Source: Myxococcota bacterium
GTDB lineage: Bacteria; Myxococcota_A; UBA796; CAJQPC01
Direction of reading: 5' to 3'
Length of the DNA stretch: 64,000 bases
Assembly: GCA_036229005.1 (NCBI GenBank)
Contig: JAZAMN010000024.1
Coordinates: forward strand, 96,001-160,000
Shown: piece after piece, positions 1 to 64,000 of the stretch
Position numbering within the stretch: the stretch's first letter is position 1
How the letters are laid out: every line of letters begins with the position of its first letter
Program-made: the position numbers and the translations under genes
The notes under the pieces: generated by a model
The model's input: the letters and a program-made list of their open reading frames with translations, nothing else
The model's database searches: none
Told to the model about the DNA's origin: nothing

Positions 1-131
1 GTGATGACGGAGCCCCAGAACTGGCCCTTGGCGCGCATGGCGGGACGGGCGCGCTGGCGGCGGACGGCGCGCAGCAGGAGCAGGTCGGTGCGACGGAGGC
101 GCCGCGCCAGCTCCTCAAAGATGGTGGCCAT
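1..131 (-). CDS. 5' part (runs off window) of a probable eCIS AAA+ ATPase (Afp15-like)
   Basis: Manual translation from ATG at 131 (GAGGA upstream): MATIFEELARRLRRTDLLLLRAVRRQRARPAMRAKGQFWGSVIT. This resembles the N-terminal 'L..LD.LL.RAV...R....F.G..I' segment of eCIS ATPases and lies directly downstream of a DUF4157-like gene. The ATPase motifs are outside the window. Confidence 0.55.
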   Translation of the reverse strand, partial: MATIFEELARRLRRTDLLLLRAVRRQRARPAMRAKGQFWGSVI

Positions 132-137
132 GAATCC

Positions 138-758
138 TCAGATGGTCTTCTTCATGTCGCCGAAGCGGCCCAGGCTGGCCTGGCTGGCGTCGTCCTGGCC
201 GGAGAGGATGTCCCGGGCGATCTTGTCGACCACGTCCTGGTGGCTCATCCCCATCTTGCGCAGGGCCCAGTAGCCGGCGATGGGATCCGGATCGGAGTCC
301 AGGCTCGCGGGCTTCTCGTCGGGGCCCTGATCGGCCTCGGCGGAGTGGCCACCGGCGCCCTCAAGGGTGTCGCTGGACTTGTTGCCGCCGCCGGGCTGGA
401 TGCCGGTCTCACCACCCTTCATGCGGTGGAGCACCATGCGCTCAACGGCGCGGGCGGCGACCTCCTCCGCGTCGTGGATGGCGTGGCTGAGCTGCCCGTC
501 CCGGCCGTGCTCGACGTGGTACTGCTCGTGGGCGTACAGCGCCGCGTGCTCGGGGCGGGCGGGGTCGAAGTCCTCGGGCACGATGATGGTGTTGTCCACC
601 GTCATCGCCTCGCCGCCAAGCGCCTTGAGGGCGCGGGTCGCGGCCGGTCCGGTGTAGGCCTCACCCTGGCCGGGCACGGTCACCCGTCGGAGGCCACCCT
701 CCTCTTCGCGGTCGAAGAGTCGGTCGACCAGATCCTCGCCGGGATATGCACGGGGCAT
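138..758 (-). CDS. DUF4157 (eCIS core domain)-like protein with HExxH motif
   Basis: ATG at 758 with GGAGG upstream; 206 aa; 'RALKALGGEAMTVDNTI...FDPARPEHAALYAHEQYHV...EEVAARAVE' matches the DUF4157 pattern. Confidence 0.75.
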   Translation of the reverse strand: MPRAYPGEDLVDRLFDREEEGGLRRVTVPGQGEAYTGPAATRALKALGGEAMTVDNTIIVPEDFDPARPEHAALYAHEQYHVEHGRDGQLSHAIHDAEEVAARAVERMVLHRMKGGETGIQPGGGNKSSDTLEGAGGHSAEADQGPDEKPASLDSDPDPIAGYWALRKMGMSHQDVVDKIARDILSGQDDASQASLGRFGDMKKTI

Positions 759-2115
759 GTCTGAGTCCTCCAGCGGTGCCGAGCCCAAGCATAGCCTGAT
801 CTTGCGTCCTTCCGGCATCTTGAGCGCCGGAAAGCTGCTCTCCGGCCACGAGCTGGTGATCGCCGACGGGAGGAACGCGGCGCTCCGACCCGCCACGGGC
901 CCAGAGAACCTCCCTGGGCGCCTGCTGCTCCCGGGCTTCGTCAACGCCCACAGCCACGCCTTCCAGCGGGGCTTGCGCGGACACGTCCAGTGGCGCAGCG
1001 GGGACGACGACTTCTGGTCGTGGCGGGAGCGCATGTATGCCCTGGCCACCGGACTGGACCCCCAGGGGGTCGAAGATGTGAGCGCGCTGGCCTTCCTCGA
1101 GATGGCCCAGGCCGGCTTCACGACCGTGGGGGAGTTCCACTACCTGCACCACAGCCCCGACGGCCGCCCCTACGCCGACCCGGACGAGCTGGCCCGGCGG
1201 GTGATCCGCGCCGCGCGCCGGGTGGGCATCCGCATCTGCCTGCTCCGCGTCGCCTACGGCCGCGCCGGATTCGAGCAGCCCGCGAACCGTCGCCAGCGCC
1301 GCTTCATCGACCGGGATCCCGACGCGGCGCTCCTGGCCGCCAAGCGCCTCGCTCGCATCGAGGATCCCAAGGTGTCCGTGGGCCTCGCGCCGCACTCGGT
1401 GAGGGCCTGCCCGCGTCGCTGGCTCCAGGCCTTCTCCTCCTTCGAAGGTCCCGTGCACATGCACGTCTCCGAGCAGCCCGGGGAGAACCGGCAGTGCATC
1501 GACGAGACCCAGGTGAGCCCCACTGCGCTGATCGATGAGTGCGGCCTGCTCTCCCCGCGATTCCACGCTGTCCACATGACCTGGCCCACGGCTGGGGATG
1601 CAGACCGGCTGCGGCGCTCAGGAGCGGGCGTGGTCGCATGCCCCACCACCGAGCTCGATCTCGGCGACGGCTTCCTGCAGCAGGACCAACTCGAGGGGGT
1701 GCCTCTGTCCATCGGCACCGACAGCCACGCCCGCATCGACCCCTTCGCGGAGATCCGGGCGCTGGAGCTGCACGCGCGCGGGCTCCAGGGGCGGCGGAAC
1801 GTGCTCTCACCCCCCGAACAGGTAGACGGTCTCGCTCTCCGCCTGCTGGACATCGGGGCGCGCGGCGGCGCTGCGGCCTTGGGCCTTGAGGGGGGGACCG
1901 GCGCGGTGGGTGAGCCCGCGGACTGGATCGGGGTGGATCTGAACGACCCTGTCCTCGCTTGCGCCCGGATGCTGCCCGCGGTGGTGATGGCCGGACATGT
2001 GGGGATGGTGACCCACTCGTGGGTGGGGGGTGATCCCGTCCTCGTCGACCGCAGACATCCCCTGCAGGCGGAGATCCTGGAGGCCGCGACCCGCGCATTG
2101 GCTACGGTCCCGTAA
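757..2115 (+). CDS. hutF: formimidoylglutamate deiminase
   Basis: PGFVNAHSHAFQR, DFWSWRERMY, GEFHYLHH, GLAPHSVRA, HMHVSEQ, CPTTE.DLGDG, IGTDS motifs; true start may be slightly downstream (e.g. TTG 802). Confidence 0.85.
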   Translation: MSESSSGAEPKHSLILRPSGILSAGKLLSGHELVIADGRNAALRPATGPENLPGRLLLPGFVNAHSHAFQRGLRGHVQWRSGDDDFWSWRERMYALATGLDPQGVEDVSALAFLEMAQAGFTTVGEFHYLHHSPDGRPYADPDELARRVIRAARRVGIRICLLRVAYGRAGFEQPANRRQRRFIDRDPDAALLAAKRLARIEDPKVSVGLAPHSVRACPRRWLQAFSSFEGPVHMHVSEQPGENRQCIDETQVSPTALIDECGLLSPRFHAVHMTWPTAGDADRLRRSGAGVVACPTTELDLGDGFLQQDQLEGVPLSIGTDSHARIDPFAEIRALELHARGLQGRRNVLSPPEQVDGLALRLLDIGARGGAAALGLEGGTGAVGEPADWIGVDLNDPVLACARMLPAVVMAGHVGMVTHSWVGGDPVLVDRRHPLQAEILEAATRALATVP

Positions 2116-2132
2116 CTCCAGAGGATCCGGGC

Positions 2133-3287
2133 TCAGGATCCGAAGCAGCGCCGCCGGACCACGTCCTGGACCATGCCGACGGCCTGAGACAGCGCACGCA
2201 CTTCTACGTACTCGTCGGGGGCGTGCGCGACGTCGATGGAGCCGGGCCCGAAGATCAGCGAGCTCACGCCCAGATCCGCGAGGTTCCCGCCGTCCGTCGC
2301 GAAGCTTGCCGCCGCGGGCTCTCCTCCACAGCAGTGGGGCTCGAGCAGGCCCTGCAGCGGGATCCCTTCGGGGGTGAGCATGGCGGGCGTGGCGCGGAGC
2401 TGGCGCATGGTCCAGGTGCAGCCCTTGGGGAGGCTGGTGTTCTCCAGGCGCTCGCGGAGCCGGTGCTGGAGGGCGTCGGGGGTGTCTCCGGGGAGCGGTC
2501 GGTAGCCCAGCCGTAGCACCGCCCGGTCGGGGACCATGTTGACCGCGGAGCCCGCCGAGAGGGTGCCCGCGTTGAGGGTCACGTAGGGGCGATCCAGGTA
2601 GCGCTCCAGGCGCCGCTCCTGCATCAGGTCGGCCTCCAACCCGTTGATCACCTCGATCAGGCGCATCATCCCCTTGATGGCGCTGGCGCCCAGGTCCGGC
2701 TTGGAGGAGTGCGCGGAGACCCCCCGCACCTCCAGTTCCACGGCGACGTGTCCGGGGTGCATGCGGAAGATCTGGAAATCGGTGGGCTCTCCGATCCAGC
2801 ACTCCTTGGGCAGCGGGCGCGGGTCCTGGGAGTAGAGGCTTGCAATGCGCGCGGAGCCTACGCAGCCCACCTCCTCGTCATGTGTCCACGCCAACACCAG
2901 CGGCTTGGACAGCTTGGTGACGTCGAGGTCATCGAGGCCCGTGATCGCGGCGGCGATGAAGCCCTTCATGTCGGAGCTTCCCCGCCCCACCAGTCGGTCG
3001 CCCACTGCGGTCAGGGTGAAGGGATCGGAGGACCACTCCTGGCCCTCCACGGGGACCACATCCAGGTGCCCGCTGAGCATGAGGCCCTCGCCGGGCATGT
3101 CGTCGGGGCCGGCGAACGCGAGCACGTTGGCCTTCCCGGGGCGGTCGGGGTCCTCCTGGAGCTCCACGCGGAAGCCTTGGTCCTCGGCGCGTTGGGCCAC
3201 GTAGGCCGCGAGCTCGATCATGGGGCGGTTGGAGACGGTCGGGGCGGCGACCATGCGCTCCAAGGTCCTGATCTCAGGCCGATTCAT
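2133..3287 (-). CDS. argE: acetylornithine deacetylase-like M20 metallopeptidase
   Basis: LSGHLDVVP, GRGSSDMKGF, DEEVGC.G, IGEPT, GPGSI..AH.PDE motifs. Confidence 0.8.
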   Translation of the reverse strand: MNRPEIRTLERMVAAPTVSNRPMIELAAYVAQRAEDQGFRVELQEDPDRPGKANVLAFAGPDDMPGEGLMLSGHLDVVPVEGQEWSSDPFTLTAVGDRLVGRGSSDMKGFIAAAITGLDDLDVTKLSKPLVLAWTHDEEVGCVGSARIASLYSQDPRPLPKECWIGEPTDFQIFRMHPGHVAVELEVRGVSAHSSKPDLGASAIKGMMRLIEVINGLEADLMQERRLERYLDRPYVTLNAGTLSAGSAVNMVPDRAVLRLGYRPLPGDTPDALQHRLRERLENTSLPKGCTWTMRQLRATPAMLTPEGIPLQGLLEPHCCGGEPAAASFATDGGNLADLGVSSLIFGPGSIDVAHAPDEYVEVRALSQAVGMVQDVVRRRCFGS

Positions 3288-3960
3288 CTGGCTTCTCCTC
3301 GTCTTCGTCCTGCTCGGTCCACCAGTCGTGGGGCCGCCTGGCCTTCATCCCGACGCGCTGCAACATGGGCTGCACGGCCAGGATGCGGTCGGCGATTTTG
3401 AGCTCGGGGGGTGGTGTGCGCGAGGCACATCGCTGCTCTTCGCTGATGCCGTCGCCGGCAGCGGGGGCCTCGCTGCCGGGCTGCTGCTTGCCGTCCATCC
3501 GGTTTCGGACCTGCTCGGGGATGGCCTCGAAGGCCGCCGACTCTGCCTGGAGCGCGCGCTCGAGGATCTGCGTGGCTCGCCCGATGTCTCCGCGGCAGAG
3601 GGCCTCGCCGGCGCGCTTCATCCCTTGGGCGGCCTCCGCCCAGCGCCCGGGCTCGGGGACGTGAAATCCGGGCCTTCCCAGGAAGACCGCCCGGTACCAG
3701 TCGTTCTGGTCGCGGAGCGCGGAGGCCTCCATCTGCTGGACCTGCTGCATCGTCTGGAGGCGCTCCACGATGAAGTCCAGCAATCGGTCGCGCTTGGCGC
3801 TGTTGTTGGAGAGCTGCTCCTGGAGGGCCTCGTTGCCGAGCTTCGCGCCGGCGCGGAGTTGCTTGGAGGCCTGATCACCGGGCCCAGTCAGAGAGCCGCC
3901 GTGACGGATCCTGGACGTGGGCTTGTTCCGGAGCAGGTTCTTCTTGTGCTGCCGATCCAT
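3274..3960 (-). CDS. hypothetical protein (228 aa), helical
   Basis: GC3-rich frame; ATG at 3960 preceded by TACACT; stop overlaps the argE start. Confidence 0.7.
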   Translation of the reverse strand: MDRQHKKNLLRNKPTSRIRHGGSLTGPGDQASKQLRAGAKLGNEALQEQLSNNSAKRDRLLDFIVERLQTMQQVQQMEASALRDQNDWYRAVFLGRPGFHVPEPGRWAEAAQGMKRAGEALCRGDIGRATQILERALQAESAAFEAIPEQVRNRMDGKQQPGSEAPAAGDGISEEQRCASRTPPPELKIADRILAVQPMLQRVGMKARRPHDWWTEQDEDEEKPDESA

Positions 3961-4083
3961 GGAGCAAGTGTAGCCGCCCGCGGGCCGCGCGCCCCGTCGC
4001 TTGACCGTGGAGAAAACACTTCGGTAGGCTCTCATCACCGTCGAGGGCCGGCACCGCCCTCGGCAAGCCCAAGGACAACCGTC

Positions 4084-4111
4084 TTGCAGTCGTTGCTACT
4101 TCGCCTACACC
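4084..4111 (+). promoter_or_regulatory. candidate sigma70-type promoter of the eCIS operon
   Basis: TTGCAG (4084-4089), 16 nt spacer, TACACC (4106-4111), 5 nt before GTG 4117. Confidence 0.35.
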
Positions 4112-4116
4112 GGAGG

Positions 4117-4512
4117 GTGCCCGGTGAGCGCCAACTGGGGGTAGGGCCGACGACGGCTCAGGCTCAAGAGCGCCTGGACCGGGAGGTCCTGACGGGGAAG
4201 GACGCGTGGGAGCCCAAGCTGCCGGCGCGCACGGGCAAGCAGCGACGCTCCCAGATGCGGGTCGAGGCGGGCCCCAACGCCCCTCAGCTCATCCGCCTGG
4301 TGCGGACCCCCTACTCCATGAGTGCGGCCTGGATCCGGCGTCAGCCCTATGCGGAGATCGGAATGCCGGAGCGCCTGGAGCGGGTGGTCAGCGAGCCCTT
4401 GATGCGCCTCGCTCAGGAGGAACGAGGGACCCTGGAGCGTCCCGGTTCCAAGGATCGCCCCCGGCCGTGGCTGCCCGATCGGAGAAACTGGACGCTGCGG
4501 GGTGAGGAATGA
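4117..4512 (+). CDS. small hypothetical protein leading the eCIS operon
   Basis: 3' part of the 3220..4512 ORF, not overlapping other genes; stop overlaps the next ATG (ATGA at 4509-4512); start uncertain. Confidence 0.5.
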   Translation: MPGERQLGVGPTTAQAQERLDREVLTGKDAWEPKLPARTGKQRRSQMRVEAGPNAPQLIRLVRTPYSMSAAWIRRQPYAEIGMPERLERVVSEPLMRLAQEERGTLERPGSKDRPRPWLPDRRNWTLRGEE

Positions 4513-5357
4513 AGATCCCCGCTCCGCAGAGCTTCCAGGTCGGCAAGTACTCGTCGCCGAACATCATCGGCGAGACCACGGAGGCGGTTCACAAGCTGCT
4601 CCTGGACAGCTACGACGTCAGCGACCGCCCGCCGCGCCTTGAAGAGGACCTCAGCTTCACCCCGAAGGATCGGGAGGAGGTCATCTACGTCTACATGTAC
4701 CGGGCCGCGCAGAACCCCAACCTGCAGCGTCAGAAGCGTCTGCAGTTGGCGCCGGTCGAGGTCCCCAATGATCGCGGCGGGGTAGACGTCTTCTACCACC
4801 GGCCGCCGCTGCTCATGGACCTGTTCTACCTGGTCTGCGTGCACAGTCGCTTCCGCTCGGACGCGGAGCGGCTGTTGGGTTGGGTGCTGCTCACCCTGCA
4901 CTACACCCCCAAGCTGGTCTACCGGCCCCGGCGCTTTCTGCTCCCGGATGGCCGGCTGGTCGACTCCTTCGGTCGCCCCTGGCAGGACCAGGTCAACATC
5001 GAGGAGGCGGGCCTGGTCGCGGAGAAGGTCTCGCTCGCTCAGGTGGACGATCTGACCGTCGGTGACGCGATCAACTTGTTCACGCTCCACGAAGCCCCGT
5101 ATCGTCCCTTCCTGACCTACCGGGCGCGCGTTGCCCTGGATGGCCCCCTGGTGAGCACCGAGGGTGGCTCCACCATCGAGATGGGCAAGAAGGAAACGGA
5201 GATGTTGGAGACCAACTACCCTCATCGGAAGAGCCGGCCGAGCGGGCGCATCGGTCGCCCCCAGATGCCTTCCCGAATTCAAGAACCCCCTGGGCCGAAG
5301 GCCCACAATCTGCGCAAGCGGCATGAACGCATTGCCGACAACGACAGCGAGGAGTGA
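4509..5357 (+). CDS. DUF4255 / Pvc16(Afp16)-like cap/terminator protein
   Basis: 'IYVYMYR...NPNL', 'PPLLMDLFYLV...AERLLGWVLLTLHYTP', 'YRPFLTYRARV' pattern; position just before the sheath gene. Confidence 0.75.
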   Translation: MKIPAPQSFQVGKYSSPNIIGETTEAVHKLLLDSYDVSDRPPRLEEDLSFTPKDREEVIYVYMYRAAQNPNLQRQKRLQLAPVEVPNDRGGVDVFYHRPPLLMDLFYLVCVHSRFRSDAERLLGWVLLTLHYTPKLVYRPRRFLLPDGRLVDSFGRPWQDQVNIEEAGLVAEKVSLAQVDDLTVGDAINLFTLHEAPYRPFLTYRARVALDGPLVSTEGGSTIEMGKKETEMLETNYPHRKSRPSGRIGRPQMPSRIQEPPGPKAHNLRKRHERIADNDSEE

Positions 5358-5360
5358 TCC

Positions 5361-7157
5361 GTGGAGTACAAGACCCCAGGCGTCTACATTCGTGAGGTAG
5401 ACAGCGGCCCCAAGCCCATCGAGTCCGTTTCTACGGCCATTCCCGGCTTCCTGGGCCTGTTCCCCTACAACCCGCCGGCCGACGCAATGGCCATCAGCGG
5501 CACCGATGGCAACCGGGCCATCGAGGGGAAGATCCCGCCCCAGCTGGTCGACAGCAGCGGCAAGATCTCGGCCAACCACTCGACCGAGGCCGCTGCCTCC
5601 ATCATCGAGGCCTTCCGCTTCCGTGACCGTCAGGTCAAGGACGTCGGCGCGCTGCTGAACCTCTACGGTCACAACGTCAAGATCGAGCCCGGCTCCAAGG
5701 GCCGCGTGAAGATCTCCGACACCAAGGACCCCAAGACGAAGATCGAGATCGCCGATGTCCTGGTGGACGTGAAGGGCGCTGTGATCACCGAGGACGATGA
5801 GGCCGTCGAGCAGCTGCTCAACGACATCGGCCAGGTGTTCGCGCTGGAGCAGGCCAAGCCCAAGCACGCCAAGGATGTGCTCTCGGCCTACGGCCTGAAC
5901 TTCGAGGGCAGCGCTCCCACCGCGCTGAACTCCGAGTACTCCATCCCGCCCATCGCGGTGACCAACAAGAGCGAGTTCTTCCGCTGGCTGCAGAGCTTCT
6001 TCGCGGAGTACCTGCTGGCCACCGAGCCGATGGAGGACCTGCTCCCCGGTCAGTCCTTCGAGGACCCCGATGACGCTGCTGACGCGGTGTTCGAGTCCCT
6101 GGCCCGCGACCCGGCCCTCAAGAAGCGCTTCCAGGACTTCCTGTCCCAGCCGAGCGTCTTCAACTTCGTGGCCAGCGTCAACGGCTTCTACGACAACGGC
6201 GGCGGCAAGGCCTACGTCTACCTCATGGGCACCTCCGACATGGACTGCCCCATCCGCGAGAACCAGGCCGACAAGCTCGGCATCTACGCCTTCGACGATG
6301 TCGACGACATGGCGCTGATGGCCGCTCCTGGCCTGACCCCGCGTCAGCAGAAGGAGATGCTGGAGTACTGCGAGATCCGCAAGGACCGCTTCGCCCTGCT
6401 TGACGGCCCGATCGTCTCCGACGGTCAGATGGACATCCCCGCCTCCGAGAAGGGCTACGGCGCCATCTACGTGCCCTGGGTAAAGGTGGCCAAGCCTACC
6501 TGGTTCAACGGCAAGCAGGACCACATCAAGGTCACCGGTCCCAACCGGCGCAAGCTGATCAAGACCGAGAAGAACGAGCTCTTCGTGCCCCCCAGCGGCC
6601 ACATCGCCGGCATCATCGCCCGCGTCGACGGCGAGCGCGGTGTTCACAAGGCCCCGGCCAACGAGCTCATCATGGGCATCACCGGTCTCAGCCAGAACAT
6701 CAACCGCATCGAGCAGGGCCAGTACAACGAGCGCGGCATCAACGTCGTGCGCGTGTTCAAGGACCGCGGCATCCGCGTCTGGGGTGCCCGCACCCTGGCC
6801 ACCAAGTCCGATCCGAGCTGGAAGTACATCAACGTCCGCCGCCTGTTCATCATGGTGGAGCAGTCCATCCTGCTCGGCGCGCAGTGGGCCGTCTTCGAGC
6901 CCAACGATCAGACCCTCTGGAAGAAGCTGGTGCGCGACGTGCGCGCCTACCTCCTGCGCGTCTGGCGCAGCGGCGCGCTCTTCGGAAACACGCCTGAGGA
7001 GGCCTTCTACGTCCGCTGTGACGAGGAGACCAACCCCCGCTACCTGATCGACGCCGGTCAGGTGAACGTGCAGATCGGAATTTGTCCCGTGAAGCCGGCA
7101 GAATTTGTTATCTTCAACATCGGTCAGTGGGACGGTGGCGCCCTGATCGAGGAATAA
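5361..7157 (+). CDS. contractile tail sheath protein 1 (Afp2/3/4-like)
   Basis: YKTPGVYIREV, FYDNGG, YVPW, VPPSGHIAG, GVHKAPAN, GIRVWGARTL, YINVRRL, FEPND, PVKPAEFV. Confidence 0.95.
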   Translation: MEYKTPGVYIREVDSGPKPIESVSTAIPGFLGLFPYNPPADAMAISGTDGNRAIEGKIPPQLVDSSGKISANHSTEAAASIIEAFRFRDRQVKDVGALLNLYGHNVKIEPGSKGRVKISDTKDPKTKIEIADVLVDVKGAVITEDDEAVEQLLNDIGQVFALEQAKPKHAKDVLSAYGLNFEGSAPTALNSEYSIPPIAVTNKSEFFRWLQSFFAEYLLATEPMEDLLPGQSFEDPDDAADAVFESLARDPALKKRFQDFLSQPSVFNFVASVNGFYDNGGGKAYVYLMGTSDMDCPIRENQADKLGIYAFDDVDDMALMAAPGLTPRQQKEMLEYCEIRKDRFALLDGPIVSDGQMDIPASEKGYGAIYVPWVKVAKPTWFNGKQDHIKVTGPNRRKLIKTEKNELFVPPSGHIAGIIARVDGERGVHKAPANELIMGITGLSQNINRIEQGQYNERGINVVRVFKDRGIRVWGARTLATKSDPSWKYINVRRLFIMVEQSILLGAQWAVFEPNDQTLWKKLVRDVRAYLLRVWRSGALFGNTPEEAFYVRCDEETNPRYLIDAGQVNVQIGICPVKPAEFVIFNIGQWDGGALIEE

Positions 7158-7229
7158 ACCCCATCGACCGATTTTCGAGCAACCCGGACGTCAGTCACCA
7201 ACGTCTTGGAACCATAGAGAGAGGACCAC

Positions 7230-7673
7230 ATGCCTACTGATGATCTGTTTGGCGCATACCACTTCCTCCTGGAGATCCAGGGGGTCATCAACGACACCCG
7301 CGTGATCGTCGGCGGCTTCAAGTCCGTGTCCGGCATGGACTCGGAGACGGAGATCGTCGAGTTCAAGCAGGGCAACGACAAGGTCGTTCGTAAGAAGCCG
7401 GGTCGTACCACCTACTCGAACATCGTTCTCGAGCGTGGCTACACCGCGACTGATGACCTCTGGCTCTGGCGGAAGAACATCGAGGACGGCCAGATCGACC
7501 GCCGCTCCGGTTCCGTGATCATCATGGACCAGGATGGCGAGACCGAGGTCGCGCGCTACAACTTCTTCGAGGGTTGGCCCTGCAAGTGGTACGTGCCCGA
7601 CATGGACTCGGATACCTCCGGGATGGCCATTGAGAAGGTCGAGATCGCTGTCGAGAAGGTGGAGCGCGCCTGA
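7230..7673 (+). CDS. tail tube protein 1 (T4 gp19/Afp1-like)
   Basis: F.LEIQG, GGFKSVSG, KPGR..YSNIVLERG, RRSGSV, WPCKW; GAGGA RBS. Confidence 0.95.
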   Translation: MPTDDLFGAYHFLLEIQGVINDTRVIVGGFKSVSGMDSETEIVEFKQGNDKVVRKKPGRTTYSNIVLERGYTATDDLWLWRKNIEDGQIDRRSGSVIIMDQDGETEVARYNFFEGWPCKWYVPDMDSDTSGMAIEKVEIAVEKVERA

Positions 7674-7758
7674 TAGGCCCGCTTCTTCCGGCCCCGATGA
7701 TGGGGCCTCACCTGAGTTGATGTAGGTCTACTGACCTTGCTTTTGGAGCTGTTCCGTC

Positions 7759-8124
7759 ATGGAGCTGAAGACCGAGTACGAGTTCACCCTTCCCCGCGGT
7801 TTCGTCGACAAGGACGGAAACATCCACAAGGAAGGGGTGATGCGCCTTGCGAATGCAAAGGACGAGATCGTTCCCTTGAACGATATGCGCGTCCAGCGCA
7901 ACCGGGCGTACTTGATCATTGTGCTGCTCAGCCGTGTGGTGACCAGGCTCGGTACGCTCTCCGAGGTGAACACGGGCACGGTGGAGAATCTCTTCGCCGG
8001 TGACCTGCGCTTCCTCGAGGAGATGTACAACCGCATCAACGAAGATGAGGCCACGGTACGCGTGACGTGTCCTGAGTGCGGCCACCGCTTCGACAAGGAG
8101 TTCGGCCGCCTGGGGGAATCGTAA
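7759..8124 (+). CDS. eCIS tail assembly chaperone-like protein with C-terminal CxxC
   Basis: TEYEFTLPRGFVDKDG.IH.EGVMRLA...DEI.PL.D.RVQ.N.AYL; VTCPECGH; directly after the tube gene. Confidence 0.8.
   Translation: MELKTEYEFTLPRGFVDKDGNIHKEGVMRLANAKDEIVPLNDMRVQRNRAYLIIVLLSRVVTRLGTLSEVNTGTVENLFAGDLRFLEEMYNRINEDEATVRVTCPECGHRFDKEFGRLGES
8112..8118 (+). other. candidate programmed -1 frameshift site G GGG GAA
   Basis: CTG GGG GAA TCG TAA (frame 0) versus GGG GGA ATC GTA AGC TAC (-1 frame). Confidence 0.65.
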
Positions 8125-8279
8125 GCTACCCTCTTGAGAATATTCTCAAGGAGGTAGCGTTCATCGCCTACCACTTTCATTGGGACCGGGATTCACTCAT
8201 GGAGTTGACGCACAAAGAGCGTCACGCCTGGGTGAAGCAGATCTCGTCCATCAACGAGAAGATCAACGCTCCTCGTTGA
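8112..8279 (+). CDS. DUF6760-like reading frame, probably expressed as a -1 frameshift extension of the chaperone
   Basis: YPLENILKEVAFIAYHFHW....LMELTHKERHAWVKQISSIN is the DUF6760-type pattern; no ATG/GTG/TTG between the slippery site and the conserved motif. Confidence 0.7.
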   Translation, partial: GGIVSYPLENILKEVAFIAYHFHWDRDSLMELTHKERHAWVKQISSINEKINAPR

Positions 8280-8390
8280 GTTGCAGGACCGTCTGAGCGC
8301 GTAGTCTTCCTGGGTTTCCTCTGGAAGACTGCGCTTATCCCTTCGTGCACGTCCTCTGGATGTGCGCACCCTCCGACCGTGGATCCTCCC

Positions 8391-9581
8391 ATGAAGCCGG
8401 GCATCTCAGTCCAGCACAGCGCGCTGCCGACCCGCCGCTATGGCGTGGTGCGTGCGGACATTGCCGGGATCGTGGGCTTCATCACCAAGGAGCGCTGGCC
8501 CGTCGATGCGGCCGCCGGTGACTTCCTGGAGCTCAAGCTCCAGCGCTTCCGCGAGCTTGAGGATCACCCGCTGAGAGGTCTCTTCGGCCCGGTCACGACC
8601 GAGTCCGTCCGGAGCTTCTTCAACAACGGCGGAGACGTCTGCTTTCTCTTCGGCGTCTGCCTGGAGGACGCCCGCGAACTCGGCTCGGCCGGCAGCATCA
8701 GCAGTGTGCTGGAGCCATTGATCGTCCGGCTCCGCGGCAACGAGGAGATCGCGCTGCTCGCTGTGCCCGAGGCCGCCTACTTGCCCTGGACCATGTCCCG
8801 GACGGGCACAGTGAGCGCCGCCTGCGAGCCGCTGTATCGTGCGCTTCTGGCGCACTGCCGCGAGATGACCTCGCGTTTCCTGATCATGGATACGCCGCTT
8901 GGACTCCACGACGGAGCCCTGGAGCGGTGGGTCCACGCGTTCAGGAGCCTGGATCAGGACAACCTGAGCTACGGCGCGATGTACTACCCCTGGCTGATGA
9001 ACGGAGAGCGCGCGTTGCCCCCTTCCGCCGCGATGCTGGGGGTGTTCGCTCGGGTGGACCGCGAGCATCAGCCCTACGGGGTGATCTGGCCGCCGGCCAA
9101 CGTGCCCGTCCAGGATGTCACCCACCCGCAGGTCCCGTTGACCTGGGGTGAGGCGCAGCACCTGGCCTCCCAGAGCCTGAACCCCATCCTGACTCAGCCC
9201 GGTCGCGGGGTGTTGGTCTTCGGGGCGCGCACCCTGTCGCACGACCCGAACTGGGCTTTCATCAACTCTCGGCGGATCGCCTCGCTCATCTCGGAGCAGC
9301 TCCGGCGGGACAACGAGTGGGTGGTGTTCGAGACCAACCGCTCAGACATCTGGAAGATCCTCTCTCGCGACGTCCGCGCCCGCCTGGACGAGTTCTGGGA
9401 GCGCGGGATGCTCACTGGTGCCGCCGCTGGCCGGGACTACTGGGTCAAGTGCGACGAAGAGAACAACCCTCGGGAAGAGCGGGAGGCCGGTCGCATGAAC
9501 GTGCTCGTCCGCTTCCGTCCCGTGTCCACCACCGAACACATCACCATCGACCTGCGCTTGAGCCAGGCCGACGCCCGCTGA
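8391..9581 (+). CDS. contractile tail sheath protein 2 (shorter, divergent)
   Basis: PGISV, FFNNGG, YYPWL, PPSAAMLG, PPAN, VFGARTL, FINSRR, VFETN, CDEENNP. Confidence 0.9.
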   Translation: MKPGISVQHSALPTRRYGVVRADIAGIVGFITKERWPVDAAAGDFLELKLQRFRELEDHPLRGLFGPVTTESVRSFFNNGGDVCFLFGVCLEDARELGSAGSISSVLEPLIVRLRGNEEIALLAVPEAAYLPWTMSRTGTVSAACEPLYRALLAHCREMTSRFLIMDTPLGLHDGALERWVHAFRSLDQDNLSYGAMYYPWLMNGERALPPSAAMLGVFARVDREHQPYGVIWPPANVPVQDVTHPQVPLTWGEAQHLASQSLNPILTQPGRGVLVFGARTLSHDPNWAFINSRRIASLISEQLRRDNEWVVFETNRSDIWKILSRDVRARLDEFWERGMLTGAAAGRDYWVKCDEENNPREEREAGRMNVLVRFRPVSTTEHITIDLRLSQADAR

Positions 9582-9593
9582 TCGGAGTCCAAC

Positions 9594-10028
9594 ATGTCCC
9601 GTGAAATCGTCGACCCTGAAGGAAACTTCATCTTCGAGCTGGAGATCGACGGGATCAGCGTCGCCCAGTTCATGGAGTGCAACGGCATCAAGACCACCAC
9701 CACGGTCTTCGAGATCGAAGAGGGTGGGGTGAACCACCGGGTGCACAAGGTCCCCGGCCAGAGCCGCTGGGAGAACCTGGTGCTGCGCTACGGGGTGACC
9801 GCCGACACCACCCTGCTGTCCTGGCGCCAGGAGATCCTGGAGGACGGCTTCGCCAAGCGGCGGAACGGGGCGATCATCATGAAGAACCTCGCGATGGAGG
9901 AGGTCCGTCGCTACAGCTTCACGAACGCCTGGCCAGTGGCCTACGAGGGCCCCAACTTTGTCGCCAACGGCGCGGAGCTGGCCGTCGAGATGATCGAGCT
10001 CGCCCACCAGGGCATCACCGTAAGCTGA
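9594..10028 (+). CDS. tail tube protein 2 (Afp5-like)
   Basis: F.LEIDG, EEGGVN..VHKVPG, NLVLRYGV, NAWPV.YEGP, AVEMIELAH. Confidence 0.92.
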   Translation: MSREIVDPEGNFIFELEIDGISVAQFMECNGIKTTTTVFEIEEGGVNHRVHKVPGQSRWENLVLRYGVTADTTLLSWRQEILEDGFAKRRNGAIIMKNLAMEEVRRYSFTNAWPVAYEGPNFVANGAELAVEMIELAHQGITVS

Positions 10029-10035
10029 GGTCGCC

Positions 10036-13000
10036 ATGAGCACCCAAGAGTTCACAGCACAGCCGCGCCGCGTCCCTGGACAGGGGGTGCTTGAGCGCCT
10101 GGAGCAGCGCAAGCAGCGCCGGCCCCGTATCGGGATGTCGCCGGAGTTCTACGCCCGCTTTGGGATGGCGGATCCGTGGGCAGAGGGCCCTTTGGAGCTG
10201 CAGGACGACCCGGGCTCGCTCTTCACCTATGTCGACGCAACGCGCTACCGGCGGATGATGCGTCGGCTGGCCTTCTCCCGCTGGCGTCGTGAGCGCCGCG
10301 CAAAGCTCTTTCACAGCCGCCGGGTTGGACTGCCCACGGCCGCGCGCCGCGCATTCCCCGGTGAGTCTCGTCGATTCACCTTCGGGCTCCGTACCCTCGG
10401 CCTCTCCGAGATGGTGGTTCCCGAGGCTCCCGAGCCCGAGGTCATCGAGGTCCCCGTCCAGAGCCGGCCCCGCTGGGTGCGAAACGGCATGCGCTCCGTG
10501 GACAACCCCTGGACCCAGACCCGGGGTGGGCCCGCCCGCAGCGTCCAGACCCGGGAGCGTCAGGACGACGGTACGCGCAGTGTGACCACCGACCGGCCCG
10601 CTCGGGTCGCCAGGGCCCGATCCATGGATCGGGTTGGTGCTCGTCTGGAGCAGAGCCAGGCCAGCCGTGACCCCGTCCGCAAGGCCCTGGAGGCCGCTGG
10701 TCCACGTCTGGATCGCCGCACCCAGCGGAAGGTCCAGGCTACGCTCGCAGCAACTGCCCACCTGCCGCCCGCCGAGCGCGCGGTCCGCATCCGAGAGGTC
10801 CTGCGAACCGTCCGTGTCGTCAGGGAGGTCTTCGAGGAGCGTGTCGCTCGGACGGTGCCTTCCAACATGGCGCGCCCTGCCGAGATCGCCAGGGGGCGGG
10901 TTGCTGCTGAGCCTTCGCGTCGCCGTGGCCTGCGTCCGGTGATGGGGCGCTCCCCGTCCATGGATGTGCTCGCCCCGGTCGCCGAGCCCCAGGTCGAGGC
11001 GGCTCCCGCACCTCGCAAGAGCAACACGCAGACCGCTCTGGCGCGCGCGACCACTCGGCGGGTCAGCGCCTGGTCCAAGCCGCCCACGTCAGATGGGGCT
11101 CGGGTGAGTCGGAGCATCAGCCGCTCCCCGGTCGCTCGGAGTGGGGCGCCCCTCAAGCGCACTGCCTCAGGGGCCTTTGTGCCGGCGCGTCGGATGCGCA
11201 CCGTGGAGACCTCGACGGTGCTCAGCAGTGCCGTGAAGACCGCAGAGAGCGCAACCCAAGGGGCAAAGTCCGGCAGCACGCGCACCACCCCGACCTCTGC
11301 TTCCCAGACCCACCGTACCGCCTCCTCCGGGACGACGGTCAGCGGAACCCACAAGACCCAGGGGCAAGAGGCTGTTGGAGCGCGGAGCACCCGGACCTCC
11401 ACCGCTGAGACCCTGGGTGCACGGAGCACCTCGGGAGCCTCTCACGCCGGCGAGGCCACCCGCAGCGCGACCACCGCCAACCGCGAGGACACCGGGGCTC
11501 GCTCCGTCCAGACCGCGGCGGGGGACACGCAGCAGAGTCAGGCGCTTCGCACTCAGGGGCGGGAGTCCCAGGGGGCGCGCAGCTTCACCACGGCCGCAGC
11601 TCAGGCTCGGGGTGTGGAGTCGACCGCCGAGCTTGAGACCACCGGCCTTGGCCATGTCGGTGCCCGCAGCTTCCGGACTGCCGCGAGCGCGCACGCCGCG
11701 GCTCGGGCAGGTGTTCAGCCTCCCTCGCGCGGCGCGCTGCCGACTCCCGCTCGGGTCGCGGCTCGGAGCGCGAGTGGTTCTTTCATTCCCGCTCGTCGGG
11801 TCGCAGGCGCGAGGAGCGAGCAGGCCTCCCCGTCCGACAGTCATGGGGCTTGGGCGCTGCAGCGCCTGGAGCGCACCGGTACCGCGTCCACGGCACGTCG
11901 GGGGCGCTCGCTGCTGCCTCGGATGGCGCCTCGGGCTCCTGAGTCCACCTACGTGGTTCACGCCAACGCCGACCTGGATGTCCAGGCCATGGTCTCGGAG
12001 ATCAAGCGCAGCGTGCCGGGGGCGCAGGTGAGCGTTCGGGAGCCCAAGGCGGTCAAGGCCTGGGGACCTTCGCCGGTCGCAGCGGCTGCGGAGCGCGCGC
12101 AGAAGTCTCCGGTGTTGTCCCAGTCTGCGGGAATGGCGCTGCCCTCCAGCACCGAGCGCAGTCTGCGTCGCGCGGTGGAGAGCAGCGCTCGGGTCGTTCG
12201 CACCCGGAATCCTGTTCGCTACGTGCGGAAGGCCTCAGCGGAGCAGGTGACTCTCGCGGGGGTGGATCCAAACACCCTGACCTCGCTGCCGGCACAGGTG
12301 CGTAAGGCATTGGGAGGCACGGACCCGACCCAGGCGGTGAGGACCGCGCAGGGGGTGTGGATCCCTGCCTCCTCCTTCACCACGGAGAACGCAGGGAGTT
12401 GGTCTGGGGCGCGCGCGCTTCGGACTGCAGCGAGCCGGAGCGCTGGCGCCCGCAGCGGAACCACCCAGAGTGGGAGCGCCGTCGGGGCTGCCCGTCGCCG
12501 GACCCTTGGGAGCCAAGGGACTGGGGCGGCGCGCTTTCGGACGCCGCCGCTCTCGGGTGGGGGCGCGCAGGTGTTCCTGAGCCCGGAGCGTGAGGATGTG
12601 GAGGCTCAGGGCTTCCAGACGACGGCTCGAGAGGATCGGGCAGCGCGCGTCGGCGTCGGTCGGCCTGTGGCCTGGGCTGGTGCTCGCACGCAGCTCACCG
12701 AGACCGGGGCTTGGCAGGGAGCTGAGCGCTTCACGACCGGTCGGGGGGGCTTCGCGCCCGGCGAGCGGGTGCAGGGAGCCAATCGGCAGGCGCGCGGTGC
12801 GCGTCGCAACACGCTCTCTACGCTCGAGGCGCTCTCGGCGCAGGAGTATCAGGCAGGTGGTCCGAGCTGGGCGGAGCGGACCACGCGTCCCTCCCGAATC
12901 CGGACGCCTGGGGACCTGGTCGACCAGCTCGTGCAGGCCCAGGACGTCGAGCAGCTCGTGGGTATCATCGTCGAGCGAGGCGCTGAGATCCGGCCCAACA

Positions 13001-13488
13001 TGGGGCTCCCCAAGCCGGTGATTCAGGTGATCGAGCAGATCCGGAGCGTGGCCGCGGCCGAAGAGCAGGCTGCCCGCTCTGCTGGATCCGGTGGGCGTCA
13101 AGCGCGCGTGGGCGCCCGGGCGAGCACCCGGCGTCGGAACGCCAAGGTCATCCGTGGCTTTGCTTCGTTGAAGGGAGGGACGGCCAGCAGCACCGCCGGA
13201 GTCGGTCCGGACAAGGTGATGAAGCTGGCGTCCAAGCTGCGGAACCTCATTCACCTGGCGGAGGGGGGCCGGACTGCGGATGCCCAGCGTCAGGTCAAGC
13301 TCGCCCACGGGGACCGCCCCGATGGCCGGATGGAGAACGGCACCGACTCCGGGAACTCCGAAACGGCCGCCAAGCAATCTGTAGACATCGAGGCCCTGGC
13401 TCGGGAGGTCCTGGATGTCGTGAACCGTGAGAAGGAGCTCCGACAGGAGCGTCGACAGGAGGAAAGCGATGCTGACGTCTGGTGGTAA
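10036..13488 (+). CDS. 1150-aa Arg/Ala/Ser/Thr-rich low-complexity eCIS protein with C-terminal 'DIEALAREVL' helix
   Basis: GAGG RBS; fills the gap between tube 2 and the tube initiator; overlaps the next gene; C-terminal DIEALAREVLDVVNREKELRQERR resembles ends of eCIS accessory proteins at this position. Confidence 0.75.
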   Translation: MSTQEFTAQPRRVPGQGVLERLEQRKQRRPRIGMSPEFYARFGMADPWAEGPLELQDDPGSLFTYVDATRYRRMMRRLAFSRWRRERRAKLFHSRRVGLPTAARRAFPGESRRFTFGLRTLGLSEMVVPEAPEPEVIEVPVQSRPRWVRNGMRSVDNPWTQTRGGPARSVQTRERQDDGTRSVTTDRPARVARARSMDRVGARLEQSQASRDPVRKALEAAGPRLDRRTQRKVQATLAATAHLPPAERAVRIREVLRTVRVVREVFEERVARTVPSNMARPAEIARGRVAAEPSRRRGLRPVMGRSPSMDVLAPVAEPQVEAAPAPRKSNTQTALARATTRRVSAWSKPPTSDGARVSRSISRSPVARSGAPLKRTASGAFVPARRMRTVETSTVLSSAVKTAESATQGAKSGSTRTTPTSASQTHRTASSGTTVSGTHKTQGQEAVGARSTRTSTAETLGARSTSGASHAGEATRSATTANREDTGARSVQTAAGDTQQSQALRTQGRESQGARSFTTAAAQARGVESTAELETTGLGHVGARSFRTAASAHAAARAGVQPPSRGALPTPARVAARSASGSFIPARRVAGARSEQASPSDSHGAWALQRLERTGTASTARRGRSLLPRMAPRAPESTYVVHANADLDVQAMVSEIKRSVPGAQVSVREPKAVKAWGPSPVAAAAERAQKSPVLSQSAGMALPSSTERSLRRAVESSARVVRTRNPVRYVRKASAEQVTLAGVDPNTLTSLPAQVRKALGGTDPTQAVRTAQGVWIPASSFTTENAGSWSGARALRTAASRSAGARSGTTQSGSAVGAARRRTLGSQGTGAARFRTPPLSGGGAQVFLSPEREDVEAQGFQTTAREDRAARVGVGRPVAWAGARTQLTETGAWQGAERFTTGRGGFAPGERVQGANRQARGARRNTLSTLEALSAQEYQAGGPSWAERTTRPSRIRTPGDLVDQLVQAQDVEQLVGIIVERGAEIRPNMGLPKPVIQVIEQIRSVAAAEEQAARSAGSGGRQARVGARASTRRRNAKVIRGFASLKGGTASSTAGVGPDKVMKLASKLRNLIHLAEGGRTADAQRQVKLAHGDRPDGRMENGTDSGNSETAAKQSVDIEALAREVLDVVNREKELRQERRQEESDADVWW

Positions 13489-15901
13489 GGCGACGTTCAT
13501 CGACCTCGACCTTGGAAGGATCTTTACGGTCCAGTACAACCCCAAGGAATTCAAGGTCGACAAGGCGGTCTCCTGGAAGGAGCACGACGACCAGGGCCAG
13601 TCGCAGGCCCCCCTTGAGTTCCAGAAGGGGGCGCCCATCGTGGTCACGATGGAGCTCATCTTCGACACGACCCACGACGGTTCGGACGTCCGGAGCAAGG
13701 TGCAGGGCCTGATGGCCTTCACCAACGCGGACGTGCCGGTGCAGGGCGAAGGGTCGATGGACAAGAAGCGTCCGCCGCATCTGCAGTTCACTTGGGGCAA
13801 CTTCACGATCACCTGCGTGATCGAGTCCCTCAACGTCAGCTACCTGATGTTCTCCAGCGGCGGTAAGCCCATCCGGGCGCGCGTCTCGCTCAAGCTCAAG
13901 GAGTGGGAGCCCAAGGATGCCGCTGGTGGCAGCGGTGGCAGCGGGATCAGCGGCAGCAAGATCAAGCTGGTGAGCGCGGGGGCCGGGGCAACGGCCAGCT
14001 CGCTTGCCTCCCAGCACGGGACGACCGCGCGCCAGATCATGGATGACAACAACATCGATGACGGCATGGACATCCCGGCGGGCACGGAGCTCGTGATCAA
14101 CGATCCGAGCGGTGGGCCCGGCAACGTCAGCTCCAACCGCAACCAGACCTCGTCGGACTCTCCCTTCCAGGAGATCCAGGACGCCATCTCCGAGGTCCAG
14201 AAGGTGGTCAAGGAGGTCGAGAAGACCAAGAAGCAGATCGAGCAGATCTTCAACCCGACCGCGGGCAAGCCTCCTGGCAGCAAGGGAGGCTCCGGCCGTC
14301 CCGGCAGCGGTGGCGTCGCTGGCGCCCCTGGTTTCCCGGGTGCTGGTGGCGGAAAGCCGGGTAGCGCTCCCGGTGGCGCAGGCGGCTCCGGACCTGGCTA
14401 CGGTGGCGGCTACGGCGGCGGTGCAGGCGGTCCTGGCGGCGGCGGTGCAGGCGGTCCCGGTGGCGGCGGTGCAGGCGGTCCTGGCGGCGGCGGTGCAGGC
14501 GGTCCTGGCGGCGGCGGTGCTGGTGGCGGCGCAGGCGGTGCTGGTGGCGGCAAGCCCGGTGGCGGTGGCTCTTCCGGTGGTGCTGGTGGCGGCAAGCCCG
14601 GTGGCGCAGGAGGCTCCGGCGGTGGCGCTGGTGGCGGTAAGCCCGGCGGCGGTGGCTCCTCTGGTGGTGCTGGTGGGGGCAAGCCCGGCGGCGCTGGTGG
14701 TGCTGGCGGCGGCGCTGGTGGTTCCGGTGGCGGCGCAGGTGGTGCTGGCGGCGGCGCAGGTGGTTCCGGCGGCGGCGCTGGTGGTTCCGGCGGCGGCGCA
14801 GGTGGTGCTGGCGGCAGCGCAGGCGGTGCTGGCGGTGGCGCAGGTGGCTCCGGCGGTGGTGCCGGCGGCGCAGGTGGCTCTGGCGGTGGTGCTGGCGGCG
14901 CAGGTGGCTCCGGCGGTGGTGCTGGCGGCGCAGGCGGTTCCGGCGGTGGTGCTGGCGGCGCAGGTGGCTCCGGCGGCGCAGGCGGGTCCGGCGCGGGTGC
15001 TGGCGGCGCAGGCGGTGCCGGCGGTGCTGGCGGCGCAGGTGGCTCCGGCGGTTCCGGCGGCTCCGGCAGTGGCAAGCCCGGCGGCGGTAGCAGTTCGGGT
15101 GGGTCCAGCGGGTCCGGCGGCAAGCCTGGTGGCTCCGGCGGCGGTGCAGGCGGTGGTGCTGGCGGCGCAGGTGGCTCCGGCGGTTCCGGCAGTGGCAAGC
15201 CCGGAGGCGGTAGCAGTTCGGGTGGGTCCAGCGGGTCCGGCGGCAAGCCCGGTGGCTCCGGCGGCGGTGCAGGCGCAGGCGGCGCAGGTGGCTCCGGCGG
15301 TGCAGGCGCAGGCGGCGCAGGTGGCTCCGGCGGTGGTGCAGGCGCAGGCGGCGCAGGTGGCTCCGGCGGTGGTGCAGGCGCAGGTGGCTCCGGCAGTGGC
15401 GCCGGCGGATCCGGCTCCGGCAAGCCCAGCGGCGGCAGCTCCTCCTCTTCTGGAGGGGCCGGCGGCAAGCCGGGTGGTGCCGGTGGCTCGGGCGGCGGTG
15501 CGGGGGCTGGTGGCGCTGGCGGCTCCGGCTCTGGCAAGCCTGGCGGGGGCAGCTCGTCGGGTGGCAGCTCCTCGGGTGGCAAGCCCAGCGGTGCCGGCGG
15601 CTCCGGGAGCAGTGGTGGCTCGTCGAGCGGCAAGCCCAGCGGTGGGAGCTCGTCGGGCGGAGGTGGAGCCAAGCCCAGCAGCGCGGGTGGCGGCAGCTCT
15701 TCGGGCGGGAAGCCCAGGGGAGGCAGCAGCTCGGGTAGCGGCGGCAGCGGCCCCTCAGGCAGCAGCAGCGGCTCCAGTGGACCTTCGGGTCCTCGTGGTC
15801 CCCGTCAGGCGAACACCCAGGGTGGAGGCCGAAAGGTGGCCTCCGACGTCAAGTCGGCCAAGGCGAAGGCTGAGGCCAAGGCTTCGGAAGGAAAGGAGTA
15901 G
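13469..15901 (+). CDS. CIS tube initiator (Afp7-like)/LysM protein with a very long Gly-rich C-terminal extension
   Basis: AGGAGG RBS then ATG 13469; VQYNPKEF, LIFDTT, PPHLQFTWG, F.SGGKPIRARVSLKLKE; LysM-like 'ATASSLASQHG..ARQIMDDNNIDDGMDIPAGTELVI'; then ~500 aa of G/A/S/P/K. Confidence 0.85.
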   Translation: MLTSGGKATFIDLDLGRIFTVQYNPKEFKVDKAVSWKEHDDQGQSQAPLEFQKGAPIVVTMELIFDTTHDGSDVRSKVQGLMAFTNADVPVQGEGSMDKKRPPHLQFTWGNFTITCVIESLNVSYLMFSSGGKPIRARVSLKLKEWEPKDAAGGSGGSGISGSKIKLVSAGAGATASSLASQHGTTARQIMDDNNIDDGMDIPAGTELVINDPSGGPGNVSSNRNQTSSDSPFQEIQDAISEVQKVVKEVEKTKKQIEQIFNPTAGKPPGSKGGSGRPGSGGVAGAPGFPGAGGGKPGSAPGGAGGSGPGYGGGYGGGAGGPGGGGAGGPGGGGAGGPGGGGAGGPGGGGAGGGAGGAGGGKPGGGGSSGGAGGGKPGGAGGSGGGAGGGKPGGGGSSGGAGGGKPGGAGGAGGGAGGSGGGAGGAGGGAGGSGGGAGGSGGGAGGAGGSAGGAGGGAGGSGGGAGGAGGSGGGAGGAGGSGGGAGGAGGSGGGAGGAGGSGGAGGSGAGAGGAGGAGGAGGAGGSGGSGGSGSGKPGGGSSSGGSSGSGGKPGGSGGGAGGGAGGAGGSGGSGSGKPGGGSSSGGSSGSGGKPGGSGGGAGAGGAGGSGGAGAGGAGGSGGGAGAGGAGGSGGGAGAGGSGSGAGGSGSGKPSGGSSSSSGGAGGKPGGAGGSGGGAGAGGAGGSGSGKPGGGSSSGGSSSGGKPSGAGGSGSSGGSSSGKPSGGSSSGGGGAKPSSAGGGSSSGGKPRGGSSSGSGGSGPSGSSSGSSGPSGPRGPRQANTQGGGRKVASDVKSAKAKAEAKASEGKE
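14260..15800 (+). repeat. coding glycine-rich repeat region
   Basis: 24-nt unit (GAGGPGGG) x4 at 14420-14515; 30-nt GAGGAGGSGG units at ~14840-14975; near-identical ~87-nt blocks at ~15065-15151 and ~15188-15274; recurring GKPGG/GKPSG. Confidence 0.9.
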
Positions 15902-15904
15902 CGC

Positions 15905-16942
15905 ATGTCTTCGCAGCCTCGCTCCACCGCGGTCGGCTTTGAAGTGACCATCGGTGGCCAGACCTTCACCCAGGCCTCGGAAGAGGGTGGTGTGCAGATG
16001 CTGGTCGTCGAGGATCACGTCGATATGACCGACATGCTCACCCTCCGGATGGGCGGGACCCAGGGCCAACCGGACTGGAACTGGAAGATCGGCGACGAGG
16101 TCGAGTGCAAGCTCGGCAGCGGCGGCACCATCTTCAAGGGGCAGATCACCGCCATGGAGCCCGGGTACCAGGTCGAAGGGACCAGCACGGTCACCCTGCG
16201 GGCCATGGACCAGATGCACAAGCTGGGCCGTGGCCGGAAGACCCGCACCTTCGAGGACATGAAGGACTCCGACGTCGTCAGCCAGGTCGCCGGTGAGGCC
16301 GGCATCCCGACGGGCAACATCGAGGCCACTTCGGAGATCCACCCCTACATCCTGCAGCGCAACGAGTCCGACGTCGCCTTCCTCAAGCGGCTGGCGGCGC
16401 GGAACAACTACCTGCTGACCATGGAGGACGGGTCCATCGCCTTCAAGCGCGCCCAGTTCGGTGGCGGTGGGTACAAGCTCAAGATGGGGGACAACCTGCG
16501 CAGCATGCGGATGTCCTTCAACTCCATGGACCAGGTCCAGAAGGTGGTCGTGCGCGGGTGGGACCCCCACACCAAGCAGGCCATTGTCGGGGAGGCCACC
16601 ACGGCCGACGTCGAGCGCATCGGCGGAGGTGAGGTGGGCGCGGACACCGCGGGCCAGTTCGGAGAGTCCACTGCGTACATCACCGATGTGCCGGTGTTCT
16701 CCCAGGCCGCCGCCAACGAGATCGCAAAGGTCGAGATGAACCGGCTCGCCCGTCAGTTCGGCCGCGGCAGCGCCACGGTCCAAGGCAACGAGCAGATCCG
16801 CGCGGGCACGACCGTCGAGGTCGAGGGGCTCCAGAAGGGCAACAACGGCACCTTCTTCATCCTCTCCAGCCGGCACGTGATCTCCAACCGCTCCGGCTAC
16901 ACCACCGAGTTCAGCTTCTGCACCAACACGATGGGCACCTGA
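15905..16942 (+). CDS. phage late control D / gp27-like hub (N-terminal half of Afp8/VgrG)
   Basis: IFKGQITAMEP, RTFEDMKDSDVVSQVA, ILQRNESDVAFLKRLA.R, VVVRGWDP..KQAI; ends without a gp5 OB-fold or beta-helix. Confidence 0.88.
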   Translation: MSSQPRSTAVGFEVTIGGQTFTQASEEGGVQMLVVEDHVDMTDMLTLRMGGTQGQPDWNWKIGDEVECKLGSGGTIFKGQITAMEPGYQVEGTSTVTLRAMDQMHKLGRGRKTRTFEDMKDSDVVSQVAGEAGIPTGNIEATSEIHPYILQRNESDVAFLKRLAARNNYLLTMEDGSIAFKRAQFGGGGYKLKMGDNLRSMRMSFNSMDQVQKVVVRGWDPHTKQAIVGEATTADVERIGGGEVGADTAGQFGESTAYITDVPVFSQAAANEIAKVEMNRLARQFGRGSATVQGNEQIRAGTTVEVEGLQKGNNGTFFILSSRHVISNRSGYTTEFSFCTNTMGT

Positions 16943-16980
16943 GCTCGGGCCCCCGGGCCCCGTCCGAACGCCCCCAGAGG

Positions 16981-16986
16981 TAGACT
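16981..16986 (+). promoter_or_regulatory. candidate internal -10 element upstream of the baseplate genes
   Basis: TAGACT in the 95-nt intergenic gap; same TAGACTCCCG 10-mer as at 22998 and 45695. Confidence 0.4.
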
Positions 16987-17037
16987 CCCGGGGCACCGCG
17001 CGGAGGCACCCGCGCAGACCTGCACTGGAGCAGCCTA

Positions 17038-17427
17038 GTGTCTCAGCGAGACTTTCTCGGGAAGGGGTGGGCATTCCCCTTCGGATTCGACCGCGCGAGC
17101 GGTGGGGTCCGGACCTCCTCGGGCGAGGAGAACATCCGGCAGTGCATCACCGTGATCCTGTCCACCCGGCCGGGTGAGCGGCAGATGCTCCCGGAGTTCG
17201 GCTGTCGGCTGCACGAGGTCCTGTTCGCGCCGAACACCCAGGCGACCTCGGCGCTCATCGCGCACCATGTCAAGACCGCGCTCGTCCGCTGGGAGCCACG
17301 CATCGAGGTGCTGGACGTGCAGGCCCAGGCCCAGGCTGATGGGTCGGTCAACGTCGACGTGCACTACCTGATCAAGGCCACGAACACCCGCCAGGTCCAC
17401 ACCACGGCCCTGGCCAACACCCGCTGA
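17038..17427 (+). CDS. GPW/gp25 baseplate protein (Afp9-like)
   Basis: FLGKGWAFP, ILSTRPGER.M.PEFGC, RWEPRI. Confidence 0.92.
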   Translation: MSQRDFLGKGWAFPFGFDRASGGVRTSSGEENIRQCITVILSTRPGERQMLPEFGCRLHEVLFAPNTQATSALIAHHVKTALVRWEPRIEVLDVQAQAQADGSVNVDVHYLIKATNTRQVHTTALANTR

Positions 17428-17433
17428 GTCTCC

Positions 17434-20400
17434 ATGCCGATCAAGCCGCCAAACCTCGACGATCGCCGCTACGAAGACATCGTCGCCCAGGCACGCTCCC
17501 TGATCCCCCAGTACACCCCCGAGTGGACCAACCTGGGGGACGCGGATCCGGGAATGACCCTCGTCCAGCTCTTCGCCTGGATGACGGAGATGACGATCTA
17601 CCGGCTCAACCGGGTGCCGGACAAGACCTACATCCACTTCCTGAACTTCATCGGCGAGGAGCGCCGGGCGGCCCGACCCTCCGTGGCTCCGGTGACGTTC
17701 AGGCTGCGGGCGGATCACCCGGTCGAGGTCCCTGCGTTCACAAAGGTCGCTACCCGGCAGCGTGAAGACCTTCCGGCGCTGGACTTCCTGACCTCGCAGG
17801 CGCTGACCGTGCACGACAGCAAGGTCGTACGCGTCATGGCCGTCAAGGGTGGGCCCACCCCCTCCGTGCGGGAGTTGCCCTTCTCCTGGCTCGGTGGAGA
17901 CCCCAGCGCGCTCTCCTTTGCCGGTGGAGCGGGCGTCGCGGTCTTCGAGATCGACCCCCTGCACTTCGGGCCGGACGCCTACACCCCGCATCAGTACCTC
18001 TACTTGGGCCACGACGACCTCCGCCTGATGGACATCGATCCCGAAGAGGACACGGACCGGCCCCTCGGACGCCTCCAGGCCCGCCGGCGCTCCGGCGACC
18101 CCCTGTCGATCATCAACTTCTTCCGCTGGGAATACCCCACGGAGCAGGGCTGGCAGCCGATCTACGTCGAGCGCGAGGGCGAAGCCCCCTACGGCATCCC
18201 CGAGCACACCCTGATCACGGCCATGCCGGGCATCATGCCGCTGGATCGCTTCGGGCTCCAGGGCGCGGAGTTCATCAAGCCGGCCTCCGTCCGCGACCAG
18301 GACTGGTGGATCCGCGGGACTCTGGACTACGAGGCCTGGATGGCCGCCCGGATGGATCAGGAGTCGCGTGAGCAGGGTGGGGGAGACCTCTCCATCACCT
18401 GGCACGATGACCGCGGCGGCGAGGTCCGGGAGCTCAACAACTGGTCGGTGCGCGCTGCGGGCCGGACGCTGGAGTTCTACCTCAAGGATGCCCCCCTGAT
18501 CCGCGGTGGCTGGTCCCTGCGGCTCTCTCTGGTGGACCGGGGGCTGCAGGCGGGGAGGACGGCTGCGTTCCCCAAGTACCGCTTCTCCTACCGCCGGGGT
18601 GAGGTCTGGCAGCCCATCCCTGACGATCGCGTCCGGGTCGAGGGCACCGAGATCATCCTCCACGGTCCCCTCAACGACATGGCCCGCGACGGCTACAACC
18701 TGCGGGCGGAGCGCATCGAGACGGTGTTCCTGCGCGGGCTCATCAAGGACCTGGAGCTGGACCTGAACTGGTCCCGGCCGGTCGAGCTCTCCCTGCTCGC
18801 GGGTGACAACCCCTTGTCGCTCGTGCAGCTCCCCATGGACGAGCGCCCCTGGTCTCCCTTCCAGATGTCGTCGGTGCTCCCGCCCACCATCGGGCGGCGC
18901 CTCTACATCGGCTCGGACCTCTTCGAGAACCGGCAGAAGCTGCCCATCCTGGTCGAGTTCGAGATCGCCTTCGAGCTCAACGGCGAAGAGATCGAGGAGC
19001 CCGTCGACGACTACAAGCTGCAGCTCACCTACCGCGCCGACGACAACTGGCGCGTGGTCTACAGCCCAGACCAGCGCTACGCCGGCTTCACCCTCTCGGA
19101 CATCGACCCCGAGGGCGCGAAGAAGGCTGGGCGGCGCCGGGTGCGCATCGTCATCGACCCCGCCGAGCAGCTCAAGGGACTGGCCCGCCACGAGGTCTCC
19201 AACATCGAGACCACCTGGCTGCGGCTGGAGCTCATCAAGTCCAACCTCACCGGTCAGGACAAGAAGAAGAACGTGCACCCGGTGGTGCCGCGCATCCACA
19301 ACCTCCGCCTGGGGCCCGAGAAGACCCTGGGGATGGAGGCCTACGACCAGCCCATGCCCAACCCCCTGGTGGCCCAGGTGGATCACCGCGAGCAGAACCG
19401 CCGCTTGACGCGCTGCGTGTCCCGGGTGGCCGGCCGGACCTCGGAGAAGCACCCCTTCTTCCGCTTCGTGGACCTGGAGGAGGAGACCCTGTCCCTCTAC
19501 CTCCAGTTCGACAAGCCGCTCCCCCGGGGAGAGCGCCACGCCCTGCACTTCCGCTGCCGCGGCGAGGCCTTCCTGCCCGAGGGCACCTACGTGGAGTGGG
19601 AGATCCTGGAGCGCCGGCAGCACGGCCGCACCGCCTGGCGTCGGCTGGTTTCCTCCGGTGACAGCGGCCCGGGTGTCTACGAGCTCTCCCGCAGCGGCGA
19701 GCTGGAGTTCGCCCTCCCGGACATCCCCCCGGTTCCGGACGACGGCTTCTGGCTGCGCGCCCGCTTCGTCCTGCCCGAGGACACCGGCCTGGACGCGCTC
19801 CCCGGTCTGCCGCCCCTGACCCACCTGATGCTGAACACCGTCGAGGTGGTCAACCTGGACACCGTCCGCGCCGAGCGCTTCTCGGGACTGGGGGTGCCCA
19901 ACCAGGTGCTGGAGCTGCGCGAGCACCCCATCTTCATCCACCCCGGAGAGCAGGACAAGGCGGTCTTCCCGCGGCCCGAGCTGTTCACGGACGTGGCCGT
20001 GACCGTCATCTACCCCGACGGCACCCGCGAGCCCTGGTACCGGGTCGATGACCTGCTGCTCACCGGCAAGGACGACCCGGTCTACACCGTGGACCCCGTG
20101 GACGGCACGCTGCACTTTGGCAACGGCATCCGCGGCCGCATGCTGCCCGTCGGGACCAACAACGTCCTGGTCGACGTCTACCACGTCGTCCCCGGCGAGA
20201 AGGGCAACATCGGGGCCCACGAGATCCGCGTCGCGGACGGCTTCGGGGACCGGGTGGAGATCTCCAACCTGCTGCCGGCCACCGGCGGGCGGGACGCCGA
20301 GTCCATCGACGAGATCATCGAGCGGGCCCCCTCGCTGCTGACCTCCCGGGACCGGGCCGTGACCCGTCAGGACTTCGAGATCATCGCCATGGAGGCCTCC

Positions 20401-20946
20401 GGCGAGGTCGCTCGCGCCGCCTGCGTGGGCGAGATGAAGCGGGACGGCACCGTCGATGTGGTGGTGCTCCCCCGGCGCCGCGAGGGCGAGATCCTGCCCG
20501 ACCCCTTCCTGAGCGTGGGCCTGCGGGACCACGTGGAGAGCTACCTGAACCGCCGCTGCCTGATCAACGTGCAGCCCAAGGTCCGGCTGGCCAGCTTCCT
20601 GCCCATCGACGTGAGCATCACCCTGCGGCTGCGGCCCAACGCCAACGTGCTGGTGGTCCGGGAGCAGGCCGAGCTTTGGATCCGCTACTTCCTGGACCCC
20701 TATGTCGGCGGGCTGGACGGCGAGGGCTGGCCCTTCTCCGCCACCCTCTTCGCCCAGGACTTCGGCCGAATGGTCGCCGACATCGCCGAGGTGCGGCACG
20801 TCTCCGAGGTGCGCGTCTACGACGTCAGCGACAAGGCCCGCCGCGCCCCCGGCTGGGAGGAGAGCGAGGGCGTCGAGGAGCTGCACCTGGACCGCCATGA
20901 CCTGGTGGCGGTGCGCAAGGTGCGCGTGAAGATCGAGGACCGCTGA
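17434..20946 (+). CDS. baseplate J/gp47-like wedge protein (Afp11-like), 1170 aa
   Basis: PNLDDRRY.D, PEWTN..DADPG.TL..LFAW, YRLNRVP, FGNG.RG, GGRDAES, RAVT..DFE, GWPF. Confidence 0.92.
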   Translation: MPIKPPNLDDRRYEDIVAQARSLIPQYTPEWTNLGDADPGMTLVQLFAWMTEMTIYRLNRVPDKTYIHFLNFIGEERRAARPSVAPVTFRLRADHPVEVPAFTKVATRQREDLPALDFLTSQALTVHDSKVVRVMAVKGGPTPSVRELPFSWLGGDPSALSFAGGAGVAVFEIDPLHFGPDAYTPHQYLYLGHDDLRLMDIDPEEDTDRPLGRLQARRRSGDPLSIINFFRWEYPTEQGWQPIYVEREGEAPYGIPEHTLITAMPGIMPLDRFGLQGAEFIKPASVRDQDWWIRGTLDYEAWMAARMDQESREQGGGDLSITWHDDRGGEVRELNNWSVRAAGRTLEFYLKDAPLIRGGWSLRLSLVDRGLQAGRTAAFPKYRFSYRRGEVWQPIPDDRVRVEGTEIILHGPLNDMARDGYNLRAERIETVFLRGLIKDLELDLNWSRPVELSLLAGDNPLSLVQLPMDERPWSPFQMSSVLPPTIGRRLYIGSDLFENRQKLPILVEFEIAFELNGEEIEEPVDDYKLQLTYRADDNWRVVYSPDQRYAGFTLSDIDPEGAKKAGRRRVRIVIDPAEQLKGLARHEVSNIETTWLRLELIKSNLTGQDKKKNVHPVVPRIHNLRLGPEKTLGMEAYDQPMPNPLVAQVDHREQNRRLTRCVSRVAGRTSEKHPFFRFVDLEEETLSLYLQFDKPLPRGERHALHFRCRGEAFLPEGTYVEWEILERRQHGRTAWRRLVSSGDSGPGVYELSRSGELEFALPDIPPVPDDGFWLRARFVLPEDTGLDALPGLPPLTHLMLNTVEVVNLDTVRAERFSGLGVPNQVLELREHPIFIHPGEQDKAVFPRPELFTDVAVTVIYPDGTREPWYRVDDLLLTGKDDPVYTVDPVDGTLHFGNGIRGRMLPVGTNNVLVDVYHVVPGEKGNIGAHEIRVADGFGDRVEISNLLPATGGRDAESIDEIIERAPSLLTSRDRAVTRQDFEIIAMEASGEVARAACVGEMKRDGTVDVVVLPRRREGEILPDPFLSVGLRDHVESYLNRRCLINVQPKVRLASFLPIDVSITLRLRPNANVLVVREQAELWIRYFLDPYVGGLDGEGWPFSATLFAQDFGRMVADIAEVRHVSEVRVYDVSDKARRAPGWEESEGVEELHLDRHDLVAVRKVRVKIEDR

Positions 20947-22034
20947 TGCTGCCCACCCTCCGCCGCGGCGGCCCGCCGGATCTGCGTGATGACTACCTGC
21001 ACCTGCGCACGGTGGTCCAGATCCGCTACCCCGTCCGACAGGCCCAGGCTTATCTGAGGCGGGTGTTGGGCAACCCCGTCCGGGTGCACCTCGTCGAATC
21101 GCAGCGGGGCGAACCCATCGGGAACGTCCGTGCCATCGAGGTCTTCCCGGCCGCGGGGGGCGACCCGGTGCTCCTGCGCGCGGTCCGCTGCCTGCCCGAC
21201 GGCAGTGAGGCTGGCCCCTTCGTGCCGGAAGAGCTCACCGAGACCCAGGTGCGCGTGACCACCTGGGACGGCCGGCCCCCTCCCGGGCTCGGTCCCCAGG
21301 ACTGGGTGATCCTGCACGTCCCGGTCAAGAGCTACATGCGCTTTCTGCCCGGGGCCTTCCAGGGCGCCGTGCCCATGCAGCGCAAGGATGTCGTCCGGGC
21401 GGACGAGGTCAGCCTGCGCCGCTGGGGACACGGCGAGAGCCAGGAGCAGAGCACCGAGGTCCAGGCGCAGGACGCAGACGCCATGCGGCGGATGCTGTTC
21501 ATCTTCCAGCACCTGATGACCACGGTGGTCGACAAGGTCACCGACATCCCGTCCATCACGGACCCGCTGACCTGCGATCCCCGATTCCTGCCCTGGATGG
21601 CGAGCTGGGTGGGCTTCTCGCTGGACGAGAGCCTGCCCCTGCACCAGCAGCGTGAGCTCACCCGCCGGGCCATCCGGCTGTACCGCACCCGCGGCACCAA
21701 GCAGGGGATGGAGGAGATCGTCAAGGTCCTCACCAACGCCCCGGTGGCTGTGTCCGAGCGGGAGAAGCCCCAGCCCTTCGTGCTGGGCGCGGCGACCCTG
21801 GCTGGCGGCGCGAACATCTCCGAGCGCTACGAGCGCGGAGAGCCGCCTCCCTTCTACCTGGTGCGGCCCGAACGGCCGGACATCTCCTTCTTTGCCCTGG
21901 TCCTGGAGCGTCGCGAGCGCTTTCAGCGCCGCTTCTCCGAGCGCGCCCCCGAGGTGCTCCGTCGCATCTCCAAGGTGGTGACGGACGAGAAGCCCGCCCA
22001 CGTGACCTTCACCATCCGCTTCGAGAAACGCTGA
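20946..22034 (+). CDS. phage tail protein I-like baseplate protein
   Basis: YMRFLP..F, DP.TCDPRFLPWMASWVG, AIRLYR.RGT..G, EKPAH; TGATG coupling. Confidence 0.85.
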   Translation: MLPTLRRGGPPDLRDDYLHLRTVVQIRYPVRQAQAYLRRVLGNPVRVHLVESQRGEPIGNVRAIEVFPAAGGDPVLLRAVRCLPDGSEAGPFVPEELTETQVRVTTWDGRPPPGLGPQDWVILHVPVKSYMRFLPGAFQGAVPMQRKDVVRADEVSLRRWGHGESQEQSTEVQAQDADAMRRMLFIFQHLMTTVVDKVTDIPSITDPLTCDPRFLPWMASWVGFSLDESLPLHQQRELTRRAIRLYRTRGTKQGMEEIVKVLTNAPVAVSEREKPQPFVLGAATLAGGANISERYERGEPPPFYLVRPERPDISFFALVLERRERFQRRFSERAPEVLRRISKVVTDEKPAHVTFTIRFEKR

Positions 22035-22044
22035 GGAACCCGAC

Positions 22045-22968
22045 ATGGAGTTCTCCCGCCTCAACCCCTTCGAGGGGCTCTGCCTGACCAGCGCGGACCT
22101 GCGCGACGAGCAGGCCTACCACCGCCAGAACCTGCACCGCCACGCCAACTACATGCACAGCCACGGCATCGTGCAGGGCCTGCAGGTGGAGCTGGAGTCC
22201 CGGCAGGGCAAGTACCTGGCGCGCATCTCCGCCGGCTACGGCCTGACCCGCGCGGGCCAGGGCGTGGAGCTCGAAGAGGCCAAGCAGGTCATCCTCGAGG
22301 TCCCCAAGCAGGACGGCGAGTACATGCTCTGGCTCTTCCACGTGGAGCAGCCCGACGAGCACAGCCAGCGGCCGGTCTTTGACACCCAGGAGCTCCGTGC
22401 CGCCCGGGTGTTGGAGCGGGCCGCCCCCGCGCTGCATCCCGCGGACGAGGACCACGATGGCGCCGTGGCGCTGGCCCGACTGAACGTGCGCCTGGGGCGC
22501 ATCGTGCACGTCAAGCTCCCCGTTCCTCGGGCGGGTCGGCAGGCGCGGGCAGCGGAGAGCTACCTCAAGCCCCGGGTGGTGGAGTTCATCCGTCTGAGCA
22601 AGAAGGTCATGCAGAACCTCTTCAGGACGGCCTTGGTCAAGGAGCTGGACCTGGCGGTGCTGAACTTCTCCAGCGCCTTGGTGAGCTCCGAGTTCCTGCT
22701 GATCGAGGAGGGGACCGCCGACCGCGTGCTCTACCGCACCGCAGGCAGCCTGATCAGCTACGCGCACGACTACTACAACGCCATGCCCCGCACGACGGAC
22801 CGGGTGGCCAAGTTCACCGAGTTCGTGCGGCGGGTGCATGCCGAGCTGCCCGGCCAGGAGCAGGGCGACGAGGTCTGGCTCAAGTGGTTCGAGAAGTTCG
22901 AGCGCCTGCTCACCCCGCTGAACAAGATCAGCGAGGAGCTCGAGAAGACCGTCGAGGCCCAGCGATAG
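22045..22968 (+). CDS. Afp13/Pvc13-like baseplate-attachment domain fused to a helical C-terminus
   Basis: RLNPFEG..LTS.DLRDEQAYH...H.HGIVQGLQV...ISAGYGL...G pattern of eCIS fibre-attachment N-termini. Confidence 0.65.
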   Translation: MEFSRLNPFEGLCLTSADLRDEQAYHRQNLHRHANYMHSHGIVQGLQVELESRQGKYLARISAGYGLTRAGQGVELEEAKQVILEVPKQDGEYMLWLFHVEQPDEHSQRPVFDTQELRAARVLERAAPALHPADEDHDGAVALARLNVRLGRIVHVKLPVPRAGRQARAAESYLKPRVVEFIRLSKKVMQNLFRTALVKELDLAVLNFSSALVSSEFLLIEEGTADRVLYRTAGSLISYAHDYYNAMPRTTDRVAKFTEFVRRVHAELPGQEQGDEVWLKWFEKFERLLTPLNKISEELEKTVEAQR

Positions 22969-23009
22969 CTGTCCCCGGGGGCTCCGCGGCCTCCTGTTAG
23001 ACTCCCGCC

Positions 23010-23921
23010 ATGCACGTCGATCCCAGCGCCGCCCAAGCCTCCACCGTCAAGGTGCGGGTGCAGGTGATCGACGTGGAGCCCAGGACCCTGGATCTGACCC
23101 TGCCGGCCTACCTCCCGGCGAAGGATCTGACCCAGCGCGTCGCCCGGGACGCCGGCTTGCCGGACTACTGGCCCGATGGCCACCGCCGCGAGTACTGGCT
23201 GCGGGCCCGGGGGCGCGTGCTGCTCCCGGATGAGAACCTGCAGGATCTGGGCGTGGTCCGGGCCGAGCTGCTGCACCTGCTCCCGGTGCCCCTGGACATG
23301 TCCGAGGTGTTGGAGCGCTACCCCGAGTACCCCGAGACCCGGGGCTACTCCGCAAAGGGCTGGCCTGCGCTGCTGACCTCCGCGGCGGTGCTGCTGCTGT
23401 GGATCGCGGGCTGGGGCCTGGCGCTCTCGGCGTCGCGGAGCTGGGGGGTGACGACCCTGCCGGGCTTTGGCCTGGGGCTCTTCTCGGTCAGCCTGGCCCG
23501 GCACATCTTTGGCGGCGAAGGCTGGCGCTCGCGGGTGGCGGCCGTCGGGTTGGGAATCGGCGTCGCTGCGCTGATCCCCGCCCTGGGGTTGGCCTTCGCG
23601 CTGGGCGCGGAGCTCTCCGTCTTGCAGGTGCAGGGCGCTGTTGGCCTGGGCTTTGTGCTGGCCGGGGTGCTCTTTGGCTGGCTGGCGTGGTGGGGGGCGG
23701 TCGAGCCCCTGGAGAAGCTGCCCGAGCCCGTCAAGGTCGTGGACGCCAAGGAGGTCGTGCACACCTGCGGGATCTGCGGCGGTCAGGTCGACCACAGCGT
23801 GCTGCTGAGCTGCCAGTATCGCTGCGGCCGGGTCTTCCACACCGGCTGCTACAACGCGCGGATGGCCGTGTATCGGGGCGACCCCGGCAACTGTGGGATC
23901 TGCGGCACCCCGGTGGCCTGA
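23010..23921 (+). CDS. membrane protein: ubiquitin-like N-domain, ~4 TM helices, C4HC3 zinc finger
   Basis: VRVQVID...TLDLTLP...YWLRARGRVL.PDENLQDLGV....LLHL (YukD/Ubl-like); hydrophobic segments; C-x2-C-x11-C-x3-C-x4-H-x2-C-x14-C-x2-C. Confidence 0.75.
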   Translation: MHVDPSAAQASTVKVRVQVIDVEPRTLDLTLPAYLPAKDLTQRVARDAGLPDYWPDGHRREYWLRARGRVLLPDENLQDLGVVRAELLHLLPVPLDMSEVLERYPEYPETRGYSAKGWPALLTSAAVLLLWIAGWGLALSASRSWGVTTLPGFGLGLFSVSLARHIFGGEGWRSRVAAVGLGIGVAALIPALGLAFALGAELSVLQVQGAVGLGFVLAGVLFGWLAWWGAVEPLEKLPEPVKVVDAKEVVHTCGICGGQVDHSVLLSCQYRCGRVFHTGCYNARMAVYRGDPGNCGICGTPVA

Positions 23922-23926
23922 GGGCG

Positions 23927-24421
23927 CTACTCCGGTTTGGATCCGGGAACCAGCATCGGGGCCGCGTCGACCTCGCTTGCGTCCATGAGCTCCGCGATCT
24001 CTTCAAGGGAAGAGAGCAAGGCGGCCTGACGCTCCAGCGGCAGGGCGGCGACCTTGGTGAGGAAGCGATCCTGGAGGGGGGAGGGTCCGCTCTCCAGCCG
24101 CTGCTCTCCCTTGGCCGTCAGGGTCAGGTGCAGGCGGCGTCGATCCCGCGTGCTGCGCTCCCGACTCACCAGTCCGGCCTGGACCAGGCGCTCGATGATG
24201 GGGGAGACCGTGCCGCGGCTGAGGCCGACGTGGTCAGCGACCAGGGCCAGGGTGATCTCCTCGGCGTCGAGCTCGTGGATGGCGCGGAGGCAGAGGAGCT
24301 GGGGGACGGTGAGCCCAGTCTCCTTGGCCAGGGTCTTGGAGTGCAACGAGACCCGTCGGACGATGCGACGGACGGAGCGGAGCAGGGAATAGCCGAGCGC
24401 GCTGTGGGAATCCTGGGGCAC
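23927..24421 (-). CDS. MarR family transcriptional regulator (EctR-like)
   Basis: LRSVRRIVR..SLHSK.L..ETGLTVPQLLCL, LSRGTVS.II.RL, RERS..DRRR..L.LT..G; GGAGG RBS. Confidence 0.9.
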   Translation of the reverse strand: MPQDSHSALGYSLLRSVRRIVRRVSLHSKTLAKETGLTVPQLLCLRAIHELDAEEITLALVADHVGLSRGTVSPIIERLVQAGLVSRERSTRDRRRLHLTLTAKGEQRLESGPSPLQDRFLTKVAALPLERQAALLSSLEEIAELMDASEVDAAPMLVPGSKPE

Positions 24422-24485
24422 CTTGGCCTCCGGCGAGGTTGGGGCGCTTAGCGCGACGCGCCGCGATCGTCACGCCCAAACAGGC

Positions 24486-24530
24486 TTGCAATAATGATTT
24501 GCGTATGTCATAGTAAGTGGGCAAATCATT
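24486..24530 (+). promoter_or_regulatory. sigma70-type promoter overlapped by a perfect 10-bp inverted repeat (candidate MarR operator)
   Basis: TTGCAA (24486-91), 17 nt, CATAGT (24509-14); AATGATTTGC (24493-24502) N18 GCAAATCATT (24521-24530) in an AT-rich patch. Confidence 0.65.
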
Positions 24531-24553
24531 TGAACCCCATCCAAGGAGCCTCT

Positions 24554-24784
24554 TTGTCCACGCAGGTCCAATCCAACTCCGACCGACTCTTCGAACTCCG
24601 CACCCGCGCCCACGAGGGCAAGCTCTTCTCGCGCCAGAGGGCCGTTGAGCTCGCCAAGCAGGCCAGCCGCAAGCGCCGCCGCTCGATCCAGGTGGCCTCG
24701 ACCGATGGCCGCATCGAGATGTCCTTTCAGGACGGCGGGCTCTACAGCTACATGACGAACGACCGCCGTCGGAGGCGCAAGTGA
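24554..24784 (+). CDS. small basic hypothetical protein
   Basis: AAGGAG RBS then TTG 24554; stop overlaps the next GTG. Confidence 0.55.
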   Translation: MSTQVQSNSDRLFELRTRAHEGKLFSRQRAVELAKQASRKRRRSIQVASTDGRIEMSFQDGGLYSYMTNDRRRRRK

Positions 24785-25776
24785 GCGAGCCTGGCATGGA
24801 GTCCGATCTCGGCCTCCCCAGGACCGTTCAACCCCAGAAGCTGGACGGCGAGCAGCGCCTGTTCCGGCACAAGCTGCGCCCACAGTGGGGCGTGGGTCTG
24901 TGGGTCTCGGGGAACAAGCGCAAGCGGCGCCTCCGCTTCGAGGATGGACGCCTGCGGGCCATCGCCAAGGGCTTCTACGACCTCTTGGAGCCGGTGAACC
25001 CAGAGCGCGTCGACGTTGACGCTGTGCTGGAGACGCTGGAGAGCGAGCATCAGTCTGCCAAGTCCCGGGAGGCCAACCCCTCCAAGCCGCCGGTGATGAC
25101 ACTCCCGCAACAGCTTCAGGTGTTCGGCGAGGTGTTCGAGGGTGGCTTTGACGGTCAGGAGTACGCCCAGGAGCGACGCCCTGACGGCGCTGAGAAGCGC
25201 GCGAACGTCGGACTCGCGTCCCTGAAGGCGCAGGAGCTGCTGGCGGAGGAGGCGCTGCGTGCGTCCACGCCACAGCAGGCGCGGGAGCGGCTCGTGAACG
25301 CCCTGGGCGAGACCGCCTGGGTGGGCCCCTCCAAGCTCAAGCCGCTGCAGCGAGAGCTGTCTGAGGACAAGCTGGTCAAGCTCCGGGAGGGGCTGATCGC
25401 GCTCTTGTGGGGCGAAGGCCGCTTCCGCAAGCGCTTTGACCAGTGGGTCGCGGCTCTCGGCGCTGCGCTGGGACGCGCCCCCGGTTGGCGCCTCGCCACC
25501 GCCCCCGCAGCCCTGGTCCACCCGGACAAGCAGGTCTTTGTGCGGCGCCAGGTGATGAGCCTTCAGGCCCGCCTCTTTGGCGGCAAGCCCTTGGAGGCCA
25601 AGCCCTCGGGCGCTGCGTATCGGCGCGCTCGTCGCACCGCGCTCGCGCTGCGGAAGGAGCTGAACCGGGGCACCGAGCAGGCCGAGCGCGACATGCTCGA
25701 CGTGGCCGTGTTCGTCTGGGAGACCCTCAGGCCCTCCGGTCAGAAGCTGCTCAACGAAACCCCCCAGCCGGCGTAG
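24781..25776 (+). CDS. hypothetical protein
   Basis: GGAGG RBS; GTGA overlap; N-terminal 'RHKLRPQWGVG' SH3-like segment followed by a helical region. Confidence 0.7.
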   Translation: MSEPGMESDLGLPRTVQPQKLDGEQRLFRHKLRPQWGVGLWVSGNKRKRRLRFEDGRLRAIAKGFYDLLEPVNPERVDVDAVLETLESEHQSAKSREANPSKPPVMTLPQQLQVFGEVFEGGFDGQEYAQERRPDGAEKRANVGLASLKAQELLAEEALRASTPQQARERLVNALGETAWVGPSKLKPLQRELSEDKLVKLREGLIALLWGEGRFRKRFDQWVAALGAALGRAPGWRLATAPAALVHPDKQVFVRRQVMSLQARLFGGKPLEAKPSGAAYRRARRTALALRKELNRGTEQAERDMLDVAVFVWETLRPSGQKLLNETPQPA

Positions 25777-25872
25777 CCGACTGGCCGCCCACTCAGGGCG
25801 CCCCTCACCCAAGAACTGGAGGAAATCATCTCACGCCGAAACGCAAAGCCGGCCCACGCAAATCACAGAGAC

Positions 25873-26019
25873 ATGCTGCTGCTCACCAGGGGAGTCGGTC
25901 GCCGCTCAGACAGCGGGACCCAGGCGCTGAACGCCTACCTGGACAGCCCCCTCAAGGCCCAAGGTGGGCACCTGATGGGGCGCGAAGCGCTGAACGCAGT
26001 GCTCTTTCCCCAGAGCTGA
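25873..26019 (+). CDS. possible 48-aa small protein
   Basis: MLLLTRGVGRRSDSGTQALNAYLDSPLKAQGGHLMGREALNAVLFPQS, GC3-rich; below the ORF-track cutoff. Confidence 0.25.
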   Translation: MLLLTRGVGRRSDSGTQALNAYLDSPLKAQGGHLMGREALNAVLFPQS

Positions 26020-26130
26020 GGCGCCCGCCCTCGCTCTACAAGTCCACGCCCTGCCGGTCTGACGGTGGGGCGCGGCGCGTCCTTGCCCGAGCTGCGCCTC
26101 GGGCCCCCGAAATCCCATGCTGGAGGACCT

Positions 26131-27018
26131 TTGTCCCAGAAGACCGCACCCGAGCTCCCCGAACTGAAAGACCCCAAGCCCCGCTGGACCCACGTGGACC
26201 TCGGCAACGGCGTCAGCGCCGCTGATGACGCCTACTCCGACCGCGTCCGCTGCAAGCACCCGGACTCCCAGGTGGACGGCGCGTGGCTGGGACAGGCCTT
26301 GGTCGACAGCGCCAGCTCCTCGGGGCGGGGACGCAGCATCGTCTTCTGCAGGCAGCCCCAGGTGCCCGGGTTGGTGAGCCAGGGTTTCGGGGTCGAGGCC
26401 TGCCTCCCCTCCTTCTACAAGAACGGCCGGCCCTGCTTTGCCCTGTCCAGGCCTACGGAGGGCAGCGCTGGCAAGTCCCAGCCGGGCAGGCAGGCGCGCA
26501 AGGTGGACCGACTGTTGGCGAAGGCGCACAAGCGTCCCTCTCGTTGGCGGCAGCCGGTGGTCACGCGCAAGGCTCGGGTGACGGAGGCGGGTCGCATCGC
26601 GGCTTTGATGGGGGAGGTGTTCGAGGCCTACCCCACACCGATCGCTGCACCCTCCTACATCCAGGACCTCATGCACCACGGGACGCTCTTTCGCGTCGTC
26701 GAGGACAAGGAGGGGGAGCTTGTGGCCTGCGCGAGCGCGGAGCCCGTGGCAGGCGCCCCGGTAGCGGAGATCTCCGACTGCGCGACGGCGACCTCCCAGC
26801 GGGGCAAGGGGCTGCAGCAGGCCCTGATCAAGGACCTGATGGCCGACCTCCAGGCCAAGGGCTACCGGAGCTGCTATTCGCTGGCGCGCGCCCGGGTGCC
26901 GGGGATGAACCTGAGCCTGGCGCGTCAGGGCTTCACCCGGCGGGGGCGGATGCACCGCTACTGCCGCATCGGGACGGGCCTTGAGGACATGAACGTCTGG
27001 TCGCGCGCCCTGGCCTGA
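26131..27018 (+). CDS. ablB: putative beta-lysine N-acetyltransferase (GNAT)
   Basis: GGAGG + TTG; D.YSDRV, F..YPTPI, AEISDCAT....RGKGL, YSLARA...GMN, C.IG.G.EDMNVW. Confidence 0.75.
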   Translation: MSQKTAPELPELKDPKPRWTHVDLGNGVSAADDAYSDRVRCKHPDSQVDGAWLGQALVDSASSSGRGRSIVFCRQPQVPGLVSQGFGVEACLPSFYKNGRPCFALSRPTEGSAGKSQPGRQARKVDRLLAKAHKRPSRWRQPVVTRKARVTEAGRIAALMGEVFEAYPTPIAAPSYIQDLMHHGTLFRVVEDKEGELVACASAEPVAGAPVAEISDCATATSQRGKGLQQALIKDLMADLQAKGYRSCYSLARARVPGMNLSLARQGFTRRGRMHRYCRIGTGLEDMNVWSRALA

Positions 27019-27020
27019 GC

Positions 27021-27611
27021 TCAGGCGACCTTGCGCAGGGGCTTGGGGCTGCGCAGGCGGAAGAGGGGGGGCTCTCCCGAGCGACAGCGGCAGGCCACTG
27101 CGATCTCGAACATGCCCAGCGAGGTGTAGACCTCGTCGGCGAAGGACCAGCCGGGCTTCCAGGTGGGCCAGCGGCGGTTGACCAGGGTGATGGCCTCCCG
27201 GGCGCCGTCCAGGTCGCGGCGGTTCCAGGCAGCCACGGCGGCTTCCCAGGCCTGCAGGACGCGATCGTGCGGGCGGGTGCGGGGACCGGGCTGACCCAGG
27301 ATCTGAAGGGCGACGGCCAGAGCGACCTGCGCGGAGGCCGGAGGGACCACCTCTCGGAGGATCTCCGCGTCGAGCAGGATCTGCCAGTCCAGGTCCGAGG
27401 TGGCGCGGATCCGCACCGGCCCCGTCTCGGGGAGCAGCTCGTGGAGCTTGGAGTCCGACATCCACACGCCCTTGCGGAGTCCGGCTGGGCGCGGTCTGAC
27501 CGAGCTCACGAGCGCGAGCGTCTCCGGCAGCTCTCGACCCAACAGGGCCTCCAGTGCGCCGGGCGGACCGTCGTCCAGGATGATCAAGCGCGGTGTAGGT
27601 GCCTTGTGCAT
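27021..27611 (-). CDS. hypothetical protein
   Basis: GGGAGG RBS before ATG 27611; GC3-rich. Confidence 0.6.
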   Translation of the reverse strand: MHKAPTPRLIILDDGPPGALEALLGRELPETLALVSSVRPRPAGLRKGVWMSDSKLHELLPETGPVRIRATSDLDWQILLDAEILREVVPPASAQVALAVALQILGQPGPRTRPHDRVLQAWEAAVAAWNRRDLDGAREAITLVNRRWPTWKPGWSFADEVYTSLGMFEIAVACRCRSGEPPLFRLRSPKPLRKVA

Positions 27612-27705
27612 GAAGCCTCCCGTATGTGAAAGCCTTTCGGCGCGATCGACGCTGGCGTTAGCCGCGGGAAAGGACACAGACAGGCTGCACAGGTAGAATG
27701 CACTC

Positions 27706-28260
27706 ATGACTCGTCTTTTGATGCTGGTATTGGCTCTCTCCACCCTGGCCTTCGCGGGGGATCGCGAACAGGCCGAGCTCGAACGCTACAGCGAGGACCT
27801 CGCCACCCTGTCCGAGCGGCAGGCGTGGGAGGGCGTGGAGCGCACCTACGAGAAGATCATGGAGCTCGCCGGCGTGGACATCCCGCGGGAAGTCCACATG
27901 CAGGGCGCGCACGCGGCCCGCGCGACCGGGGACATGTCCGCCGTCCTGGAGCGCCTGGAGCGCGCCCAGGAGGTGGAGAAGGACGACGAGACCGCGCAGT
28001 GGATCAACGAGATCAACCAGAGCTACTCCCGGGTCGAGCTGATCGTGCCCAAGGGCGTCGTGCTGGTGCCCGAGATGATGCCCTTCGCGCCGGATCAGCG
28101 GCTGCAGGTCGAGAAGGCCGCGCAGGCGCTCAAGGATGAGGGCCAGTTCTCCGGGCTGCTCCCGGTCGGCAACTACACCCTGGGCGGCGTCGGGTTCGAG
28201 GTCGTCGCCGGGATCACGGCCAAGGTCGAGCTCTCCGGTCGCGAGCTGCGGAAGCAGTGA
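27706..28260 (+). CDS. exported hypothetical protein (TPR-like helices)
   Basis: signal peptide MTRLLMLVLALSTLAFA; coupled to the next gene. Confidence 0.75.
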   Translation: MTRLLMLVLALSTLAFAGDREQAELERYSEDLATLSERQAWEGVERTYEKIMELAGVDIPREVHMQGAHAARATGDMSAVLERLERAQEVEKDDETAQWINEINQSYSRVELIVPKGVVLVPEMMPFAPDQRLQVEKAAQALKDEGQFSGLLPVGNYTLGGVGFEVVAGITAKVELSGRELRKQ

Positions 28261-29747
28261 TGTTCCTGGCCCTGCTGCTCGGGTCCGCGGTCGCGGAGGC
28301 CCAGACCGCCCGCGATGAGTTCGGGTTCACCGTCACCCTCTCCGGGGGCGGCTACATCACGGACCCCGACGAGAACATCCAGACCTCGTGGACCGTGAAC
28401 CCCCGCGTCGGGTACAGCCTGACCCGCTCGCTGCACCTGGAGGCCCACAGCGGCTGGATGCAGAACGAGACCCGCGGTTGGGGCTACCGCTACGACGCCT
28501 TGACCCCTCGCCTGGACCTGCTCTGGCTGATCAACCCCGAGCTGCCAGTGATCCCCTTCCTGGCGGCTGGCCCCGGCATGTACTGGGTGCGGGTGAACCG
28601 CCTGGAGGACTCGCAGGAGGAGCAGGAGTTCCCCGGCTCCAACCTGGGCAACTACAAGAACCCCGACCAGGACCTGCTGCTCAACATCGGGCCGGGGCTG
28701 CTCATCCCCCTGGCTGGGGCCATGTCGCTGCGCCTGGACGCCCGCTACATCTACACCCTGGGGCAGGAGCCCTACGCCGGCCACGACGACCTCTACAACA
28801 ACCTGGAGCTCACCGCGGGCTTCATGTTCCGGGCCGCCGAGCGCAACCGGGACGCTGACGGCGACTCGATCCTGGACAAGTACGACACCTGCCCGGAGAA
28901 GCCCGAGGACTGGGACACCTGGGAGGACGAGGACGGCTGCCCCGACCCCGACAACGACGGGGACGGCGTGGCGGACATCGACGATGACTGCCCGCTGGAC
29001 GCCGAGGACATGGATGGCTTCCAGGACGGCGACGGCTGCCCCGAGTGGGACAACGACAACGACGGGATCCCCGACGATCTGGACCAGTGCGCGACCCGCC
29101 GCGAGGACCAGGACGGCTACCGGGACGACGACGGCTGCCCGGACACCGACAACGACGGCGACGGCATCCCCGACCTGAACGACCGCTGCCCCAACCACCC
29201 CGAGGACATCGACTCCTTCCAGGACGACGACGGGTGTGAGGACGGCGACAACGACGGGGACGGCCTGCCGGATGGCCTGGATAGCTGCCCCTTCGACGCC
29301 GAGATCTACAACGGCCACGAAGACGAGGACGGCTGCCCGGACGAGACCCCCAAGGAGATCGAGCGCTTCACGGGCGTGATCCACGGGGTGAACTTCGAGG
29401 TCAACTCCGACAAGATCACCGTCGAGAGCTACCGCATCCTGGACGAGGCCGCCGCGGTGCTGCTCAAGTACCCCGAGCTGCGCATCGAGGTGCAGGGTCA
29501 CACCGACTCCGACGGCAGCGAGGAGTCCAACTTCGACCTGTCCGACCGCCGCGCCGAGTCCGTGGTCCGCTACCTGGTGGGCCGCGGGGTGGCTGCCGAG
29601 CGCCTGACCTGGATGGGCTACGGCGAGAGCCGCCCGCTGGTCGGCAACGACAGCGCCGAGGGCAAGGCCATCAACCGCCGCGTGGAGTTCCACCTGGTGG
29701 GGGAGGCCCAGCAGGAGGCCTCTCGGGAGGAGGACGCCGGCTACTGA
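28257..29747 (+). CDS. OmpA family protein with beta-barrel and thrombospondin type 3 repeats
   Basis: signal peptide; repeated DxDGDG..D..DxCP..PED.D.FxDxDGCP; IEVQGHTD, NFDLS.RRA, GYGE, NRRVEF. Confidence 0.9.
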   Translation: MMFLALLLGSAVAEAQTARDEFGFTVTLSGGGYITDPDENIQTSWTVNPRVGYSLTRSLHLEAHSGWMQNETRGWGYRYDALTPRLDLLWLINPELPVIPFLAAGPGMYWVRVNRLEDSQEEQEFPGSNLGNYKNPDQDLLLNIGPGLLIPLAGAMSLRLDARYIYTLGQEPYAGHDDLYNNLELTAGFMFRAAERNRDADGDSILDKYDTCPEKPEDWDTWEDEDGCPDPDNDGDGVADIDDDCPLDAEDMDGFQDGDGCPEWDNDNDGIPDDLDQCATRREDQDGYRDDDGCPDTDNDGDGIPDLNDRCPNHPEDIDSFQDDDGCEDGDNDGDGLPDGLDSCPFDAEIYNGHEDEDGCPDETPKEIERFTGVIHGVNFEVNSDKITVESYRILDEAAAVLLKYPELRIEVQGHTDSDGSEESNFDLSDRRAESVVRYLVGRGVAAERLTWMGYGESRPLVGNDSAEGKAINRRVEFHLVGEAQQEASREEDAGY

Positions 29748-29754
29748 GGGCGCC

Positions 29755-30465
29755 TCAGGTGAAGCGCTCCCAGTTGCCGTTGATCAGCCGCTCGTTGGGC
29801 TTGAAGCGCGACTTGTAGTTGAGCTGCGCGCAGCCCTGCACGTAGAGCCCCAGGTAGTAGTGCTCAAAGCCGCGCTGCCGCAGCCACGAGATCTCGGCCA
29901 GCACCGAGAAAGTGCCCAGGCTGCGTCGCTCCAACTCCGGGTCGAAGTAGAAGTACACGGACGAGGCGTCCTTCTCCCCGACGTCCAGGATCCCCACGCC
30001 GACGAGCTTGCCGTCCAGCAGGTAGCGGGTCTCGATGGTGTGGGTGCAGGTGGTCACCAGCCAGTGCCGGTAGTGCTCTGCGCTGGTCGGCGTGTCCGCC
30101 AGGTCCCGCAGCAGCTTGTGCTTGTTGAAGAGCTCCAGGTGCTCCTGATCGACCACCGGGGCCCCCGCCAGCACCTGCAGATCGGCGTTCCGCCGGATGA
30201 TCCGCCGCTGGCTCTTTGAGGGCTTGAAGTCTGCGATGGGCACCCGGATCCCCTGGCACTCCCGGCACGACGGGCAGCTCGGCCGGTAGAGGCTGCGGCC
30301 CACCCGCCGGTCCGAGCTGGCGAGCAGCGCGTCGTAGTCCTGGGCGGCGATGTTCTGCCGGTACCAGCGCAGGGGGAGCACCGCCGTTCGGCCCTCCAGG
30401 TAGGGGCAGGGGTGCGGAGTCGCGTCGATGGGGATGCCCTGCGGGGGGCCGTCCAAGCTCGCCAT
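29755..30465 (-). CDS. arginyl-tRNA-protein transferase family (ATE/Bpt)
   Basis: HPCPYL.GR, RR.G..LYRP.C..C..C..IR, SSVYFYFDP, SLGTFSVL, YYLG.Y...C..LNYK. Confidence 0.9.
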   Translation of the reverse strand: MASLDGPPQGIPIDATPHPCPYLEGRTAVLPLRWYRQNIAAQDYDALLASSDRRVGRSLYRPSCPSCRECQGIRVPIADFKPSKSQRRIIRRNADLQVLAGAPVVDQEHLELFNKHKLLRDLADTPTSAEHYRHWLVTTCTHTIETRYLLDGKLVGVGILDVGEKDASSVYFYFDPELERRSLGTFSVLAEISWLRQRGFEHYYLGLYVQGCAQLNYKSRFKPNERLINGNWERFT

Positions 30466-30514
30466 GGCGTTCACTGTATCCCAGCCACAGGGCCGGGCTC
30501 GGTCTCGGTGCGGG

Positions 30515-31168
30515 TCATCGGCGCGTGAGCACCTGCTCCAGAGCCTTGCGCTGGAGGTCGGGGACCTTGACGTCCGGGGCGGGGTGGCCCACCGCCAGCA
30601 GCAGCCAGGCGCGCTCTCCAGCGGGCCGCTCCAGGATGTCCTTGAGGAACTTCATGGGGCTGGGGGTGTGGGTGACCGCCACCAGGTTGGCGCGGTTGAT
30701 CGCCGCCAGCAGCATGCCCGTCGCCAGGCCCACGGACTCGGTGACGTAGTAGTTCTTGCCCTGCTCCCCCTGGTTCACCGCGAACACCGCGATCAGCCAG
30801 GGTGCCTCGGTCAGGTAGGGCTTGTTCGCGTCGGTGTTGAAGGGCTTGAGGGCCTGCTTCCAGGTGTCCGGGAAGCGGCTCTCGTAGTTCCGCCGCTCCT
30901 CCTGCTCGGCGGCCTCACGGATCTGGGCCTTGAGCGCCGGGTCCTGGATGGCCACGAAGTGCCAGGGCTGCCGGTGTGCCCCCGAGGGCGCCGTGCTCGC
31001 GGCCTGGACGCAGGCTTGAATGACCTCGAAGGGGATGGGGTCGGTGGAGAAGCGCCGGACCGTCCGACGCAGCGCCAGCTCGTCCCCCAGGCTGCGCACG
31101 CGCTGCAGCATCTCCTGGTCATCCAGCTTCTCCCGACGGTACGGGATCCAGTCTTCGGGTTCGTCCAC
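30515..31168 (-). CDS. nitroreductase family, iodotyrosine deiodinase-like
   Basis: AAGGAG + GTG; RRTVRRFS, TAPSGAHRQPW, IREAAE.EE..NY, W...L.P..TD..KPYL..AP.LI, YY..ESVG.A.G, THTPSP. Confidence 0.8.
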   Translation of the reverse strand: MDEPEDWIPYRREKLDDQEMLQRVRSLGDELALRRTVRRFSTDPIPFEVIQACVQAASTAPSGAHRQPWHFVAIQDPALKAQIREAAEQEERRNYESRFPDTWKQALKPFNTDANKPYLTEAPWLIAVFAVNQGEQGKNYYVTESVGLATGMLLAAINRANLVAVTHTPSPMKFLKDILERPAGERAWLLLAVGHPAPDVKVPDLQRKALEQVLTRR

Positions 31169-31213
31169 GGCAGCTCCTTGTGGCTTGCGGTAGCCTGCAC
31201 GGACGGAGTGTGC

Positions 31214-31909
31214 ATGTCGCTGCAGATCCTTCACCGCAAGGACCACACCCAGCTCCTGCTGGATCGCCCCCACCGCGCAAACGCCTACGACCGCGCGACC
31301 CTGGAGCGCCTCTCCGCCGCCCTGTCCGATCGCAAGCAGCCTGTCCTCGTTGTCGGCAGCATGGGTGACGGGGCTTTCTGTGCGGGCGCCGATCTCAAAG
31401 AGGTGGGCCACGCAGCCCCCGAAGACGCCCTGGACCTCTTCTCCCAGAAGGTCTTCGCGCAGCTCGCGGCCTTCCCGGGGGTCACCATCGCGGCGGTAGG
31501 TGGGCCCGCGGTCGCTGGGGGATGTGAGCTCGCGCTGGCCTGTGATCTGCGCATCGCCGGGCCCAAGGCGCGCTTCCAGCTCCCCGAGACGGCCCTGGGG
31601 CTCATCCCTGCGGCGGGGGGCTGCAGCCGGCTCCCGACCTTGATCGGAGTGGGGAGGGCGAAGGAGATGGTCCTGCTTGGACGCAGCATCGATGGGCCCA
31701 CCGCTCTGGCCTGGGGGTTGGTCAACCAGCTCGTGGACGACCCCTTGGCCGCAGCCGAGGACATGGCGTCCCAACTCGCTCAGCGCGACCCGCTTGCGCT
31801 GCGCCTGGCCAAGGAGATCCTGAGCCCCGAGCTGGCGGGCTCGCTGGCCCGGGAGCGCGTCAGCGAGGCGCTGCTCTACGGGCGCCGCAACGGCGGGGAG
31901 TCCGCATGA
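31214..31909 (+). CDS. enoyl-CoA hydratase/isomerase family protein
   Basis: AFCAGADL, AVAGGCELALACDLRIA, LPET.LGLIP.AGG. Confidence 0.9.
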   Translation: MSLQILHRKDHTQLLLDRPHRANAYDRATLERLSAALSDRKQPVLVVGSMGDGAFCAGADLKEVGHAAPEDALDLFSQKVFAQLAAFPGVTIAAVGGPAVAGGCELALACDLRIAGPKARFQLPETALGLIPAAGGCSRLPTLIGVGRAKEMVLLGRSIDGPTALAWGLVNQLVDDPLAAAEDMASQLAQRDPLALRLAKEILSPELAGSLARERVSEALLYGRRNGGESA

Positions 31910-33411
31910 GGGGCGCGGTCGCAGGAGGGAACACGGACACCGTCGCGGCGGGGATGCGGGCCTTCGAGCTTGGCGGGAACGCCACGGACGCCGCTGTGGC
32001 GGCCACCTTGATGGCCTGCGTTTCGGAGCCGCTGCTCACCGGACTGGGGGGCGGGGGCCTGGCGATGGTCAACATGGACCGGCGCACCCAGGTGCTGGAC
32101 TTCTTCGGCACCATGCCGGGGCTGGATGGGCGGGCCCACGGGCAGATGCGGGGCATCGACGTGGACTTTGGGCCGGTCACCCAGCGCTTCCTGGCGGGGC
32201 CCGCGAGCGTGTGTGTGCCGGGCATGCCCCAGGGGATCTGGGAGCTGCACCAGCGGCACGGGACCCTGCCGCTCCCCCAGCTCGCCGAGCCCGCCGTGGC
32301 CGCCTGCTCAGAGGGCGTCCGCGTGAGCTTCGGCACCCAGCGCAGCGCCGTGCTGCTCTGGGAGATCCTCCAGATGACCGAGCTGTCTGCCGAGCTCTTT
32401 GGGCGCCCGGACGGGAAGGGCGGCCGCCGGCCGCTGATGGAGGGGGACACCTTCTACAACCCGGCGCTGGGGCCCACGCTGGAGCGGCTGGCGCACGAAG
32501 GGCCCGGCTTCCTGGCCCAAGGGGAGGGCGCGGAGGCGATGCTGCGCTGCCTGGGCCAAGGCTCGGCGCTGGGGCCACGGGACCTGGCGGAGTATCGGGC
32601 GCTCTGGACCGAGCCCCTGCGTCTGGACTACCGGGGCGCCCGCATCCGGGTGCCCGCCGCGCCTTGCCAGGGGGGCTTCCAGGTCTTCCACGCCCTGCAG
32701 GCGCTGGGTGCGCAGCCCACCCCCGAGCCCTTCTCGGTGGCGCAGATCCAGGCCGTGAGCGCAGCCCAGCACCGCGCGGAGCAGGCGCTGCCCGCGGATC
32801 TCGCGGACCACCTCTTTGGGGCGGAGTTCCCCAGAGGCTACCTGGGGTCCGGCTACACCACCCACACCTCGACGGTGGACGAGAGCGGCAACGCAGTTGC
32901 CATCACGAGCTCGCTGGGGGAGACCAGTGGCTGGGTTGTGCCCGAGACCGGGATCGCGACCAACAACTTCCTCGGAGAAGCCGACGTAAACCCGCCCGGA
33001 CACCCCAGACCGGCAGGGGAGCGCCTGCTGACCATGTGCACCCCGACCCTGATCCACCGCGGAGAGGACGTCGTCGCCATGGGAGCCGGGGGCAGCTCGC
33101 GGATCCGCAGCGCCGTGCTGCACGGGATCCTGTACGCGGTGGACCACGACCTCGCGCCCGCCGAGATCCCCTCCCGCCCGCGCCTGCACATGCAGGATGG
33201 GGTGCTGCGCCTGGAGAGCTTCGAGCGGCCGGCCCAGACCGTGGCGGCCATCCAGGCGGCGGACCCTGGACTGGTGCTCTTCCCCGAGTACTCGATGTAC
33301 ATGGGCGGCCTGCACGTCGCGGGGCTTTGGCGGGGCAGGCTCTCAGCGGGCGGAGACCCCCGCCGATCGGGCAGCGCGGATGTGCTGGACGGCGCACCAG
33401 GGCAAGGCTGA
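31906..33411 (+). CDS. gamma-glutamyltransferase family protein
   Basis: GGNA.DAAVA, TGLGGGG, VPG, TTH.S.VD..GNAV.IT.S, GAGGS.RI, DPRR. Confidence 0.85.
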   Translation: MRGAVAGGNTDTVAAGMRAFELGGNATDAAVAATLMACVSEPLLTGLGGGGLAMVNMDRRTQVLDFFGTMPGLDGRAHGQMRGIDVDFGPVTQRFLAGPASVCVPGMPQGIWELHQRHGTLPLPQLAEPAVAACSEGVRVSFGTQRSAVLLWEILQMTELSAELFGRPDGKGGRRPLMEGDTFYNPALGPTLERLAHEGPGFLAQGEGAEAMLRCLGQGSALGPRDLAEYRALWTEPLRLDYRGARIRVPAAPCQGGFQVFHALQALGAQPTPEPFSVAQIQAVSAAQHRAEQALPADLADHLFGAEFPRGYLGSGYTTHTSTVDESGNAVAITSSLGETSGWVVPETGIATNNFLGEADVNPPGHPRPAGERLLTMCTPTLIHRGEDVVAMGAGGSSRIRSAVLHGILYAVDHDLAPAEIPSRPRLHMQDGVLRLESFERPAQTVAAIQAADPGLVLFPEYSMYMGGLHVAGLWRGRLSAGGDPRRSGSADVLDGAPGQG

Positions 33412-33429
33412 AGGACTACACTGAGCACG

Positions 33430-34488
33430 ATGTTGGATCTCTCGCCCCGCCTGCTCTCCGTCGCCACGGCCAACCCGCCGGAGCGCTACACCCAGGAGGA
33501 CATCGCCGAGCGCTTTGAGATCCCGGACCCGCGGGTGCGCGCGCTCTTCAAGTCGGGGCACATCCACACGCGGCACCTGTATCTGCCGCCCGCCAACGAG
33601 CATGGCGCTCCGGAAGAGTCCCAGGGCGAGCTGCTGGCCAAGCACCTGCGCGGCGCTCTGGAGATCGGCCCCCAGGCGGTGGAGCGCTGCCTTGCGCCCA
33701 TGGGCCTGGGCGTGCAGGACATCGACTACCTGTGCTGCATCACCACCACCGGCTTCATGGCCCCGGGGCTCACCGCCCACATCATGAAGCACATGGGCTT
33801 CCGCGAGGACTGCAGCCGCGCGGACATCGTCGGCATGGGATGCAACGCCGGCCTCAACGGCCTGAACCCGGTCACCGCCTGGGCCCGCGCCAACCCCGGC
33901 AAGAACGCCCTGATGCTCTGCATCGAGGTCTGCTCGGCCGCCTACGTGTTCGACGGCACCATGCGCACGGCCATCGTGAACTCGCTGTTCGGGGACGGGG
34001 CCGCCGCGGTGCTGGTGCGGGCCGATCCCGCCGACGACAAGCGCTTCGCCCCCCGGGTGCTGGGCTTCAACTCCCAGATCATCACGCCGGCGATCGGCGC
34101 CATGCGCTACGACTGGGACCAGTCCGCTGGAAAGTTCAGCTTCTTCCTGGATCGGGACATCCCCTATGTGGTGGGTGCCCACGCCGAGAAGCCCGTCGAC
34201 CGCCTGCTCGGCGCCCACGGCCTCAAGCGCCGCGACATCAGCCACTGGGTGGTGCACAGCGGCGGCAAGAAGGTGGTCGACGCCATCAAGTACAACGTGG
34301 GCCTGAGCGCCTACGACGTCCGGCACACGACCACCGTGCTGCGCGACTTTGGCAACCTGTCCAGCGGCAGCTTCCTGTTCTCCTTCAAGCGTCTGCTGGA
34401 GGAGGGCAAGGTCCGCCGCGGAGACTACGGCGTGCTGATGACCATGGGGCCCGGCTCCACCATCGAGACCGCGCTGATCCGCTGGTAG
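33430..34488 (+). CDS. dpgA: type III PKS, 3,5-dihydroxyphenylacetyl-CoA synthase-like
   Basis: DIVGMGCNAGLNGLN, IEVCSAAYVFDGTMRTAIVNSLFGDG, AMRYDWD...GKFSFFLD..IPYVVG, HSGGKKV, GNLSSGSFLFS. Confidence 0.85.
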   Translation: MLDLSPRLLSVATANPPERYTQEDIAERFEIPDPRVRALFKSGHIHTRHLYLPPANEHGAPEESQGELLAKHLRGALEIGPQAVERCLAPMGLGVQDIDYLCCITTTGFMAPGLTAHIMKHMGFREDCSRADIVGMGCNAGLNGLNPVTAWARANPGKNALMLCIEVCSAAYVFDGTMRTAIVNSLFGDGAAAVLVRADPADDKRFAPRVLGFNSQIITPAIGAMRYDWDQSAGKFSFFLDRDIPYVVGAHAEKPVDRLLGAHGLKRRDISHWVVHSGGKKVVDAIKYNVGLSAYDVRHTTTVLRDFGNLSSGSFLFSFKRLLEEGKVRRGDYGVLMTMGPGSTIETALIRW

Positions 34489-34509
34489 CCCCACCCCCTG
34501 GAGTCCCCC

Positions 34510-35253
34510 ATGTACGAGACCCTGCGCTACACCGAGGCCGATGGCGTCGCCACCGTGACCCTGGCCCGCTCCGGCGGCAACCGCATCTCCATGCAGATGG
34601 TCCGGGAGCTCACCGCCGTCTGCAACCACCTGGAGGACAGCTCCCAGGCCGAGACCGTGGTGTTCCGCGGACAGGGCGCGCACTTCTGCCAGGGCATCGA
34701 CTTTCAGGACTTCGACCCCAAGGCGCCGATGGACATCCACGGCTTCAACAAGTGGGAGAAGTGCGTCACCCGCATCGAGCGCCTGCCCAAGTCCACCATC
34801 GCTCTGGTGCAGGGGCAGGCGGTGGGGGGCGGTCTGCAGCTCGCCCTGGTCTGTGATCAGCGCATCGCGGCCCACGACGCGGTCTTCCAGGCGCCCGAGG
34901 TGAAGCTGGGTTTCCTGCCCGGCATGGCCACCTTCAGGCTCTCCAAGTACGTGGGGCTCGGCATCGCGAAGCGGCTGCTGCTCACCTGCGAGGACATCTC
35001 AGCGCAGGCCGCCCTGTCCTACGGCCTGGTGGATCTGGTGGTGCACGACCTGGAGCAGGGGCTGGCCACCGCGCTCGAGCGCCTGGGCCCCAACCACAGC
35101 GTCGCCATCGCGCTGACCCGCCGCCTGCTCAACGAGAGCTACGCCACCGAGTACGAGAACGCCCTGGGGCACTTCCTGGCCGCCCAGCACCGGGCCATCT
35201 CCCAGACGGCCTTCCTGGACACCCTCAAGGCCGCCCACAAGAGCAGCGACTGA
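34510..35253 (+). CDS. crotonase (DpgB/DpgD-like enoyl-CoA hydratase)
   Basis: 'NKWEK...RIERL...TIA' DpgB-like segment; GGGLQLAL..D.RIA, PEVKLGFLPGMA; adjacent to dpgA. Confidence 0.8.
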   Translation: MYETLRYTEADGVATVTLARSGGNRISMQMVRELTAVCNHLEDSSQAETVVFRGQGAHFCQGIDFQDFDPKAPMDIHGFNKWEKCVTRIERLPKSTIALVQGQAVGGGLQLALVCDQRIAAHDAVFQAPEVKLGFLPGMATFRLSKYVGLGIAKRLLLTCEDISAQAALSYGLVDLVVHDLEQGLATALERLGPNHSVAIALTRRLLNESYATEYENALGHFLAAQHRAISQTAFLDTLKAAHKSSD

Positions 35254-35256
35254 GCC

Positions 35257-35931
35257 GTGCCGGTCAAGCCCTTCACCCCCGATCCGGAGATCATGGAGCG
35301 CATCCGCCCCATGATGCACATCGACGCCGAGCCCGTGGCCCGGCTGCACCACGCCGCCATGGGCAACAGCCTGTGGGCCCAGCTCGGCGTGCCCTTCCTG
35401 GAGGCGCTCTACAAGGCGCTGATGGCCGACCGGCGCTTCATGGGCTTTGTCTACCTGGAGCAGGGGCGCGTGCGCGGCTTCATCGCCGGGAGCCTGGACA
35501 CCCAGGCCATGATGGACGCCACCTTTGCCCGCGCGAAGGTCCCGCTGGCCTTGGCCGCGGGGCCGGGGGTGCTCCGGTCACCTCGCACGATCCCCAAGCT
35601 GCTGCAGACCTTCCGGTACAAGGAGGTGTCCGGTGTTGGGGGCGAGATCCCGGGGGAGTCCCTGTTCATCTCCTTTGAGCCGGACCTGCGCGGACGCGGC
35701 GCGGCCAAGCACATCAACAAGGTGCTGTTCGACGAGCTGCTCGCCCGCGGACACCAGCGGGTGAAGATCACCACCGAGCTGGACAACGAGCCCGCCAACC
35801 GCCAGCTCCAGAGCTGGGGCTTCCAGGACAGCGGCCACTTCTCGTTCTACGGGAAGGAGATGGTCTGCTACGTGCTGGAGCTGGCGTCCAGCCCGCGGGT
35901 CGACCCGGTGAGCCGACACCCCACGGTCTGA
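35257..35931 (+). CDS. GNAT family N-acetyltransferase
   Basis: VRGFIAG, PDLRGRG.A, N..AN...Q.WGF. Confidence 0.75.
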   Translation: MPVKPFTPDPEIMERIRPMMHIDAEPVARLHHAAMGNSLWAQLGVPFLEALYKALMADRRFMGFVYLEQGRVRGFIAGSLDTQAMMDATFARAKVPLALAAGPGVLRSPRTIPKLLQTFRYKEVSGVGGEIPGESLFISFEPDLRGRGAAKHINKVLFDELLARGHQRVKITTELDNEPANRQLQSWGFQDSGHFSFYGKEMVCYVLELASSPRVDPVSRHPTV

Positions 35932-35989
35932 GGGCGTCGGCTGCTCAGGCCGGAGAGGAGGGGCTCTGGGCGGCCCCCCACGGCTGGTC

Positions 35990-36940
35990 TCACCGCGTCA
36001 GGGTCCCGGACACGGTGTACTGGGCCTCGCCGAAGCCGCTCAGGGAGGCCGTCCCGCTGCCGGTCATGACCATCTCGCCGGAGCCGTTGATGGTGCCCGT
36101 GTACTCGATGCCGGTCAGCGAGCCCACCGTCATGTTGCCCTCGAGCACGTCGTCGCTGGCGTACTCGCCGTCCTGAGTGACGGTGTCGGAGCTGGTGAGG
36201 GTGGCCCAGGTGCAGGTGTAGGTGCCGGTCAGCACGGGGACGCTGGCATCGTTGATCTCGACGCTGGCGGTGCCCACGCAGGTGTCGGTCAGGAAGTCGG
36301 TGACGGACTCCACGCTGACCTCGCCGCTCCAGACGCCCTGCCAGCCGACATCGCACTCGTTGTCGGGGGTGGCCAGGGGGTTGCCGTCGTCGCAGTCGGT
36401 GTTGTCGGTGATCCACTCGCTGGTGGTGGAGCAGCGCTGCTCGCTCACGTCCGGGTTGCCGTAGCCGTCGCCGTCGGCGTCCTGGTAGGTGGTGATGGAG
36501 GTGCTGGTGTCCACGGAGTCGTCGCCGTCGTTGACCAGGCCGTCGCAGTCCTCGTCCACGCCCAGCTCGTCGCAGACCTCGGTCGCGGCGGGGTTCACGT
36601 CGGGGTCGCTGTCGTCGCAGTCCGTGTTGTCCAGGACGTAGTCGCTCAGGGCGTCGCAGGAGTAGCGTACGCTGGCGGGGTCGCCGTAGCCGTCGGCGTC
36701 GGCGTCCGGGTAGTAGGCGTCGGCGTCGGCAGCGGACTCATCGACGTTGTCATCGCAGTCCTGGTCCAGGCCGTCGCAGGACTCGGCCGCGCCGGGGAAG
36801 ATGCTGGCGTCGTTGTCGTCGCAGTCCACGGCGTCACCGAAGCCGTCGCCGTCCAGGTCGGCGCCGCCGGTGTCGTTGCCCAGGTCGGTGGCGGTGATGT
36901 TGTCCGGGTTGCAGGCGAGCAGCAGCAGAGCGACAAGCAT
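35990..36940 (-). CDS. lipoprotein with repeated putative metal-binding (MopE-like) motifs
   Basis: lipobox LLLAC; D.DGDG.G...DCDD.D....PGA.E.CDG.D.DCD repeats; GGAGG RBS. Confidence 0.8.
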   Translation of the reverse strand: MLVALLLLACNPDNITATDLGNDTGGADLDGDGFGDAVDCDDNDASIFPGAAESCDGLDQDCDDNVDESAADADAYYPDADADGYGDPASVRYSCDALSDYVLDNTDCDDSDPDVNPAATEVCDELGVDEDCDGLVNDGDDSVDTSTSITTYQDADGDGYGNPDVSEQRCSTTSEWITDNTDCDDGNPLATPDNECDVGWQGVWSGEVSVESVTDFLTDTCVGTASVEINDASVPVLTGTYTCTWATLTSSDTVTQDGEYASDDVLEGNMTVGSLTGIEYTGTINGSGEMVMTGSGTASLSGFGEAQYTVSGTLTR

Positions 36941-37074
36941 GGGGTTCCTCCAAAGGTCCGGCATGGTGACCGGTTTTGGAGGGCTTGTCACGCGCTTTTT
37001 TCAATGCAGGGGAGCCTCCCTGTGCGCGCTCGTGTCCATGGGGTCCAGCGGCGCCCGGCTGCCGGAGAGGCGCA

Positions 37075-38220
37075 TCAACCCGCCTGTCGGAAGAGCTCTT
37101 CGGGCTCGAAGACCGCCGGCCGTCCAAAGTGGTAGCCCTGCATCAGGTGGATGCCGCAGGCCCTGAGCGCCTCCGCCTCGTTGGCGGTCTCGACGCCCTC
37201 GCCCAGGACCAGCGCGTCGGTGGCCTCGCCGAACTTGCAGAGCAGCTCCACCAGGCGCTGCTTGCGGGGGGTGGTGTCGACGCCGCGCACGATCGACATG
37301 TCGATCTTGATGTAGCGGGGCTGCAGGTCGGCCAGCACGCTGAGGCTGTTGTAGCCGGAGCCCAGGTCGTCCACGGCGATGTTGAACCCGGCCTTCTGCA
37401 TCGCGTCGATGGTGGACTCCCACCCCAGGATGTTCTGCAGGCGGCTGCGCTCGGTGATCTCGATCGCGCAGCGGTGCTCCCGGCCGCGCAGGGGTTGCAG
37501 CCCGCGCATGAGCGCCTGGGGCTCCTGGAGCTGGTCGGGGTGCAGGTTCACGAACAGCACCTGCGTGGGGTCCAGGTGGTCCAGGATCTCGCCGGCCAGG
37601 CGGTTGACCTCCTCTCCCAGGCGCATGATCATGCCGTGCCGCTCGGCGACCCGGAGCACGCTCAGAGGGCCGTCCAGCACCGGGTGCGTGGAGCGGAGCA
37701 GGGCCTCGAAGCCAAAGACCTCGTCGGTGTCCTTCGCGCTGACGATGGGCTGGATCGCCAGGCGCAGGTGTCCGCCGGTGATGCAGTCCAGCAGCATCTT
37801 GCGCTCGCCGTCCTCCACCGCGCGCTGCTGCGCCAGGCGGACCTCGGCCATGCGCCGGACGCTGGCCCACGCGTCCTCCAGCGTGCTGACCAGGGTGCGT
37901 GGGTCGAAGGGCTTGGAGATCACCCGCAGCACCTCGCCCCGGTTGACCGCGTCCACGATCATGGGGAAGTCGTGGTGCCCGGTCATCAGGGCCCGCACAC
38001 AGGCGGGCTGCTGCTCGCGGATCTGCGAGAGCACCTTGAGCCCGTCCAGGCCCGGCATCTCGTAGTCCACCAGAGCCGCGTCGAAGGCTGTCCCCTGCAG
38101 CATCCGGACGGCTTGCTCTCCCGAGTTCGCCACGCTCACCTGAAGGCCGCGATGGGCAAGCACGCGCTGGATCGCTCGCAGCACGAATTCGTCGTCGTCG
38201 ACCACCAGGACGTGGTTCAT
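37075..38220 (-). CDS. response regulator receiver + EAL c-di-GMP phosphodiesterase
   Basis: VLVVDDD, LVDYEMPG, KPF; QPIV, FEALLR, FVNL, EITE, AVDDLGSGY, IKID, EGVET, QGY. Confidence 0.9.
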   Translation of the reverse strand: MNHVLVVDDDEFVLRAIQRVLAHRGLQVSVANSGEQAVRMLQGTAFDAALVDYEMPGLDGLKVLSQIREQQPACVRALMTGHHDFPMIVDAVNRGEVLRVISKPFDPRTLVSTLEDAWASVRRMAEVRLAQQRAVEDGERKMLLDCITGGHLRLAIQPIVSAKDTDEVFGFEALLRSTHPVLDGPLSVLRVAERHGMIMRLGEEVNRLAGEILDHLDPTQVLFVNLHPDQLQEPQALMRGLQPLRGREHRCAIEITERSRLQNILGWESTIDAMQKAGFNIAVDDLGSGYNSLSVLADLQPRYIKIDMSIVRGVDTTPRKQRLVELLCKFGEATDALVLGEGVETANEAEALRACGIHLMQGYHFGRPAVFEPEELFRQAG

Positions 38221-38279
38221 GCCATCTCTCCTTGGGCCGCACCCTGCGTGCCCTGCAGACCTGAACGGATCAGGGCAGG

Positions 38280-41200
38280 ATGGGGTTGATGCTTTGGATC
38301 CTCTTTCTGGGGTGGCCCGCCGCCCAAGCCGCCCGGATCACGGTCGATTCCTCCGGGGCCGGTGACTACAGCACCTTGGCCGCTGCGCTCACCGCGGCCG
38401 GGCCTGGGGACTACATCGCCATCGAGCCGGGGACCTACAGCACGGGCTCCACGACCAGCGGCTGGAGCGGGGCCATCGTCGGCCTGGGCGCCTCCCCCGA
38501 AGACACCGTGCTCAGCGGCGGCACGCCCCTCTGGGTCTCCTCCGGCGACAGCCTGCGCCTGGACAACCTGCAGCTCAGCGGCAGCACCACCGCCCTCCGC
38601 AATGAGGGCACCCTGGAGGCCACCCGGGTCTTCCTGCACGCCACCGGCAGCTACGCGCTCTACAACAACGGCCAGGGGGAGCTCCGCGCCTTTCGGTCCG
38701 TGGGCGGGTGGATCTACGGGGCCAGCGGCACCCTGGAGCTGAGCCACTACAGCGCCGTGGACTCGCGGGTCTACCTGAGCAGCGGCGTCAGCGGGAGCCT
38801 GGAGCATGTCGTGAGCTGGGACTCGCCCGTCTATAGCTGCAGCCGCACCACGCCCCTGAGCTACGCCCTCTACGACAGCGCCAGCACCGCGATGCCGAGC
38901 TGCGTTGTGACCACCAGCGTCTACGCCGGCTTCGACCTGGACTGGACCGCGTTCAGCGACGACGGCGACCCCAGCAACGACGACCTGACCCCCCTGAGCA
39001 CCAGCCTGGCCATCGACGGCGGCGACCCTGGCTGCAAGGACGTCGACGGCAGCGTCTGCGATCTGGGGTTCACCGGCGGCCCCCTGGGCTCCGACACCGA
39101 CAGCGACAGCGACGGCCTCCCCGACTCCTGGGAGGTCCGCAAGGGCACCTCCACCGCCAGCGCCGATGGCGACGCGGATCCCGACGGAGACGGCCTGGAC
39201 AACCTGGGCGAGTGGCTCTTTGGCTGCGATCCCCAGAGCGCGGACAGTGACGGGGATGGGGTGGAGGATCTGAGCGAGCTGCAGTCCGGGGCCGACCCCC
39301 TGGACCCCACGGACCAGGGTCCAACCGCGGCGCTCCTGGGCCCCAGCGAGGTCAGGGTGGGCCAGACCCTGGGCGTGGACGCCTCCGGCTCCAGCGACCC
39401 CAGCGGCGACGCCCTCAGCTACCGCTTCTACCTGGCCTCCGCCCCCGCCGGCACAGCGCTCACGGACGCGGACCTCAGCGCCAGCGGCGCCAGCGCGGAG
39501 CTCGTGCCGGATCTGCCGGGCACCTGGACCATCGGCGTCGAGGTCAGCGACGCCAGCTCCAGCGACAGCGTGGAGCTGGAGATCCGGGTGCTGGCGGAGG
39601 GGAGCACTCTGCGCGTTCCGGACGACGTGGCCACGCTGGACGAGGCGCTCCCCCTGCTGGAGTCGGGGATGACCCTGGAGCTGGGCGCCGGGGACTACGC
39701 GCTCTCCGGGCAGGACCTGGTGGGGCTGCAGGGCCTCCGCATCGTGGGCGCCGGCCGCGAGCAGACCAACCTGGAGCTGACCACCTACCTGCCGGCCGCG
39801 GACCTCCAGCTCCAGGACCTGTACATCGACGCCAGCACCCAGGTCTACGGCGCGGTGCTCACCAACAGCACGTCCTCGCTGGAGCTGTACCGGGTGGACC
39901 TGGTGGCGGGGAGCTACGGGATCTACGCCAGCGCGGGGGCCGTGGTGTCCGTGCTGGACAGCAGCATCCGCGCCGACAGCCGGGCGGTGTTCGCCAACAA
40001 CCTGCAGCTCCTCGCCATCGGCCAGAGCCGGGTGGGGGGCGCGGGCGTGGGGTTGTATGTGCAGACCAGCCCCACGGTGCTGCAGGGCGTGCTCCTGGAC
40101 GCCTCGCAGGGGATCTACAGCAGCGATGTGTTCCGCGGCAGCCACCTGACCTTCATCGAAGAGACCAGCTCTTCGCTCTACGGAGTGGGGGTGCGGGCGG
40201 ATCACGTCTACCTCGGGGGGACCTCGCCGATGTCCTGTCGCTCCGACGGGCTGCTGGAGCACGTGATCGTCCGAGGGGTGGGCCAGGATCCCGTGGGCTG
40301 CGATCCCCTCTTCCTCCAATACGAGGCCGCGGGGCTGGGGAGCGGTGGGGTGCCGGAGCCCACCTCGCTGGCCTGGGATGGCGGGAGCTGGGCGCAGACG
40401 GACGCGGACGGGAGCCGGGCGGATGTGGGCTGGACCGGGGGGCCGCTGGGGCAGGCGGTGCGGCTGGAGCTGGACCCCTGGGAGGATCGGGATGGAGACA
40501 CCCTGAGCGCCCTCACCGAGCGGATCCTGGGCAGCGACGACGGCGCCCTGGACAGCGACGGGGACGGGCTCGGAGATCACGGCGAGGTGCTCAGTGGCCT
40601 GGACCCCGCCGACCCCAGCGATGGCATGCCGCGCTTTGCTCCGCGCCCGGTGCGCCTGGACGGCAGCGCGGTGTCGCTGGAGCTGAGCGCCGAAGACCCC
40701 CAGGGGGAGAAGTGCAGCCTGAGCTGGGACGACGGCGAGGAGGGCTTCCGGCGGGAGCTCCCGGCCAGCGGCGAGCCGGTCGAGGTCTTGGGCTACACCC
40801 TGCGCTGCGGGGAGGGGAGCCTGCGCGGTGAGCAGCTCGTGATCCGGGAGCAGAGCCTGCGCGTGCCCGAAGACCAGCCCACGCTGGAGGCGGCGCTGGC
40901 GATCGCCGAGGACCACCACCGGATCCTGCTGGGGGAGGGGACCTGGGCCCTGGAGGAGGGCGACCTGCGCGGGCGGCACGTGGCGATCCAGGGGCTGGGT
41001 GGGGCGGAGATCCAGGGGGAGCTGCTGCTGGATGGGCCCGCCGCTCTGCTCACGGACCTGGCCATCTCGGGGGACGTGCAGGTGCAGGGCGGCAGCCTCC
41101 AGCGGCTGGAGATCGACGGTTCACTGCGCTCCCAGAGCGCGTGGCTGCGCAACCTCCAGGTGAGCGGGGATGTGGACGGCCTGGAGCGGGCCTCGGCGGC

Positions 41201-42977
41201 CAACCTGAGCGTCGGCGGGCGGCTGCACGGGGCCTTCTCGGACCTGCGCAGCTCGGTGGCCCTGGAGGACATCGCGCACGCCCCCTGGACCCTGGACAGC
41301 TACCTGCTCGCAGAGGCCGACGCCGCCGAGGTGTTCGTGCTGCCCGGCGCCCTGTGGATCCCCTGGCCGGGCTCCCTGCTGTGGGACAGCGGGTCGGTGA
41401 ACTTCCCGGATCTGGACGGCTCCCAAGAGGACGTCGGCTGGACGGGAGGTCCCGAGGCCTCCGCGCTGGATGGGGACACCGACGGGATGCCGGATGCCTG
41501 GGAGACCTGGTACGGCATCTCGTCCGCAAGCGAGGACAACGACGGCGACACCCTCAGCAACCTGGAGGAGTTCACGCTGGGCACCGACCCGACGCTCTGG
41601 GACAGCGACGGCGACCGGCTCCCCGACGCCAGCGACCCGGATCCGCGGCAGGCCCAAGGAGACGGGCTGAGTCTACGGCTGACGGTGGACGACGCGTTTC
41701 CTCGCTTGGGCCAACAGGTGCTGCTGTCCGTGGCGGGCAGTCAGGATCCCGGAGGGTTGATCCAGGGCGTGTCGTGGGAGGTCCTGGCCCCCTCCTCCTT
41801 CGATCCCCGGTCGGACTGGGTGGAGCAGGGGCAGCAGGCCTGGCTCACCGTGCGGGAGGGCGGCACCTGGCTGGTCCGGGCCACCCTGAACACACAGGAC
41901 GGCGAGTCCCTGACGCAGGAGCTGCTGATCCATCCCCAGGGCGACGTGGTGACGGTGCCGCTCAGCTCGAACCTGCAGCGCGCGGTGGACGAGGCGCTCC
42001 CGGGACAGGTGCTGGAGCTGCAGAGCGGGCCCCGCGAGATCTCCGGGCTGGTGGTGGACAAGGACCTGGTGATCCGCCACGAAGAGGGGGCCGACGGGGC
42101 GCTGAACTCCGACCTGCTGGCGCCCATCCTGACGGTCAGCGGCGGCGCGCGGGTGCGCGTGGAGGGGATCACGCTGCGCGGCGGGACGGAGCTGCCGGTG
42201 CTCAAGGTGACCGACGGGGCCACGCTGGAGCTGCGGGCGGCCTCCGTGATCGGGGGCGACGTGAACGTGCTGGTCAATGGGGCCGAGCTGGACGCGCGGA
42301 ACACCCTGTTCTCCCTGCCCTCGGTGGGGGTGGTGGAGGGCTTGGCGGAGAGCCGGCTGACGCTGGTGAACTGCAACCTGGGGTGGACCCAGGATGAGGA
42401 CTCGGCCCAGGGGCTGGTGCTGCTGGCGAACAGCAGGACGGTGATCCAGAGCTCCATCCTGGAGTGGCAGGGGGGCTCCTGGAAGACCTGCCTGGAGGAG
42501 CCCTGTGGGCTGGTGATCGACCACAGCCTGATCGCGCTGGGTTCCGTGGACCGCAGCCTGGACGTGGACTGGAGCCGCAGCGAGGTGGGGGAGCCCGGGT
42601 TCCTGCGGGCGCCTGATCAGGACCTCAACCCCGGCGCCGCCGACATGCGCCTGGGGCCGGGGGACGCTCGGGACGCGGGGCCCGATGGGATGCTGGATCC
42701 GGACGGGAGCCCCCTGGACCTGGGGATCTACGGCGGGGACTTCGCGGACTGGCTGGACGTGGACAACGATCGGGACGGGTTCACCAACCTGGAGGGGGAC
42801 TGCGATGACTGGAACCCGGAGCTGGCGCCCGATCTGCTGAGCGGAGAATGCAGGGCGCCCCGGGGTTGCTCAAGCACTGGAAACAGCGGGGTTCTCTGGG
42901 TGGCGCTGGGTGGCCTGCTGGTGGCGCTTTCAAGGAGTTGGCGCTGGGGCGAGGCGGCCCGCAGACGGATCGATTAG
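38280..42977 (+). CDS. large secreted surface protein with beta-helix-like segments, D-rich Ca-binding repeats, PKD-like domains and a MYXO-CTERM-like tail
   Basis: signal peptide; D.DGDGL.D..E...GTDP...DSDGDG repeats; DASGSSDP.GD.LSY; repeated 'D.DGS..D.G.TGGP'; C-terminal RGCSST...hydrophobic...RSWR. Confidence 0.8.
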   Translation: MGLMLWILFLGWPAAQAARITVDSSGAGDYSTLAAALTAAGPGDYIAIEPGTYSTGSTTSGWSGAIVGLGASPEDTVLSGGTPLWVSSGDSLRLDNLQLSGSTTALRNEGTLEATRVFLHATGSYALYNNGQGELRAFRSVGGWIYGASGTLELSHYSAVDSRVYLSSGVSGSLEHVVSWDSPVYSCSRTTPLSYALYDSASTAMPSCVVTTSVYAGFDLDWTAFSDDGDPSNDDLTPLSTSLAIDGGDPGCKDVDGSVCDLGFTGGPLGSDTDSDSDGLPDSWEVRKGTSTASADGDADPDGDGLDNLGEWLFGCDPQSADSDGDGVEDLSELQSGADPLDPTDQGPTAALLGPSEVRVGQTLGVDASGSSDPSGDALSYRFYLASAPAGTALTDADLSASGASAELVPDLPGTWTIGVEVSDASSSDSVELEIRVLAEGSTLRVPDDVATLDEALPLLESGMTLELGAGDYALSGQDLVGLQGLRIVGAGREQTNLELTTYLPAADLQLQDLYIDASTQVYGAVLTNSTSSLELYRVDLVAGSYGIYASAGAVVSVLDSSIRADSRAVFANNLQLLAIGQSRVGGAGVGLYVQTSPTVLQGVLLDASQGIYSSDVFRGSHLTFIEETSSSLYGVGVRADHVYLGGTSPMSCRSDGLLEHVIVRGVGQDPVGCDPLFLQYEAAGLGSGGVPEPTSLAWDGGSWAQTDADGSRADVGWTGGPLGQAVRLELDPWEDRDGDTLSALTERILGSDDGALDSDGDGLGDHGEVLSGLDPADPSDGMPRFAPRPVRLDGSAVSLELSAEDPQGEKCSLSWDDGEEGFRRELPASGEPVEVLGYTLRCGEGSLRGEQLVIREQSLRVPEDQPTLEAALAIAEDHHRILLGEGTWALEEGDLRGRHVAIQGLGGAEIQGELLLDGPAALLTDLAISGDVQVQGGSLQRLEIDGSLRSQSAWLRNLQVSGDVDGLERASAANLSVGGRLHGAFSDLRSSVALEDIAHAPWTLDSYLLAEADAAEVFVLPGALWIPWPGSLLWDSGSVNFPDLDGSQEDVGWTGGPEASALDGDTDGMPDAWETWYGISSASEDNDGDTLSNLEEFTLGTDPTLWDSDGDRLPDASDPDPRQAQGDGLSLRLTVDDAFPRLGQQVLLSVAGSQDPGGLIQGVSWEVLAPSSFDPRSDWVEQGQQAWLTVREGGTWLVRATLNTQDGESLTQELLIHPQGDVVTVPLSSNLQRAVDEALPGQVLELQSGPREISGLVVDKDLVIRHEEGADGALNSDLLAPILTVSGGARVRVEGITLRGGTELPVLKVTDGATLELRAASVIGGDVNVLVNGAELDARNTLFSLPSVGVVEGLAESRLTLVNCNLGWTQDEDSAQGLVLLANSRTVIQSSILEWQGGSWKTCLEEPCGLVIDHSLIALGSVDRSLDVDWSRSEVGEPGFLRAPDQDLNPGAADMRLGPGDARDAGPDGMLDPDGSPLDLGIYGGDFADWLDVDNDRDGFTNLEGDCDDWNPELAPDLLSGECRAPRGCSSTGNSGVLWVALGGLLVALSRSWRWGEAARRRID

Positions 42978-43011
42978 CGCCTGTTCCAGCACCCCTGGAA
43001 CCGGAGCGCCC

Positions 43012-44220
43012 ATGCGCGTGTTGATCGCCGACAAGCTGCCTGACACCTTCCGCACCCTCCTTCAGGAGGCCCAGGCCGAGGTGGTGGTGGACGCCAGCCT
43101 CAAGGGGGACGCGCTCAGCGCTGCCCTGGCCGAGCACGACCCGGACGTGCTGGTGGTTCGCTCGACCAAGGTGCAGGCCGAGCAGCTCGCGGCGGCCAAG
43201 AGCCTGCAGCTCATCGTGCGCGGCGGCGCCGGCGTGAACACCATCGACCTGGAGGGGGCCTCCGCCAAGGGCGTGTTCGTCTCCAACTGCCCGGGCATGA
43301 ACGCGGTGGCGGTCGCGGAGCTCACCTTCGGGCACCTGCTGAACATCGACCGGGGCATCGCCGACGGCGTCGCGGACCTGCGCGCCGGCAAGTGGCGCAA
43401 GGGGCACTACTCCAAGGCCGGCGAGGGGCTCAAGGGCAAGACCCTGGGCATCGTCGGCATGGGCAGCATCGGCAAGGAGGTCGCCCGGCGCGCGCGGGCC
43501 TTCGAGATGGAGGTCGTCGCCTCCAGCCCCAGCCTGACCCCCGAGAAGGCCGCCGCCCTGGGCGTTGGCTACGCCAGCGACGCCATCGAGGTCGCCCGGC
43601 AGTCCGACGTGCTCAGCGTGCACTGCGCCCTGACCCCCTCCACCCGCGGCCTGATCGGGCGGGCTGTCCTGGAGGCTCTGCGGCCCGGCGCCATCTTCAT
43701 CAACACCACCCGGGGCCCCGTGGTGGACGAGGACGCCCTGCAGTGGGCGATCTCCGAGCGAGGTCTCCGGTGTGGCCTCGACGTGTTCGTCGGGGAGCCC
43801 AACGCGAAGGAAGAGGACTGGACCCACCCGCTGGTCCAGAGCGATCAGGTCTGGGGCACCCACCACATCGGCGCCAGCACCCGTCAGGCCCAGCAGGCCG
43901 TCGCGGATGAGGCCCTGCGGGTGATCCTGCAGTGGGCCGAGACCGGGGACGCGCCCAACTGCGTGAACCTGGCCGCCGTGACCCCCGCCACCCACATGCT
44001 CGCCGTGCGGCACGCGGACAAGGTGGGCGTGCTCGCCGCCATCCTGCGCGTGCTCGCGGAGCAGTCCATCAACGTCGAGGGCATGGAGAACATCGTCTTC
44101 TCCGGCGCCCAGGCCGCTCTGGCCCGCATCCAGATCTCCGCCCCGCTGGACGAGGCCGGCCTGGGATCGCTCCAGACGCTCGACGGCATCTTCAACGCCC
44201 AGCAGCTCTCCCTGTCCTGA
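43012..44220 (+). CDS. serA: D-3-phosphoglycerate dehydrogenase with ACT domain
   Basis: VVRST, RGGAGVNTID, NCPG.NA.AVAEL, GIVGMGSIG, INTTRG, HHIGAST..AQ; H.DKVGVLA; next to serC. Confidence 0.88.
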   Translation: MRVLIADKLPDTFRTLLQEAQAEVVVDASLKGDALSAALAEHDPDVLVVRSTKVQAEQLAAAKSLQLIVRGGAGVNTIDLEGASAKGVFVSNCPGMNAVAVAELTFGHLLNIDRGIADGVADLRAGKWRKGHYSKAGEGLKGKTLGIVGMGSIGKEVARRARAFEMEVVASSPSLTPEKAAALGVGYASDAIEVARQSDVLSVHCALTPSTRGLIGRAVLEALRPGAIFINTTRGPVVDEDALQWAISERGLRCGLDVFVGEPNAKEEDWTHPLVQSDQVWGTHHIGASTRQAQQAVADEALRVILQWAETGDAPNCVNLAAVTPATHMLAVRHADKVGVLAAILRVLAEQSINVEGMENIVFSGAQAALARIQISAPLDEAGLGSLQTLDGIFNAQQLSLS

Positions 44221-44234
44221 GAGGAGGACCCCCC

Positions 44235-45311
44235 ATGGCCCGCATCCACAACTTCTCCGCCGGACCCGCCGTCCTGCCCGAGTCCGTCATCGCCCAGCTC
44301 AAGGACCAGCTCCTGGAGTACGGCGACAGCGGCATCGGCCTGATGGAGATGAGCCACCGCTCCGCCGAGTTCTCCGCGCTCATGGACACCGCTCAGGCCC
44401 GCGTTCGCCGGGTGCTGGGCGTCTCAGACGCCCACCAGGTGCTCTTCCTCCAGAACGGCGCCAGCGGCCAGTTCCTGTCCGTGCCCAACAACCTGCTCCA
44501 GGGCGGCGCGGCGGACTACCTGGACACCGGCACCTGGTCCAAGAAGGCCATCAAGGAGGCCAAGCGCTTCGGGCAGGTCAACGTGCCCTTCTCGGCGGCC
44601 GAGAGCGGCTACGACCGCGTCCCCGCCTCCTGGGAGGCCACGCCTGGCGCGGTGTACACCCACTACACGTCCAACAACACGGTCGCGGGCACCCAGTACG
44701 CGGACATCCCGACCGAGTACAGCGGCCTGCTGGTGTGTGACGCCAGCTCCGACATCGCCAGCCGCCCCCTGGACTACAGCAAGATCGACGTGCTCTACGC
44801 CGGCGCCCAGAAGAACCTGGGGCCCTCCGGCGTGACCCTGGTCGTGCTCTCCCCCGAGGCCGTGGAGCGCGCCGCCGCCAGCGACGCCCCCACCATGCTG
44901 GCCTGGCAGACCCACATCAAGGCCAAGAAGCAGCTCTTCAACACCCCCAACACCCTGGGCATCTACGTGCTCGAGCGCGTGCTGGCCTGGGTCGAAGAGC
45001 AGGGCCTGGAGGCCATCGGCCAGACCAACGCCCGCAAGGCCGGCGCCCTGTACGGGCTGCTGGACAGCAGCGACTTCTGGAAGCCCCACGCCCAGCAGGG
45101 CTCCCGCAGCCTGATGAACGTCACCTGGCGCCTGGCGGACCAGTCGCTGGAGGGCACCCTGGTGGCCCAGGCCGAGGCCGCAGGATTCTCCGGAATCAAG
45201 GGCCACCGGAGCGTGGGCGGACTACGTGCGAGCATCTACAACGCCTGTCCCGAGGAGAGCGTGACCGCATTGGTCGACTTCCTGCGGGACTTCGAGCGCA
45301 GCCACGGCTGA
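44235..45311 (+). CDS. serC: phosphoserine aminotransferase
   Basis: NFSAGPAVLP, EMSHRS, YTSNNT, D.SSDI, YAGAQKNLGPSG, NTP, RS.MNV, GHRSVGGLRASIYNA. Confidence 0.95.
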   Translation: MARIHNFSAGPAVLPESVIAQLKDQLLEYGDSGIGLMEMSHRSAEFSALMDTAQARVRRVLGVSDAHQVLFLQNGASGQFLSVPNNLLQGGAADYLDTGTWSKKAIKEAKRFGQVNVPFSAAESGYDRVPASWEATPGAVYTHYTSNNTVAGTQYADIPTEYSGLLVCDASSDIASRPLDYSKIDVLYAGAQKNLGPSGVTLVVLSPEAVERAAASDAPTMLAWQTHIKAKKQLFNTPNTLGIYVLERVLAWVEEQGLEAIGQTNARKAGALYGLLDSSDFWKPHAQQGSRSLMNVTWRLADQSLEGTLVAQAEAAGFSGIKGHRSVGGLRASIYNACPEESVTALVDFLRDFERSHG

Positions 45312-45326
45312 GACAGGGAGTTCCCG

Positions 45327-45617
45327 ATGAGCGAGAGCAACGAAGAGACCATCATCCTGGTCGACGCCCAGGGCAACGAGGCCGAGTTCATGCTGCTTGG
45401 CTTGGTCGAGCTGGAGGACGATGGCGAGTTCGCCATGCTCACCTCCGTCGCCGACCTGGACGCCGACGATGACGTGCCCATGGAGATCTACATCTTCCAC
45501 TACGACGTGGACGAGGACGGCGCCGAGAGCTTCGTCCCCGTGGAGGACGAGGAGCTCGTCGAGCGCGTGGCCGCCGTCGCGCGCCCCGTGTTCGAGGGTG
45601 AAGAGGGCGAGGAGTAG
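45327..45617 (+). CDS. DUF1292-like acidic protein
   Basis: I.LVD..GNE.EF...., ..F..VEDEE pattern; GGGAG RBS. Confidence 0.7.
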   Translation: MSESNEETIILVDAQGNEAEFMLLGLVELEDDGEFAMLTSVADLDADDDVPMEIYIFHYDVDEDGAESFVPVEDEELVERVAAVARPVFEGEEGEE

Positions 45618-45723
45618 CCCCCGCAGACAGCGACAGCGCGCCCCTTGAGGGCAACGGTCACAGCCGCCTGACACACCTGTCGGCTGGGGCTTGTTAGACT
45701 CCCGCGACTTGCGAGGACCCCCC

Positions 45724-46905
45724 ATGCGCCTTTCGCTGCTGCTTGCCTGCCTCAGCCTCCCCCTCATCTCTTCCACCGCCTTCGCCCAGGACGAGGACGA
45801 GGACGGCTTCGACCTCGACGACTTCGACGAGGAAGAGGAGGACGAGGAGGAGGTCGAGCGCCTCGACGCCCCCGCTGAGGGCGACGAGGACTCCCTGGAC
45901 ATGCCCGACGAGGACGAGTTCGATGACCTCGACTTTGGCGGCGATCCCGAGGATGAGGAGCTGGACTTCGACTCGGAGCTCGACGAGCTGGGCGAGGACG
46001 AGATCGGCGGTGAGGGCGAGGACAACGTCGGCATCTACCGCGACTTCGTCGACAACATGGACGATCTGGGCCCCGAAGAGGAGCTGATCGCCTGGGAGCG
46101 CTACCTCGAGGAGTACCCGAACACCCTGTTCCGGGATCGCATCGAGCGCCGCATGGATGAGATCACCGAGGGTCTCTACGGCCAGCGCATCCGCGATCCC
46201 AACGCCGGCTACAAGGACGCCAAGGATCAGGAGATCGAGCTCGCGCGCCCCCTGGTGCTGGAGAACATCGATCCCCGCACCCACGGGCACATCTCCGTGG
46301 AGCTGGGCATCCCGGCCTACCTGAGCGGCAACGCCGAGGTCGAGTACGCCCTGGCCCGCCAGATGAGCGTGCGCGCCGCCTACCGCAACCGCTACACCGG
46401 CGGGAACCTCGAGGTCGGCGCCAAGTACGCGTTCATCAAGTCCAAGCGCCTGAACCTGATCGCGACGGGCATCGCGGACTTCCGCTACAACACCGACCCC
46501 GGCTACCCCGCCTTCCGGCCCCAGGTCGCGGTCGGCAAGGTGTTCGACATCGGCGGCGGGCTGCACGTCCAGGCCCAGGGCGGTGTGGATCTGGAGCTGG
46601 GGCGCGATCCCTTCTCGATGCGCTACGTGGGCGGCGCGAACATCACCTACATCGCCAGCGAGACGGTGCAGGTCTTCGCGGAGGGGAGCCTCAACTACAA
46701 GGACTCCCAGCTCCCCGGGGACTACCCGAACTTCCAGTTCCACGTCCTGACCTTCGGCATCAAGTTCGTGCCGGGCGGCCAGCCCATGACCGCGGGCCTC
46801 GCTGCCAACGTGCCGGTGGCCTACCAGTACTGGGGCTACCACTTTGGCGCGGTGCAGGCTGATCTCAACTACTACGCAGACGACCTCCTCCCCAAGGTCT
46901 TCTGA
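45724..46905 (+). CDS. exported protein with acidic N-terminus and probable outer-membrane beta-barrel
   Basis: signal peptide ending AFA; ~80-aa D/E-rich tract; alternating beta-strand pattern with aromatics in the C-terminal part. Confidence 0.7.
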   Translation: MRLSLLLACLSLPLISSTAFAQDEDEDGFDLDDFDEEEEDEEEVERLDAPAEGDEDSLDMPDEDEFDDLDFGGDPEDEELDFDSELDELGEDEIGGEGEDNVGIYRDFVDNMDDLGPEEELIAWERYLEEYPNTLFRDRIERRMDEITEGLYGQRIRDPNAGYKDAKDQEIELARPLVLENIDPRTHGHISVELGIPAYLSGNAEVEYALARQMSVRAAYRNRYTGGNLEVGAKYAFIKSKRLNLIATGIADFRYNTDPGYPAFRPQVAVGKVFDIGGGLHVQAQGGVDLELGRDPFSMRYVGGANITYIASETVQVFAEGSLNYKDSQLPGDYPNFQFHVLTFGIKFVPGGQPMTAGLAANVPVAYQYWGYHFGAVQADLNYYADDLLPKVF

Positions 46906-46958
46906 GCGCGCCCGAGACGCTGCCCCGGACCCGGGGCGGCGTGGGCTAGGGTCTCGCC

Positions 46959-48854
46959 ATGTGGCTGCTGCTTTCGACCCTGGTCCGCGCGCAGAGCGTT
47001 CAGCTCATCGAGGACAGCTTCACCGTCCACACCAAGGTCTCCCTCCAGGTCCGGGTGACCGCGGGCGCGGACGGCTTCCAGGCCGGCGACGTGCTGGTGA
47101 TCGACGACCCTGTCCTCCACGGCGCCCGCTGGGTCAAGTGGGGCTGGCTCAGCCACCGCGGCGTGGGCGTTTGCAGCCCCATCAAGGAGGACTGGGACGG
47201 CTCCTCCGCTGGCCGCATCGCCGCATTCGGGCCCCAGGGCGAGTCCCTGGAGGTCCTGCACACCCTGGACGACGCCGAGATCCACGAGGCCGGGCAGGTG
47301 CTCGTCACCCTGGACGCCGACATCGCCCCCGGGGAGAGCGTGCGCATCGCTCTGGGGACCGAGGAGGAGGGGGGGGACTGTGGCTGGCAGACCCCGGTAC
47401 GTGCCTTCGACAACATCCCCCTCCCCATCTCGTATTGGCCTCTGGGTGCAGACGAGGACACGCTGATCGACGCCCCCCTGGTGCACATCCTGGCCGAAGA
47501 GGAGGTCGACCAGTGGGTGGTCTCGGTGACCTCGCAGGCGGCCGTGGGTGAAGAGGTTGTGGTGCGGGCCGCGCCGCTGGATCGGTGGGGAAACCTGGCG
47601 CGAGGGCAGGAGATCCTCCTCTCCTCCCACCGCTTCGAGGCCGAGGGCGTGCAGCGCATCCCGGTGGAGGTCGACGGGGAGACCCTCTGGTCGAACCCCG
47701 TGCGCGTGACCCAGGAGCCCCTGGACTGGGGCGTGTTCTGGGGGGACCTGCACACCCACCACGGGCACAGCTACGAGACCGAGGCCGGGGACTGGGTGGA
47801 CCAGAACCACGACTATGCCCGGGACGTCGTGGGCCTGGACTTTGGCTGCGAGTCAGTGAAGCTGGCGCCCACCGAGATCGACGGCGAGGCCCTCTGGGAG
47901 CGGGTCCAGCGGAGCTGCGAGGCCTACAGCGTGGACGGCGACTACCTGGCGCTGCTGGGCTTTGAGTGGATGGGCGCGGGCTCGGGGGCCGGGCACCACA
48001 ACGTCTACTACGAGAGCTGCGAGGGCCCCTACCTGGAGCAGGAGGCGCTGGTCGACCTGGAGGACGGGCTGTGGCCCTTCATGGAGCAGACCATGGCCGA
48101 GACCGGCCAGCTCATGGTCTCCGTCCCGCACGCGCCCTCCTTCACGGGCTTTGACTGGGAGGTCCAGGACGACACCCTGCGCCCGGTGGCCGAGGTCTTC
48201 TCGGAGTGGGGCAGCTCCATGGACCCCCAGCGCGCCGGCAGCGTCCCCGAGGGCCTGAGCGGCGGGCAGCGCCTGGGCTTCATCGCCAGCTCCGACAACC
48301 ACGACGGCTGGCTGGGCAACAGCGCCGCCCGAAAGAACACCCAGGGTGGCCTGGCCGCGATCCTGGCCCCCGAGCTCTCCCCTGGCGCCCTGCTCAGCAG
48401 CCTGCAGAACCGCGCCACCTACGCCACCACCGGTGCCCGCATCCTGCTGGAGCTGGTCGCGTGGGAGCAGGACAGCCCGCACCCCATGGGCAGCAGCTTC
48501 GTCAGCCGGGACGCGCGCTTTGACTGGAAGGTGCACGGGACGGACACCATCGAGCGCGTGCGCCTGGTCTATGCCCCCGTCGGCGCCCAGGAGAGCGGGG
48601 TGGAGTGGGCCCGGTGGAGCCCCAGCGCCCTGGACGCCGAGGGCAGCGCGCAGGTCCCCTACAGCCCCCGGGAGCTGGCCGTCTGGCTGGAGGTCACCCA
48701 GGTCGACCAGGAGATGGCCTGGAGCTCGCCGATCTGGCTGGAGCGAGAGGCCGCGGTCACTGGCTGCGCGGGCTCTCCGGTGGGGGCGTTGGCGCTGCTG
48801 GGCGGCCTGGGCCTGGGCCTCGGGATCTCTCGGCGGCGGCGGCCAGCGGGTTAG
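46959..48854 (+). CDS. DUF3604/PHP-like metallohydrolase with C-terminal sorting signal
   Basis: FWGDLHTH, LGFEW, GHHNVY, PH, GFIASSDNH, GGLAA, YATTGARI, AWSSPIW; C-terminal GC..hydrophobic..RRRR. Confidence 0.8.
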   Translation: MWLLLSTLVRAQSVQLIEDSFTVHTKVSLQVRVTAGADGFQAGDVLVIDDPVLHGARWVKWGWLSHRGVGVCSPIKEDWDGSSAGRIAAFGPQGESLEVLHTLDDAEIHEAGQVLVTLDADIAPGESVRIALGTEEEGGDCGWQTPVRAFDNIPLPISYWPLGADEDTLIDAPLVHILAEEEVDQWVVSVTSQAAVGEEVVVRAAPLDRWGNLARGQEILLSSHRFEAEGVQRIPVEVDGETLWSNPVRVTQEPLDWGVFWGDLHTHHGHSYETEAGDWVDQNHDYARDVVGLDFGCESVKLAPTEIDGEALWERVQRSCEAYSVDGDYLALLGFEWMGAGSGAGHHNVYYESCEGPYLEQEALVDLEDGLWPFMEQTMAETGQLMVSVPHAPSFTGFDWEVQDDTLRPVAEVFSEWGSSMDPQRAGSVPEGLSGGQRLGFIASSDNHDGWLGNSAARKNTQGGLAAILAPELSPGALLSSLQNRATYATTGARILLELVAWEQDSPHPMGSSFVSRDARFDWKVHGTDTIERVRLVYAPVGAQESGVEWARWSPSALDAEGSAQVPYSPRELAVWLEVTQVDQEMAWSSPIWLEREAAVTGCAGSPVGALALLGGLGLGLGISRRRRPAG

Positions 48855-48879
48855 GCCAGCCCCCCAATCAGGAGCTCCC

Positions 48880-49734
48880 GTGTCCTTCTCCACCGTCACC
48901 GTCATCGGCGCAGGCACCATGGGCCATGGCATCGCCCACGTCGCCGCCCTCGCCGGCGCCCAGGTCCGCCTCTACGACCTGCAGCAGCCCGCCCTGGACA
49001 AGGGCCTGTCCGCCATCCAGGCCAACATGGACAAGGGCGTGGCCCGGGGCAAGCTCGCCGCCGAAGACGCCCAGGCTGGCCTCGCGCGCATCCAGGGCTT
49101 CACCGATTTGGCGGGGGCCTGCGAGGGGACCGAGCTCGTGGTCGAGGCGGTGCCCGAGAAGCTGGAGCTCAAGCAGAGCCTCTTCTCCCAGGTCCAGGGC
49201 CTGGTCAGCGCCGACTGCGTGCTGGGGACCAACACCAGCTCCCTGTCCATCGCCAAGATCGCCCAGGCCGTCGAGCAGGGGGACCGGGTCATCGGGCTGC
49301 ACTTCTTCAACCCCGTCCACATCATGAAGCTCCTGGAGATCGTGGTGCACCCCGGCACCAGCGAGGACACCCTGGCCCGCTGCCGCGCCTGGGGCGCCCA
49401 GATCGGCAAGGAGTGCATCACCGTCCAGGACTTCCCGGGCTTCGCCACCTCCCGCCTGGGCGTCTGCCTGGGCATGGAGGCCATCCGCATGGTCGAGCAG
49501 GGCGTCGCCAGCCCCCAGGACATCGACACCGCCATGGTGCTCGGCTACCGCCACCCCATCGGCCCCCTCAAGCTCACCGACCTGGTGGGCCTGGACGTGC
49601 GCATGCACATCGGCGAGTACCTGGCTGAGAAGCTGGACAACCCCGCGTTCAAGCCCCCCCAGCTCATGAAGGACATGGTCGCCCAGGGCAAGCTCGGCAA
49701 GAAGGCCGGCCAGGGCTTCTACGACTGGGAGTGA
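48880..49734 (+). CDS. 3-hydroxyacyl(butyryl)-CoA dehydrogenase
   Basis: VIGAGTMGHGIA, VEAVPE, TNTSSL, GLHFFNPV, PGFATSRL, HPIGPL.L.D.VGLD, LGKKAG.GFY. Confidence 0.92.
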   Translation: MSFSTVTVIGAGTMGHGIAHVAALAGAQVRLYDLQQPALDKGLSAIQANMDKGVARGKLAAEDAQAGLARIQGFTDLAGACEGTELVVEAVPEKLELKQSLFSQVQGLVSADCVLGTNTSSLSIAKIAQAVEQGDRVIGLHFFNPVHIMKLLEIVVHPGTSEDTLARCRAWGAQIGKECITVQDFPGFATSRLGVCLGMEAIRMVEQGVASPQDIDTAMVLGYRHPIGPLKLTDLVGLDVRMHIGEYLAEKLDNPAFKPPQLMKDMVAQGKLGKKAGQGFYDWE

Positions 49735-49797
49735 CGCGGCGCGTCGTGGGGGGACGCGGGCAGCCACCGGGCTCCCCCCCAGGGCGGGGTTCTGCGT

Positions 49798-49813
49798 TGG
49801 CACGGCCGTTGCT
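49798..49813 (+). promoter_or_regulatory. sigma54 (-24/-12) promoter
   Basis: TGGCAC-GGCCG-TTGCT, exact consensus spacing, intergenic, ~80 nt upstream of ATG 49891. Confidence 0.75.
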
Positions 49814-49890
49814 GAGCCGGGGTGCGGGCCTCTCCGGATTGGATGGGAGGGTCCGCTCCCTTCTACTGCGCCAAATCTGGAGCTGTCCCA

Positions 49891-50634
49891 ATGAAGTTCG
49901 CTGTTCGCCTGCTCGCGCTCTGCCTGCTGCTGCTCACCACCCTGACCTTGGGCAGCTCCCAGGCCCACGCCTCCGAGGCCCCCCCTGCCGTCGCCGAGAG
50001 CGCCGAGACCCCGCCCACCGAGGCCCCGTCCAGCGAGACCGCCACCGAGCGCTACCTCTACAAGCCCGTCATCGACGGCAGCAAGCTGCGCCCGGGCGTG
50101 TACCGATTCCTGACCCAGGATCGGCCCTACAACCTGGGCCTGATGGTCGTCGCCGGCCTGGGCTTCGGCGTGGTGGGCACCGCCGGCGGGCTTGTCCTGG
50201 CGGCCCCGTTCCTCTTCATGACCTTCGACGTCATCGCCGGGGTGCTGATCACGGGGGGGCTCACCCTGGGCACCGGCTACGGGATCTGGAAGCACAGCGG
50301 GAACGCACCCTTCTACGCCATCGCCGCGGGGATCGCGGCCCTCGGGAACCTGGTCGCGGTGCCCCTGTCGGTGGTGATCCTGTTCGCGGGGGTCGTCGCC
50401 TTCCTCGGCGGGACCCTGACCCCTCTGCTGGTCTCGATGGGGATCTTCGTCGCGACGGTCGCCATCGCTGGCCTGGTCGGCGGCATCGCCATCGCCGCCC
50501 TCAACAAGCGCTTCCCTCAGCAGCGCGTCAAGGTCACCCCGCCCCAAGACGAAGCCCGCATCTGGCAGCTCCGCCGGCTCCGCCCCTCCGCACTTCGAAG
50601 CGCCGCTGCAGGGCTGGCTCTGAGCCCCGTCTGA
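49891..50634 (+). CDS. exported/membrane protein with Gly-rich hydrophobic helices (paralog of 51379..52044)
   Basis: GGAG RBS; signal peptide; several hydrophobic segments. Confidence 0.75.
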   Translation: MKFAVRLLALCLLLLTTLTLGSSQAHASEAPPAVAESAETPPTEAPSSETATERYLYKPVIDGSKLRPGVYRFLTQDRPYNLGLMVVAGLGFGVVGTAGGLVLAAPFLFMTFDVIAGVLITGGLTLGTGYGIWKHSGNAPFYAIAAGIAALGNLVAVPLSVVILFAGVVAFLGGTLTPLLVSMGIFVATVAIAGLVGGIAIAALNKRFPQQRVKVTPPQDEARIWQLRRLRPSALRSAAAGLALSPV

Positions 50635-50702
50635 GCGTGGGACCGGGCTAGGGACCGTGGCCTTCGCGCCGGCGATAGAGTGCCGGAAACACCGGAGTCC
50701 CT

Positions 50703-51269
50703 GTGCGCCGTTCCCCCCTCGCCCTCGCCGTGATCCCCATGACCCTGCTCGCGCTGGCCTGCGGGGGAGGGGAGGAGGAGCTGACCGTGGAGCTCGACCC
50801 CGTCGCCTCCACCACCGAGCAACCGGCCACCCGCGGCATCAACGAGGATCCTCCCGCCGGCGAGGAGATCAGCAGGCAGGCCGGCACCCACTGCGGGGAG
50901 TTCGTCTACTTCAACTGCCCCGTGGCTGGCGGCAAGGTGCTCTCCGTCTGCGGCGAAGAGGGCGGCGTCATCTACCGCTTCGGCAAGATCGGCGAGCTGG
51001 AGAAGGAGTACCCCCCCGGCATGGAGCCCGGCGAATACCGCATCGAAGACGCCGGCACCATCCAGTCCCAGGGCACCGCCCTGGCCTTCGACGGCGACAC
51101 CCACAGCTTCAAGGTGGTCGAGCGCGTCGGCGCCGGTGGCCCCAACGGCGAGTTCAACAACTTCGCCGGGGTCGAGGTCTACAAGGCCGACGAGCTCATC
51201 AGCAGCATCCCCTGCACCGAGCCCCCCCACACCGAGTGGGAGCGCCTGCGGCAGGTCATCCCGGAGTAG
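50703..51269 (+). CDS. lipoprotein of unknown function
   Basis: lipobox LALAC; 'F.C....GK.LSVC......YRFG' pattern. Confidence 0.75.
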   Translation: MRRSPLALAVIPMTLLALACGGGEEELTVELDPVASTTEQPATRGINEDPPAGEEISRQAGTHCGEFVYFNCPVAGGKVLSVCGEEGGVIYRFGKIGELEKEYPPGMEPGEYRIEDAGTIQSQGTALAFDGDTHSFKVVERVGAGGPNGEFNNFAGVEVYKADELISSIPCTEPPHTEWERLRQVIPE

Positions 51270-51378
51270 GCCCAAGGGGAGGGGGGGATCCGGGCCCAGT
51301 CGCACCTCGCCTGCACCCCGGGTTCTCCCTGGCCCTTGGCCACCCTCAACGGGATATGGTGCAGTCGAGGACTGGCTG

Positions 51379-52044
51379 ATGCCCTGGATCCGCACAGCGC
51401 TGATGCTCGTGGCTCTGGCCTTCGGTCTGGGCTTCTCTCCGCAGGCTCTGGCCAGCGAAGCGCCCCCCATGCGCACCGTCGAGACGGTGGAGAGCGCGCC
51501 GCCCATCTACCTGTCCGGGCGGCACCTGAACCCGGACCTCCAGCTCCGCCTGACCCGCGAGCGCCCCTACCGCCCGGTCGCTGGAATGGCGCTTGGCCTG
51601 GGCCTGGGCCTCGCTGGCGGCGTCATCGGGGTCGGCATCGCGGCGCCCCTGCTGATCGTCGGCCTGCCGCTGGCCCTGGTCACTGGCACCGTCGGAGTCG
51701 CCAGCGGAGCGGCGCTGGGCGCCTGGCGCTTTGGCGGGGACGCCCCCTTCTGGTGGACCGCCGTGGGCGCGGGGCTGGGCATGGGGGTCGCCGCCTCGAT
51801 CCAGGTCGGCCTCATCCTGGCCGGGGTCGCCGCCGCGGTCACCGTGGTGGGCCTGCCCGTCGCGATCCTCTTGGCCGGTGGCGCCGTCGCCGTGGGCCTG
51901 ATCGCCATGCCGCTGGGGGCCAACATCGCGGCCCGCATCCACCAGAAGCGCCCCGTTCCCCGGGTGCTCTTCCGCGAGCCCACGCTGCTCTACGGCGACG
52001 CCCAGGCCGATGCCTTGACCTCTGCTGGATCCGAGGCTGGTTAG
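51379..52044 (+). CDS. exported/membrane protein (paralog of 49891..50634)
   Basis: GAGGA RBS; shared ASEAPP, LT..RPY and W...G.APF motifs. Confidence 0.75.
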   Translation: MPWIRTALMLVALAFGLGFSPQALASEAPPMRTVETVESAPPIYLSGRHLNPDLQLRLTRERPYRPVAGMALGLGLGLAGGVIGVGIAAPLLIVGLPLALVTGTVGVASGAALGAWRFGGDAPFWWTAVGAGLGMGVAASIQVGLILAGVAAAVTVVGLPVAILLAGGAVAVGLIAMPLGANIAARIHQKRPVPRVLFREPTLLYGDAQADALTSAGSEAG

Positions 52045-52063
52045 GGCCCCCCGCGGAGGCCCC

Positions 52064-53407
52064 ATGGACGACACCCGGTCCCTCATCGACGCCGACAAGC
52101 GCACGCTCTGGCACCCCTTCACCCAGCACAGCGCCTGGGAGCAGCACCAGCCCCTGGTCATCGCCGCGGCCGAGGGCGCTGAACTCATCGACAGCGACGG
52201 CGAGCGCTACCTGGACGGCGTCGCCTCCCTGTGGGTGGGCGTCCACGGACACCGGCACCCCAAGGTCGACCAGGCCGTGCGGGAGCAGCTCGATCGCGTG
52301 GCCCACACCACCCTGCTGGGCCTGGCCAACGTGCCCTCGGTGCGCCTGGCCGAAGCGCTGATCGCCAAGGCGCCGGGGCAGCTCTCGCGGGTGTTCTACA
52401 GCGACGCCGGCTCCACCGCGGTGGAGATCGCCCTCAAGATGGCCTTCCAGTGGCAGCAGCAGGCCGGGAACACCCAGCGCACGCGCTTCGCCCGCTTCGA
52501 CCACGCCTACCACGGGGACACCCTGGGGGCGGTGAGTGTGGGGGGGATCGACCTCTTCCACCAGGTCTATGGCCCACTGCTCTTCGACACGGTGGCCCTC
52601 CCCACGCCGCTGCACCCGGACCCCGCAGTCGAGGACACCCTGCTGCAGCAGGCGCTCGCCACTCTGGACGCCCACGGGGACACCCTGGCGGCCATCATCG
52701 TGGAGCCCCTGGTGCAGGGGGCCGCTGGCATGCGTATGCACTCGCCGGCCTACCTGGACGCCATCCTGCAGCGCGCCAAGGAGCTGGGCGCCCTGGTCAT
52801 CCTCGACGAGGTCGCCACGGGCTTCGGCCGCACCGGCACCCTCTTCGCCGCCGAGCAGCTCAGCGTGGCCCCCGACTTCCTGTGCCTGGGGAAGGGCCTG
52901 TCCAACGGCTACCTGCCCCTGGCCGCCACCCTGGCCACGGAGCGCGTGTTCCAGGGCTTCGTGGGGGAGCACCGGCACACCTTCTTCCACGGCCACACCT
53001 TCACCGGGAACCCCCTGGCCTGCGCCGCCGGGGTGGCCAGCCTGGCGCTCTTCGAGCAGGAGCGCACCCTGGAGCGCGTGCAGGCCCGGGCCGCCCAGCT
53101 CGCCCAGGGACTCCAGGCTCTGAGCGCCCGCCCGGAGGTCGCCCAGGTGCGGCAGCGCGGGCTGATGGTGGGGGTGGATCTGGTGTCGGCCTCCGGGGCG
53201 CCCTTCGACCCCGGACTCCGCATGGGGGCGCGGGTCTGCCAGGCCATGCGCAGCCAGGGCGTGATCCTGCGGCCGCTGGGGGACACCCTGGTGCTGATGC
53301 CGCCGCTGTGCATCTCGGCCGCCCAGATCGAGCAGCTCCTGGCCGCCGTGGAGTGGGGGCTCAACCAGCTCTCCGCCCTGTCCGATGGGGCAGGCGTCAG
53401 AGGATAG
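52064..53407 (+). CDS. bioA: adenosylmethionine-8-amino-7-oxononanoate aminotransferase
   Basis: LWHPFTQ, YLDG.ASLW..VHGH, GSTAVEIALKMA, YHGDT.GA.SVG, EPLVQGA.GM, DEVATGFGRTG, GKGL..GYLP, HGHTFTGNP. Confidence 0.95.
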   Translation: MDDTRSLIDADKRTLWHPFTQHSAWEQHQPLVIAAAEGAELIDSDGERYLDGVASLWVGVHGHRHPKVDQAVREQLDRVAHTTLLGLANVPSVRLAEALIAKAPGQLSRVFYSDAGSTAVEIALKMAFQWQQQAGNTQRTRFARFDHAYHGDTLGAVSVGGIDLFHQVYGPLLFDTVALPTPLHPDPAVEDTLLQQALATLDAHGDTLAAIIVEPLVQGAAGMRMHSPAYLDAILQRAKELGALVILDEVATGFGRTGTLFAAEQLSVAPDFLCLGKGLSNGYLPLAATLATERVFQGFVGEHRHTFFHGHTFTGNPLACAAGVASLALFEQERTLERVQARAAQLAQGLQALSARPEVAQVRQRGLMVGVDLVSASGAPFDPGLRMGARVCQAMRSQGVILRPLGDTLVLMPPLCISAAQIEQLLAAVEWGLNQLSALSDGAGVRG

Positions 53408-53479
53408 ACAGCTTCCCTGTCTTGCCTTGATCCTTGCCTACGGGCTAGGGTCAGCCACCTGTTTCGGAGAGGAGGAGCG

Positions 53480-55162
53480 ATGCCTGTCGCGCTGCTGAGC
53501 ATTCTGGCCCTGGGTGGTGAAGCCCACGCCCAAGACGCGGACACCTTTGAGTTCGCCGGGAGCAACTTCGACCGCCGCGGTTCGCTGCAGCTCGCCCACC
53601 CCGTGCTGGGGGCCCCGGGCTCCTACTACGCCGGGCTCGGGCTGGTCTACGCCGACGACCCCCTGGTCATCCGCTACGACGACGGGACCGAGGAGTCGGT
53701 GGTCAGCCGCCAGTTCTCCACCCGCCTGGCCGGCGGCTACACCATCGGCGACTACGCCCGCGTGGACGTCAGCGTGCCCCTCTACCCCTCCGTCGTGGTC
53801 AACGACGAGGGCGGGTTCGCCTTCGGTGACATCAGCGTCGCCGCGCTGATCCCCGTCTGGTCCCAGGGCGACTCCGCCACCGGCTACAGCTTCGGCGTCA
53901 AGCCCAAGCTGCAGCTCCCCACCGGCAGCGCCGAGAAGTTCACCGGTCAGGGTGGCATCGGCGGCGGCCTCGTGCTGGCCTTCGGCGGCTACGCCAACCA
54001 GCTCAACTACCGCGTCAACGCCGGCATCGACCTCTCCAAGAAGGTCGAGCTGGACGACCTGGGCCTGGGCTCCAACATCGCCCTCGGCGCCGGCCTGGAC
54101 TACCGCCTCACCGAAGAGTGGCTGGTGGGCGCCGAGCTGACCTCGCTGGTGGACATCGCCGGCGGCACCGGCTGGAACGAGAACCCCGTCGAAGGCCACG
54201 TCTACGGCGGCTACTGGCACGACTCCGGCCTGACCACCCACCTGGGCCTGGGCACCGGCATCGTGGCCGGCGTTGGCGCGCCCGACTACCGCGTGGTCTG
54301 GGGCATCGGCTACCGCCTCCCCGACGTCTTCGACACCGACGGCGACGGCATCGTCGATGAGTCCGACCGCTGCGTCACCGAGCCCGAGGACCTGGACGGC
54401 TTCCAGGACACCGACGGCTGCCCCGACACCGACAACGACGGTGACGGCATCCTGGACGCCTCCGACGAGTGCCCCAACGACGCCGAGGACAAGGACGGCT
54501 TCGAGGACGAGAACGGCTGCCCCGATCCCGACAACGACGGCGACGGCATCCTGGACGGCAAGGACCAGTGCCCCAACGAGCCTGGCCCCGCCGCCACCGG
54601 TGGCTGCCCCGACACCGACGGTGACGGCCTGGCCGACGCCGAGGACGAGTGCCCCACCGAGCCCGGCCCCGCCGAGACCAAGGGCTGCCCCGACCGCGAC
54701 GGCGACCGCGTCCCCGACAAGCGCGATGAGTGCCCCGACGAGCCCATCCCGCCCCAGGCCGATCCCGCCCGCTCCAACGGCTGCCCCAGCCGCGTCATCG
54801 TGACGGCCGAGAAGATCGAGATCCTGGAGAAGGTGTACTTCAACACCAACAAGGCCACGATCAAGCCCGTGTCCTACTCCCTGCTGGACGACGTCGCCGC
54901 CGTGCTGATCGCCAACCCCGACCTCACCCTCATCGAGGTCGCCGGCCACACCGACAGCCAGGGCAAGGACTCCTACAACAAGGACCTCTCCCAGCGCCGC
55001 GCCGAGTCCGTGGTGGCCTACCTGGCCTCCAAGGGCGTGGACGAGAACCGCCTCAAGCCGGTCGGCTACGGCGAGGAGAAGCCCCAGGACACCAACGACA
55101 CCGCCGAGGGCCGGGCCAACAACCGCCGCGTCGAGTTCACCATCCTCGAGCGCGACGAGTAG
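53480..55162 (+). CDS. OmpA family protein with beta-barrel and TSP3 repeats
   Basis: signal peptide; DxDGDG/DGCP repeats; KIEILEKVYF, IEVAGHTD, LSQRRA, GYGE, NRRVEF. Confidence 0.9.
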   Translation: MPVALLSILALGGEAHAQDADTFEFAGSNFDRRGSLQLAHPVLGAPGSYYAGLGLVYADDPLVIRYDDGTEESVVSRQFSTRLAGGYTIGDYARVDVSVPLYPSVVVNDEGGFAFGDISVAALIPVWSQGDSATGYSFGVKPKLQLPTGSAEKFTGQGGIGGGLVLAFGGYANQLNYRVNAGIDLSKKVELDDLGLGSNIALGAGLDYRLTEEWLVGAELTSLVDIAGGTGWNENPVEGHVYGGYWHDSGLTTHLGLGTGIVAGVGAPDYRVVWGIGYRLPDVFDTDGDGIVDESDRCVTEPEDLDGFQDTDGCPDTDNDGDGILDASDECPNDAEDKDGFEDENGCPDPDNDGDGILDGKDQCPNEPGPAATGGCPDTDGDGLADAEDECPTEPGPAETKGCPDRDGDRVPDKRDECPDEPIPPQADPARSNGCPSRVIVTAEKIEILEKVYFNTNKATIKPVSYSLLDDVAAVLIANPDLTLIEVAGHTDSQGKDSYNKDLSQRRAESVVAYLASKGVDENRLKPVGYGEEKPQDTNDTAEGRANNRRVEFTILERDE

Positions 55163-55165
55163 CCC

Positions 55166-55801
55166 TTGGCGAGCTGGGTCACCTGGCTTGCCCCCCATCA
55201 ACCGGCCGTCGACCTGCGGGAGTCTCTCCCCAAGGTCGGCGGCCGTTTGGCGTTGCCGTGGGCGGATCTGCGGGTCTTGCGCGGCGGCCCCCTCTCCCCC
55301 GACGAGCTGGTCGAGGGCGCCCCCCACCGCCCCCTGCTGGACCTCTGGGTCCTGGAGCCCTGGGACCGCCGCGGCCGCTGGCTCAACCCCCAGGCCCACC
55401 AGCAGCTCATCGACGCCCCCATGGGCCCCGTCGCCCGCGGCGGCCACCCCTGGGACACCGAGATCCTGGCCCCCTCCGCCTCCCGACTCCTGGGCGCGGT
55501 GCTCGTGCTGGGCTTCTCGGATCACCCCGCGCTGGGCTACGCCGCCCTCTACCGCCAGGGTGGCCTCGACTGGTCCCTGGCTGTTCGCCGGGAGCACGAA
55601 CACACCTGGGTGTTCCGCAGTGATGGACGGGGCGTGCGAAAGCAACGACTCGCCGCTCCTCCCCCTGAAGGCGAGCCCCATGAGGTCCTGCAGAGGGGGC
55701 TGGAGAAGCTCCTGCGGATGCCCCTCTACCTGGCAGACCACCAGCAGTTCGTCCTGCCCGAGCTCCTGCAGGAGTGCATCGCCCAGGCGAGGACAGACTG
55801 A
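55166..55801 (+). CDS. hypothetical protein
   Basis: GC3-rich ORF filling the gap between the OmpA gene and bioB. Confidence 0.55.
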   Translation: MASWVTWLAPHQPAVDLRESLPKVGGRLALPWADLRVLRGGPLSPDELVEGAPHRPLLDLWVLEPWDRRGRWLNPQAHQQLIDAPMGPVARGGHPWDTEILAPSASRLLGAVLVLGFSDHPALGYAALYRQGGLDWSLAVRREHEHTWVFRSDGRGVRKQRLAAPPPEGEPHEVLQRGLEKLLRMPLYLADHQQFVLPELLQECIAQARTD

Positions 55802-55805
55802 GCCC

Positions 55806-55835
55806 TGTCAACCTTGTCGCGCGATCCGGTTGACG
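55806..55835. promoter_or_regulatory. BirA-type biotin operator
   Basis: TGTCAACC-N14-GGTTGACG palindrome immediately upstream of bioB, matching the TGTMAACC...GGTTKACA BirA box. Confidence 0.75.
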
Positions 55836-55856
55836 CGTTAGCATCAGGGGCACTTC

Positions 55857-56906
55857 ATGGAGCCCCCAATGCACTTCGATGAGCTGGACTGGCAGGACAT
55901 CCTGCGGCGCGCCAAGGCCGGGATCGGCATCTCCGCGGACGAGGCCCAGGCCCTGGTGGAGCTGGACGACGAGTCCAAGCTGGAGCAGGTCATGGCCGTC
56001 ACCGACGCCATCCGCCTGCACTTCAAGCAGAACGAGGTCTACACCTGCGGCATCACCAACGCCAAGTCCGGCGCCTGCCCCGAGAAGTGCAACTTCTGCA
56101 GCCAGTCCGCGCACTTCAAGGCCGCCAAGTCGCCCGTCTACAAGCTCAAGGACGCCGAGACCATCGCCCAGGAGGCCCAGGCCGCCCAGGACGCCGGCGT
56201 GCGGGAGTTCTCCATCGTGACCCAGGGCCGCGCCCTGTCCCAGCGGCGCGAGATCGACGAGGTCAAGAAGGCCCTGAACCTCATCCGCGAGCGCACCGGG
56301 CTCCAGACCTGCGCCAGCGTCGGGCTCATCTCCAAGGAGCACCTGGCCGAGCTGCAGGAGGCCGGCATGGACGCCATGCATCACAACCTGGAGACCGCCC
56401 GCAGCTTCCACGGAAACATCGTGGAGACCCACAGCTACGACGACGAGGTCCAGGCCGTGAAGAACGCCAAGGAGCTGGGCATGTACGTCTGCTCCGGCGG
56501 CATCTTCGGCATGGGCGAGAACTGGGGCCACCGCGTCGAGCTCGCCGCCGACCTGCGGGAGCTGGACGTGGACTCCGTCCCCCTGAACTTCCTGAACGCG
56601 CGCCCCGGCACCCCCCTGGAGGGCCTGGACGAGCTGAGCCCCTTCGAGTGCCTCAAGACCATCGCGCTCTATCGCCTGATGCTGCCCACCAAGGACCTCA
56701 TCGTCTGCGGCGGCCGCCAGGTGCACCTGCAGGACCGCCAGTCCGAGCTCTTCCGCGCCGGCGCCAACGGGATCATGCTGGGCGACTACCTGACCACCAA
56801 GGGCGGTGAGCACGCCGGGGACCTGGATCTGCTGCGCGCCCAGGGCATGGTCGTGCGACCCCCTCCGCACACCCCCAACGCGCCCTCTCTGCCCCCCGCC
56901 AAGTAG
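55857..56906 (+). CDS. bioB: biotin synthase
   Basis: NAKSGACPEKCNFCSQS radical-SAM motif, CASVG, HHNLET, CSGGIFGMGE, VPLNFL...PGTP, GDYLTT. Confidence 0.95.
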   Translation: MEPPMHFDELDWQDILRRAKAGIGISADEAQALVELDDESKLEQVMAVTDAIRLHFKQNEVYTCGITNAKSGACPEKCNFCSQSAHFKAAKSPVYKLKDAETIAQEAQAAQDAGVREFSIVTQGRALSQRREIDEVKKALNLIRERTGLQTCASVGLISKEHLAELQEAGMDAMHHNLETARSFHGNIVETHSYDDEVQAVKNAKELGMYVCSGGIFGMGENWGHRVELAADLRELDVDSVPLNFLNARPGTPLEGLDELSPFECLKTIALYRLMLPTKDLIVCGGRQVHLQDRQSELFRAGANGIMLGDYLTTKGGEHAGDLDLLRAQGMVVRPPPHTPNAPSLPPAK

Positions 56907-56916
56907 ACTGGCGCCC

Positions 56917-57996
56917 ATGCGGGCACGCTTCAAGAGGCTGGAGCAGCGGGTCGCCGAGGTGAAGGCCTCGGGGCTCAAGCGAGAGCTGCGTCCGCTGACC
57001 CCTACTGGCCCGACCACCGCCGAGCTCTCGGGGCGCAGCCTCGATGTCTTCTCCTCCAACGACTACCTGGGCCTGGCCTGGGAGCTGCGGCGTCACTGGC
57101 GCGGCCGCGGGGCCACCAGCTCCCGGCTGATCGCCGGCGACCGCAACGCCCACCACGCCCTGGAGGAGGCGCTCGAGGAGCTCTTCCACGGCGCCGCGCT
57201 GGTCTTCCCCTCCGGCTACCACGCCAACCTGGCGCTCATGTCCACCCTCTTCGAGCAGGGGGACGTGGTCGCCAGCGACAGCCTCAACCACGCCAGCATC
57301 ATCGACGGCCTGCGCCTGTCCAAGGCCCGCCGGGTGGTCGTCCCCCACGCCACCCCCGAGAAGCTCCCCGCGGACGCCACCGCCGTCGTGGTCGAGGGCC
57401 TCTACTCCATGGACGGCGACCAGCTCGCCCTGGAGGAGTACCAGCACCCCGACCGCTGGCTGGTGGTCGACGAGGCCCACGCCGTCGGCTGCGTCGGACC
57501 GCGGGGGCGGGGGGCCTCCTACGAGCAGGGCGTCGTCCCGGACGTGGTCGTCGGCACCCTGGGCAAGTCCTACGGGGCCGCGGGCGCCTTCATCATCGGC
57601 CCGCCGGAGCTCAAGGAGCTGCTGATCTCGAGGGGTCGCAGCTTCGTCTACACCACCGGGCTGGCTGAGGCCGCGGCCAGGGCCGCACTGGCAGGACTCG
57701 AGCGCGCAGACGAGGAGCGTCGATCCCTGCTCGCATCGCGCGTGCGGCGCTTCCGGGCCGGGCTCGCGGATCTCGGCCGCTTCCCCCCCGGAAAAGACCA
57801 CATCGTGCCCGTCGTCCTGGGCCCGGCCACCATGGCCGCCGCCCAGGCGCTGCTGGAGGCCGGCATCTACGTCCCCGGCATCCGCGCCCCCACCGTGGCC
57901 CCCGGCCAGGAGCGCCTGCGCTTCTCCTTGAGCGCCGCCCACAGCGACGAGCAGATCGACCGCTGCCTTTGCGCCATCGACCGGGTGCTGCGTTGA
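56917..57996 (+). CDS. bioF: 8-amino-7-oxononanoate synthase
   Basis: FSSNDYLGL, SRLIAG, SGYHAN, DSLNHASIIDG, YSMDGD, DEAHA.G, GTLGKS, IRAPTV..G..RLR. Confidence 0.92.
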   Translation: MRARFKRLEQRVAEVKASGLKRELRPLTPTGPTTAELSGRSLDVFSSNDYLGLAWELRRHWRGRGATSSRLIAGDRNAHHALEEALEELFHGAALVFPSGYHANLALMSTLFEQGDVVASDSLNHASIIDGLRLSKARRVVVPHATPEKLPADATAVVVEGLYSMDGDQLALEEYQHPDRWLVVDEAHAVGCVGPRGRGASYEQGVVPDVVVGTLGKSYGAAGAFIIGPPELKELLISRGRSFVYTTGLAEAAARAALAGLERADEERRSLLASRVRRFRAGLADLGRFPPGKDHIVPVVLGPATMAAAQALLEAGIYVPGIRAPTVAPGQERLRFSLSAAHSDEQIDRCLCAIDRVLR

Positions 57997-58769
57997 TGTT
58001 GCCCCTGCTGGTCCTGCTGAGCTGCGTCGGCCTGCGTCAGGCGCGGGGCCCCGAGCCCCTGGAGATCCAGACCCCCATGGTCCTGGGTTGGCGCCTGATC
58101 CCCGGCGACCAGCTCGTCTACGACCTCTCCTCCACCTGGCGGGTGGGCGAGGCCGACACGGTGCAGCGCGTCGAGCGCTGGAGCTACCTGGTGCGGGACG
58201 TGGACCCCCAGGGCGTCGCGCGCCTGGAGGGCAGCCTGATCGCCATCGGCGTGGACCGCGTCCAAGGGGGCCGCCGCAGCGCTGACCCTGTCCTCGCTGA
58301 GGCCCTGGAGCAGGAGAAGGCGCGGCTCTCCCAGGATCAGGTGGTGGTGGAGATCGCCATGGACGGGCGCCTCGTCGACCTCCGCGGCCTCCCCTGGGCC
58401 GACTCCCTCACCCACCGCCTGCTCGCCCTCCAGCTCTCCGCCGACGCCGTGGACGCCAGCAGCGCGTGGCCTGATCCCGTGCTGGCCCGCCCCTACGCCG
58501 ACCTGCTCCCCGTCCCCCTGGACGTCGAGGTCAGCGGCGAGCAGCGCGTGCAGGGCCTCTACGAGCAGGGCGGCGGCCTGCGCCTGCGCATCGACGGCAG
58601 CGGCCAGGTCCGGGCCACCGAGGGCGGCCCCCAGATCCACCTCCAGACCCAGAGCTGGTGGGACCCCCAGGCCGGGCGCCTGGTCGAGCGCTCCCTGCAG
58701 GTGGAGATGGCCAACCTCAGCGTCGCCGATCCGGGGATCCTCCTGCTGGAGGCCCGCCTGACAGAGTAG
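57996..58769 (+). CDS. hypothetical lipoprotein
   Basis: TGATG coupling; lipobox LLSC. Confidence 0.65.
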   Translation: MLPLLVLLSCVGLRQARGPEPLEIQTPMVLGWRLIPGDQLVYDLSSTWRVGEADTVQRVERWSYLVRDVDPQGVARLEGSLIAIGVDRVQGGRRSADPVLAEALEQEKARLSQDQVVVEIAMDGRLVDLRGLPWADSLTHRLLALQLSADAVDASSAWPDPVLARPYADLLPVPLDVEVSGEQRVQGLYEQGGGLRLRIDGSGQVRATEGGPQIHLQTQSWWDPQAGRLVERSLQVEMANLSVADPGILLLEARLTE

Positions 58770-58778
58770 ATTCAGCCC

Positions 58779-60206
58779 ATGCTGCTTCTGCTCCTGGCCT
58801 GTGGCCCCAAGCTCGAACCCTTCCCGGAAGACTTCGCCTTCGGCACCGCGACGGCGGGCTTCCAGGTGGACCCCGGCTGCCCCTTGGTGGACCCCAGCGT
58901 CTGCGAGGACCAGCACTCCGACTGGTACCAGTGGGTCACCGAGCCCGGGCTGCAGGACGAGCCCGACACCTACCTCTCCGGCGATCCCCTCTCCATGGGG
59001 CCCGGTCACCACGAGCTCTACGCCGAGGACCTGGAGCGGGCCGCCACCATGGGCACGGTCTTCCGCTTCTCCTTTGAGTGGTCGCGGCTCTTCCCGGACG
59101 GCGCCGAGCAGGCCACCACCGTCGCCGAGCTGCGCGAGCTGGCCTCCCCCGAGGCCCTGGCCTGGTACCACGCCTACCTGGACGAGATGGCCGCCCAGGG
59201 CCTGACCCCCATGGCCACCGTCAACCACTACACCCTCCCGCTGTGGGTGCACGACGGCTACGCCTGCCACTTTGACCTTTCGACCTGCCCCGCCCGCGGC
59301 TGGGTGGACGGCGAGCGCATCATCCCGCTGATCACCCTCTACACCGCCTTCCTGGCCCAGGAGTACGGGGACCAGATCGACCTCTGGATCACCCTCAACG
59401 AGCCCGTCGCCGTGTTCATGAGCGGCTACATCTTCCCCTCCCAGGACCGCACGAACCCCCCCGGCATCGCCGACATGGCGGTGGGCCTGCAGGTCGCCCG
59501 GAACATGGCCCTCGCCCACGGCCAGATGGCCCAGGCCCTGCACAACAACGACCCGGACGCGCAGGTGGGCGTGGTCGTCAACCTCGGCGAGATCCGCCCC
59601 GCCGACCCCGAGCGCGAGCAGGACGTGCTGGCCGCCGAGCACATGCACTACCTCTACAACGAGCTGATCCCCGGGGCCTTCGTCACCGGCGCCATGGACA
59701 ACGACCTGGACGGCAGCACCGACGAGACCCTGGACGGGGTCGCCGGGAACACCGACTTCCTGGGGCTGAACTACTACTTCGCCTTCGAGGTCATCGGCCT
59801 GGGCCGCCCCGCCCCCGGCTTCGAGGACTACCCCCTGATGGACTTCTTCCCCGACACCCTGGACACCGACCCCCAGGGCATCGGGGCCGCGCTGGACATG
59901 ACCGCCGAGCTCGGCCTGCCCATCTGGATCACCGAGAACGGCGTCGCCGACCCCACCGACAGCGCCGGCCAGGACTTCCTGCTCCCCGCCCTGCGCGAGG
60001 TCCAGGCGCGCGCCGTCGAGCAGGACATCCGCGGTTACCTCTACTGGTCGCTGGTCGACAACTACGAGTGGAACCACGGAATGGACATGCGCTTTGGGCT
60101 CTACGCCGTCGACTCCGGCACCAAGGTCCGCACCCTGCGCCCCATCGGGGAGCGCTACCAGCAGATCGTCAGCGACCACGGGCTGCCCCGGGAGGAGGAG
60201 CAGTGA
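58779..60206 (+). CDS. glycoside hydrolase family 1 lipoprotein
   Basis: lipobox LLAC; FP..F.FG.ATA.FQV, FRFS.EWSR, H.TLP.W, TLNEP, ITENG, WSL.DNYEW..G...RFGL. Confidence 0.9.
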   Translation: MLLLLLACGPKLEPFPEDFAFGTATAGFQVDPGCPLVDPSVCEDQHSDWYQWVTEPGLQDEPDTYLSGDPLSMGPGHHELYAEDLERAATMGTVFRFSFEWSRLFPDGAEQATTVAELRELASPEALAWYHAYLDEMAAQGLTPMATVNHYTLPLWVHDGYACHFDLSTCPARGWVDGERIIPLITLYTAFLAQEYGDQIDLWITLNEPVAVFMSGYIFPSQDRTNPPGIADMAVGLQVARNMALAHGQMAQALHNNDPDAQVGVVVNLGEIRPADPEREQDVLAAEHMHYLYNELIPGAFVTGAMDNDLDGSTDETLDGVAGNTDFLGLNYYFAFEVIGLGRPAPGFEDYPLMDFFPDTLDTDPQGIGAALDMTAELGLPIWITENGVADPTDSAGQDFLLPALREVQARAVEQDIRGYLYWSLVDNYEWNHGMDMRFGLYAVDSGTKVRTLRPIGERYQQIVSDHGLPREEEQ

Positions 60207-61069
60207 GGCGCTGGGCCCTGTCCATCTTCGTCCTCACCGCTCTGGGCTGCAGCGGCGCCGCGCTCAACGGAACCCCGTCCACCAGCGAGGCCACCCGTCC
60301 GGCGACCACCCCCAAGCCGACCGGCCAGGCCGAGCTCACCCTGCTCTCCTGGAACGTCGAGTGGCTCGATGTCGCCGGCCAGGGCATGGTCCCGCGCTCC
60401 GCGGCCGAGCTCCAGGAGATGGCCCAGGTCATCCGCAGCGCCCAGCCCGACGTGGTCGTCCTCCAGGAGGTCGCCAGCGAGGAGGCCGCCCGCGCGCTGC
60501 TCCCCAAGGGCGACTGGCAGCTCGCCGTCGAAGACCGCAGCGACGACCAGCGCGTCGTGGTGGCCGTCCGCCAGGGCCTCGCCTTCGAGCGGAGGGCCGA
60601 CCTGCGCCCCCTGGCCGTCGGCAACCCCGGCCTGCGCCACGGCGTGGACGTCCAGGTGCAGACCGCCGCCGGCCCCGTGCGCGTGCTGGGGGTGCACCTC
60701 AAGGCCGGCTGCCAGTGGGACCCCTTCGACAGCAGCCAGGAGTGCGGCACCCTGGAGCGCCAGGCCGCCGTGCTCGAGACCTGGACCGACGCCCGCGCCA
60801 CCGAGGGCGTGCCCATGGTGGTGGTGGGGGACTTCAACCGCCAGATGCACGCCCAGGACCCCTTCTACCTGGCCGTCAGCGACGGCGAGCCCGCCGGCCT
60901 CCACCTGAGCCTGGGGCCCACCAAGGATGCCCAGTGCGAGCCCAAGCGGCGGCACCCCATCGACCACCTGCTGGTCAGCGGCGCCAGGGTGGGGGAGAGC
61001 AGACAGATCCCGCTGCAGCAGCCCCCCTTGTCCGACCACTGCCCCATCGTGGCCACCCTGGAGCTCTGA
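60203..61069 (+). CDS. endonuclease/exonuclease/phosphatase family lipoprotein
   Basis: lipobox ALGC; SWNVE, LQEV, VHLKAGC, GDFNR, IDH, SDHCP. Confidence 0.88.
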   Translation: MRRWALSIFVLTALGCSGAALNGTPSTSEATRPATTPKPTGQAELTLLSWNVEWLDVAGQGMVPRSAAELQEMAQVIRSAQPDVVVLQEVASEEAARALLPKGDWQLAVEDRSDDQRVVVAVRQGLAFERRADLRPLAVGNPGLRHGVDVQVQTAAGPVRVLGVHLKAGCQWDPFDSSQECGTLERQAAVLETWTDARATEGVPMVVVGDFNRQMHAQDPFYLAVSDGEPAGLHLSLGPTKDAQCEPKRRHPIDHLLVSGARVGESRQIPLQQPPLSDHCPIVATLEL

Positions 61070-62488
61070 GTGCTGCTGTTCGCCAGCGAGGACAAGCGGG
61101 AGCGGGACCAGCTCGCCCGCGCTCTGGGCAGCGAGCCCCTGAGCCTCGCCGCCAGCGCCGCGGATCTGCTCCAGGCCCTGGAGCGGGGCCCCACCTTCGT
61201 CGTGCTCTCCCTGGACCTGCCCGGGCTGTCCACCCGCCAGCTCCTGGAGCGGGTCCACAGCCGCAGCACCTCGCCGGCGCCCTGGCTGTTGATCCGGCCT
61301 GAGCAGCGCCGACAAGCCCTGGAGTTGTGCCGTCAAGGCGCGGGGGGGACCCTGCTTCGCCCCTTCGACCCCCAGGAGCTGCTGTGGGCCATGGAGGGAG
61401 CCCGCGCGCCCTCGCAGCTCGGGGCACCGGCGGTCCCCAAGGGCCAGGGGGTGGAGCGGCTGATCGGCAGCTCGGCGCCCATGCAGCGGCTGCGGAGCAT
61501 GATCCAGCGGGTGGCCGGAACCGACCTGTCCGTGCTGATCACCGGCGAGTCCGGCACCGGAAAGGAGGTCGTGGCGCGGGCTGTGCACGAGTGCTCCCTG
61601 CGGTCCCGCGCGCCCTTCGTGCCGGTGGACTGCGCCGCGATCCCCGCCAAGCTCATGGAGTCCGAGCTCTTTGGCTACGAGAAGGGGGCGTTCACGGGGG
61701 CGACCAGCCAGCGCAAGGGCCTGGTGGAGTCTGCGCGCGGCGGCACCTTCTTCCTGGACGAGATCGGCGAGCTGGAGCCCGGCTCCCAGGTCAAGCTGCT
61801 GCGCCTGCTGCAGGAGGGGAGCTACCGCCGCGTGGGCTCGAACGTGGAGTCCAAGGTCGCCCTGCGCGTGCTGGCCGCCACCAACCGCCCGCTGGAGGAG
61901 CGCATCCGGCAGGGGGCCTTCCGCGAGGACCTCTTCCACCGCCTCAACGTGGTGCGCCTGCACCTGCCGCCGCTGCGTGAGCGCCCCGGCGATGTCCCCG
62001 AGCTGCTGCGCGCCTTCCTGGAGCGCTTCGCCCGGCAGGCCGAGCGGCCGGTCCCCGAGCTGCCGCAGCCCATGGCCGAGACCCTCGCCGCCTACCGCTG
62101 GCCCGGCAATGTGCGCGAGCTGGTGAACACCGCGCAGTACCTCGCCAGCCTGGCCCCCGGTCCCGTGTTGCGCGTGCAGGACCTGCCCCAGAGGTTGAGG
62201 GCGAGCCTGTCCAAGCCCTCCGAGAACCTCTCCTCCCCCCAGGACGCGGGGGCCGCGGCGCCGAACCTGGCGATCCGCTACGACCTCCCCTACAAGCAGG
62301 CCAAGCGGGTCTGGGTGGAGCTGTTCGACTACGCGTACTTCGGCCGGCTGCTGGCCGAGCACGACGGCAACCTGTCCCAGGCGGCGCGCAGCGCGGGGAT
62401 CGATCGCAAGTCCATCCAGCGCTACCTCAAGCGCGCGGAGGAGCCCGACTCCGGGGCTGACGTGGGTCAGACACCGCCCAAGGGCTGA
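61070..62488 (+). CDS. sigma54-dependent activator with degenerate receiver domain
   Basis: [38 protein letters not shown]-terminal Fis-type HTH. Confidence 0.92.
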
Positions 62489-62507
62489 CGGTGTATCGTT
62501 GGGCCAC

Positions 62508-63863
<1,356 letters not shown>

Positions 63864-64000
63864 TTCTCCGAAGCATGAGTTCCGACACTCTTCGCGTGCC
63901 GGAACTCCTGCTCCAGAGAACTATTGTCTTCTCCGGGGGACACCCCCGGAAATGCGCCTTGCGGCGCAGCCCCCGCGGGCCCATTCGGGCCCGTGTTCTG

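Follow-up and report, generated by a model that had tools for sequence, protein, structure and literature searches.

A putative programmed −1 frameshift joins a tail-assembly-chaperone homologue to DUF6760 in contractile injection system loci of bacteria and archaea

Phage lambda makes a short and a long tail assembly chaperone, gpG and gpGT, from one gene by a −1 shift. According to the accessible part of a review, G attaches to the tape measure and T to the major tail protein, at a ratio of 30:1. Here we describe a cellular locus whose proposed products follow the same scheme, in a window of 64,000 nt (the whole stretch of DNA analysed) from a Myxococcota genome with a GC content of 70%. The window is likened to lambda by layout and not by sequence; the tail of lambda is non-contractile, and the 30:1 ratio and the binding partners are those of lambda. 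The phages P2 (gpE/gpE+E') and Mu (gp41/FS-gp41) share with the window a contractile tail and the gene order sheath, tube, chaperone. In P2 the −1 frameshift lies near the end of the chaperone gene, where the window has its putative one, and E+E' is entered in the P2 record as a −1 frameshift product encoded between tube and tape measure; the T part of our locus matches E', and the P2 site, TTTTTTG, is common to 15 relatives of the locus. Mu gp41 bears a weak likeness to G (PF23746 in 25/96 G members; fold match to FS-gp41 among viral models, E 1.7e-3). Unlike both phages, the window locus is cellular and, over the contractile injection system (CIS) genes scanned from 4509 to 22034, headless, has the site G_GGG_GAA with an internal Shine-Dalgarno (SD) element and a hairpin, carries a CPxC motif in G, and has no tape-measure gene directly after T. 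P2 differs further in that gpE gave no alignment with the G profile.

Actinophage tail assembly chaperones use the same GGGGGAA heptamer as the window, with the same G:U re-pairing, and the accessible part of the source reports it for about a thousand SEA-PHAGES motifs; those are phage genes, compared here with the window by their heptamer. T4 gp26/gp51-like hub assembly proteins give strong fold matches to G as well as PF12322 matches, and tandem G-G and G-G-T forms occur in relatives; however, T4 is without a G-T frameshift according to the accessible part of a review, and most of the matches are 200-270 aa long, about twice the size of G. The cassette of Escherichia coli dnaX has the layout and spacing found in the window (internal SD, heptamer and stem-loop, here with spacings of 11 nt and 6 nt), but the gene is unrelated, the predicted shifted product of the window is the longer one, and its site is G_GGG_GAA. 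Lineage II eCISs (Streptomyces CIS-Sc/SLP and the haloarchaeal CIS) have, like the window, the order sheath-tube-G-DUF6760, which we found in records of Streptomyces, Nostoc, Halogeometricum, Rhodococcus and Burkholderia; the window locus is likened to them through gene order.

The features of the locus are listed below, with positions in the window.

5361-7157, + strand: tail sheath gene, first of the sheath-tube-G/T unit (PF04984 and PF17482).
7230-7673, + strand: tail tube gene (gp19-like), directly 5' of the chaperone gene (PF06841, E 4e-34).
7759-8124, + strand: G, a 121-aa tail-assembly-chaperone homologue in the zero frame, with one CPEC motif at 8068-8079.
8095-8100, + strand: internal Shine-Dalgarno-like AAGGAG, putative 5' stimulator, 11 nt 5' of the slip site.
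8112-8118, + strand: slippery heptamer G_GGG_GAA (Gly119-Glu120), read from the sequence.
8125-8158, + strand: stem-loop, putative 3' stimulator, 6 nt 3' of the heptamer (−20.9 kcal, z −4.69).
8118-8279, + strand: T, a 53-codon DUF6760 extension in the −1 frame, predicted three-helix domain (PF20546).
8294-8337, + strand: strong hairpin after T, possible transcript end (−26 kcal, z −4.17 for 8285-8345).
8379-10028, + strand: second sheath gene (8379-9581) and second tube gene (9594-10028), by Pfam.
10036-13488, + strand: 1,150-aa low-complexity protein in the tape-measure position, between tube and hub genes.
13427-22034, + strand: hub and baseplate genes, namely CIS_tube/LysM, gpD-like, baseplate J and P2 gpI-like (PF19266, PF01476, PF05954, PF04865, PF09684).

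The eCIS gene set of the window comprises Pvc16, sheath, two tubes, CIS_tube/LysM, hub and baseplate (Pfam matches from 4509 to 22034), in the order Pvc16, sheath, tube, G/T, second sheath and tube, 1,150-aa protein, CIS_tube/LysM, gpD-like hub, baseplate J and gpI-like. Since hub and baseplate genes are present, the locus is a contractile injection system. The sequencing runs containing this stretch are mostly marine. One RNA contig covers tube, G and T (7451-8313), which as a contig does not prove a single transcript. RNA contigs end at 8290 and 8313, near the hairpin at 8294-8337, a weak hint of a transcript end; this hairpin has no U run and was not called by a terminator scan, and a scan of 7000-8600 found no promoter-like site. 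The CIS_tube/LysM protein (13427-15901) ends in a tail of ~550 residues made almost entirely of Gly, Ser and Ala, and the whole protein has 330 Gly among its 824 aa. The end of the CIS cluster (23010-23921) encodes a membrane protein that begins with a YukD ubiquitin-like domain and carries a PHD-like Cys cluster in its C-terminal part.

The zero frame of G runs from the ATG at 7759 to the codons CTG (8110-8112), GGG (8113-8115), GAA (8116-8118), TCG (8119-8121) and TAA (8122-8124), giving 121 aa, and these coordinates agree with those of a preliminary description made from the letters of the stretch. The −1 frame, read GGG GGA ATC GTA AGC TAC, is open up to a stop at 8277-8279 and matches DUF6760 (PF20546, E 3.8e-15), in the frame where that description had placed it; the codon overlapping the zero-frame stop is indeed GTA and not GTG, and the fusion computes to 120 + 53 = 173 aa, the size proposed there. 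The choice of codons at the junction is more than chance, and these codons are rare in the genome: G|GGG|GAA occurs in 24 of 8,665 N-Gly-Glu contexts, GAA accounts for 5,874 of 88,592 Glu codons, and GTA for 1,355 of 100,620 Val codons. Contigs from two DNA runs (at depths of 7.8 and about 1,055) and from two RNA runs read through the junction without any indel or substitution, in a check made on contigs only, which lose rare variants; an indel error fusing the two frames, raised in the preliminary description as a possible artefact, was thus seen in none of the four runs.

Two candidate start codons for T were considered and rejected. The first in-frame ATG (8199) lies after the YHFHW motif, as the preliminary description had stated, and starting there would remove the YP..EVAFIAYHFHW core. 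The GTG at 8076, described there as lying inside the CxxC codons without a ribosome site, falls in the CPEC codons (8068-8079); its anti-SD pairing is weak (−3.7 kcal, versus −6.1 to −7.5 kcal at three neighbouring ATG starts), and the frame is open with a GTG in only 23/49 close relatives.

Then, we surveyed the junction in relatives of G. The queries were G residues 1-99 or G alignments, which do not include the junction, so that the sample was not steered by it. G was present in 172 of the 401 genomes sampled from the window's phylum, and also in many other phyla and in archaea. The survey comprised 70 matches from the phylum, 80 loci kept of 597 from a species collection, 14 of 45 plasmid records and contigs of a viral collection; after merging identical junctions, 179 distinct junctions with both G and T were obtained from bacteria and archaea. 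T lies in −1 phase to G in 177 of them, the other two rows being one cyanobacterial locus with tandem G genes. The constant phase that the preliminary description had called for is therefore found here, versus mixed phases in the same loci at the tube-to-G junction (63/40/34); those at the T-to-next-tube junction are mixed too (27/14/29). A tube gene lies at most 700 nt upstream of G in 104 of the 110 rows examined.

A −1 phase also results from ordinary gene overlaps of the ATGA/GTGA and TAATG types, so the telling tests are the slip motif, its variation among lineages, closed frames and missing starts. A slip motif lies within the last 45 nt in 173/177 junctions, compared with 34/885 upstream control windows; the motif classes were fixed after the loci had been inspected, and these counts overstate independence, since the loci are related to one another and the phylum of the window itself supplies 69 of the 177 junctions. 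The sites are GGGGGAA (94), AAATTTT (18), TTTTTTG (15), GGGGGGA/GGGGGAG/GGGGGGG (25), TTTTTTA (9), and GGGAAAT/C in two haloarchaea. The conserved GGGGGAA-like heptamer expected in the preliminary description accordingly holds for 94 of 173 loci, and elsewhere U-rich and GGGAAAY sites are found. Different lineages have different slip sites at the same place: G-run sites occur in the window's phylum and also in actinomycetes, methanogens, Acidobacteria, cyanobacteria, Chloroflexota and proteobacteria, most of the A_AAT_TTT and T_TTT_TTR sites belong to Bacillota, and the two haloarchaea have G_GGA_AAY. Most junctions carry homopolymer runs (G5-G7, T6-T7). Canonical X_XXY_YYZ heptamers occur in 44 relatives, and the G_GGG_GAA of the window is non-canonical.

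In some loci (L041, L107, L123) the −1 frame is closed immediately 5' of the heptamer, and this fixes where the slip would lie. No ATG, GTG or TTG lies between the last −1-frame stop and the conserved Tyr in 65/177 loci, and a start codon lies within 30 nt in 54/177. The codon over the stop may be any of the four Val codons, and many others, across loci; the zero frame ends E-stop or ES-stop or continues, and the −1 frame keeps Ile-Val-like residues. The distance to the conserved Tyr depends on the class of heptamer: 8-11 nt for G-class loci, mostly 20-26 nt for those of the U-class. Five loci have G_GGG-stop variants, which suggests that slipping in the P site alone could suffice. Exceptions were also found: ten G loci have no T nearby (two of these near a contig end), the slip motif is missing in L146, L199 and L202, and in L101 T is out of phase, after a stop.

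Some unusual loci were observed during the survey. In three Clostridia-type loci (L144, L166, L182) about 140-150 nt of open −1 frame lie between the G stop and the T core, and L144 and L166/L182 have an ATG or GTG near T as well. Two CIS loci on haloarchaeal plasmids (L092, L097) combine the canonical G_GGA_AAY with an ATGA overlap and are candidates for an archaeal cellular frameshift. In two Deinococcus plasmids (L100, L103) and in L085-L087, G occurs without a nearby DUF6760; in L100 the −1 frame after G encodes a short protein with a helix resembling the conserved C-terminal motif described below for possible clients of G/GT.

Neither an internal SD nor a hairpin had been named in the preliminary description. 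In the window, AAGGAG at 8095-8100 forms a duplex of −7.5 kcal with the anti-SD and ends 11 nt before the heptamer, and according to the accessible part of a review an internal SD stimulates −1 shifts when spaced 9-14 nt from the site. Anti-SD pairing exceeds the synonymous expectation in 110/119 G-class and 42/50 U-class loci, with about half in control regions, and in 44/52 G-class loci of the plasmid, viral and species-collection subset. The pairing peaks 8-11 nt 5' of the heptamer in both classes; the position of the SD thus follows the slip site and not the distance to the Tyr.

The hairpin of the window (8125-8158) has a folding energy that was matched by none of 200 shuffles. Among G-class loci, the 48 nt that follow the site form more stable structures than synonymous shuffles do in 112/123 (z < −1.65; mean z −3.48), compared with 17/123 and 36/122 in the next two windows used as controls; in the U-class no such hairpin was seen in the window tested (8/50). 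The Val codon in the stem is GTA in 91/97 G-class cases, against 94/1,196 Val codons in G genes and 2/16 at the same position in the U-class, so pairing in the stem imposes a rare Val codon. A covariation analysis found 63 changes on both sides of the stem versus 25.4 in shuffles (reached in 0/500), with 85.3% of cells pairing, compared with 35-57% when the hairpin register was slid off. It covered 77 of 118 sequences, hand-chosen for diversity, and took the structure from the window; with such a structure and related sequences, the covariation count is not a probability. The RNAalifold consensus was weak (−0.57 kcal, 6 pairs).

As regards the proteins, the tail assembly chaperone family phrog_508 is matched by 94/96 G members (best E 1.7e-9), including the window protein (E 0.0012). 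Other matches among G members are mostly weak, namely those to Mu gp41 (best E 0.0018) and Phage_TAC_7 (12 members). Searches of the window G against Pfam and NCBIfam returned no chaperone name and only zinc-ribbon noise from the CPEC motif, and a tblastn search with G drew no match from 50,697 phage records. The structural model of G (pLDDT 85.8) gave only three PDB rows with Z > 5, namely 3klu (YqbN), 2ob9 (HK97 TAC) and 3fgx, with middling values (Z 6.7/5.9/5.5, rmsd 4.4/3.8/5.3 over 92/86/88 residues); we take YqbN and 3fgx to be tail chaperones. Foldseek of G against the PDB had no match at E <= 0.001, the HK97 chaperone coming first at E 0.067. The label of chaperone given in the preliminary description is supported by phrog_508 and the fold searches, and some database records name G 'phage tail assembly protein' or 'FluMu gp41'.

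T aligns with P2 E' over 33 columns (hhalign, probability 88.6%, E 2.6e-6), and PF06528 is matched by 33/87 T members (best E 5.3e-6). The T model (pLDDT 91.5) had no match among viral structures at E <= 0.001, a search that is uninformative for a three-helix domain. The earlier proposal that DUF6760 is a T moiety and not a stand-alone protein gains from this similarity to E', and is limited by four loci with an overlapping ATG; the records examined annotate DUF6760 as a separate gene.

It is very probable, on the strength of these sequence comparisons, that programmed −1 frameshifting yields two chaperones, G (121 aa) and GT (173 aa), from one mRNA. The slipping itself, its rate and the roles of the two stimulators are what we infer from the layout, as follows. 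The majority of ribosomes would stop at 8122 and release G. A minority would be held by the hairpin 6 nt downstream, while pairing of the 16S rRNA with the internal SD 11 nt upstream would push them back; tRNA-Gly could then re-pair on GGG and tRNA-Glu on GGA in a one-base slip on G_GGG_GAA, or the slip might occur in the P site only, with GGA then read by a tRNA-Gly. The slipped ribosomes would append the 53-residue DUF6760 domain, producing GT. By analogy with lambda, G would coat a long tape-measure-like protein, the T domain could bind and recruit tube subunits, and the G:GT ratio would be fixed. The locus thus appears to hold a real and deeply conserved recoding signal, which would represent the phage G/GT principle in a cellular injection system.

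DUF6760 could otherwise be a separate small protein made by translational coupling, with re-initiation after 8122 at an overlapping start (GTG or ATG in many relatives, near-cognate ATC or GTA here) and with the G run as its Shine-Dalgarno. The −1 phase agrees with ATGA/GTGA overlaps, RefSeq annotates two genes, a near start exists in 54/177 loci, 101 G-class loci have ATN as the third codon before the Tyr, and L180, L217 and L223 resemble true coupled genes. We nevertheless consider this improbable, as a standard start is missing in 65/177 loci, the codon over the stop varies widely, and the ATC of the window lies 1 nt from the G run with an anti-SD pairing at initiation distance of just −1.7 kcal. 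Moreover, 46 loci have U-rich sites in place of the G run, and such sites cannot serve as an SD, which argues against the G run as the Shine-Dalgarno of T; a −21 kcal hairpin lies over the would-be start region, and the RefSeq starts are an ATA for the Nostoc gene and, in Rhodococcus, a TTG that removes the conserved Tyr-Pro. The homopolymer runs at most junctions would also suit transcriptional slippage, in which the RNA polymerase adds a G on the G run and part of the mRNAs encode GT in frame. This is very unlikely: the run is just five G here, whereas bacterial cases are described on 9 A or T in the accessible part of the source, the site keeps to the ribosomal phase while SD and hairpin stand at the distances expected for a ribosome, and the contigs of the two RNA runs hold no extra base, although contigs lose rare variants. 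An error of sequencing or assembly, or a fused gene that broke recently, might be suspected from the occurrence of in-frame fusions and from an assembly of 74 contigs; with four runs agreeing at the junction and the same layout across many phyla, complete genomes and plasmids included, its probability is close to negligible.

A further alternative accepts programmed frameshifting and concerns function only: G and GT could be hub-assembly chaperones of the T4 gp26/gp51 type, or cargo loaders, instead of tape-measure chaperones. Among the best viral fold matches of G are hub assembly proteins of T4-like baseplates (E 4.5e-7 and 1.7e-5), the T4 baseplate family PF12322 is matched, mostly weakly, by 13/96 G members and phrog_634 by 4/87 T members, and according to the accessible part of the literature lineage II eCISs lack an Afp14 homologue. 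PF12322 is above its curated cut-off in L196, a divergent relative (35.5 bits vs 24.5), and has no match in the window G. Against it, phrog_508 is matched by 94/96 G members, compared with 8/96 for the hub family, T is similar to P2 E', and G follows the tube gene. We regard it as rather unlikely; it overlaps with our preferred explanation, both families being tail chaperones, and the two roles may be one.

The junction was also approached from the side of DUF6760. The family was found in 14/301 genomes of an Actinomycetota-centred set and in 26/251 of a Planctomycetota-centred one; after the exclusion of one unpublished genome and five loci already seen, 41 new loci were retained. T lies in −1 phase to G in 37 of them (35 with the motif), three are in-frame fusions, and one has no G match within a short locus. 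A complete Candidatus Uabimicrobium genome encodes an in-frame G-T fusion of 167 aa, as does a second sequence with 81% identity to it (P0219, P0271/L252), and two genomes (L245 and L247) encode an in-frame G-G-T fusion of 301 aa. An ATG overlaps the end of G in L180, L217 and L223, where no slip motif was found, and in L220, where the motif was not scored; among actinomycete loci, 15/16 have a possible start within 30 nt, beside the slip site. These starts suggest that T may be a separate protein in some lineages, and that in actinomycetes both routes may run.

Three further sequences that looked fused by a text motif (P0132, P0244, P0195) were left out of the count, being apparently erroneous or unrelated reads. 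None of four candidates for longer proteins holding T alone passed, and a metagenome scan with the fusion P0271 gave no confirmed case. L245 and L247 (744-1647) keep TTC TTT TTT at the junction and are possibly inverted, with the short form made by shifting. One genome (G713) has both the in-frame G-T fusion L252, without the CPxC part, and a standard frameshift locus with G_GGG_GAG (L240). Seven tandem G-G proteins of 210-252 aa (P0121, P0122, P0126, P0130, P0170, P0272, P0273) have the size of T4-like hub assembly proteins, and two of them carry a −1-frame-like tail after GES.

A chaperone pair of this kind would act on a client. In the window, T is followed by the second sheath and tube and then by the 1,150-aa protein, which we infer to be a candidate client of G/GT. 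It has no Pfam, PHROG or NCBIfam match, and no match to a tape-measure family was found at the window locus. In at least 36 of 109 loci, a profile detected a protein a short distance downstream that is mostly 260-1,060 aa long and has a conserved C-terminal helix, a lower bound as the 4-kb flanks cut long genes; a regex search for a tape-measure-like C-terminus found 8/108 loci. The 1,150-aa protein matches this helix weakly (E 0.033, above the cut-off of 1e-3). According to the accessible parts of published studies, lineage II eCISs have no Afp14 and carry unknown subtype-specific genes, Streptomyces coelicolor particles have a uniform length of 268 nm and a cluster without a tape-measure gene, the haloarchaeal CIS is without one as well, and Tme and Sle1 are described as tape-measure-like cargo proteins. 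In the same sources, Sco4251 was found in one or more particle purifications; by its position only, it is probably G.

On this basis we put forward a broader reading, tentatively and as somewhat short of probable. Lineage II eCISs of bacteria and archaea would have kept the whole phage G/GT programme, a chaperone ratio set by frameshifting would thread a long, fast-evolving lumenal protein into the tube, and the chromosomal −1 frameshift would be very widespread, would have arisen anew with three or more kinds of slip site and would operate in archaea. Candidates for the threaded protein would be a cargo of the Tme/Sle1-like or DUF4157 kind, or the protein of variable length that has the C-terminal helix. 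If so, the lumenal protein would be tape measure and cargo at once, which would explain the uniform length and offer a route for cargo loading. The G/GT pair would also imply a hidden tape-measure-like client in eCISs said to have none, and could serve as bait for finding it.

Programmed frameshifts in cellular genes are few, and this one, if real, would be among the most widespread. The G/GT slip is known from phages; what would be new is its form in a cellular injection system, with dnaX-like stimulators and lineage-specific sites. DUF6760 would gain a role, and databases would be listing a protein mostly absent on its own and omitting GT; deleting, tagging or codon-optimising the two 'genes' in model systems would then alter the G:GT ratio. 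A literature search found no paper on DUF6760, and one for CIS with frameshifting returned unrelated listings. The main texts of the CIS papers, in the parts accessible, mention neither a frameshift nor a tail assembly chaperone, in line with the preliminary description, which had placed this frameshift outside standard eCIS descriptions. The GeneTack survey mentions just an HK97-like chaperone cluster in its accessible part; its supplements, searched in part, may list the G/T family.

A second injection-system locus was observed in the window's own genome (L002; G000, contig C50, about 17400-17980, minus strand). It encodes a divergent G with DUF6760 in −1 phase; its junction reads TCG GGG TGA (G_GGG and then the stop) and has two in-frame GTG codons, so that this locus may slip on the stop or start T separately.

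Follow-up and report, generated by a model that had tools for sequence, protein, structure and literature searches.

Bacterial operons that encode E1, E2, JAB and ubiquitin-like (Ubl) proteins have been described, and a pair of Ubl and JAB genes was reported from the tail-assembly clusters of lambdoid phages (PMC1779556). Bil and Bub are presented as Ubl conjugation operons of bacteria (PMC11601603). As far as these sources describe them, most bacterial Ubl operons have no known target, and the phage-tail target belongs to an invading phage (PMC11601603; 10.1101/2023.09.04.556158). YukD is described to act non-covalently in the assembly of a secretion machine, the type VIIb system (PMC12637312). 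For phage-tail-like contractile injection systems (CIS), conserved membrane proteins of the respective clade were proposed as membrane recruiters, namely CisA in Streptomyces (PMC12237407) and Hbor_38620 in haloarchaea (PMC11566945). TssK is a known link between baseplate and membrane: its shoulder binds the baseplate and its head binds the membrane complex TssL/TssM, shoulder and neck being assigned to residues 1-315 (PMC6300606). Fibre genes of the eBAP3 type follow Tail_P2_I genes, and eBAP3 is reported to resemble TssK (PMC12923769). A full-text search, in which most hits were judged by title or the beginning of the abstract, revealed no publication that couples a CIS to a Ubl cascade. Prokaryotic RINGs, YukD-like Ubls and E1-E2-JAB-RING-Ubl operons were reportedly treated by Burroughs et al. 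in 2011, and this work could include a similar architecture. The gene described here, which we call T, is linked to a CIS and has a surprising ancestry; its parts are known and the coupling appears to be new, and the supplementary data of PMC12923769 may include its upstream neighbour c1 among the eBAP3 genes.

T lies in a stretch of 64,000 nucleotides from a Myxococcota bacterium (contig JAZAMN010000024.1, positions 96,001 to 160,000; hereafter the window) and directly follows a CIS locus on the forward strand. The first CIS gene encodes a Pvc16_N cap protein (4509..5357), followed by a sheath protein (5361..7157), a gp19 tube protein (7230..7673), a highly conserved 121-aa CIS protein which by eye is a putative tail chaperone (7759..8124), a second sheath protein (8379..9581) and a second gp19 tube protein (9594..10028). 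Further downstream are a 1150-aa low-complexity protein with conserved ends and no Pfam match (10036..13488), a CIS_tube and LysM protein with a long Gly/Ser-rich tail (13427..15901, the start being likely the ATG near 13469), a GPD baseplate hub in which no Gp5_OB spike domain was detected (15905..16942), a gp25 wedge protein (17038..17427), a Baseplate J-like protein of 1170 aa (17434..20946), a Tail_P2_I (TssG/Cis12-like) baseplate protein (20946..22034) and c1 (22045..22968). Pfam was the basis for the assignment of the cap, sheath, tube, hub, gp25, Baseplate J and Tail_P2_I genes. The tail of the CIS_tube-LysM protein comprises roughly 550 Gly/Ser-rich residues, while most homologs called elsewhere have 190-340 aa.

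The eCIS/Cis-type gene set is present in the window (Pvc16, sheath, tube, CIS_tube-LysM, hub, gp25, baseplate J and P2_I). Genes for a spike, an AAA ATPase or a receptor-binding fibre were not found among the ORFs of the locus, and none of these ORFs matched TssL, TssM or TssJ. The Gp5_OB genes of this genome are located on other contigs than the CIS of the window. One such region (G000:C2:72385-75390, L091) contains two tandem Gp5_OB spike genes together with a gene that is PAAR-like by eye, and these genes are possibly the spike module of the window CIS. The label eCIS may be wrong for this locus, since the slot of the fibre gene is occupied by a conserved TssK-like protein without a head.

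T (23010..23921, forward strand) starts with ATG and encodes 303 aa, in which a Ubl domain, four transmembrane (TM) helices and a C4HC3 finger are fused. A preliminary description from the sequence alone had proposed a beta-grasp N-terminus and about four TM helices for a gene co-oriented with the CIS genes and 41 nt past the last of them; all of these points were borne out. According to the ORF coordinates the gap between the stop of c1 (22968) and the start of T (23010) is 41 nt. The YukD-type beta-grasp domain extends over residues 12-92 (23043..23285). Pfam YukD (PF08817) covers residues 15-90 with 31.1 bits at a cut-off of 27, and a match at E<=0.1 was obtained for 120/120 aligned homologs, the best 120 of 283 homologs that were found among 8000 scored candidates. 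The AlphaFold2 model, which was built on the alignment of these 120 homologs (mean pLDDT 88.9, pTM 0.61), has the beta-grasp at 12-92, a small finger at 251-301 and four long hydrophobic helices at 118-141, 145-166, 174-197 and 202-230, which match the maxima of hydropathy in the alignment. The predicted TM part thus spans residues 118-230 (23361..23699) and the finger residues 251-301 (23760..23912). VIA-align of the model with ubiquitin-family domains gave Z 10-11 at an rmsd of about 2 A. EccD of ESX-3/5, also a Ubl and TM protein, was among the top Foldseek matches; these fold searches bear on the Ubl and barely probe the finger and the TM part.

Conservation is highest in the Ubl (0.82), followed by the finger (0.65) and the TM part (0.59), as would be expected if the Ubl is a binding surface. 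Invariant positions in the Ubl are R43, R46, D47, W54, R59 and R67. The loop that joins helices 2 and 3 has conserved Arg residues, and the N-terminus is not hydrophobic, which by the positive-inside rule suggests that both termini are cytoplasmic. T is essentially a single-copy gene with about 50% identity across seven families of its order. An HMMER search of 1.84 billion representatives yielded 108 matches, all of them at most 320 aa long, and 0 of 107 candidate stretches in viral contigs were confirmed. Outside the order, a sample of 301 genomes of the phylum gave only three weak matches, two of which led to the Ubl genes of sister lineages described below; the third, in G199, covers the finger region.

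T shares the YukD-type Ubl with YukD, EsaB and EccD, and with EccD also the combination of Ubl and TM helices. EccD is described with about 12 TM helices (PMC1779556), whereas T has four and a finger. YukD, EsaB and EccD are encoded among T7SS genes, whereas the neighbours of T are CIS genes, and EccD is not among the 25 families listed for the 120 T homologs. Like CisA (PMC12237407) and Hbor_38620 (PMC11566945), T is a conserved membrane protein of a CIS clade. An analogy to the Streptomyces membrane adaptor, suggested in the preliminary description, does not extend to the build of the proteins: CisA is described as single-pass with an unstructured N-terminus and a periplasmic C-domain, which sets it apart from T with its four TM helices (PMC12237407). 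Hbor_38620 is described with six TM helices and a cytoplasmic domain of 150 aa (PMC11566945). As far as these sources describe them, neither of the two recruiters has a Ubl or a finger, while T has both (PMC12237407, PMC11566945).

The finger of T reads C253-x2-C256-x11-C268-x3-C272-x4-H277-x2-C280-x14-C295-x2-C298. All eight ligands are invariant in the 120 aligned homologs, the exact spacing is retained in 108/120, and T is the sole protein with a C4HC3 pattern among the 5443 genes called in the genome. PHD fingers have the spacing C-x2-C..C-x2-4-C-x4-5-H-x2-C..C-x2-C, which T shares, and carry a Trp two residues before ligand 7. This Trp is absent from T, the respective column being R/S/G/N/T/K in 110/120 homologs. 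Pfam PHD matches residues 253-286 with 18.3 bits, below the cut-off of 24, and the finger matches the Pygopus PHD weakly (E 0.011). Fingers of the RING-CH/RINGv type space ligands 3-5 as C-x1-C-x7-H, unlike the C-x3-C-x4-H of T, and RINGv is absent among the 25 families listed for the 120 homologs. Of the original assignment to PHD fingers or membrane RING-CH ligases, the C4HC3 ligand set stands, with the spacing of PHD fingers or prokaryotic C4HC3 RINGs; the RING-CH/RINGv type does not. T resembles PHD and MARCH/Doa10 RING-CH proteins in the ligand set and in a finger joined to TM helices, and differs from them in spacing (not RINGv), in the lack of the PHD Trp, in the C-terminal position of the finger and in that no cognate E2 was found in its genome.

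Between ligands 1 and 2, a hydrophobic residue is conserved in 120/120 homologs, and other positions generally known as E2 contacts of RINGs are not kept. According to a review, prokaryotic RINGs use C4HC3 (PMC11354881). With this ligand set, and with the PHD Trp and most E2-contact residues gone, the finger reads best as a descendant of a RING-type E3 whose E2 was since lost. The search for a cognate E2 in the genome of the window gave 0 matches, a search that a very diverged E2 would escape.

It was also asserted earlier that T has a candidate promoter of its own. A TG-n-TAGACT element (22995..23003, forward strand) ends 6 nt before the ATG and may be a leaderless extended -10 promoter. The pattern TANNNT precedes 9/34 T starts and 3/148 starts of other CIS genes. 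A scan for consensus promoters gave no site before T, and the distance from the preceding stop codon to the start of T is at most 10 nt in 14/32 loci measured. A promoter of T may be real, but only in some lineages. One run of a public RNA library yielded six contigs on the locus, one of which spans the c1/T junction (22886-23145). This is no proof of co-transcription, since DNA may be present in the RNA library. A MarR gene on the reverse strand (23927-24421) converges on T, and the only sigma-70-like site of the scan lies at 24467-24495 (forward strand); neither is conserved beside T in other loci.

For analysis of the linkage between T and the CIS we used 127 genomes of the order with a completeness of 80% or more. 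Matches to T were obtained in 117 of them and matches to c1 and to baseplate J in 118 each, and eight genomes, which represent six genera, have none of the three. Of the ten genomes without T, eight also lack both CIS markers tested (c1 and baseplate J). The 121-aa gene was checked in five of these eight: three do not have it, G264 keeps it with 84% identity and G144 has a distant match. G329 has c1 and baseplate J without a T match in an assembly of 1850 contigs; in G003 only the baseplate J match is missing and in G369 only the c1 match. Some of the losses may be assembly gaps. Fisher's test for the co-occurrence gives p 3e-10, a value that is overstated because related genomes are not independent.

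T directly follows c1 (at most 200 nt downstream) in 85/117 genomes. The distance is up to 4 kb in 11 genomes and larger, but on one contig, in 2; in 18 the two genes are on different contigs, and one genome has no c1 match; for G386, G292 and G038 this count used a fragment match and not the best match. The two genes are separated in certain genera (G033, G038, G027, G007, G356), and true moves among the 18 cases on different contigs include those in G033, G038 and G027. In G027 T was relocated together with a gp25 gene (L052:7738-9014). The CIS of G168 is decayed, most of its genes reaching 27-45% identity; here the ORF right after c1 is T-like, with a weak Ubl match and a finger that is only partly kept. 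The entire CIS locus of this genome (G168:C87:44000-57800, L067) evolves very fast and represents a natural case of relaxed selection. A baseplate J tree (FastTree, 39 rows) clusters mostly by host family. That the adjacency of T and the CIS might be incidental, as had been allowed for, is contradicted by the co-occurrence, the gene order and the joint loss, and T can be regarded as linked to the CIS.

The upstream gene c1 encodes 307 aa without a Pfam match. Its profile matched a single PDB entry, the N-terminus of Cis19 from Anabaena (E 0.009), which is described as a crown protein (PMC8894136), and it aligns below cut-off to the start of NCBIfam CIS13. The model consists of a beta-sandwich followed by a helical bundle. 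All Foldseek matches listed at E<=0.001 are TssK or IglD (E 4e-7 to 9e-5, TM 0.36-0.46, rmsd about 10 A). By model and Foldseek, c1 thus has a TssK/eBAP3-like shoulder and a helical neck, and the protein ends with the neck, where the head of TssK would begin; a C-terminal head or fibre domain is absent. c1 shares the shoulder and neck fold with TssK and the position after a Tail_P2_I gene with eBAP3, and differs from both in the lack of a head and of a variable receptor-binding domain and in that TssL, TssM and TssJ are missing from the ORFs of its locus. Its identity across the order is about 70%, and the neck (0.83) is as conserved as the shoulder (0.80). Together with the absence of a variable binding domain this suggests a conserved partner inside the cell, for which T is a candidate. 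In other classes of the phylum, more distant CIS loci (L113-L115) end in a protein of 510-520 aa with a c1-like shoulder, and no T, E1 or E2 gene was seen after it.

With the c1 profile, homologs at a greater distance were detected in f8 and f9, two families that belong to the class but not to the order of T. The genes after c1 encode in these families a ThiF-family E1 of about 450 aa with a conserved Cys, a TM protein of roughly 200 aa with a Cys finger (TM-finger), a YukD-type Ubl as a separate protein (free Ubl) and a UQ_con E2, which has an HPN motif and an invariant Cys. The f8 and f9 loci combine an E1, an E2 with catalytic Cys and a free Ubl in one operon, the gene set of a Ubl conjugation operon. 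The E2 profile is found in 12/13 genomes of f8 and 2/2 of f9, in 0/11 of the other three families of the class and in 1/127 of the order of T. For the E1 profile (E<=1e-30) the respective numbers are 12/13, 2/2, 1/11 and 2/127, and Pfam UQ_con matches in 1/86 genomes of the order. The single E2 of the order (G346, L116:2164-7749) belongs to a sporadic operon separate from the CIS, with E1, JAB, a TM protein, a RING-like protein and an E2-TPR protein. c1 directly precedes E1 in 10/14 genomes with E2, including G117, where a contig break lies before the remaining genes; in G218 the two genes are 6.6 kb apart and in G070 they are on different contigs. G199 and G394 have the E1-E2 operon without a baseplate J match, so the operon may have work independent of the CIS. 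Among 17 metagenome loci of this kind, c1 directly precedes E1 in nine, two pairs of which look like duplicates; it is 6.8 kb away in one, absent within 7.5 kb in one, and six loci are too short.

The free Ubl ends in Ala in f8 (12/12) and in AG (G117) or AG with a tail (G064) in f9, where a JAB gene is nearby. The f8 Ubl (L106:12644-12931) is 92-98% identical across genera, far above its neighbours. Of the eight ligands in the f9 finger, those at positions 5 and 6 are His, and the f8 finger has four Cys only. At cut-off, no NCBIfam model matched the sister proteins, also with regard to an identity with Bil or Bub. A Cys-rich gene of these loci was considered as JAB; it was rejected as such and is the E1. 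With Bil, Bub and the E1-E2-JAB-RING-Ubl operons the sister loci have in common an E1 with Cys, a UQ_con E2 with HPN and Cys, a free Ubl and, in f9, JAB. Unlike these known operons, they end the CIS locus of the cell itself, include a four-TM finger protein and are nearly fixed in their families. A further difference is that the order of T keeps only the Ubl-TM-finger fusion.

Both halves of T are homologous to proteins of these operons. HHalign gave 96.9% for residues 125-303 of T with the TM-finger proteins and 95.0% for residues 9-98 with the free Ubls, the sister alignments consisting of five rows each. The Gly at the end position of the f9 Ubl is kept in 103/120 T homologs, while T of the window has Met there. 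The parts are arranged as TM-finger and Ubl in the sister families and as Ubl and TM-finger in T, and this inverted order means that a fusion needs a rearrangement. A derivation of the T Ubl from the C-terminal domain of E1, which would keep the gene order, was rejected (HHalign 0.1%). The branching between the order and the two sister families is not resolved in the baseplate J tree, so that the direction, a fusion from an ancestor with split genes, is based on parsimony and the Gly remnant. Since the sister lineages carry the parts of T as separate genes beside E1 and E2, T likely represents what is left, in fused form, of a tagging system of the ubiquitin type. This agrees with the initial guess that T belongs to a bacterial ubiquitin-like system.

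A second CIS of the same genome (G000:C50:1149-21434, L090) has its own Gp5_OB gene and also ends in a TM protein with a finger (C-x9-C-x15-C-x2-C). HHalign of this finger with that of f8 gave 81.6% and a score of 45, compared to at most 19 in 30 shuffles. Homologs of the protein occur in 29/110 genomes of the order; in 6/6 fetched loci they are preceded by the same two genes. The locus encodes three more membrane or secreted proteins (1024, 486 and 540 aa), which are, together with the finger protein, a candidate trans-envelope complex. A Ubl in the membrane protein, suspected by eye, was not supported (HHalign 0.08%), nor was homology of the gene in c1 position to c1 (0.4%, within the shuffles). 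A cluster of genes for a pseudokinase-like protein, an SLT protein with an N-terminus that is FHA-like by eye, a 237-aa protein and a Ser/Thr kinase (L044:13257-19863; G000:C25:262-3826 and C40:1-1219) follows T in many genomes, and SLT genes also flank f9 operons. Tandem Ubls seen by eye in the tail of a pseudokinase-linked protein were not supported (HHalign 1.8%).

Architecture, co-occurrence, gene order and homology make T a core gene of the CIS, and its function is best interpreted as that of a putative membrane anchor or trigger. We propose that T is a dock at the inner membrane that works independently of E1 and E2 and presents a permanent Ubl tag, likely via c1, and assign this proposal a probability of about 0.48. 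In f8 and f9 the cascade would attach the Ubl at the membrane to the TM-finger protein or to a part of the baseplate, with the TM-finger as E3, and this tag would license docking of the CIS. Fusion of Ubl and TM-finger may have made the conjugation product constitutive; as the tag would then be permanent, E1 and E2 could become dispensable and be lost in the order of T. Ubl and finger of T would face the cytoplasm and bind the baseplate of the CIS, giving a membrane-attached and not a free-floating machine, and T would act non-covalently, like YukD in type VIIb secretion. Two of the three roles guessed earlier, the Ubl system and the membrane anchor or trigger, turn out to merge into one story. 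We count the second CIS, which ends in a membrane protein with a finger, in favour of docking. Against it, c1 lacks the head of TssK, so that a new membrane interface must be assumed, some genera have T and c1 at separate places, G329 yields no T match although c1 and baseplate J are present, and G199 and G394 seem to keep the cascade without a CIS. A wider and more tentative version holds that this class of uncultured Myxococcota runs its CIS by a Ubl switch, in which the membrane RING with E1 and E2 licenses docking or firing in f8 and f9, and the order of the window has the finished conjugate in one gene.

The main rival to docking is a regulatory role without structural anchoring: T would be a membrane regulator that triggers, blocks or times assembly or firing of the CIS in response to a signal sensed by finger or Ubl, and it may do so jointly with the kinase and FHA-SLT genes that are often nearby. 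The co-occurrence of T and CIS also fits this, relocated T genes often have a -10-like element of their own, and kinase-like genes were present in 13/37 and an SLT gene in 9/37 fetched loci. As a precedent, conjugation of the Bil Ubl to a protein of a phage's tail is described to block tail assembly and infectivity (10.1101/2023.09.04.556158). We nevertheless consider this role less likely than docking, because T is the only TM protein identified in the locus and directly follows a gene with TssK fold, no sensor domain is evident in it, and the kinase/SLT cluster lies elsewhere in this genome. There is only a small chance that T is still active in conjugation, with the Ubl cut at the conserved Gly and transferred and the finger acting as E3 for an unrecognised E1 and E2. 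The Gly and the hydrophobic residue between ligands 1 and 2 (103/120 and 120/120) fit such an activity, as do JAB-family genes in 52/67 genomes of the order; however, JAB also occurs in genomes without T, the only JAB match of this genome adjoins a MoeB/ThiF gene, the other E2-contact positions of RINGs are not kept, T of the window lacks the Gly, and E2 is restricted to 1/86 (UQ_con) or 1/127 genomes (sister profile), the latter in an unrelated operon.

A small multi-pass membrane protein at the end of a locus, with an SLT gene nearby both in the order and in f9, could also be a release factor for a conventional extracellular CIS, either holin-like or an adaptor for envelope remodelling. This is quite improbable, as none of the 120 homologs matched a holin family, conservation is lower in the TM part than in the Ubl (0.59 and 0.82), and the homologs linked to E1 and E2 would be left unexplained. 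An injected effector, the third of the early guesses, would agree with the frequency of PHD/RING-like fingers in eukaryotes and with the weak Pygopus match, but one conserved copy per genome across seven families, four TM helices, a CIS tree that follows the host families and joint loss with the CIS do not support a eukaryote-targeting role. We regard this explanation, together with the largely refuted one of an incidental neighbour, as very improbable.

The presence of the CIS in more than 90% of the genomes of the order and a tree that follows the host families point to a core cellular role and not to a mobile weapon. The docking proposal offers a candidate answer to the question how a CIS without TssJLM is attached to the membrane, with the headless TssK as the likely link. 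If the wider version with a Ubl switch is true, CIS would have a new principle of membrane anchoring, the target of a bacterial membrane E3 would be defined, and nature would provide a case in which a gene fusion took the place of a post-translational modification. The four-gene cascade, tied to a tail-derived machine of the cell itself, names candidate substrates and could be rebuilt in vitro.
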